Shown here in pieces: positions 1 to 23,844 of a stretch of 23,844 nucleotides of DNA (positions are counted from its first letter, which is position 1; each line of letters starts with the position of its first letter). The translations under genes and the position numbers were made by a program. The stretch is from assembly GCA_964618805.1 (NCBI GenBank), contig CAZUBM010000010.1, forward strand, positions 1 through 23,844, written 5' to 3'. The notes below the pieces were generated by a model that did not search any database, had not been told where the DNA came from, and saw only the letters and a list, made by a program, of their open reading frames with translations. This DNA comes from an uncultured Nitrososphaerota archaeon (GTDB lineage: Archaea > Korarchaeota > Korarchaeia > Korarchaeales > Korarchaeaceae).

Positions 1-190
1 GCTCCTCGCGTTTCTAGATTATAGAAAGTAGATTAAAAAGTTTTGGCCTTTTAGGCTATGTTGCATTTACGAGTGATAGGGGATAAAAAGTTTAGAATTT
101 TCTTTTGTTGCGTCCTCGAGAGATAACACTTTTTCTTATTGGGCTATACTGCTTCTTCTCAGCACCGAGGTATTATAGTACAATGAATTC

Positions 191-299
191 GAACATAACG
201 TCCTAAATCCTGAACATGTTGTTCTAAAAGCATAGTATCAAAAGAGCAAAGGTTGTATTACTTCAAAGCATGTTGAAGTAAATCGATGCACTTTATAAG
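191..299 (+). promoter_or_regulatory. Promoter region of the 428-aa gene: two GAAC-N5-GT(T/C)C boxes, a 9-6-9 palindrome and a TATA box
   Basis: GAACATAACGTCCTAAA (191-207) and GAACATGTTGTTCTAAA (212-228) 21 bp apart; TTACTTCAA-AGCATG-TTGAAGTAA (258-281); TTTATAAG (292-299) about 28 bp before ATG 327. Confidence 0.55.
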
Positions 300-326
300 G
301 CCCATAAACAGGTTTCAGAAGTAAAT

Positions 327-1613
327 ATGAGCTTAAGAAAATTTGGATTCTGTATAACGGCGAAGCGAGTGAAAGTGTGGAGTACTCTTCCTGCGTTGGC
401 AGTTGCGCTTTTGCTTAGCCTTTCCTCTGTCGCGACTGTTCAGGCAGTACCTATGGATGAATGGGAAATCACCGTTGAGTCCAACATCTCGTTGAGCGCC
501 GATGTCAGGAAGGGAATTGAGGGCGCCGCAGAGTACATAATCAGAGAAGTGATTCCAGACTGGGAGGAGTTCGCTTCGATCCAGTGCATCTGCCAAGTCA
601 TAGAGCAGGAGGGAGACAGCTATAGGATTAACATGGTTATCAACGCAGAACGCACAGACGGAGTTGAGATCTGTGCAAAGGTCTTGTTCGAGTACGACGC
701 CAAGAGCGGAGAGTATGTGGTTAAGGGGGCGGGGACTGTACCGACAACGACCGACGATGAAGAGGTACCGCTACCCATAAATGCTACCTCAAAGGAACCG
801 ACAGGCGACAACGACGCCGAACCCTCAATCACCCCGCCGTCCAAGATAGGCATAGGCATAAGCCTCTGGAGCAGGTTTGAGCTGAGCAAGGAAACGGAGA
901 AGGACATCAAAGATACAGCAGAACGACTAGTTAAGGAGAGGATAAACGTTGAGGAACTTGGAGGAGTGGCTGCTATAGAATGCTTCGTCCTAAGAAGCGA
1001 AGGAGAGTGGTACACCATCTACGCAAGGATATTTGGGAAACCGCTGCCGGGGTCACCCGGGGCCTCAGAAGGTAAGGCGATGGCTTGGGAAGCAGCGTTC
1101 AATTACAATCCAGCGCAGGGGACCTATGAGGTCATAAGTTTTTCAGAGGTCGACAACTTTCTGGTGCCGGATGACGTGGAGCAGGAGGCGGTAAAGATAG
1201 GCGAAGGAGACACCGAGATCAAGGCGTTCGTCACTGAAAACGCTGAGAACAACCTAACCTTACGGGTTATGTGGATAAATAGACATGAGGGAATAGTGAG
1301 ACTTGAGTATACGGCCGCTCTTCTTCTGAACGAGACCCACGCCCTCTACAAGGGCTTGACCGCCTACATCGATGTGGGAGGTGAAGAGGTCCTCCACGTG
1401 GAAAAGCATGAAGGAGTGTGGTACGCGCCAGGCCTAAGGGGAGCACCCGAACCCGGAGAAATAGGAATAGGGGCTCCAACACCCACGCCTAGAGCAACTC
1501 CAACTACCACCAACACGGCTGCAAGCACCCCAGTTAAATACTACGGCTTAGGAGCAATACTGGTTGCTATAGCTGCTGTAACGCTACTCGCAGTCAGGAA
1601 GGCTTGGACATGA
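327..1613 (+). CDS. Secreted, C-terminally membrane-anchored surface protein of unknown function with an internal domain duplication
   Basis: Signal peptide (LPALAVALLLSLSSVATVQA), two similar ~95-aa units, PT-rich linker, C-terminal hydrophobic helix followed by RK. Confidence 0.85.
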   Translation: MSLRKFGFCITAKRVKVWSTLPALAVALLLSLSSVATVQAVPMDEWEITVESNISLSADVRKGIEGAAEYIIREVIPDWEEFASIQCICQVIEQEGDSYRINMVINAERTDGVEICAKVLFEYDAKSGEYVVKGAGTVPTTTDDEEVPLPINATSKEPTGDNDAEPSITPPSKIGIGISLWSRFELSKETEKDIKDTAERLVKERINVEELGGVAAIECFVLRSEGEWYTIYARIFGKPLPGSPGASEGKAMAWEAAFNYNPAQGTYEVISFSEVDNFLVPDDVEQEAVKIGEGDTEIKAFVTENAENNLTLRVMWINRHEGIVRLEYTAALLLNETHALYKGLTAYIDVGGEEVLHVEKHEGVWYAPGLRGAPEPGEIGIGAPTPTPRATPTTTNTAASTPVKYYGLGAILVAIAAVTLLAVRKAWT

Positions 1614-1780
1614 ATCTCCTAGCGTGCGCATAACCTGTAAAAACATTTTTTCCTACAATTCTAACGAAGAATAAGGTGGAGTCAGCTATTTGGAAAGCGC
1701 CAATAGACCCATGCTCTTCCTTAAAGATGAGACGTCCCTCAAATCTCTGTAATAAGAGAGAGGAGATATCGTAGCATGTA

Positions 1781-4700
1781 TTAATTACGTCTCTCCAATT
1801 TTTCCTTAAGTTCCTTGTAAGTTTTTTCGCTTATTTCTCCTTTTCTATATCTTTCCTCCAACCTCTTCAGCTTTTCTGCAACATCAGCAGCCTTCTTAGG
1901 CTTCCGCCCCTTCAAGGCAATCGTGATCCCTGCTGCAGCAGCAACAGCTAGAGCAATGGCTATGTACTGAGGCTTAATCAACGTCCAGAAAGACCTTAAG
2001 GCCGAAGGCTTGGCATGGATCCAAGAGGTAATGTGCGGGTCCAGTGGATTTGGATCCTCCCCATCCGGCACCCCATCCCCATCTGTGTCCTGAGATTTTG
2101 AATTTGTGTGGAAGAATCCTTCTTCAATATCGTCTGGCACCCCATCCCCATCTGTGTCCGTCTGGTTTTCATGAGGCATTGGAGCTACCCTAACTAATAC
2201 AAAGTCTGGATAAGAATCTCTCTCCCCATCTGAAACTATCAGTTCTACAGGCCATGCCCCAACTGGGAAGGTGAGATTTGGAGTTGGCTCCGTAGAGACT
2301 CCTCCTCCCTCTAAGAAGTTCCCAACCCATCTATAGGTAAGAGATCTACCCAAAGGGGAGTAAGAACCTGTTCCATTTAAGATTACAGTTGCAGTACCGT
2401 TTGGTCCAGCCACCGCAAAGACATCCGGGCCTGCATCTGCCACTGGACCTTCAGAGCTTGGGGAGAGGTCAATGGTTTCGTCCCAGTGACCGTCGCCATC
2501 TTTGTCTATCATGATTCTCACCGTCTTAAGGTCGTCCCAGTTCGGAACTATCCTATGAATCTCTCCTGGGCCTATCGATAGGCCGTCTCTAGAGAATTCG
2601 AGAAGCCTATCGGGAAGTGTACAAACTAACTTTAGATCATAGCTGGCTTCCCTTAAACCATCGTTAGAAAGCTGCAGAAACTCCCCATTTGGATCTGTCT
2701 TTATGCCAAGCAAGTTGTCCTTCGGAAATCTAATTATCCTTAGAAAATATCTTCTGCCATAAAGATTCTCCCGGCTCATCTTCTCAAATTCCAAGAAGAA
2801 TGACTTTTCTCTGGACTTCGGTGAGAAGGAGATTGATAGGTTGCTGGGATCTAGCCCTATCATGTCGACAGATCCCGGTTCCGTTTCAACATTGCTGAAA
2901 GCAAGAAGGCCATCAGTACAAATCTCAGTTATCAGATTGTAAGTGCCTGAGGAATCTCCCACAATCTTGTGCAAATAAGTGTTATTTTCAGCTAGGAAGT
3001 ATAGTTCTGGAACTGGTTCTTCGTCCTTCACTCCTATCAATGGAATTCTTGCAGCGAGGGGTATCCCTGTGCTTGGATCCCAGTTCATCCATCCATCTTC
3101 GGTGTAGAAGAACCTCCCTTGAGAATCTTCTATTTGCTCGGTGTGCGCCGAACCAAACACGAGCTCTGCCAGAAGATCTAAGCCTATTTCCAGAAGATCA
3201 CCACGCGAAATACCATCTGGATTACCGGTGAGCAAATCCATGGGAATTGATCCTATTGGATGCCAAAACTCGCCGAGGGAGCCGCCCCAAACCTCTCCTC
3301 CACCTAGATCATACTTCCAACTGTAACCAAAGAGATGGGGTGTAAGATTAATTGTGCTTTTATGATCGGATCTCTCCATAAAGCGGAATGGTTTGTTTGG
3401 ATCGTAAACTTTGATGGCAATCTTTCCATCTGACAATTCCTCCAGATCATAGGCGACCATAGCATGTCCCTCTCTCCACGATTTGCAGATCAATACGATT
3501 ATTGGACTCTCCAGCTCCCCGTTTTTGTACGCCCTTACCCTTTCTATTAGCTCTTGGCATTGCCTTTGGCTGGGATCAATAGCCTCTCCGACGCCAATAA
3601 TATAGGTGTCGAGAAATCCTCCTCCCAGGGATTGCATCGAGTACTGCCATAAGTGGTTCCTACGAATGGCGTCCAACAGATCCGATCCGTGCATGGTATC
3701 ATAGTCAGGCCATCCGGCTTGGCGAGTTAACCAGTCCCAGTTCTCCCATGACAGGCCTTCTCTCACCTGTATGACGCCCTCGTGTATATCCCATCTGGTT
3801 TTACACATGCCAAAGCAGACACCATTCCTAGTAACTCCCGATAGCGCTAGCCAAGCGGTAAAAGCTATTGCCTGCGGGGCGCACTCAGGACATTCCGCCA
3901 ACGTTCCCAAAAAGCAGCAATCACTCTCGTCGAAGAAGTAGCACCACTCGTCCCAGGAGATTGGGCGCCATCCTTTGTTTACCATGGGCAAGCCAAAATC
4001 GTACCTGAACCTATATCTATGAACTGGAATCCAAACCTTTCGCACTAGTTCCACGTCCTCTCCAGGCCTTGCTCCCATTTTGATCGGAAGGCGTATAGTA
4101 AGCGTTCCGATAAGCGTAGAGACTCCTTCAGGGAAAGAGTAGGAGGAATCGTCTGGCATTTCAAGGTATAGCCACAGCGTGTCACCTACTGCAGCGTGAA
4201 TGCGCCTTTTCCTCAGTACTCTTAAATCCCTTGCATCTCCACTAACATCAAATCGAGACTGAATTCTATCTAGATCTTCTATCTCCTCCCTCGTTACCTT
4301 GAAGTTAAGCATGATATGTGACCAGTTTCTATTTGCGCCATATGATATTGGATAGCAGTAGACTCCTACATTTCTCATACCAGTTTCAGAGCCAATTGAA
4401 TCTTTAACATGAATATTAACATATTGGAAGCTACCAGTCGTAGCAGCCCTAATTGCTTCTTCCAAACTCGAGTTTTCATCAATAGATTCGATTATAATAC
4501 GAGAACCATCGAGGCGCCACCTGAGCGGTGGAACAAGGTCAAGGCTAACTGTGTAGGGAGGAACTCCGCCTATTATCTCGATATAACCGTGTTGAGGGGA
4601 ACAATAGAGAGGGTAATAGCCCCTCACATGCCTAGTCCAGTTATCCCAGCTCAAGCTCTTGGAAAAGAACGCCAAGTTGCCGAACAAGAGGCTTAGCTCT

Positions 4701-6922
4701 ACCTTTGGGAGGACCGTTATGCCAATCGTTTCCGTATCCCACATGCCTTTAGAATCCTCAACTGCAACCACCACTTCCCTGCTGAGTTCGGGTGTGGTAG
4801 GAGTTCCGGATATTATCCCTTCCCTTGAGAGCGCCAAGCCTTCTGGAAGTGACGTTTTGTTCGCCCAAGTATAAGGAGGAACTCCTCCATAAACGTGTAA
4901 GCCAGCTTCGAAGTGCTCTTCAGCCTTGGCTGTTATCTCAGTGGGAATTATCTCAGGTTTAGAGGGACTAAACCAGACTGGCCTGGGCGAATCTATGAAG
5001 GTCAGCCCAGGAGCTGGATGGCTTTCCATGCTGAAGGTGGTGACTTTCCCTAGGCTCCATCCGCGACCATAGAGGTCTACCACTTCGAGCTCAAAATCGT
5101 AAACATCAGGGCCTTGGCATGCGCTCTCAAAAACTATGAGAGGTCTATCTGGAGCCCAAGAAGGATTCATGTATGAGTAGTCTGAGCTTTCCTTCAGAAT
5201 CCTGATCTCTGATCCGTCTGGCCTCACAACTGCAAGCTTGTACCTATATCCAAGCTCCGCTCCTACGTAGACGGGTTTTGAAAAGGCGATCCACGTCCCA
5301 TCTGAGGACCATGAAGGATGAATCCCCTCAACTGGGGTTCCTTCTCTTGCTTCTATTATTGGAGAGATTGTGGAGCTATCTAAGTCGATAATCCAAAGGT
5401 AGAACTTTCCATCCCCCATCCTGTTGGAGGAAAAGACTACCTTCGATCCGTCTGGAGAAGGACATGGGTCTATGTCAACAAATTCGCCATCCGTGATCCT
5501 CGTCCCTCTGCCGCTTTCTAATCCTTGAACGAATAAATTAAAGGTATCTCCTGTACCGGACGAGTACACAACATACGGTTCCTCGAAAGGACCGCCACTT
5601 AAAGACACAGCGGGGCATATGTCAGGACGGTTGTTATTGGTGAGCCTTACCTCCCCTTCAGGACCTCGTAAATATATCTCAGTGCTTTCAATGCTCCCTT
5701 CCCACTTTACAAAGGCCAAGTAAGTCCCATCTGGGGTGTAATATGGCATGATCGCACCGATCTTCCTATCATCCTCCAAGCTAGCTGGAACAATACGAAC
5801 AATGGCCTCTCCATCCTCACTAGAAAGGTAAAGAGCGTTGGGCTCCGACAATGGACCTTCAGGGCGAGCTGTCTTGTTATAGGAGGAGAAGACGATGGCC
5901 CCGTTGCCGGGTTCAACTGCAGATGGACTTGGAGGAATTGGAGATGCTTCAGGTTTGGCTGTCAAGATCTTCTCCAAGCAATTGTTTTCCTCATCCGTTT
6001 CCTCAACATCTAACTTGGAATCAGTACAAACTTTCACCTCGTGTTGAGGTGGACTGGGTTCCAACGTGTATTCAAAACATCCATTGATCACTTGCCCTGG
6101 AGGCATCTCCCCAGTGAGGCTGATCTGATTCTCAGCTACCTTTATCCCGTCAACGTATAGGGCATTATAAAAGGCAGTTGCAGGTAAGCTAGCCTCTCCT
6201 GAGTTCCTAATTCTAAAGCAGATCTTATCCCCTTCCTGCCATAGATCTTCTACTACTAAGTCAGGGAGCTTCCTTTCTATAACTATCTGAGCTTCAGCCC
6301 ATGCTGCCCAGTCCTGACCTGAACTCTGTCCAGCATTGACATACAGGACGAAGTTTCCTTTTTTACCAGCTAAATAACCAAGATCTACTGTTATTGAATC
6401 AAGCTTACCATCATAGGTTGCTTTATGGCTGAAGATGGTATATTTGACAGGAGGGGCTAGCGCCCCTCTAAATTCTTCAAAGTAGACCTCAAAAGTGGCC
6501 CCATCAGTTCCAGTTGCGCCTAAAAGAAATCCTATATTGACCCTAAGATGAGCGTTTTGAGGCACCGTTATCTCGGGGTATCTGCCCAAGATCCAACCGT
6601 TGTTAACCCACTCAGGGTGTGTTTCTAAGACCCTTCCCCAGATGCTTCCATCTTCAAGTCTTGCGTTATATCGATAGAGAACGAAGCCCCTTTCATCCGT
6701 ATCACTCCCTGGAAAGGGCAGGTTTCCGGTTCCACTGCTCCATGACGCCTCAGATGCCTGATCTATGAAGTCATAGTATATCGGATCTCCAGAAGCTAAG
6801 ACAAAGCCTTGAACTAATGGCTGAAAAAACAAAAATAGAAGGAATAAGAGTAACGCAGCCTGAACTTTTTTCCTATTCGCCTTTACGCGGCCCTTAGATA
6901 AAGAAGGAGTATTTTTTGCCAA
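1781..6922 (-). CDS. Large multidomain surface protein: signal peptide, beta-sandwich, CARDB, TolB/PD40 beta-propeller, Ig-like, papain-like Cys protease-type domain, PKD-like, DTDGDG Ca-binding repeats, TM helix, SHOCT
   Basis: LPDLVV...VEETDEENN (CARDB); PSPDGSKVVFSSNR and PSWSSDGTWIAF (PD40); GGVPPYTW...LPEGLALSREGIISGTPT (Ig); GVCFGM/GHAMVAY/VYDPN; PVADAGPD; DTDGDGVPD x2; EKLKRLEERYRKGEISEKTYKELKEKL; TTG start with GAGGAG RBS. Confidence 0.9.
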   Translation of the reverse strand: MAKNTPSLSKGRVKANRKKVQAALLLFLLFLFFQPLVQGFVLASGDPIYYDFIDQASEASWSSGTGNLPFPGSDTDERGFVLYRYNARLEDGSIWGRVLETHPEWVNNGWILGRYPEITVPQNAHLRVNIGFLLGATGTDGATFEVYFEEFRGALAPPVKYTIFSHKATYDGKLDSITVDLGYLAGKKGNFVLYVNAGQSSGQDWAAWAEAQIVIERKLPDLVVEDLWQEGDKICFRIRNSGEASLPATAFYNALYVDGIKVAENQISLTGEMPPGQVINGCFEYTLEPSPPQHEVKVCTDSKLDVEETDEENNCLEKILTAKPEASPIPPSPSAVEPGNGAIVFSSYNKTARPEGPLSEPNALYLSSEDGEAIVRIVPASLEDDRKIGAIMPYYTPDGTYLAFVKWEGSIESTEIYLRGPEGEVRLTNNNRPDICPAVSLSGGPFEEPYVVYSSGTGDTFNLFVQGLESGRGTRITDGEFVDIDPCPSPDGSKVVFSSNRMGDGKFYLWIIDLDSSTISPIIEAREGTPVEGIHPSWSSDGTWIAFSKPVYVGAELGYRYKLAVVRPDGSEIRILKESSDYSYMNPSWAPDRPLIVFESACQGPDVYDFELEVVDLYGRGWSLGKVTTFSMESHPAPGLTFIDSPRPVWFSPSKPEIIPTEITAKAEEHFEAGLHVYGGVPPYTWANKTSLPEGLALSREGIISGTPTTPELSREVVVAVEDSKGMWDTETIGITVLPKVELSLLFGNLAFFSKSLSWDNWTRHVRGYYPLYCSPQHGYIEIIGGVPPYTVSLDLVPPLRWRLDGSRIIIESIDENSSLEEAIRAATTGSFQYVNIHVKDSIGSETGMRNVGVYCYPISYGANRNWSHIMLNFKVTREEIEDLDRIQSRFDVSGDARDLRVLRKRRIHAAVGDTLWLYLEMPDDSSYSFPEGVSTLIGTLTIRLPIKMGARPGEDVELVRKVWIPVHRYRFRYDFGLPMVNKGWRPISWDEWCYFFDESDCCFLGTLAECPECAPQAIAFTAWLALSGVTRNGVCFGMCKTRWDIHEGVIQVREGLSWENWDWLTRQAGWPDYDTMHGSDLLDAIRRNHLWQYSMQSLGGGFLDTYIIGVGEAIDPSQRQCQELIERVRAYKNGELESPIIVLICKSWREGHAMVAYDLEELSDGKIAIKVYDPNKPFRFMERSDHKSTINLTPHLFGYSWKYDLGGGEVWGGSLGEFWHPIGSIPMDLLTGNPDGISRGDLLEIGLDLLAELVFGSAHTEQIEDSQGRFFYTEDGWMNWDPSTGIPLAARIPLIGVKDEEPVPELYFLAENNTYLHKIVGDSSGTYNLITEICTDGLLAFSNVETEPGSVDMIGLDPSNLSISFSPKSREKSFFLEFEKMSRENLYGRRYFLRIIRFPKDNLLGIKTDPNGEFLQLSNDGLREASYDLKLVCTLPDRLLEFSRDGLSIGPGEIHRIVPNWDDLKTVRIMIDKDGDGHWDETIDLSPSSEGPVADAGPDVFAVAGPNGTATVILNGTGSYSPLGRSLTYRWVGNFLEGGGVSTEPTPNLTFPVGAWPVELIVSDGERDSYPDFVLVRVAPMPHENQTDTDGDGVPDDIEEGFFHTNSKSQDTDGDGVPDGEDPNPLDPHITSWIHAKPSALRSFWTLIKPQYIAIALAVAAAAGITIALKGRKPKKAADVAEKLKRLEERYRKGEISEKTYKELKEKLERRN
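2067..2159. repeat. Identical 24-nt direct repeat encoding DTDGDGVP twice
   Basis: GGCACCCCATCCCCATCTGTGTCC at 2067-2090 and 2136-2159. Confidence 0.9.
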
Positions 6923-6967
6923 AAAAATCTCCTCAGACTAAGGGATTATTGTGAAGCTGCTCGCGGA

Positions 6968-6985
6968 CTTATAAATTTTTGCAAA
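6968..6985 (-). promoter_or_regulatory. BRE/TATA promoter of the 1713-aa gene
   Basis: Minus strand reads GCAAAAA-TTTATAAG about 46 bp upstream of the TTG start. Confidence 0.6.
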
Positions 6986-7168
6986 AGAGAAAAGAGGTCC
7001 TGTCCACCCAATTGAATTATTTCTCCAACACAATATAAGTGATATAAATCCACCTTTACAGGGCTTTCATTCGAAAATAATGATCCAAAAAACTCGATCT
7101 ACTAAGAATCATTGAGAGTAGTAAAAAACGCAAAATACTGCTCTAAATCATGAAAAAAGGAAGGAGAG

Positions 7169-7277
7169 TGCCGGGGGCGGGACTCGAACCCGCGACCTCC
7201 GGAATCCACCCATTTCGAGCCCGCAGATGCCGAAGGATTATGAGTCCGGCGCTCTAACCAGCCTGAGCTACCCCGGC
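7169..7277 (-). tRNA. tRNA-Met(CAT), elongator type, with a 34-nt intron; CCA not encoded
   Basis: Minus strand GCCGGGG TA GCTC AGGCTGGTTA GAGC G CCGGA CTCATAA [34 nt] TCCGG AGGTC GCGGG TTCGAGT CCCGC CCCCGGC A; all stems pair; pyrimidine/T tract downstream; G1-C72 argues against initiator. Confidence 0.95.
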
Positions 7278-7304
7278 TGCGATAATATTATTCTGATACC
7301 TAAA

Positions 7305-7319
7305 CTTATATTTTTTGCG
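7305..7319 (-). promoter_or_regulatory. BRE/TATA promoter of tRNA-Met
   Basis: Minus strand CGCAAAAAATATAAG about 28 bp upstream of the mature 5' end. Confidence 0.65.
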
Positions 7320-7689
7320 TTTCAGCTACAAATTTTCGAGTAGACCGACTTCTTTCCCATCTTATTTAATGCAAATCGAACGGATTGTCAGGCATCCTTA
7401 ACTTTACAACTTTTTATCATTAGAATAGAAAGTCTGAGGTTTAGACTTTAAGGTACTATCGCCCATTCTTTCAGGCTTTTATCAAATACAAGTCGAAAGA
7501 ACGGGAGGCAAACAATCTCACAAACAGCAATACCAGCGTTCAATGTCAAAAACAATTAATGTAAGAAAACCAATCTTTCCATAATGTCAAAGATTTTTCC
7601 AATGATTCACGAGTTCGCCCCTTATATGTCTCTACATTTTTTAGGAATTCTGGAGTTATTGTATTAAATTAATTCGATGGGTTTCTGTA

Positions 7690-9525
7690 ATGAAGAGGAT
7701 CTGGTTTAAGAAGATCCTTTCACTCTTGCTCTTACTTCTAATTCTGGTTCCTCAAATTGGAGTTTCTGCAGGACCTTCCGTTAGCTCGAGCATCTCCTCT
7801 TCCAGAAAAGTCATAAATCCAGGGCAATCAGTCAGCTTGTCTGCAAGCGCAAGGGCAAGGGACTGCAAGATAGGCTTTTTCGGAGTATATGGAGATGGAG
7901 AAGGCTGGCTGGTCTATAGAAACAACGTAGGGGGAATGAGCACTTCTTGGAGCGGGCTATGGCATCCTCCAAGGAGGCCTGGTACCTACACCGCTTATGT
8001 TAGTGTAACTGGAGTTGATGATAAGGGAAGGGTGGTCTGCTCAGACAAATCCCTTGTTAGTGTCAGGGTTAATGCCCCTCCTTCCGTTTCTCTGATTGCT
8101 GAGCCGGAAGTCGTTTACGAAGGGGATTATGTTTCAATTCAAGTTCACTCTGAGGACTCCGACGGTTCAATAACCGAGCTAACGGTGAAAATTGGAGATG
8201 AAACCCTCTATCAGGGACCTGAACCTAATTGGTCTGGGAGCTGGTGTACTAGCTCTCCAGGAAATTACACCATCGTCGCAATGGCCAGAGATAACAACGG
8301 TGCATGTTCTAGCACATCGAAGCTTGTTCAGGTGAAGAAAAAGGAAGAACAGACGCCCTCACCTATTCCATCCTCTACACCTTCTCCAACTCCTTCCCCT
8401 CCATCCTCATCGTCCACTACTTCAGAACCTTCCTCGGGGGAAGAGAAGAACCAACCTCCTCTTCTTTACATGGAAGTAAGACCCAGGGAAGTTTACTTGG
8501 GGGAAGAGGTAGAGATCTCTGTTCTTGCAAACGATTCAGATGGCTTTGTAGTTCGCCTGATCGTCCAAGCAGGTGAAGAGGTGCTTTACGATGGTCCAGC
8601 CTCGAAATGGAATGGAAGCTGGTTTCCAAGCTCCCCAGGAGCCTATAAAATAGTTTCAAGGGCCTTAGACGACTCTGGAAACTGGACGAATAAGTTCTTT
8701 TTGGTTAGGGTGAAGAGCGAGGGCTTAGGGGAGAACTCAGATCCCTCGATAGAGATATGGCTGAACTCAACTCAAGTAGTGGTTGGACAATCTATAGAGA
8801 TCATAGTTAGGGTTTTAGACCCAGATCCTGGCCAAAATCTGTTTATCAACGTTACTGGGGCTGTAGAAGAGTTTTTCATCGCTGAATCTGGCCAGCTGGT
8901 CGAGAGATCCTACGTAGTTATGCCGGGCCCCGGAAATCACTCCATTCTTGTGAGGGTCGATGACGGGAGCGGGGGGATTTCAGAGGCAAGAGCAAGCTTT
9001 TCGGTCCTTCAGAGGAACCACGATCCCTTCGTAGAGATAACTGTGAACCTGAGCAAGGGGAAGGCCGTTATAGGCGATGTCATACTCGTAGAGGTAAGGA
9101 GTTGGGATCCGGATCCAGACCAAATTGTTTTTGTCGAAATTTTAGGGGAGATCTCAGCCAGCTTTTGCTTTAACTCAAGCGAGGGAAATGTTACGAGAAG
9201 GTACTTGATAGTTGCGGTTGAGGAGGGGAACAAGTCGATAAAGGCAGTTGCAAGGGATAAGAGAAACGGAACCTCTTCGGCCCAAGTCCAGTTCGCCGTC
9301 TACAAGAAAGCCTGGTGGAAGCGCTTCCTTGAGTGGATAGATCCCTGGCCCGAAACTAAGCTTGAGGAGGTGATAATGAAGGTCAGGGAGTGCATCTCCC
9401 TCGGATACTCCGCTAAAGAGATGAAAAAGACCTTGACTGAGTTTCTGGACGGAGATTTCGAGTTCGAAGATATTGTCCTTGATATAGACGGGCTTAGGAA
9501 GGAAATGGTTGGAAAGTTGTTGTAG
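7690..9525 (+). CDS. Secreted protein with about five tandem Ig-like (PKD/Big-type) domains and an S/P-rich linker
   Basis: Signal peptide; repeated NxxP...(S)xDxD...(P)GxYxIxxxAxDxxG units; PSPIPSSTPSPTPSPPSSSS linker; no classical C-terminal TM helix. Confidence 0.85.
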   Translation: MKRIWFKKILSLLLLLLILVPQIGVSAGPSVSSSISSSRKVINPGQSVSLSASARARDCKIGFFGVYGDGEGWLVYRNNVGGMSTSWSGLWHPPRRPGTYTAYVSVTGVDDKGRVVCSDKSLVSVRVNAPPSVSLIAEPEVVYEGDYVSIQVHSEDSDGSITELTVKIGDETLYQGPEPNWSGSWCTSSPGNYTIVAMARDNNGACSSTSKLVQVKKKEEQTPSPIPSSTPSPTPSPPSSSSTTSEPSSGEEKNQPPLLYMEVRPREVYLGEEVEISVLANDSDGFVVRLIVQAGEEVLYDGPASKWNGSWFPSSPGAYKIVSRALDDSGNWTNKFFLVRVKSEGLGENSDPSIEIWLNSTQVVVGQSIEIIVRVLDPDPGQNLFINVTGAVEEFFIAESGQLVERSYVVMPGPGNHSILVRVDDGSGGISEARASFSVLQRNHDPFVEITVNLSKGKAVIGDVILVEVRSWDPDPDQIVFVEILGEISASFCFNSSEGNVTRRYLIVAVEEGNKSIKAVARDKRNGTSSAQVQFAVYKKAWWKRFLEWIDPWPETKLEEVIMKVRECISLGYSAKEMKKTLTEFLDGDFEFEDIVLDIDGLRKEMVGKLL

Positions 9526-9545
9526 AGCCAAAAATACGACTTCCT

Positions 9546-9896
9546 ATGCATCCTTTTCTAGGCGTGAGGCATTTAGAGTTGGATCTGATTGGTTACAGCA
9601 GGGAGAAGGATAAGATAGTTGCCGTAGAAGTAAAGTCAAGCCCAACATATCTTTTCGACGGAATAGGAAGATGTGCGGTTCTTAGGATGATAGTTGATTA
9701 CGTGTATCTAGCTCTTCCAGAGGAATATGCCATGAAAATAGGATCAAAATCATTCTTTGGAGAAGGCCTTGGAATTGGACTTCTCTCAGTGGGAAAGGAG
9801 GTAAAGGAGATCGCTAAGGCTCCTGAATCCTATCATAAAGTAGTGGAGATCGCTACACTTCTGAAGAGCATGGTGCGCTCCATGACTGGTGGCTAG
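9546..9896 (+). CDS. PD-(D/E)XK nuclease-like protein, probably 5'-truncated or frameshifted
   Basis: ELDLIG...IVAVEVK motif and VDYVYLALP...GIGLLSV; reading frame stays open back to 9498 with no further start codon. Confidence 0.7.
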   Translation: MHPFLGVRHLELDLIGYSREKDKIVAVEVKSSPTYLFDGIGRCAVLRMIVDYVYLALPEEYAMKIGSKSFFGEGLGIGLLSVGKEVKEIAKAPESYHKVVEIATLLKSMVRSMTGG

Positions 9897-10197
9897 CTTG
9901 AGATACAGAGTTCTTAAGACAAGGAGGTTCATAAGGAGCTTATCAAAGCTAGACAAGCCCGTAGCTGATAGAATCCTAAAGGATGTAAGAGAAACACCTT
10001 TAGAAGAGAACCCCACCTCCGGGAAGCCTCTCAAGGATGTCGTTAGAGTGAAGATAGATGGAAGGGTGAAGGAATACAGATTATGGGAGTTGAAGGTTGG
10101 ACCCAGGAGAAGCTACAGGGTATTCTACATAATAGAAGCTGCAAGAAAGGAGGTTTACCTTTTAGACGTGAGACATAGGAGGGTAAGCTTCAGATAA
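9889..10197 (+). CDS. relE: Type II toxin, RelE/ParE family
   Basis: YRVLKTRRFIRSLSKLDK...ENPTSGKPL...LWELKVG...YRVFYII...VYLLDVRHR; basic 102 aa; GTG start overlaps upstream stop by 8 bp. Confidence 0.85.
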   Translation: MASLRYRVLKTRRFIRSLSKLDKPVADRILKDVRETPLEENPTSGKPLKDVVRVKIDGRVKEYRLWELKVGPRRSYRVFYIIEAARKEVYLLDVRHRRVSFR

Positions 10198-10234
10198 CAT
10201 CATAATAGACCAGCTATTTGGATCGAGAATAGAT

Positions 10235-10597
10235 CTAGATCTCCTCTACCCTCCTTAAGAGTACGTCAAGCACGCCTTCTTTGATTCCTTCATCTTCTTT
10301 GAGTTCTCCTAAATACTCTATCTTTATTCCAAGTTCCTCTGCTTCCTTCAGGTCTATTTTATCTATTCTCCTCAGGAGACTCAATCCCTTCTTTGTAATG
10401 ATGTTATAAACCCTTCTTCCCCTTCTTTCCCTTTTGATTAAACCCATTTCCTCAAGTTCCCTCAGTCTTCTGGATATCCTTTCCCAGTTAGGCATCTTGG
10501 ACATCAATTCCCTCGTGTACAACTCCTTCATAGCTAGAAGGCGGAGTATCCTAAGATATACGGGTCTCCTTGCTACGGCCAATAATGCGAGTTGCAT
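10235..10597 (-). CDS. ArsR-like winged-helix transcriptional regulator with acidic C-terminal tail
   Basis: LRILRLL...ISRRLRELEEMGLIKRERRGRRVYNIITKKG. Confidence 0.85.
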   Translation of the reverse strand: MQLALLAVARRPVYLRILRLLAMKELYTRELMSKMPNWERISRRLRELEEMGLIKRERRGRRVYNIITKKGLSLLRRIDKIDLKEAEELGIKIEYLGELKEDEGIKEGVLDVLLRRVEEI

Positions 10598-10634
10598 TGT
10601 ATACCCTAAAGGGTTAACATTTGCTTATAAACTT
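10598..10634 (-). promoter_or_regulatory. TATA box and palindromic operator of the wHTH gene (probably leaderless)
   Basis: Minus strand AAAG-TTTATAAG (TATA 10624-10631); imperfect palindrome TGT-at-ACCCT-aa-AGGGT-ta-ACA at 10598-10619 directly before the ATG. Confidence 0.55.
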
Positions 10635-10762
10635 TAGATTAAGGATCTAGCATCGCTTGGGAAGGAAAGAACCTTCACTTAATCATCAATGATTCTCTTC
10701 ATGAGCACCTAATTCATCCAAAAAATACCTAATTTTAACGGAAATTATGTAAATGAAGTCCA

Positions 10763-12178
10763 TCATCCTTTTACGTCATAGGTTATCAAGCTGAAGTCCG
10801 CCATTCTATCCGATATATCTTGCATTTCCTCGCTCCATGAGGCGATCTGCATCTTGACGGCGTTTGGTCGCCCCATCACATCCAATTGCACCTTGAGTTC
10901 GACGACCTGCCCATAAGCATATTTCAGGGAAGCAACTCGCTCCCACTCACTTGGAGGAGGGTAGCTCGGCTGGATCGCCTTAGCGAGAAATGCCTCAGAT
11001 GAACAAATCCTTATGTGGTGGTCGAAGAGCCCGTCCATATCAGCGTCCAGAAATATGACTACGCCATCGGGCCCGGGCTCGCCAGCATATTCAATCATTA
11101 AATACAGGAAGTTCTCGTCGTTCGTCACGTAGACCGATTTTAAGTCATCTTCCTCGTTGGAGACATCGCCCACGTCGTCTACGGCCAACGGTTCGTATCT
11201 GCGCACCCAGTCATCGGCGAAGCCGTCAATGAATATACCTGCAGGGTTGATTTCATTACGCATATCGCAAACTTCATGAGCAAGACGTTTTGCGATCAGA
11301 TAGTCTCCCGATTTATATGCCTCCTCAGCTTTTGACAGGATATCTTCTGCTTCTTCGGCAAGCAACTGCGAAAAATCACGTATCTGATTTATAACACCCT
11401 TGGCGTCCTCTATAGCCTGTAAGGCATCGTCCTTAAAGGTGCGCATGAATTTGGCAAGATCCTCTTCAGCTTTATTTCTGTAATAACAGTCTTCGAGATA
11501 ATAGCACTTTATCACATTCAAGGGCCCTTCGCCCTGATATCCAGGGACTATCCTATCCTTGTATTTCTGGCCACCTCTCTCAACTTCAACTTCAAAATAC
11601 GTTATCTCAAAGCCCGGCATCCATGACCAAAACGAATAGCCCTTTACCTTTCCATAGGTCTCCTCGAATAAGATCTTGAAGAGCTTAATCTTACCCGCCT
11701 CCAGCTCTTCTTCCGATAACTCACCGTGCCCCCAGAAATCAGTGCCCGCCATCAGCGTAGACTGACTGCTCTCTGGTACCATTATTTCTGGACCAAAAAT
11801 GACGCCTTTGGCTTTGTATTTCTCGTTCAAAGATAAAGAAAAATTCAACAGGTCACGTATGTAGTTGCGCCAATCGTCATACATTCGAACAAGTTCTCCA
11901 TTCATATCGCAAGAACCGAAAACGTCTGTTGACACATAGTCCCATCCCTCGAAGTCATAAACTTCTTTTGTAAGCCCAGCATGATGTAGCTGTTGGGTCC
12001 AGGGATTAAGGTCTATCTTTTGAACAAGTAGTCCTGAGTATACTTTCCTAACTTCAGGTAGCAACTCGTTTGCCCACTTAAACGCCTCTTCATTGAGTAG
12101 TAGTAAGTATAGTTGTCCTGAGGCTACGGGGCTGAATATCTCCACTCCCTCATTTTCGCAGATCTCAGCCCACTCCAT
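10763..12178 (-). pseudogene. 5'-truncated glycoside hydrolase-like protein (C-terminal part of a GH113-like TIM barrel, helical linker, DOMON/CBM9-like domain)
   Basis: WAEICENEGVEIF...WANELLPEVRKVYSG resembles the middle of a GH113-type barrel; IDGFADDW...DDVGD...DLKSVYVTNDENFLYL is DOMON/CBM9-like; in-frame stop 18 codons upstream; no signal peptide. Confidence 0.6.
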
Positions 12179-12581
12179 AATAATCGTTTTAAGATTTCTA
12201 AGCCTATTGGAAAATACAACAGAAGGACATCACATGTGTTAGCGGCCAAAAAGCTCGGTTCAGCGCTGGAGAAGGTAAGATATGTGGTCTCGGATATCAT
12301 ATCCTGTCGACTTTGGACCTATTGCTACTCAGCTGACAAGTACGCTTCTTGGCTTGGAAGAGCTGCAGAACCTTCTAGACAGATGTTGGGCGTGATATCT
12401 TCTCAAAACTCAAGGATGAGCCTCTTATAAGATTAAATCATATCAGAAAGCCTATTTGAAGCAGATTTGCCTTATTTAGCTAATTTGATAGAGAGGTGAA
12501 GGGAAGAGGTTTTGTTATGCACCATATTATCAAGTGTAATATAATATATACTTACATTGTTTAGTATGTGTGTGAGCTGAC

Positions 12582-13610
12582 ATGGAAACGAGGAAGCTAA
12601 TGAGGCTTGGAAGATCGTCTATAGTGATATCGCTCCCAAGAAGTTGGATTAATATGAACAAACTTAAGAAAGGAGATATCGTATCGATGGCAGTACAGAG
12701 AGACGGTTCCTTGTTAATTTTACCTGGAATCAGAAAAGAGATACCCGTTAAGAAGATCAGTCTTGTAATCAAGCAAGACGATGATGAACGCTTCATTGCA
12801 AGGAAAATCATAGCTTGTTACCTGAACGGATACAGTGCTATCGAACTTATATCACCGAAATTCTTCTTAGCTAAACAGCAAAGAGTCATAAAAAAGGTGA
12901 TATCAAGCCTGAAAATGAGTATTATGGAAACAAGCCCTAGGAGAATTTATTTAGAGAGCCTACTTGATGAATCGAAAGTTTCCGTTTCCAGAACGTTAAG
13001 AAGGATCCACATGATAATTATTTCGATGTGCCAAGGCATCACAGATGTCCTAAGAGATTGGAACATTGAGCTTGCCAAATCCTTCTATAGCCTATATGAT
13101 GAGGTGGATCAATTCACCCTGCTACTCCTTAGATTGTCTAAAAAGGGTATAGAAGATCCCATGTTGACTATTGAGGTCGGTCTTGAGCCTAAAGATTGTT
13201 TGGACCTTACAATGTTAGCTTATAAGCTTGAGCGCATCGCTCATTGCTTAGCTGACATAGCTCAGCGTGTATTGCTGTTGAACAAGCTAGGCCAAAAGCT
13301 TCCGCCCTATCTTCTGGAGCCTCTTCTTGAGATGCATGAATTGGCTTGTAAACTTTACGATGAAACAATGAAGGCATATTTCTCACTTGATATAGAGCTA
13401 GCCAATAAAGCCATAGACTCTATAGCTGAAGTGGAAAAACTAAGCCAGAAAGCTTCGGAGGCGCTGGTAAAGGAGACTAATTCTGCCGTTGTCTGTGCGT
13501 TCTGTTACATGAGGGAAAAGATCGAAAGCATGGCGAGATATTCGGTCGATATCGCCAAGCTAGTCATAAATAGGAGTTGCCTTGCAATGGAGAAAGAGTT
13601 TGAAAAATAA
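12582..13610 (+). CDS. phoU: Archaeal phosphate uptake regulator-family protein (AbrB N-terminal domain plus two PhoU domains)
   Basis: METRKLMRLGRSSIVISLPRSW...LKKGD (AbrB); RKIIACYLNGY; DEVDQF; LERIAH. Confidence 0.9.
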   Translation: METRKLMRLGRSSIVISLPRSWINMNKLKKGDIVSMAVQRDGSLLILPGIRKEIPVKKISLVIKQDDDERFIARKIIACYLNGYSAIELISPKFFLAKQQRVIKKVISSLKMSIMETSPRRIYLESLLDESKVSVSRTLRRIHMIIISMCQGITDVLRDWNIELAKSFYSLYDEVDQFTLLLLRLSKKGIEDPMLTIEVGLEPKDCLDLTMLAYKLERIAHCLADIAQRVLLLNKLGQKLPPYLLEPLLEMHELACKLYDETMKAYFSLDIELANKAIDSIAEVEKLSQKASEALVKETNSAVVCAFCYMREKIESMARYSVDIAKLVINRSCLAMEKEFEK

Positions 13611-13618
13611 TGGTTTTT

Positions 13619-15133
13619 TCAATCATCCCTTCTTGAAGGGGAAATCTTAACCTTCTTAATGGCACTCTCAGCCATCTCTGACATCAAAGGGTAATCTAAA
13701 ATACTCCTTCTGTTTAGCCTTACGCTGCGGAGTAATTCCACTAATGTACTATCTCTTGCCCTTCTTAGCGCGAGACCTCCTAGTCCATAGACCCCTGGTA
13801 TAATTTCTTTCATGTCATCATCAGCTTCTAGCCCCTCCACATTGGTGGGCGAACTAGTAGACACATCAACTATGATGGTAAAGAATCTGAGTCTTCGCAA
13901 CATCCCTAGGGTTATCCTATTCTCTAGAGGAACCGTTATGAAGACTATATTAGATTTTCTGAGAACCTCCAACTGGTCCTCGGTTGTAGGAGCCAAGATA
14001 CTCTCAATGGAAGTCATATACTCAGTCAAATGAGAGGGCTCCTCTGCTTCAGGATCAACGTTAGGACATGGGTTAACCAACGTTACTTGACACCCCAGTT
14101 TATACAAGATGATTGCAACGATCTTTGCTGTAATATCATTCCCGAAAACAGCACATCTTCTTCCTATTAATTTATTAAACCTCCTTTCACTCAGAAAATC
14201 CTTAACTTTTGCCACCATTGAGACTGCTGTTGTATATTTTCCTCCAGGATCCAGTACAATTGGAACTTGATTGAGTGTCTGATTTAAGACCTTTAGGAAT
14301 TTGCTGGCTTCCATCATATTGCGGGCGCACACCAATATACAAGTGCGCTCAGATCCATTGGATCCATCCGATGTTACCCTCGCAATCACTTGCTCGATAT
14401 CTTTAGGCGTTAGGTTATTGTAAGAGAAAACTATATCGAATCCAGCCTCGTATCCCAAGCGAGTTATGGGTTCTTCAACCCCATCTGCTCCAAGGATGAG
14501 TAATATGTAAGGTGGCTTGAGGAAAGACAAGGTGTAAGGAGTATTCCCAGCCATGCCCTTAATTATGGCACAGATGTTCTTCCTCAAGGTCTTCGAGCGA
14601 ATGATCATTTGGCTTTGTGAGCTAGCAGGCCTTTTTTGTAGCCTGGCAATTGATACATCGGCACCTAGAGAGTCAAAGAGGATTGCGAGATCCTCAACGA
14701 ACTCCGTATCACATAAATACATGCATTTAACCTCGTCTTTTTTGACAGAACAAGCATAATCTAGAGTTGATCCTCTTCTCGGGATAAAGGGCACACCCAG
14801 TTCTAAGAACAATTTGCTAAAGACATTCTTATCAAAGAATTCTTCCTCTGTTCTCGTCCCAATGTCCTCGGTTGCGAAGTCCGGTTTGAACCTTTTGGCC
14901 AAGTTGAAAATCAAATTTTCAAGTTCTGAAAGAGTTTCCAGTGAATTAGAGTCCCCAAAGGCCTCTCCTTGGGTCTGCTCAGAAATTATGGGGTTTTTGA
15001 AGCCTTTATCAATGATTAAAACCCTCAATTTCTTGTCTTTGAGGGGCTTAAAAATGTCTATGGGATCTAATCTCTTATCTAGGATTAGGAAGCCTATCTT
15101 AAAGCTCTCTGGAGCAGCGCTAAAGTTTTTCAT
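13619..15133 (-). CDS. Divergent MtdA/MtdB-like methylene-H4MPT/H4F dehydrogenase homolog with ~200-aa N-terminal extension
   Basis: GYEAGFDIVFSY, DPGGKYTTAVSMVAKV, VEGLEADDD, GVYGLGGLAL occur in the order of Mtd family motifs; several conserved residues altered. Confidence 0.75.
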   Translation of the reverse strand: MKNFSAAPESFKIGFLILDKRLDPIDIFKPLKDKKLRVLIIDKGFKNPIISEQTQGEAFGDSNSLETLSELENLIFNLAKRFKPDFATEDIGTRTEEEFFDKNVFSKLFLELGVPFIPRRGSTLDYACSVKKDEVKCMYLCDTEFVEDLAILFDSLGADVSIARLQKRPASSQSQMIIRSKTLRKNICAIIKGMAGNTPYTLSFLKPPYILLILGADGVEEPITRLGYEAGFDIVFSYNNLTPKDIEQVIARVTSDGSNGSERTCILVCARNMMEASKFLKVLNQTLNQVPIVLDPGGKYTTAVSMVAKVKDFLSERRFNKLIGRRCAVFGNDITAKIVAIILYKLGCQVTLVNPCPNVDPEAEEPSHLTEYMTSIESILAPTTEDQLEVLRKSNIVFITVPLENRITLGMLRRLRFFTIIVDVSTSSPTNVEGLEADDDMKEIIPGVYGLGGLALRRARDSTLVELLRSVRLNRRSILDYPLMSEMAESAIKKVKISPSRRDD

Positions 15134-15374
15134 TTCAAGATAACATGCTTTTGAATTGTATATATATAGTGTCGTAATGTTATATATACGCTATGATAAG
15201 CTATATACAAAAAAGGCGAAATATACAAGAATTATGGGACATTATCCCTGGCTATCTCTTTGGATTTTAAGATATTGTATGATATTGCATAATACTGTAT
15301 GTTTGGTATATATAATATTACGAGAGAATATATACGTGAAAGACCGTCTTCGTTTCTTGGAGATCAGATTGAGG
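15134..15374. promoter_or_regulatory. AT-rich divergent promoter region with repeated ATATA(C/G) boxes and three tandem 10-mers
   Basis: ATATA(C/G) ending at 15169, 15189, 15208, 15226, 15335; GATATTGTAT-GATATTGCAT-AATACTGTAT at 15271-15300. Confidence 0.6.
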
Positions 15375-17525
15375 ATGAAACTACAGCTAACTAAAACCCT
15401 AGAAGCAATTCCTACTAAGAGATTTCGGGTTTATACGGCTAAATGGAATAGAGAAAGACTTTTAGACGCTATCCTCGATTTTGGTGAAGTAGAACTCTCG
15501 GAAATGAATGAACCTGGTTTCAAAAGGAGAAAAATATCTCGGGATTGCATAGATCCAAGAACTCGTAGGGAAGTTCTAGCAGAACTTAGAAAAATCGAGA
15601 AACTCTTTGGATCCTTGCCTCAAGTGAATTTTGAAGAGAACTCAAAGATACCTGTTTACAGCAATGAGGAACTGAGGGAAATACTGAGGGAGACAAGAAG
15701 AAGGGCAGAATTTCTTCTCATGTTAAAAGACAAAAAATTGGCTGAAAAGAAGTTGAAGGAGCTTGAGAACTTGAAGGCTGAGCTCCTTAAACTTGAAGAC
15801 AGGATATTTTCCTCTCTCAGTTCCCGCTCCGATCTTAAGGGTAAATCAGGTGAAAAGTCATACACTAAGATCTTCAGAGTCCTCTGTAAGTTAGATATCC
15901 ATTTCAGACAGCTTTTTGAGCTAGCTTTTGCGGCTAAAAGGGCAAAAGCAGACCCAATTCGCGTTCAAAGAATCTTAGAAAAGGCAACCAAAATTGCTGA
16001 GTCTGCCAAAATGAAATTAGAGGATCTAGATATCGAAAAGACTATCCTCAATCATGTTGAATTAAAGCTAAATGAGATATTGGATTGCCTTAAAAAACTC
16101 CAAAAGCTGGTCCAGAGCGAGAAAGAGAAGGAAAGCTCCTTGCTGGGGGAAGAATTGGAATGCCTCTTAGTTTCTATTCAAGAGTTGAGAGAACTACTAG
16201 CAGATACGGGAAACAGCCTTCTTACTAAGGATGTACTTCATCCTTTGGAGGAAGTCGTTTCAAAATATGTAGAGGAGGCAAAGCCTCTTCTAGAGAAGAA
16301 GAGGAAGCTAGAGGAAGAGATTTCGTTCTTTGAGAAGTTTAAAACAAATGAAGAGGAAGCTAGAAGGCTAGAACGAGAGTTTTGGGATCTGGTAAAAAGG
16401 TTAGTAGCTAACTCTATGATTCCATGCAGAGGTGAGCTCTCTCGGTTCATATATGAAAGTGATAACAAAATTGCAGTATCTGGGTGGGTACCAGAGACTT
16501 TAGTAGATAGCCTTGAAAGGCACCTAAAGTCTAGATTGGGTGAGATGGTCGATTTCAGGGTAACCGAAGAAGAAGGGCCTTCGTACATAGAGTTACCTTC
16601 CATGATACGCCCCTTTAGCTTGCTTACACACAAAATGATGGGATATCCTAAAGGAGGGCAGCTGGATCCCACCTTCCTAGTATCCATTTTCTTCCCAATA
16701 ATGTTCGGAATTATGTTCGGCGATATAGGTCAGGGACTGACATTATTGGTCTTTGGACTTATTCTCAAGAGGAGAGGTGGCCGCCTCAAGGATATTGGGC
16801 AAATTCTGGTACCAATGGGAGTTTGCTCTACAGTCGTTGGATTCCTATATGGTGAGATGTTTCTCAAAGAGATATATGATCCAATTCTCTTCTCTCCAAT
16901 CCATGAACCAATTAAGATAATGGCTTTGGCTGTTTTATTCGGCCTAATACATCTAAATGTAGCTTTTGCTGCAAATATCACTAACAAAGTCCTTGGGGGG
17001 GAGTATTTGTCGATTCTCAGCTATGGTGGGATACTGACCCTAATGATGTACGATTTTGCTGCATTAGCAGCCTACAAGAACGGAGGAGATGTCATAGCGA
17101 CTTTTTCCGATCCTTTGTTTATGGTTGCGTCCATCATATTCTTTGCATCTACGATTGCAATATTGCTTGTAGCGAAGCTAAGGGGACATGGGACCATGGA
17201 AGGATTCATGGAAGTTATAGAAGGTGTTATTGAAGCAGTAATAGGTCTCCTGGCCAATACCCTGTCATACCTTAGGCTTGCTGGTTTCGCAATCTCACAC
17301 GCTGCGTTTGGTATGATGGTTAGCGCTATAGTCGGAGAGGAGTCTGGGATTTCCCCTAGCTTCATAATGGTTATGTTCTTAATGAACATGTTAGCAATGG
17401 GGTTAGAGGGTATAATAGCATTCATACAGGCAACTAGGCTGACACTTTATGAGTTTCTCACGAAGTTCTTTAAGCCTGAAGGACGTTTAATGAGACCAGT
17501 TTCAGTTCAGTTTCAGGTACCCTAA
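15375..17525 (+). CDS. atpI: A/V-type ATPase subunit I (a; 116-kDa subunit family), stand-alone paralog
   Basis: SGWVP, DPT...FPIMFGIMFGDIGQGL, NTLSYLRLAGFAISH with the essential Arg, LEG...FIQATRLTLYEFLTKFF; start moved from 15156 to in-frame ATG 15375. Confidence 0.9.
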   Translation: MKLQLTKTLEAIPTKRFRVYTAKWNRERLLDAILDFGEVELSEMNEPGFKRRKISRDCIDPRTRREVLAELRKIEKLFGSLPQVNFEENSKIPVYSNEELREILRETRRRAEFLLMLKDKKLAEKKLKELENLKAELLKLEDRIFSSLSSRSDLKGKSGEKSYTKIFRVLCKLDIHFRQLFELAFAAKRAKADPIRVQRILEKATKIAESAKMKLEDLDIEKTILNHVELKLNEILDCLKKLQKLVQSEKEKESSLLGEELECLLVSIQELRELLADTGNSLLTKDVLHPLEEVVSKYVEEAKPLLEKKRKLEEEISFFEKFKTNEEEARRLEREFWDLVKRLVANSMIPCRGELSRFIYESDNKIAVSGWVPETLVDSLERHLKSRLGEMVDFRVTEEEGPSYIELPSMIRPFSLLTHKMMGYPKGGQLDPTFLVSIFFPIMFGIMFGDIGQGLTLLVFGLILKRRGGRLKDIGQILVPMGVCSTVVGFLYGEMFLKEIYDPILFSPIHEPIKIMALAVLFGLIHLNVAFAANITNKVLGGEYLSILSYGGILTLMMYDFAALAAYKNGGDVIATFSDPLFMVASIIFFASTIAILLVAKLRGHGTMEGFMEVIEGVIEAVIGLLANTLSYLRLAGFAISHAAFGMMVSAIVGEESGISPSFIMVMFLMNMLAMGLEGIIAFIQATRLTLYEFLTKFFKPEGRLMRPVSVQFQVP

Positions 17526-17549
17526 ACAGGTGCGATATGAGGGGATAAA

Positions 17550-17966
17550 ATGAGTTTATTCGGAGCGTGTAAATACCAAACACCTGACGGGAAGACTGGT
17601 TTACAGTTCTCCCTAGGAAATTTCCCATCGGGCAAAGCAGTTATCTCAGTAGATTGTTACTCTGCTGAACATCCCGAACACGGAAAGGTTACTGTGGTAG
17701 TAACCTCTGTAGAGGATAAACGTGATTTCTCACTGTATTATCTTATTGAAATATTCGGCAACCCTGGAGAAGTTGTAAAGGACGTTCTAAGAGATCTTAT
17801 TACTATAGAATCGCGATTGTACCTTTTTCATATTAGATTTAGACCTATAGGGGAATACACGCCCACAAAAAATGTCTTAGAATCTATAGGATTAAGGAAT
17901 GTGAAACGACTTACGGCTCTCCGAAATCCTGATGGTACCTATAGCCTCAGACCATCTCCTGAGTAA
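17550..17966 (+). CDS. Hypothetical soluble protein, probably co-transcribed with atpI
   Basis: 138-aa ORF, ATG preceded by GAGGGG, 24 bp after the atpI stop; no family recognised. Confidence 0.7.
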   Translation: MSLFGACKYQTPDGKTGLQFSLGNFPSGKAVISVDCYSAEHPEHGKVTVVVTSVEDKRDFSLYYLIEIFGNPGEVVKDVLRDLITIESRLYLFHIRFRPIGEYTPTKNVLESIGLRNVKRLTALRNPDGTYSLRPSPE

Positions 17967-18057
17967 ATATGGACGTTTTACCGTTTCTGATCTCCTTCTT
18001 GATGATTTAGTAGAAGAGTAAAGAGGAGAGCAGTTCTTAATAGCACTTAGCGCGCGC

Positions 18058-18314
18058 GGAACTCCATTAACGTCTTCGGTGTATACGTCGACCTTAAACC
18101 CTCCGGGGGAGTACAACGTTTCCTTAACGAGCCTGAAGCCCCTCCTCTCCAGGTACTCAAGGGTGGTGCCAGAGGTCAGAGCCATGTCTATGTCCCTGGT
18201 GCTCCTATACTTCCACCCGAGGTAGCCCAAGACCGCTATAGCCCCGACAAAGACTACCCTGCCCCCGAGCAGCTTAGCCACCATCTCAACCTCATTCCTA
18301 AGTAGAGCGGACAA
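18058..18314 (-). pseudogene. 3'-truncated nucleotidyltransferase (AbiEii-like type IV TA toxin)
   Basis: VVFVGAIAV...RSTRDID...KVDVY motifs; plausible sequence ends at DVNGVP at the repeat, after which the ORF runs antisense into the 138-aa gene. Confidence 0.7.
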
Positions 18315-18555
18315 GCCCCATCCCCCTCATGTCCTCCAGAACCTTCCTAACGGTTCTTGCCTCGTAAAGGCCGCGAACCCTCACCTCCTCCGGGTACAGG
18401 AGCTCTATGGCTATGGCGTCTAGGACGCTCCTCCCTCCCCTGGCCAGGCAGTCGAGGTGGACCCTTGCGATGCCGTCCAGCTCACCGTATGGCTTTAGAA
18501 GGACCAAGTTCGCCTCCTCCGGCTCGGTCCCAACGAAGCCCCTCCTTCTAAGCCC
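18298..18555 (-). pseudogene. 5'-truncated partner gene (probable antitoxin C-terminal part) of the nucleotidyltransferase
   Basis: Frame open from the right repeat (GLRRRGFVGTEPEEANLVLLKPY...LDCLARGGRSVLDAIAIELLY); overlaps the NTase start by 17 bp; same high GC. Confidence 0.5.
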
Positions 18556-18565
18556 TAGCGCGCGC

Positions 18566-18602
18566 TATAAACTTTCTTACTTCTCATAATATTATGAGAA
18601 GT
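18566..18602 (+). promoter_or_regulatory. TATA-like box followed by a perfect 24-bp palindromic operator
   Basis: TATAAA 18566-18571; ACTTCTCATAAT|ATTATGAGAAGT 18579-18602. Confidence 0.65.
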
Positions 18603-18635
18603 GTCAAACTGAAGATAAATTGGAGGAACAGCAAA

Positions 18636-18940
18636 ATGCGCAGCGTAGCGTGAAGCAGACAAAAATTATACAAATGTAAGACGACCTTTAAAGCGGGAAT
18701 GATATTAGGCTTCCTCTCTGCAAGGGGGGCTTGCTAAATACTTTGATGTCTCCTCTACGACCAGGGGGGGAGTGGCTGGCAGAGCTAGAGAGGGATGGGT
18801 TGATAGAAATAAGGCAATATGGCAAAATGAAAATCCCATTAGTCCCTGATAAAGGAGGTAAGAAAATACGACAGCTACAAGGTCTATTACAGGATGATAA
18901 AGGAATATGGCGCGCACTGATCCATAAGACGAGTGTTTAA
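18636..18940 (+). pseudogene. Decayed winged-helix regulator
   Basis: GGAGG plus ATG 18636, in-frame TGA 18651; MILGFLSARG, LAKYFDVSSTT and EWLAELERDGLIEIRQYGKMK lie in different frames that switch at poly-G tracts 18724-18729 and 18764-18770. Confidence 0.6.
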
Positions 18941-19122
18941 ACAGATATAAGATTTACACTGGTCCCGTCTTATAAGGGCCATCGCAATGGGTATTGCATT
19001 CCTATTACTGTAACCCAATTTATAGAACTAATTTATCAGATTTTTGGATATAAATAAGCGCTAAAATAGTGAAATAATAAAGGAGAAGTGCCCATATAGG
19101 AGTTCTAAATTAGGCAACCGAC

Positions 19123-19163
19123 TTTTATATACTACTTAATGGTATTACTAATTGGTATGACAA
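19123..19163 (+). promoter_or_regulatory. vapBC promoter with candidate RHH operator repeats
   Basis: TTTTATAT 19123-19130 followed by TGGTATTAC and TGGTATGAC before ATG 19164. Confidence 0.5.
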
Positions 19164-19394
19164 ATGGGTAAGATGATAACGGTTTCCGCCAAGATAAGCG
19201 AGGATCTTAAGAGAAAGATTGATGAGCTTGGGATAAGCCCTTCAGAAGTCATAAGAAGAGCCCTAGAGGAGGAAGTGAGGAGAAAAAGAAGGGAATTACT
19301 TAAGAAGAGGTTAGAGGAAGTGAGTTCTATTCTTTCAAAAGTTGAAAGGGAGGAGTGGATCAAGGCCATCAGGGAGGCCAGGGAGGAGAGGTAA
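19164..19394 (+). CDS. vapB: VapB-type antitoxin (ribbon-helix-helix)
   Basis: ITVSAKISEDLKRKIDELGISPSEVIRRALEEEV...WIKAIREAREER; TAATG overlap with the PIN gene. Confidence 0.9.
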   Translation: MGKMITVSAKISEDLKRKIDELGISPSEVIRRALEEEVRRKRRELLKKRLEEVSSILSKVEREEWIKAIREAREER

Positions 19395-19780
19395 TGCTCT
19401 TCGACGCCTCAGCCATAATTTCAATGTGTATGAAAAGAAAATTCGACGAGCTGTTGGATGGATGGACCATAGAACTAGCTATATATGAAGTGGGAAATGC
19501 CATATGGAAGCAAATATTCCTTAGGAGAGAGCTAAACTTAGATGAGGGATCGAGAGCGCTAAAGGGCATCCTAGATCTTATAAATGAAATGCGGATTTGG
19601 AAAATCGAGGACAAGATTAGTATCCTTAAAATCGCTGTCAATGAAGGAATAACGTACTATGACGCTTCTTACCTAGTGGCTGCTATCGAAGGGGGTTTTG
19701 CTCTTGTTACAGACGATAAAACGCTCTCTCAAGTTGCCAAAAATTACATTCAGACTATTTCAGTCGATGAATTGAGATGA
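19394..19780 (+). CDS. vapC: VapC-family PIN-domain toxin
   Basis: MLFDASAI, YEVGNAIWK, ITYYDASYL, LVTDD; start placed at ATG 19394 overlapping the antitoxin stop. Confidence 0.92.
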   Translation: MLFDASAIISMCMKRKFDELLDGWTIELAIYEVGNAIWKQIFLRRELNLDEGSRALKGILDLINEMRIWKIEDKISILKIAVNEGITYYDASYLVAAIEGGFALVTDDKTLSQVAKNYIQTISVDELR

Positions 19781-19960
19781 TGGTTAGAGAATTGGATACT
19801 TTTCCATTGGCTCTTATCTAATATTTACATGGCTGAAGCTAAGAGCCTCTAAGAGCAAGATTGAAGAACCCTATATCGAGCTTTTAGATTTTATGGAGGA
19901 TCTCGATCATAAAAAGTTAGGAGAATAGGGTTTTTGATTTAAGAATGGAGTTACATCTAG

Positions 19961-21094
19961 ATGGACGAGAAAGACTTGACTTCCTTCTGCAGGGCTTTAA
20001 TAGGCACTGAAAGTCCTTCTGGAGAGGAAGGAGAGGTTGCAAAGATCATTGCAGATGAGATGAATAAGCTAGGATTCGATAGAGTCGAGATCGATGGCGT
20101 CGGAAATGTTATAGGCATCATTGAAGGATATTCTGATTCCACAATAGTTTTTGACGGTCATATGGACACGGTAGGGCCAGGTAATCTAGATTCGTGGCAA
20201 GTGGATCCTTTTTCTGCTGAGATAATTGATGATTGGATCGTGGGCAGAGGAGCCGTTGACATGAAGGGTTCCATTGCTGCAATGATCTATTCCGCATCAA
20301 AGCTTAAAGAAGTGAGAAATAACCTGTATTATGTTTTTGTGGTGCATGAAGAGGACCAAGAAGGCTTTGGCATAAAGTATTTCCTAGAGGAGAGGAAAAT
20401 AAAGCCTGATCTTGTGGTATTAGGGGAAGCTACAGGACTTAAAGTGGCGGTAGGTCACAGAGGGAGGGTTGAATTGCTCCTTAAGATATACGGTCGTGCA
20501 TCCCACTCTAGCATGCCAGATCTTGGTGAAAATGCCCTTTTGGAAGGTTGCAGGGTTCTCTTGAAGATAAGAGAAAATCAATACACTCTTCCGAGCCACC
20601 CAGTCCTTGGAAGGGCTAGCATAGCTCCCGTTGCCATGAAATGCTCTCCTGGTAAGATTCCTGTGATCCCTGATTGTTGTGAGATTCTTCTGGATAGGAG
20701 AACCATCCCTGGTGAATCCAAAGAGGATATCATCAGCTGGCTGAAGGGTTTCGTCCAGAAAGGGGAGATTCAGGTCAGGAGGAAGCTCGTTAAGTGTTAT
20801 ACGGGATACAAGCAGGAAGTTGAGGGTTATTTTCCAGCCTGGTACATGAATGGACCCTTTGCAAGGAGAGTAGCTAAGCTATTGGGTACTGAAATCACCG
20901 TGTGGAGGTTTAGCACAGATGGAGCCTATACCGCTGGAGAGGCTGGGCTCAGGACGATAGGATACGGACCTGGGAATCAGGAACTAGCACATTGTCCAAA
21001 TGAAAGAATAAGCCTAAAAAACCTAATTAAAAGCGTTGATGGGTATGTAAAAATCGCTAATCTGGACATTATGTCGCTTTTCAGTGAAGATTAG
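19961..21094 (+). CDS. M20/M25/M40 family metallo-hydrolase (YgeY/ArgE/DapE-like)
   Basis: DGHMDTV, GRGAVDMKG, HEE, LGEAT, GHRGR, GRASHSS, STDG, GPG...AHCPNE. Confidence 0.92.
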   Translation: MDEKDLTSFCRALIGTESPSGEEGEVAKIIADEMNKLGFDRVEIDGVGNVIGIIEGYSDSTIVFDGHMDTVGPGNLDSWQVDPFSAEIIDDWIVGRGAVDMKGSIAAMIYSASKLKEVRNNLYYVFVVHEEDQEGFGIKYFLEERKIKPDLVVLGEATGLKVAVGHRGRVELLLKIYGRASHSSMPDLGENALLEGCRVLLKIRENQYTLPSHPVLGRASIAPVAMKCSPGKIPVIPDCCEILLDRRTIPGESKEDIISWLKGFVQKGEIQVRRKLVKCYTGYKQEVEGYFPAWYMNGPFARRVAKLLGTEITVWRFSTDGAYTAGEAGLRTIGYGPGNQELAHCPNERISLKNLIKSVDGYVKIANLDIMSLFSED

Positions 21095-21109
21095 CTTATC
21101 AAGTACCAT

Positions 21110-21121
21110 AAAGTTTAAGTA
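21110..21121 (+). promoter_or_regulatory. BRE/TATA box for the candidate ncRNA
   Basis: AAAG-TTTAAGTA centred about 26 bp before G21144, between two convergent CDSs. Confidence 0.6.
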
Positions 21122-21143
21122 TGGGTTTGTATGAAATTCACTT

Positions 21144-21300
21144 GATCCACGCGGGAGGAAGGGCCTTAAAACCTTAATGTGTTCAGATTATGCCAAGGAT
21201 CATTTGAATGTAGTTAACCCCTGGGGCCCCAAGGGTTGGGAAGGATAGGATTATAACGCAAAGACCTTTGCACTTGATCGCCCCTCAAACCGCGTGGATC
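21144..21300 (+). ncRNA. Candidate structured non-coding RNA (~157 nt), family not recognised
   Basis: Perfect 11-bp 5'/3' stem GATCCACGCGG/CCGCGTGGATC extended by GAG/CTC and GGGC/GCCC; three internal hairpins, two with G-U pairs; upstream TATA; downstream pyrimidine tract. Confidence 0.65.
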
Positions 21301-21307
21301 TTTCTCC

Positions 21308-22495
21308 TTATGAATCTCTTTTGATAAGGGGTAAAGATGCATTTATCGCCTCAAGATCATTCGATATCAAGATCATCGTACTTGCTTCACTGACGTGAAG
21401 GAAAACATATCTATCGATGCAGTACCACACTCCGGATGGTAGCCTATCCCCTCTTTTCTCCAGGAGTTCCTGAAAAGATCCTGCGAACTGGGTGGCATCT
21501 TGCTCAGAATCCCAAACTATGACCCATTCTACCATAAATGCGTCTTCATTCATGTAAAGCGTCAAGTTGTCACCGTTCCACCCTTTTGCTGCTTCTGCAG
21601 CCCTCTCCTCGGAAAGAGAGGTTGAAAGGATCGTGAGAATAAAGTGTTCTCCCATCCTATCGGACTTTGCCCTTTTCCACCCTCTCTCCTCTAAGGGAGG
21701 AGCATCTGGAACCACGAATCCCTCATATGCAAAGTATTTCTCAGGATGTAGTATCTGTTCTGTCGTATTAGGTGGGTTTTTCAGGGCGGAGTTCACCATA
21801 TCCCACCCACCAGCTTCAAACAAGCCTCTTACGAACGATCTTCCGTATTTGTAGGGAAAAAGCCAGACCTCCTCTATCGGGGAGTATGACATGTTGGATA
21901 GATCTCCTAATTGGATCCCAAAGTGGTAGAGAACGAACTTCTCTGCAGTTATCAATGCATCACCTTCTATCAAAGCGGATCTGGCCTGTCTTCCATCGTG
22001 GGTCGACCTTTCAGGGGGATTAAAGTGGTGACGCTGTATTATGTGAGTAATTTCGTGGGCCAATATCTCAAGGGCCTTGAGCTCGTCGCCTGGGTCAAAG
22101 AACTCCTTCGTAAGGTATACCTTATCCCCGACAGCTGCTGCCATGGTCGCTTTAAACTGGTTTATCCTTATCTCAGTAAGGTTAGCCTCAGAAGGGAGGA
22201 GGAATAGAGCCTTATAGATTATTTCTTCGTAAGAGATCTCTTCTCTTTGAGATTCTGCATATGGAAGGGCCCAATTCTCTTCTATCCAGGATGTCGTGAC
22301 GATCTCTATGCTGATATCAGTTTTGGGGCTAAGACCCCTGACTTCCCCTACCTCCTCTAGAACTACCTCCAGCTGATCCTGAGCCAGTTTAAAGTACTCT
22401 TTATCAGGTGATTTGAGCAAGGAGTAAGCTGCGAATGAAGCCATTACAACTAGAGCTGCTAAAAGGACTAGAAAAACTCTAATCTCCTTTCTCAT
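21308..22495 (-). CDS. Membrane-anchored HEXXH zincin-like surface protein (Hvo_1808-like)
   Basis: N-terminal hydrophobic anchor; EVRGL, LAHEITHIIQ, ALIEGDA, FPYKYG, PPNTTEQILHPEKY, AAKGWNGD, WDSEQDATQF. Confidence 0.85.
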   Translation of the reverse strand: MRKEIRVFLVLLAALVVMASFAAYSLLKSPDKEYFKLAQDQLEVVLEEVGEVRGLSPKTDISIEIVTTSWIEENWALPYAESQREEISYEEIIYKALFLLPSEANLTEIRINQFKATMAAAVGDKVYLTKEFFDPGDELKALEILAHEITHIIQRHHFNPPERSTHDGRQARSALIEGDALITAEKFVLYHFGIQLGDLSNMSYSPIEEVWLFPYKYGRSFVRGLFEAGGWDMVNSALKNPPNTTEQILHPEKYFAYEGFVVPDAPPLEERGWKRAKSDRMGEHFILTILSTSLSEERAAEAAKGWNGDNLTLYMNEDAFMVEWVIVWDSEQDATQFAGSFQELLEKRGDRLPSGVWYCIDRYVFLHVSEASTMILISNDLEAINASLPLIKRDS

Positions 22496-22511
22496 GAAGA
22501 GAACCTCTACA

Positions 22512-23675
22512 TTATGCCTTGATCTCTAATATATCGCCATCCTCTAAGAGGAAATCCTTTCCTACCCTCATTGGGGAGTAAGGAAGCCTTTCACTCCATA
22601 TTTTCGCGTATTTGAACGTTTTTACGAAGGATTTGTGTATTTTAGCAGCTGCATCAATGACCGTAGATCCCCTTTCCAATATCAGGGCCTTTTCATCCGG
22701 TTCTTTTCTTCCAAAAGGTTTGGTGAATACCCTAATGATTCCTAGCAATTCAAGGAGCTCCGTACCCAATTCTTCCGTATTCAGAGGGTTAGTTGGTGAA
22801 AATGGATAGACTTTGAGTTCAGGAAAAGCATCCTTAACCTTTAGAAATCCCTCTCTACCCTCTTCCAAGTCCGTCCTCGTGACGAAGACGAAGGTCGGTT
22901 TCCTTATCTTATCTCCGAAGACGGCTTCCTCCACATCTTCCATCGAAACAGTTCCCTCAATGTCTACGATCGCCTGCTTTATCCCGTATGACTCCAACAA
23001 CATCCTTATATCCGCTTCAGTTCCATCGATTACGCGCCCTTTCATCGAGATTATGATGGATGATACGCCTCTGCTTTTCCTAATAGTCACGCTCCCAGGG
23101 CTTCCCCCTATCGTTATTCCGTTTGCTTCTAAGAGGGAAATCATGTCAGAAACTGATTCAACAGGATTATCCGTCCCATCGACAACCAATGCAATGGCGT
23201 CGGCATTTCTAGCTAGTGCAAGGGCAATTTTCGTTGGCTTTGCATCGTAATCCTGAGGAATCAAAGGGGGAGTTTCTACAAACTGGATGAAAGTTCCCTT
23301 TATCCTCATAGCCCCCTCAAATGGATCGGAGGTTGTAAATGGATTTGGGGATATCCTTACCCTTGCATTCGTAAGCAACTTAAGGATTGTGCTCCTACCT
23401 GAATTCGTATATCCAAGTAGAACTATCTGCGCAGCTCCTTTCTTCTTTATGAATGGACCAACCCTTCTAGCCCTTTTTTCAGGCTTCTTCTTTTCAATCT
23501 CCCTCTTAAGCTCGGCTATCCTTCTTCTTATGAACTTCTCCAGCTTCTCGGTGCCCTTATGCTTAGGGATGAGCGAATAAAACTCTCTTAGCTTCTTTAT
23601 CTTCTCTTCAGGGGTTTTGGCCTGAGTATATTCCTCAAACTTCAATCTAGCTTGGGGAGGGAGGTTTGTGGGCAC
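22512..23675 (-). CDS. DRG/Rbg1-family OBG-class GTPase with TGS domain
   Basis: MPTNLP, IPKHKGTEKL, GAAQIVLLG, PFTT, ARNAD, IIRVFTK, IH...FKYAKIW, RVG...LEDGDILEI. Confidence 0.93.
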   Translation of the reverse strand: MPTNLPPQARLKFEEYTQAKTPEEKIKKLREFYSLIPKHKGTEKLEKFIRRRIAELKREIEKKKPEKRARRVGPFIKKKGAAQIVLLGYTNSGRSTILKLLTNARVRISPNPFTTSDPFEGAMRIKGTFIQFVETPPLIPQDYDAKPTKIALALARNADAIALVVDGTDNPVESVSDMISLLEANGITIGGSPGSVTIRKSRGVSSIIISMKGRVIDGTEADIRMLLESYGIKQAIVDIEGTVSMEDVEEAVFGDKIRKPTFVFVTRTDLEEGREGFLKVKDAFPELKVYPFSPTNPLNTEELGTELLELLGIIRVFTKPFGRKEPDEKALILERGSTVIDAAAKIHKSFVKTFKYAKIWSERLPYSPMRVGKDFLLEDGDILEIKA

Positions 23676-23676
23676 C

Positions 23677-23844
23677 TTACCTCCTCCTCTTTTTCTCCTT
23701 TAAGTTCGCAAGCTCACCCAGAGTGATTGATGGGGGAGGTCCTAATTGTTCGATCCCCCCTATGGATATTTCGGAGGTTCCTCTGATTATTATTTTTACG
23801 TCTAGGGTCTTTTCAAGGGCTCTAGCTACCTCATAACTCGGAAC
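23677..23844 (-). CDS. mbf1: Archaeal multiprotein bridging factor aMBF1, C-terminal part (runs off the window)
   Basis: Translated by hand: VPSYEVARALEKTLDVKII...SITLGELANLKEKKRRR*; HTH end plus TLG(D/E) motif; stop 1 bp before the DRG start. Confidence 0.85.
   Translation of the reverse strand, partial: VPSYEVARALEKTLDVKIIIRGTSEISIGGIEQLGPPPSITLGELANLKEKKRRR

Follow-up and report, generated by a model that had tools for sequence, protein, structure and literature searches.

Four neighboring genes at positions 12582..17966 of a contig from an uncultured Korarchaeaceae archaeon raise the question of whether a DNA-binding regulator, a degenerate dehydrogenase, an extra subunit of the rotary ATPase and a small protein of no known family form one functional unit. 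To our knowledge, archaeal rotary A-ATPases are viewed as a single enzyme in which each subunit has one gene, and switching between a-subunit isoforms is regarded as a eukaryotic feature. A sequence-only reading of the 23,844-nucleotide stretch that holds the genes (the window) had described four intact ORFs, all of which we recovered, and had proposed a possible module in which an Mtd-fold sensor and an alternative a-subunit tune or repurpose the ATPase or an ion channel. This proposal survives in part: the extra atpI, the degenerate Mtd-like protein and an apparent co-regulation stand, but the conserved module and the sensor role are not supported. The four genes are a composite rather than one old module. 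The explanation that we favor, with a probability of about one half, is that a regulator pair and a spare stator gene, joined on an island by a shared promoter motif, constitute a lineage-specific mini-regulon for an alternative stator isoform.

The host is described as a hot-vent archaeon, and its genome (G000; 2.18 Mb, 2,176,148 bases) is 93.7% complete. The window lies on contig C10. The region from 12193 to 15514, covering phoU, MtdL and the start of atpI2, is bridged by independent contigs from runs of two other studies, and in one of these, X4, an additional contig spans atpI2, p138 and p140 (15516-18286).

A conserved gene pair with a degenerate partner

The regulator gene phoU (ORF 12582-13610, plus strand) encodes 342 aa with an N-terminal SpoVT/AbrB DNA-binding domain and two PhoU repeats. 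Pfam detected PhoU (PF01895) in two stretches at 49.3 bits (cut-off 23.5) and the SpoVT/AbrB-type MazE_antitoxin domain (PF04014) at 26.4 bits (cut-off 24.7). The same two-domain build is found in the AbrB/SpoVT-PhoU regulators of archaea (COG0704-type 'phosphate uptake regulator'), which the available part of PMC6316755 counts as archaeal transcription factors. In contrast to these regulators, the subfamily in the window has MtdL rather than pst genes as its fixed neighbor, and the protein falls far below the cut-off of the PhoU equivalog of the Pst phosphate system (TIGR02135; 48.8 versus 130.25 bits).

MtdL (ORF 13619-15133, minus strand; 504 aa) comprises an unassigned N-domain (residues ~28-205) and a degenerate MtdA-type dehydrogenase fold (~206-504). 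It had been read as a degenerate Mtd-like protein; the degeneracy is upheld, but the fold is that of bacterial NADP-type MtdA (PF09176), not of archaeal F420-dependent Mtd (PF01993), for which Pfam gave zero matches in the 504-aa protein. The true F420-dependent Mtd of this genome is encoded elsewhere (G000:C21:6387-7202). A predicted structure of MtdL (mean pLDDT 71.6) matched MtdA in Foldseek (6tlk_A; E 6.3e-16, TMt 0.79, rmsd 3.6 over 300 columns), and the Bathyarchaeia-type MtdL family profile aligns with MtdA end to end (E 3.6e-46). The C-terminal ~300 aa share the fold of the NADP-dependent methylene-H4MPT dehydrogenase MtdA of Methylorubrum extorquens (PDB 6tlk, 1lu9). Unlike that enzyme, MtdL has an extra N-domain of 200-270 aa without a Pfam family, and the window copy is devoid of GxGxxG.

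By its alignment and tree, MtdL appears to have become a pseudoenzyme that lost its NADP motif and evolves several-fold faster. Its Mpt_N score of 22.9 bits lies below the Pfam cut-off of 27, compared with 94-110 bits for Bathyarchaeia members. The glycine-rich motif, GTGPVG in MtdA proper, has changed from GTGAVG to GNDITA in the window copy and reads GDDITA in P0002; P0003 and all Bathyarchaeia members retain GTGxxG. A helical hairpin of ~65 aa is deleted, 62 of 172 family-conserved columns are retained, and the MtdA part has lost 74 of its 119 conserved columns. The stem branch measures 1.43, versus ~0.05-0.25 for neighboring branches. Many of the substitutions are common to all three clade members, and relatives at 96, 77 and 63% identity have uninterrupted reading frames.

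While MtdL degenerated, the regulator has stayed conserved: AbrB-PhoU retains 46 of 62 family-conserved columns, and from root to tip it measures 3.65, matching a median of 3.64 among the other sequences. Its identity is 36-44% to the partner genes at MtdL loci and does not exceed 31% to other PhoU paralogs of Korarchaeia. The dN/dS values against the related genome G004, 0.81 for phoU and 0.47 for MtdL, are based on very few changes and do not demonstrate selection on either gene in this lineage.

We surveyed 80 loci encoding an MtdL relative, mostly from Bathyarchaeia. An AbrB-PhoU homolog is present at 76 of them and is the next gene, on the opposite strand, at 68. The stop codons of these pairs lie -17 to +25 nt apart in 62 of 68 cases, and 31 pairs overlap; in the window, phoU converges on MtdL as described earlier, with 8 bp (13611-13618) between the stops. 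A gene for F420-dependent Mtd lies directly upstream of MtdL at 56 loci and one gene further at 2. AbrB-PhoU and MtdL are a conserved tail-to-tail pair, in Bathyarchaeia usually just downstream of F420-dependent mtd, and the normal context of this pair is the H4MPT C1 pathway. That pathway is still encoded elsewhere in the genome of the window, and in this lineage the pair would have left its F420-mtd context, probably by transfer. The conservation does not extend to all four genes, since atpI2 or p138 occurs at only 1 of the 80 loci, the near-identical G004 contig.

The accessible parts of the literature on AbrB and PhoU in archaea and on MtdA in Bathyarchaeota, including those of PMC9012536, do not describe the MtdL-PhoU pair. 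Bathyarchaeia appear to harbor a widespread, undescribed triad of F420-mtd, an MtdA fusion with an uncharacterized N-domain, and an abutting convergent AbrB-PhoU gene. This triad bears on the running and control of the H4MPT methyl branch in these uncultured archaea, and it offers a first candidate function for one subfamily among the many unstudied archaeal AbrB-PhoU proteins.

The N-domain of MtdL gave only noise and no consistent match in Pfam across 33 members, a best E of 0.27 in a PDB profile search, and a best E of 6e-3, with nothing below 1e-3, in Foldseek. VIA-align returned ChaN (2g5g_X; Z 8.4, rmsd 4.4, 149 residues) at rank 32 among helical-hairpin matches, and a search of the genome for the TraB family (PF01963) was empty; a TraB/ChaN/Tiki-like fold is only a lead from the predicted model. 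A protein atlas yielded nothing usable for the N-domain or p138 (best 0.87). Complex prediction for AbrB-PhoU with MtdL scored 0.00 in both runs (36- and 43-row alignments) and is uninformative either way. The suggestion that MtdL is a sensor, or that it acts on the ATPase, found no support in these analyses.

An extra gene for A-ATPase subunit I

Divergent from MtdL, as previously reported, atpI2 (15375..17525, plus strand; 716 aa) is an orphan paralog of A-ATPase subunit I (a). The mechanically called ORF begins at 15156, but full-length alignment to the canonical paralog sets the true start at the ATG at 15375. The protein matches Pfam V_ATPase_I (PF01496) at 66.7 bits (cut-off 30.7). Its best NCBIfam model, NF004434, scores 135.9 bits against an equivalog cut-off of 777 in a scan of this copy alone. 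Two frames in the genome match PF01496, one on C10 and one on C8. Contig C8 holds a full, separate atp cluster, with F, H, E, A, B, D and C on one strand and K and I on the other; C10 carries no other atp gene, and tblastn found each remaining subunit in single copy. Since a second atpI exists besides the C8 copy, the earlier caveat that this might be the only atpI in the genome falls away, and the description of the gene as an orphan is sound.

AtpI2 is 45% identical to the canonical subunit over its full length (to canonical residues 4-720). Identity reaches 61% in the membrane half, compared with 33% in the cytosolic half, where two 60-residue windows drop to 18%. Solved chains 6o7v_a and 7uw9_a match AtpI2; its LSYLRL motif corresponds to vSYtRL of chain 8wci_P and to SYLRL of 6o7v_a, and its ATRL motif to gaRL of 8wci_P. 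We take the arginines of these motifs to be the essential ion-path arginines. Like canonical archaeal subunit I encoded in atp clusters, AtpI2 has the same domain order, both arginine motifs and hydrophobic segments in the C-terminal third, here confined to residues 430-686. Unlike the canonical gene, atpI2 stands apart from other atp genes, forms a pair with an ORFan, diverges from a pseudo-MtdA gene and is preceded by a promoter motif of its own. An ortholog at 76% identity remains full length. From these features, atpI2 looks functional, with a full cytosolic N-domain and a membrane domain.

In the subunit I tree, the atpI2 clade branches as the sister group (SH-aLRT 100) of all 8 canonical copies at the genus level, and nesting atpI2 within its own subclade was rejected by the AU test (p = 0.004). 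The phylogeny marks atpI2 as an ancient copy of the subunit I native to this genus, one that branched off ahead of the genus radiation. A search of 61 related genomes detected AtpI2-type proteins in 2, and a metagenome scan with the atpI2 alignment gave one atpI2-type locus in 20 (L098, an 8,833-base contig like that of G004), the rest having at most 34% identity. Only three closely related genomes are known to carry atpI2 and p138. In G036, a further Korarchaeia genome, a second atpI lies beside a K-like gene, with no A/B gene in the 20-kb stretch examined; subunit-I genes outside full clusters therefore do occur. The accessible literature on Korarchaeia and ATP synthase and on subunit-a paralogs, including the available part of bioRxiv 10.64898/2026.10.01.756066, does not describe an orphan atpI or an archaeal isoform case.

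Could atpI2 be a redundant duplicate heading for loss, and MtdL a decaying relic, neither with a role of its own? The presence of atpI2 in only 2 of 5 same-genus genomes fits this idea, as do the loss of most family-conserved MtdL residues and the MtdL dN/dS of 0.47. However, atpI2 is older than the genus radiation yet intact, keeps 73 of the 79 positions invariant among 19 canonical Korarchaeaceae sequences and has a dN/dS of 0.18 against G004 (19 nonsynonymous, 29 synonymous changes). Moreover, the intact MtdL frames (96, 77 and 63%) and shared substitutions fit a burst of change followed by renewed constraint rather than continuing decay. We consider loss and decay an improbable account of these genes.

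The genes lie on a strain-variable island

The four genes, p140 and p69 occupy a block at 12203..19000 (right edge approximate). At the syntenic site of G002, a genome of the same genus, the flanking genes are ~2 kb apart, versus 7.8 kb in the window, and the block is missing. The left edge cuts a remnant of a surface-type protein (10763..12178, minus strand; 471 aa), whose ORF begins at about residue 230 of the 700-aa G002 ortholog; nucleotide identity to G002 is 96% up to 12202, where homology to the window ends. The G004 contig and contigs of runs X3 and X4 all begin at 12193. No direct repeats flank the island, and ARAGORN found no tRNA at its borders. This block of about 6.8 kb is a strain-variable indel.

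Mosaic surroundings raise the alternative that these are chance neighbors, with PhoU-MtdL, atpI2-p138 and p140/p69 as unrelated cargo. The truncated surface-protein gene at 96% identity adjoins genes at 77%, toxin-antitoxin-like genes are nearby, and the PhoU-MtdL pair lacks atpI2 at 75 of 76 loci. Against this alternative, the longest contig listed for the 76-77% identical homologs of MtdL, atpI2 and p138 has 11,606 bases in all three cases; from this equal figure we infer a common contig. In agreement with the view that the genes travel together, G004, the only other DNA with atpI2, has all four. So far a single genus-level lineage is known to have this arrangement, and the deepest comparison, with the 76-77% homologs, is at the protein level.

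Three promoters share a 16-nt motif

Given the true atpI2 start at 15375, the intergenic region shared by MtdL and atpI2 is 241 bp (15134..15374) and consists of mirrored arms, each with a 16-nt motif and a TATATA box. Its description as a repeat-rich shared promoter is accurate: 14 of the 18 TATATAY matches in the window fall within it, and shuffled windows have a mean of 5.9. An imperfect inverted repeat of 29 nt (15161-15189 / 15306-15334) is 86% complementary. From the TATATAY scan, TATATA runs at 15158..15168 (25-35 nt before the MtdL ATG) and 15328..15335 are the likely TATA boxes of MtdL and atpI2-p138, respectively. A sigma-70/terminator scan is inapplicable to archaeal promoters and was discounted.

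The motif, a 16-nt quasi-palindrome GTAATRTWATATATAC, has exactly three copies in the genome, upstream of phoU, MtdL and atpI2. Copy 1, GTAATATAATATATAC (12536..12551, plus strand), ends 30 nt before the phoU ATG and overlaps a likely TATA box; copy 2, GTAATGTTATATATAC (15174..15189, plus strand), lies 40 nt before the MtdL ATG; and copy 3, GTAATATTATATATAC (15306..15321, minus strand), lies 53 nt before the atpI2 ATG. The window holds 3 matches versus 0.04 expected, for a motif that was noticed before being tested and whose AT-rich core overlaps TATA-like sequence. With each copy alone as query, allowing up to 2 mismatches on both strands of the 2,176,148 bases, only the same three were found. 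This genome-unique motif ahead of all three genes agrees with the earlier prediction of their co-regulation. None of the 22 listed runs holding the stretch is recorded as RNA.

The three copies could also stem from local promoter duplication, without a dedicated regulator, and the chance-neighbor account takes the motif as a by-product of such copying, with no functional link. Consistent with that account, the 49 Bathyarchaeia loci examined show no shared operator: similarity upstream of phoU and mtd equals that of controls (median 12/16 for both), and mtd tops all controls at 0 of 49. Placing a PhoU operator at the partner operon is thus not characteristic of the family. However, a copied promoter would still confer shared control, and the motif stands in the same mirrored geometry before MtdL and atpI2. 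It is also unchanged between G000 and G004 while flanking bases differ, although 10 differences in 402 non-coding bases with 0 in the motifs is not significant (p about 0.28). Taken together, we regard chance neighbors as unlikely, but as an account to be taken seriously.

A candidate switch between stator isoforms

In the mini-regulon that we favor, the phoU, MtdL and atpI2-p138 units would each be served by one 16-nt motif beside or over a TATA box, with atpI2 and p138 co-transcribed. These operators would be bound by a DNA-binding protein acting as a dimer or oligomer. The simplest candidate is the AbrB-PhoU encoded on the island, which is probably the controlling protein; it would autoregulate and act as a joint on/off switch for MtdL and atpI2-p138. 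Once expressed, AtpI2 would replace canonical subunit I in the cell's single A1Ao complex, where it would work with the existing K ring and E/H stalks and yield an isoform that differs in regulation or coupling. Against a ready fit to these single-copy stalks, two 60-residue stretches of the AtpI2 cytosolic domain are only 18% identical to the canonical copy. Since all else is single-copy, the system is small, with no more than two atpI genes, a single regulator and three operators.

Paralogous a subunits likewise serve one rotary enzyme in eukaryotic V-ATPases (yeast Vph1/Stv1, mammalian a1-a4), whose isoforms are well studied and sort the pump to different organelles. They belong to the same family (PF01496) and, like AtpI2, combine a conserved membrane half with a more divergent cytosolic N-terminal half. 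In contrast, the archaeon has a single membrane, atpI2 lies on a strain-variable island, and assembly of its product into the enzyme is a prediction. The locus offers a testable candidate for a prokaryotic isoform case, in which a well-kept spare stator gene has its own promoter logic.

Alternatively, AtpI2 and p138 might act outside the A1Ao-ATPase, for instance by serving a different membrane machine as its stator or by forming a regulated ion path with some other partner, perhaps with MtdL as a soluble ligand-binding partner. The strongly diverged cytosolic half (33% identity), the constant position of the ORFan p138 beside atpI2 and the G036 precedent of an atpI next to a K-like gene without A/B would suit such a role. 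Nevertheless, tblastn of the genome (93.7% complete) detected no second K (c-ring) gene, and the residues kept by AtpI2 are those of a normal stator. In addition, subunit a of rotary ATPases is not known to conduct ions away from the c-ring interface. A function outside the ATPase is improbable on these grounds.

A bolder version of the mini-regulon, which we think rather doubtful, is that the archaeon, like eukaryotes with their V-ATPase a-isoforms, switches stator isoforms through AbrB-PhoU, as repressor or activator, and the private 16-nt operator while the catalytically dead MtdA-type partner senses methylene-H4MPT/NADP(H) or a related C1/redox signal. The spare isoform and p138, as its accessory protein, would then be cargo of a transferable island. 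If true, energy conversion would follow the state of the methyl branch of the Wood-Ljungdahl pathway. The binder of the motif, the signal read, the assembly of AtpI2 into the ATPase and any role of MtdL or p138 are what we infer from the arrangement of the locus.

Lastly, p138 (ORF 17550-17966, plus strand; 138 aa) is a predicted soluble ORFan whose gene lies 24 nt downstream of atpI2 and has a separate ribosome-binding site, GAGGGG. Pfam and NCBIfam assign it no family, and a search of the genome gave no paralog. It has three homologs only, at 100, 77 and 59% identity, and a dN/dS against G004 of 0.12 on 7 changes. Also inside the island, p69 is a further gene, and the uncharacterized p140 (17892..18314, minus strand) overlaps p138 by 75 nt at its 3' end.

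Four intact genes in a compact layout

The sequence-only reading had listed four adjacent open reading frames, and they are present as described. The first encodes an AbrB-PhoU regulator (phoU; 12582-13610, plus strand, 342 aa), which matches the PF04014 SpoVT/AbrB-type domain at 26.4 bits and two PF01895 PhoU repeats at 49.3 bits; its score of 48.8 bits lies far under the cut-off of 130 for a true phosphate-system PhoU. Converging on it, with 8 bp between the two stop codons, is the gene for MtdL, an Mtd-like protein (13619-15133, minus strand, 504 aa). The sole match of MtdL is a sub-threshold one (22.9 bits, cut-off 27) to Mpt_N, the N-terminal domain of bacterial NADP-dependent methylene-H4MPT dehydrogenase. 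The mechanical reading frame of the ATPase subunit gene starts at 15156. Since alignment to the canonical paralog begins at MKLQLTKTLEAIPTKRF, we assign atpI2 to 15375-17525 (716 aa; V_ATPase_I, 66.7 bits), and with this start the region between the divergent MtdL and atpI2 genes measures 241 bp. The fourth gene, p138 (17550-17966, plus strand, 138 aa), starts 24 nt after atpI2 and has its own GAGGGG site; no family was found for it in Pfam or NCBIfam.

A promoter motif common to phoU, MtdL and atpI2

Of the 18 TATATAY matches in the window, 14 fall in the 241-bp intergenic region, which also contains an imperfect inverted repeat of 29 nt. A 16-nt quasi-palindrome occurs once in each arm of this repeat and once 30 nt before the phoU start codon. 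The copy before phoU lies at 12536 (GTAATATAATATATAC), that before MtdL at 15174 (GTAATGTTATATATAC), and that before atpI2 at 15306 on the minus strand (GTAATATTATATATAC). The degenerate pattern has three matches in the window against 0.04 expected. When each copy was used as a query against both strands of the whole genome, with up to two mismatches allowed, only the three sites were recovered. The MtdL and atpI2 motifs sit directly upstream of a second TATATA run in mirror-image geometry, and the phoU motif overlaps the only TATA-like run there. The idea that these genes form a regulated unit gains real support from the motif. Across 402 non-coding bases compared with the same-genus genome G004, none of the 10 differences falls inside the motif and four lie at most 4 bases away, a distribution that is not significant. 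Bathyarchaeia do not show this arrangement: at 49 of their loci, the upstream regions of phoU and mtd have no more in common than controls do.

atpI2 is an extra copy of ATPase subunit I

The genome (2.18 Mb, 93.7% complete) has two frames that match PF01496, one in the window and one on contig C8. The latter contig holds a whole A-type ATPase cluster, in which F, H, E, A, B, D and C share a strand and K and I run towards them. In tblastn searches of the genome, each of the nine C8 subunits found one place, except I, which had its second match in the window. atpI2 is a true extra copy of ATPase subunit I. Its product is 45% identical to canonical I end to end (61% in the membrane half, 33% in the cytosolic half) and has its hydrophobic segments in the same C-terminal third. 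It retains the two arginine-bearing motifs that can be aligned with solved subunit I and a chains, and of the 79 positions at which 19 canonical family sequences do not vary, 73 are unchanged; dN/dS against G004 is 0.18.

Among 61 related genomes, an atpI2-type gene was found in G004 only (97% identity). In the other three same-genus genomes (71-90% complete) we saw only the canonical subunit-I type, at 45-47% identity. A big protein collection yielded one further atpI2-type protein (76% identical), and a metagenome scan added only L098, an 8,833-base contig that is 97% identical and resembles that of G004. In a phylogenetic tree, the genus's eight canonical sequences together form the sister group of the three atpI2 sequences (SH-aLRT 100). 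Grouping atpI2 with the subclade of its host is rejected by an AU test (p = 0.004, for a group named post hoc, after the tree). atpI2 is therefore either an old paralog or a xenolog that came from a close sister lineage, and it remains intact.

Two subunit-I frames occur in only two others among 27 high-quality genomes of the phylum. In one of these two, G036, which belongs to the same class, a second, distant subunit-I gene (L141, G036:C22:30984-32399, 634 aa) has a K-like gene about 2 kb away, and the 20-kb stretch examined contains neither an A nor a B gene; the main ATPase cluster of that genome sits on a different contig.

MtdL belongs to a family paired with AbrB-PhoU

Close relatives of MtdL are few (96, 77 and 63% identity). 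A larger set of about 575 aa, mostly from Bathyarchaeia, is 25-34% identical to the window protein and scores 94-110 bits against Mpt_N; its family profile matches Methylorubrum MtdA end to end (E 3.6e-46). In a predicted model of the window protein, the MtdA fold occupies the C-terminal 300 residues (6tlk_A, E 6e-16, TMt 0.79). A separate domain makes up the N-terminal 200-270 residues; we found no Pfam family and no clear structural match for it, and a resemblance to ChaN (Z 8.4) is only a lead. About 40 proteins of 200-265 aa, also without a Pfam family, consist of this N-domain standing alone (P0083, P0097 and P0103 among them). The reverse order, with the N-domain fused C-terminally to an MtdA domain, was seen once (P0107). 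This argues that the two domains are functionally linked.

With one genome taken per species, 285 stretches encode an MtdL relative, and 80 loci were kept. An AbrB-PhoU homolog is present in 76 of the 80 (36-44% identity, lower where a contig end cuts the match) and is the immediately adjoining gene, on the opposite strand, in 68. The two stop codons are -17 to +25 nt apart in 62 of these 68 pairs, and the genes overlap in 31, by exactly 8 nt in 19 of the 68. In 56 loci the gene immediately before MtdL, on its strand, encodes F420-dependent Mtd (PF01993, 396 bits), and in another 2 a single gene intervenes; Ftr-like and FrhB-like genes are frequent nearby.

In Bathyarchaeia (L019-L097, for example L077:9001-12737), these genes form a conserved triad of F420-dependent mtd, the MtdL fusion of about 575 aa and a convergent AbrB-PhoU gene, which is also present in two Atabeyarchaeia chromosomes; we found no description of this triad in the literature. 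Locus L083, titled as a Limnocylindrales bacterium, carries a Bathyarchaeia-type pair that nests among Bathyarchaeia sequences and is possibly a misbinned contig. Three AbrB-PhoU cysteines (C206, C305 and C308, in DCxD ... CxxC; window 12582-13610) occur in 90% or more of 36 subfamily sequences and could form a metal or redox site.

MtdL, but not its partner, has degenerated

Judged by sequence, MtdL is degenerate in the window lineage and the regulator is not. The window protein has GNDITA in place of the GTGxVG of the family and of MtdA, and a helical hairpin of about 65 aa is missing from its N-domain. It retains 62 of 172 conserved columns, defined as those with conservation of 95% or more across 40 Bathyarchaeia-type sequences; for AbrB-PhoU the figure is 46 of 62. 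In the tree, the window MtdL clade falls inside the Bathyarchaeia radiation and has a stem branch of 1.43 changes per site, apart from the sole other Korarchaeia member. Acceleration in this clade is not in doubt, but its exact placement is unsafe because of the branch length. No such acceleration is seen in the PhoU partner, whose root-to-tip length is 3.65 against a median of 3.64. It is 36-44% identical to Bathyarchaeia partners, and across 39 genomes of the class it belongs to, no PhoU paralog exceeds 31%, so the pair looks to have been imported as a unit.

Many of the substitutions in window MtdL are common to the 77% and 63% relatives, and every frame is intact, a pattern that fits a burst of change and then new constraint. 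Since GTGTTG persists in the 63% relative, the glycine motif was lost more recently.

Elsewhere in the genome, contigs C21 and C6 carry its own genes for F420-Mtd and Ftr and two for Mch; there is no other MtdA-type gene. F420-Mtd is present in the window genome and three of its four genus mates; across the class, only 6 of 40 genomes yielded it. Taken with the Ftr and two Mch genes, its presence in the genus mates indicates that the H4MPT methyl branch is present in the genus.

The genes lie on a strain-variable island

The block from about 12203 to 19000 is an island. Orthologs of its flanking genes are about 2 kb apart in the same-genus genome G002 (90% complete) and 7.8 kb apart in the window. 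Identity of 96% with G002 ends at 12202, in the middle of a gene that encodes 700 aa in G002 and of which the 471-aa frame of the window is the 3' remnant. Homology returns weakly at 19006 and fully, at 77% identity, at 19932. Position 12193 is the start of the G004 contig and of contigs in two independent runs. No flanking repeats, integrase-like gene or tRNA were found at the borders.

An old, conserved module of all four genes is not upheld: atpI2, p138 or the island gene p140 occurs in only one of the 80 MtdL loci, the contig of G004. The most economical account would be that an imported AbrB-PhoU/MtdL pair and a home-grown spare stator gene, atpI2, with p138 as a private accessory gene, were joined on one variable island under one predicted operator. 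That operator would most simply be read by the island's own AbrB-PhoU. When expressed, AtpI2 would take the place of subunit I in the sole A1Ao complex available to the cell.

Homologs of p138 number three in all (100, 77 and 59% identity), with no paralog in the genome; 2 nonsynonymous and 5 synonymous changes separate it from the G004 copy. Overlapping its 3' end is a pair without a family, p140/p69 (17892-18507, minus strand), followed by a toxin-antitoxin-like ribbon-helix-helix and PIN pair (19164-19780, plus strand); a different pair, AbrB-type and PIN-like, occupies the same place in G002.

Upstream of the island, the remnant gene is 96% identical in DNA to its counterpart on G002:C15, from a different species of the genus, and the neighbouring peptidase gene 77%, which suggests recent exchange of the segment 10723-12202. 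At 7169-7277 on the minus strand lies a 109-nt Rfam tRNA match (61.1 bits) that probably contains an intron; ARAGORN gave no tRNA in the window. Also upstream are genes for two very large surface-type proteins, a 1713-aa product with PD40, CARDB and Ig-like domains (1781-6922, minus strand) and a 611-aa product with PKD and Ig domains (7690-9525, plus strand).

Follow-up and report, generated by a model that had tools for sequence, protein, structure and literature searches.

A candidate small circular non-coding RNA gene of an archaeon, bounded by a bulge-helix-bulge site

In the genome (2.18 Mb) of an uncultured hydrothermal-vent archaeon, we found a short intergenic element whose two ends form a canonical bulge-helix-bulge (BHB) site, the signal recognized by the archaeal splicing endonuclease, downstream of a TATA box on the same strand. 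From its sequence, we propose that the element is a dedicated gene whose transcript would be cut at 21160/21161 and 21288/21289 and ligated into a circular RNA of ~128 nt, a reading to which we give about an even chance. Positions refer to the window, that is, the whole stretch of 23,844 nucleotides that was analysed, and features are on the + strand unless stated.

Results

The element occupies an intergenic gap of 213 bp (21095-21307) flanked by two convergent genes. On its 5' side, a + strand ORF (19961-21094) encodes a Peptidase_M20 protein of the YgeY family (346 bits). On its 3' side, a - strand ORF (21308-22495) encodes an HEXXH protein, which gave a weak match to eCIS_core and scored 122.8 bits against the Hvo_1808 family, under the family cut-off. 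The distance from the element to the nearest stop codon is 7 nt on the HEXXH side and 50 nt on the M20 side. A preliminary description of this DNA had noted the gap, a TATA box, a terminal stem, three hairpins and a pyrimidine tract, and had interpreted them as an RNA gene of unrecognized family on the + strand with its own promoter. All of these features are present at the positions given there, and conservation, the spacing of the TATA box and the outcome of the Rfam search support the interpretation.

The putative promoter (21108-21121) consists of an A-rich, BRE-like stretch followed by the TATA box TTTAAGTA (21114-21121), and is assigned from sequence, conservation and spacing. The TATA box begins at -30 from G21144, the predicted transcription start, which equals the modal spacing at the tRNA genes of the host. 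A TATA match is present upstream of 16 of the 45 host tRNA genes, 10 of these starting between -31 and -29, and the probability of a chance match in a 24-nt window is ~2.6%. Between the source genome and a second genome of the genus (G002), the TATA region is identical at 12 of 14 positions, while the 22-nt spacer from TATA box to start is just 54.5% identical; G21119 is replaced by T in the run X6 and X7 contigs, as it is in G002. At the other end, a pyrimidine/T tract (21301-21307), 1 nt before the HEXXH stop codon, is a possible weak archaeal terminator; because the tract has just three consecutive T's, we only infer termination at this point. Two small ORFs, one of 18 codons from 21122 and one of 23 codons within the RNA, were rejected as coding sequences, since early stops break both in G002.

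The ends of the predicted transcript pair as an 11-bp outer helix, formed by the leader strand GATCCACGCGG (21144-21154) and the trailer strand CCGCGTGGATC (21290-21300) and invariant in all five sequences available. This helix runs into a 4-bp central helix, GAGG (21155-21158) with CCUC (21283-21286), which is entirely Watson-Crick and likewise invariant (5/5), and then into an invariant 3-bp inner helix, GGC (21162-21164) with GCC (21280-21282), which is longer in G002 and in a further genome, G004. Two opposite 3-nt bulges, AAG (21159-21161) and AAA (21287-21289), separate the central helix from its neighbours. The locus therefore has the strict hBHBh' form, with a 4-bp central helix, two opposite 3-nt bulges and helices on both flanks, and its dimensions agree with the published definition of a 4-bp helix between two 3-nt bulges (PMC7714728, PMC4090602). 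The preliminary description had correctly continued the terminal stem past bulges by GAG/CTC and GGGC/GCCC, but had overlooked that these pairings make up a canonical 3-4-3 BHB site. Recognition of the site changes the predicted product from a linear RNA of ~160 nt to an excised, probably circular RNA of ~128 nt.

We placed the cuts between the second and third nucleotides of each bulge, a rule derived from canonical tRNA geometry (PMC4090602). The rule predicts cleavage at A21160/G21161 and A21288/A21289 and an excised RNA of 128 nt (21161-21288; 124-125 nt in homologues) that would probably be circularized by RtcB. Applied to tRNA controls, it reproduced the intron lengths reported by aragorn in four of five. 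The 3' bulge AAA also occurs in three of the five strict tRNA-intron BHBs of the host genome. Read along the + strand, the outer helix is followed by the central helix, then a bulge and then the inner helix; the - strand of the locus has the mirror order. Among 18 intron-bearing host tRNAs, the strict motif was found in the order of the locus in five and in the mirror order in none; only 5 of the 18 aragorn introns pass the strict filter, which points to a flaw in that filter or in the calls made by aragorn. The canonical handedness and the TATA box are on the same strand (+). Both enzymes of the pathway are encoded in the genome: the splicing endonuclease by a 372-aa ORF on contig C28 with two tRNA_int_endo domains (61.7 and 44.2 bits), and the RtcB ligase by an ORF of 483 aa on contig C12 (587 bits).

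A strict scan of the genome for BHB sites, limited to Watson-Crick pairing, to spans of no more than about 520 nt and to inner helices of at least 3 bp, gave outer helices of 6 bp (41 sites), 7 bp (10), 8 bp (4) and 11 bp, the last at this locus only. In five genomes shuffled with composition preserved, the outer helix never exceeded 9 bp. When 1012 matches were forced into the BHB shape and ordered by their stacking energy, the locus came first at -29.8 kcal/mol, followed by a genomic match at -23.3 kcal/mol; the best match from four shuffles reached -22.9 kcal/mol. With a loose scan that allowed G.U pairs and spans to 3.5 kb, 90 of 7736 matches had an outer helix of at least 11 bp, and the motif is thus exceptional only under strict scoring or energy ranking. 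Further BHB-like sites in the genome (C38, C1, C12, C37 and C26) gave no hit in Rfam with an E cut-off of 0.1 and were treated as chance.

Three of five genomes of one genus have the element, as do a small number of metagenome contigs, and in every case it is flanked by the same pair of convergent genes. The 11 sequencing runs considered include none recorded as RNA, and the DNA contigs compared show no back-splice joint. A search with a two-block pattern returned two true and two chance matches among genome contigs and two true and six non-matching hits among metagenome contigs; viral contigs gave 0 matches, and a virus or provirus origin was rejected. A covariance model (R1) found no homologues in 33 other genomes of the family or in 40 other genomes of the phylum. 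Between the source genome and G002, the outer helix and BHB are identical at 42 of 43 positions; identity is 65.8% for the internal part of the RNA and 51-60% for third codon positions in the genes on either side. Because all 26 pairs tested are invariant across the five sequences, which represent ~3 lineages, covariation speaks neither for nor against the structure. In the run X6 contig, A21149G retains a G.U pair with U21295, which is workable on the + strand only. Across lineages, purifying selection acts strongly on both the processing signal and the internal hairpin. One congener, G001, has the same flanking genes with a decayed remnant between them, which has no helix (fold z +0.61) and in which CCTCAAACCGCG is the only long block to survive. 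The RNA is therefore either dispensable or recently gained.

Within the excised part, an AU-rich 5' linker (21177-21215) carries conserved blocks at 21177-21190, 21197-21202 and 21211-21215 in the alignments and is predicted, by folding at 60-75 C, to be mostly single-stranded at high temperature. It is followed by a GC-rich hairpin, AACCC-C-UGG / GGCC loop / CCA-A-GGGUU (21216-21237), whose eight pairs are invariant (5/5), which persists in predicted folds at 75 C and which is a perfect 22-bp palindrome in G002 and G004. This is the second of the three hairpins in the preliminary description, and the only one kept: hairpins 1 (21179-21211) and 3 (21258-21271), on which a multi-branch architecture had been based, are not retained in homologues, the G002 copy having mismatches in the former and a 6-nt deletion at the latter. 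Nor is the CCTTAA..CCTTAA repeat conserved. We found no support for the multi-branch architecture or for the earlier suggestion of a repeated guide in the 5' segment. The GC content of the internal region is 45-48%, compared to 66% for one host tRNA.

Folding energies did not single out a strand. The RNAfold z-score, whose calculation for both strands had been proposed as a check, was modest and not specific to a strand, at -2.13 for the + strand (5 of 200 shuffles equally good) and -2.97 for the - strand (2 of 200). In the RNAfold minimum free energy (MFE) structure, the BHB register gives way to a 3x3 internal loop, with energies for BHB and MFE of -52.7 and -55.6 kcal/mol at 37 C and of -16.1 and -16.7 kcal/mol at 75 C. 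By these calculations the two structures are nearly equal in energy.

The locus has no Rfam match at the gathering score and chance-level matches only at E up to 10. The known families covered by these models include tRNA, RNase P, 5S, C/D and H/ACA RNAs, riboswitches and ribozymes. The best match at the locus was NPPA-AS1_3 (12.5 bits, E 2.3), and the best for the G004 copy was SNORA29 (14.7 bits, E 6.7); in these searches a permuted match to an Rfam model is not scored as a whole. A MITE or other dispersed repeat, which had been named as an alternative, was rejected: there is one full-length copy in the 2.18-Mb genome, and the seven other matches are at most 22 nt with E of at least 0.78. 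Model and gene searches agree with the earlier view that the element is not a tRNA, SRP RNA or RNase P RNA. RNase P RNA is encoded elsewhere (C23:29427-29694, 131.6 bits), with no type-T match, as is 5S rRNA (C5:38466-38587), and a permuted tRNA was rejected when aragorn, run on the doubled excised sequence of four homologues, reported 0 genes. Archaea_SRP gave no match at E up to 10 at the locus or in the whole genome, and an nhmmer profile of SRP RNAs from relatives matched the genome only at E 7.1, elsewhere than at the locus. SRP54, FtsY and SRP19 were not detected in the genome. As a separate observation, SRP54, FtsY and SRP RNA were undetectable in three genera of the host's family.

Boxes of C/D and H/ACA guides were not found on inspection by eye. 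Complements to the conserved blocks, sought as targets in trans, are about as frequent as chance predicts; the 14-nt block, with at most one mismatch allowed, has two non-self complements against 0.7 expected. The sole perfect complement of the RNA in the genome is the strand immediately downstream of the convergent HEXXH gene. In literature searches on BHB-dependent circular non-coding RNAs, and on circular RNA in one candidate phylum, no title or abstract that came up matched the element.

Discussion

In the pathway that we propose, transcription would proceed from the TATA box at 21114-21121 with a start at about G21144, and the 17-nt leader would pair with the trailer to give the 11-bp helix running into the BHB. 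The splicing endonuclease would then cleave both bulges, at 21160/21161 and 21288/21289, and RtcB would close the 128-nt piece into a circle. RtcB would also join the short flanks (~17 and 12-17 nt) into a throw-away hairpin of about 30 nt. The circle would comprise two GC-rich helices, one being the GGGC/GCCC stem that closes the junction and the other the invariant hairpin at 21216-21237, connected by two AU-rich linkers, with the conserved blocks on the 5' one. As for function, a heat-stable protein-binding or antisense RNA is our guess.

A linear, independently transcribed structured RNA of ~160 nt, in which the terminal helix protects the ends and the BHB geometry is coincidental or unused, would fit the promoter and the conservation too, and its non-BHB register is 2.9 kcal/mol more stable at 37 C. 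We consider this explanation unlikely, though the most serious of the rivals, given that an exact 3-4-3 motif of correct handedness adjoins an 11-bp helix at what is the top site in 2.18 Mb, beyond all shuffles. In addition, neither the bulges nor the 4-bp helix varies more than the outer helix does, whereas most of the RNA body is just 65.8% identical. It is also conceivable, if improbable, that the locus is not an RNA gene at all, and that the 11-bp inverted repeat and 22-bp palindrome act at the DNA level as protein-binding sites or a recombination relic, or else serve the two convergent genes as a 3'-UTR structure or a bidirectional terminator. Conservation of the outer helix is at the level of sequence and involves no compensatory change, which would fit a DNA-level or protein-recognition role too; the fold z-score on the - strand is at least as good as that on the + strand, both stop codons are close, and G002 and G004 have a central hairpin that is perfectly palindromic. 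Against this, one strand carries a conserved TATA box with the spacing seen at tRNA genes, both the handedness of the BHB and the G.U variant single out a strand, and an element present in single copy is not a mobile repeat. Archaeal termination is not known to require hairpins, which counts further against a terminator.

For some archaea, transposition of BHB introns as DNA has been suggested (PMC4090602), and the element could in principle be the relic of such an intron, stranded in a short hairpin "exon" and spliced with neither product functional. The ability of the locus to decay, as in G001, and its narrow distribution would be in keeping with this. Yet nothing similar is found elsewhere in the genome, tRNA introns included, the element has its own promoter, and its processing signal and internal hairpin show strong purifying selection in several lineages. 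Of the explanations considered, we regard this one as the least probable.

The excised circular RNA of our preferred reading has a precedent in the permuted SRP RNA of Thermoproteus, for which a TATA box, a 23-nt leader/trailer BHB, endonuclease cleavage and a circular product have been described (PMC4731332). As in T. tenax and T. uzoniensis, the element would be a stand-alone intergenic gene with a TATA box (~26 nt upstream there) and a short leader/trailer BHB. The two differ in that the Thermoproteus RNA is recognizable as a permuted SRP RNA and binds SRP19 and SRP54 (PMC4731332), while the predicted RNA of the element is 128 nt long and has no SRP RNA similarity; moreover, cleavage and circularity were demonstrated for the former and are predicted for the latter. 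The element shares the hBHBh' signal, and would share excision and circularization, with archaeal tRNA introns, including the C/D box sRNA intron of tRNA-Trp, a precedent for the excised part itself being a functional RNA (PMC4090602); in place of tRNA exons, the element has a leader of ~17 nt and a trailer of 12-17 nt.

Endonuclease and ligase also make circles from non-tRNA transcripts in the case of the pre-16S and pre-23S rRNA intermediates, where, as here, a BHB accompanies a long processing helix (PMC7714728). Another non-tRNA substrate is the BHB intron that Haloferax HVO_1309 has in its 5' UTR (PMC7714728). Whereas those are steps in the processing of rRNA or of an mRNA, the small dedicated gene proposed here appears to have the excised piece as its only product. 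Small circular RNAs of archaea were also reported by circRNA-seq in Sulfolobus, among them C/D box RNAs, RNase P RNA and unknowns (PMC3326292). The element has no sequence relationship to these, and neither "BHB" nor "bulge-helix-bulge" occurs in the main text of that report; the circles of C/D box RNAs require another ligase (PMC9014305).

In the studies cited here, the archaeal endonuclease has few non-tRNA substrates: precursors of rRNA, an mRNA or two, and the permuted Thermoproteus SRP RNA (PMC4731332, PMC7714728). Set beside them, the sequence may point to a novel type of gene in archaea, in which a promoter drives a cassette that serves solely to make a small circular non-coding RNA by way of a minimal leader/trailer BHB, the endonuclease and RtcB. 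We rate this broader reading, in which the circle, with an invariant GC hairpin and conserved AU-rich linkers, would lie outside known RNA families and function as a heat-stable regulator or as a scaffold for a ribonucleoprotein, at somewhat below an even chance. With the element confined to one genus and dispensable in one member, its biological reach is probably narrow. If the proposal is correct, it would extend the list of substrates of the archaeal splicing endonuclease, and motif scans could reveal other "hidden" RNA genes flanked by BHBs in uncultured archaea. The element would also offer a compact natural template for circular RNA expression, a counterpart of engineered BHB circRNA systems.

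A strict BHB motif in the canonical strand order

The element (21144-21300, 157 nt, + strand) lies in a 213-bp spacer between two convergent genes identified by profile matches: one (19961-21094, +) encodes a YgeY-family M20 hydrolase and the other (21308-22495, -) a HEXXH protein that weakly resembles the Hvo_1808 family of surface proteins. All sequence features listed in the preliminary description were found in this spacer, where it had placed them. On the + strand, the terminal helix leads into a 4-bp central helix (GAGG 21155-58 paired with CCUC 21283-86), flanked by one 3-nt bulge per strand: AAG (21159-61) on the 5' side and AAA (21287-89) on the 3' side. Beyond it lies an inner helix, GGC/GCC. 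The arrangement is the strict bulge-helix-bulge (BHB) motif of archaeal splicing endonuclease recognition (PMC7714728, PMC4090602, PMC4731332).

In pre-tRNAs each strand of the motif passes from outer helix through central helix and bulge to inner helix. The locus keeps this canonical order on the + strand, the same strand as its TATA box; its - strand is mirrored. As a control from the same genome, 5 of the 18 tRNA introns called by aragorn carry the strict motif in canonical order at the called site, and none of the 18 has the mirror order. The 3' bulge is AAA in three of these five motifs, and a cut between bulge nucleotides 2 and 3 recovers the aragorn intron length in four.

We asked how readily such a motif arises by chance. 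A strict genome scan (Watson-Crick pairs only, span up to ~520 nt, inner helix ≥3 bp) returned outer helices of 6 bp (41 matches), 7 bp (10), 8 bp (4) and 11 bp (1, the element), and in five block shuffles the outer helix never exceeded 9 bp. When stacking energy in the BHB shape was ranked, the element came first of 1012 matches at -29.8 kcal/mol, with the runner-up at -23.3 kcal/mol; none of four shuffles surpassed -22.9 kcal/mol. Under loose settings (G.U allowed, span up to 3.5 kb), 90 of 7736 matches had an outer helix of at least 11 bp, and therefore helix length alone is not exceptional there. Relative to the minimum-free-energy fold, the BHB register is less stable by 2.9 kcal/mol at 37 C and by 0.6 kcal/mol at 75 C.

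Promoter and candidate processing enzymes

The suggestion that the element has its own promoter was supported. Scoring at least 7/8 matches to a TATA consensus, we found a match in 16 of 45 tRNA upstream regions with a modal start of -30, and the match at the element begins exactly -30 from G21144; genome-wide, about 2.6% of 24-nt windows would hold such a match by chance. The spacing from TATA box to start is identical in the congeners G002 and G004.

The genome encodes an RtcB ligase and, by domain matches, a 372-aa splicing endonuclease with two tRNA_int_endo domains in a single ORF (G000:C28:11190-12011, +). Its two units (or more) are fused in one chain, in place of distinct alpha and beta subunits.

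Conservation and distribution

Between the source genome and G002, identity is 42/43 in the outer helix and BHB and 12/14 in the TATA region, and falls to 54.5% in the TATA-to-start spacer and 65.8% in the internal 115 nt; third codon positions of the two flanking genes are 59.5% and 51.0% identical. Inside the element, conservation is limited to the GC hairpin (21216-21237) and certain stretches of the 5' linker. In alignments, the other two internal hairpins of the preliminary description (21179-21211 and 21258-21271) and the CCTTAA repeat of its 5' segment are not kept in homologues. The 26 pairs tested, in the outer, central and inner helices and the GC hairpin, are invariant in all five sequences, and because none varies the covariation check it had proposed is uninformative. 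Among the differences listed for related DNA contigs from two sequencing runs (16 more fall outside that listing), A21149G in run X6 allows a G.U pair on the + strand only, and G21119T in both X6 and X7 turns the TATA box into the G002 form.

A BLAST search of 61 genomes returned full-length homologues (76% identity) from two congeners alone, G002 and G004, and a covariance model built from these two and the source sequence added none among 36 genomes of the family and 43 of the phylum. A two-block pattern gave four stretches in genome_contigs, of which two were true (L035, recorded as a Nitrososphaerota archaeon, and L036, as a Thermoproteota archaeon) and two chance; eight in metagenome_contigs, of which two were true (L040 and L041, near-identical to G004) and six had no model match; and none in viral_contigs. 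Contigs of X6 and X7 cover the locus at ~93-95% identity, and most DNA runs containing it are hydrothermal-vent metagenomes. The source genome itself is a 2.18-Mb archaeal metagenome-assembled genome in 62 contigs (completeness 93.7%, contamination 3.4%), and the window corresponds to C10:1-23844 in it.

The gene order M20, element, HEXXH is preserved in G002, and the HEXXH gene is confined to the genus (4 of 36 family genomes). In G001, the most divergent congener, the syntenic spacer (L053:1318-1488, G001:C13) retains just GGAGGA and CCTCAAACCGCG; the helix, TATA box and central hairpin are lost, and it folds no better than shuffles (z +0.61). This spacer resembles a decayed copy of the element and shows the RNA to be dispensable in G001.

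Some further features of the genome were observed. GATC occurs four times in the element (21144, 21198, 21276 and 21297) and four times in that of G002, compared with a rough expectation of ~0.6 by length; two of the four sites in the source genome form the termini of the inverted repeat. The M20 gene beside the element scores above cut-off for the YgeY family, annotated as 'selenium metabolism-linked' hydrolases. A putative tRNA-SeC predicted by aragorn (G000:C3:42624-42750, +) has a 49-nt intron with a strict BHB at its bounds. The 16S rRNA gene lies at a contig end (G000:C27:57-824, -) as three model pieces that are separated by gaps of ~5-20 nt and span just positions 4-751 of the model; its 3' half and processing stem are missing from the assembly.

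Known families and alternative explanations

At the Rfam gathering score the element is unmatched, in keeping with its description as an unrecognised family. The only match in the window is an intron-bearing tRNA (anticodon CAU, intron 34 nt; 7169-7277, -; 61.1 bits), called also by aragorn with intron search but not by find_trnas, which returned no genes; at its called intron site the 3-4-3 motif is absent under the strict BHB filter. This gene is flanked by two large surface-type protein genes, recognised by domain matches (1781-6922, -, 1713 aa, PD40, CARDB and He_PIG domains; 7690-9525, +, 611 aa, PKD and Big domains). At E up to 10, Rfam gave chance-level matches only for the locus and the G004 homologue. 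The genes for RNase P RNA and 5S rRNA are sited elsewhere in the genome, the locus has no SRP RNA content, and the element is not a MITE because it is single-copy.

The element is real as a conserved element, and its processing is predicted. We put at about even the chance that it is a dedicated gene whose transcript is BHB-processed into a circle, the best-supported model. The short leader and trailer would exist to present the BHB; cuts at 21160|21161 and 21288|21289 would free 128 nt (124-125 nt in homologues), which RtcB may close after the pattern of tRNA introns, pre-rRNAs and Thermoproteus SRP RNA, placing the ligation junction in a 5-nt loop closing the GGGC/GCCC stem. No permuted tRNA was found in the predicted excised sequence. 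The element holds no conserved ORF, and no trans targets were found beyond chance; its sole perfect genomic complement is the strand directly downstream of the HEXXH stop codon. BHB-dependent circles are already known; in the literature listings and passages covered, we found no free-standing small gene for a circle of an unrecognised family.

That the product is instead a linear sRNA we consider less likely, at roughly half that chance. The preliminary description had taken the pairing as plus-strand RNA structure, and fold energies are modest without + strand preference: -56.8 kcal/mol (z -2.13) on the + strand and -59.1 kcal/mol (z -2.97) on the -, so folding energy by itself is neither striking nor strand-specific. 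A role at the DNA level or as a terminator we consider improbable, and a stranded intron relic very improbable.

The SRP system in the family

In three genera of the family, g1 (counts including the source genome), g2 and g4, the SRP targeting system could not be detected. The SRP54-type GTPase domain, shared by SRP54 and FtsY, is present in 0 of 11 genomes of these genera (0/5, 0/5 and 0/1) versus 25 of 25 in g3 and g5 (21/21 and 4/4). The SRP54 M domain follows suit (g3 21/21, g5 4/4, g2 0/5, g4 0/1), with no genuine match in g1; the single match there, in the source genome (18.8 bits), is spurious and falls in a 400-aa membrane protein that is not SRP54. SRP RNA (Archaea_SRP) was found in 9/10 genomes of g3, 4/4 of g5 and 0/5 of g2, with only a 22-bit match in g4 (G007); in g1 it was found in 1/5, on a 3-kb contig of G003 lacking a counterpart in congeners. 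SecY is encoded by 10 of the 11 genomes (g1 4/5, g2 5/5, g4 1/1; g3 19/21, g5 4/4).

A tblastn search with a g3 SRP54 query gave no match in the source genome at E 1e-3, while the gene adjoining g3 SRP54 recovered its orthologue there at ~47-48% identity. SRP19 was not found in the source genome with a model that also misses a Sulfolobus control. Genomes of g2 are up to 97% complete, and our literature search on SRP54 absence found no report of archaea lacking it. If real, the absence of SRP would mean that a pathway which is near-universal has been lost at the level of a clade.
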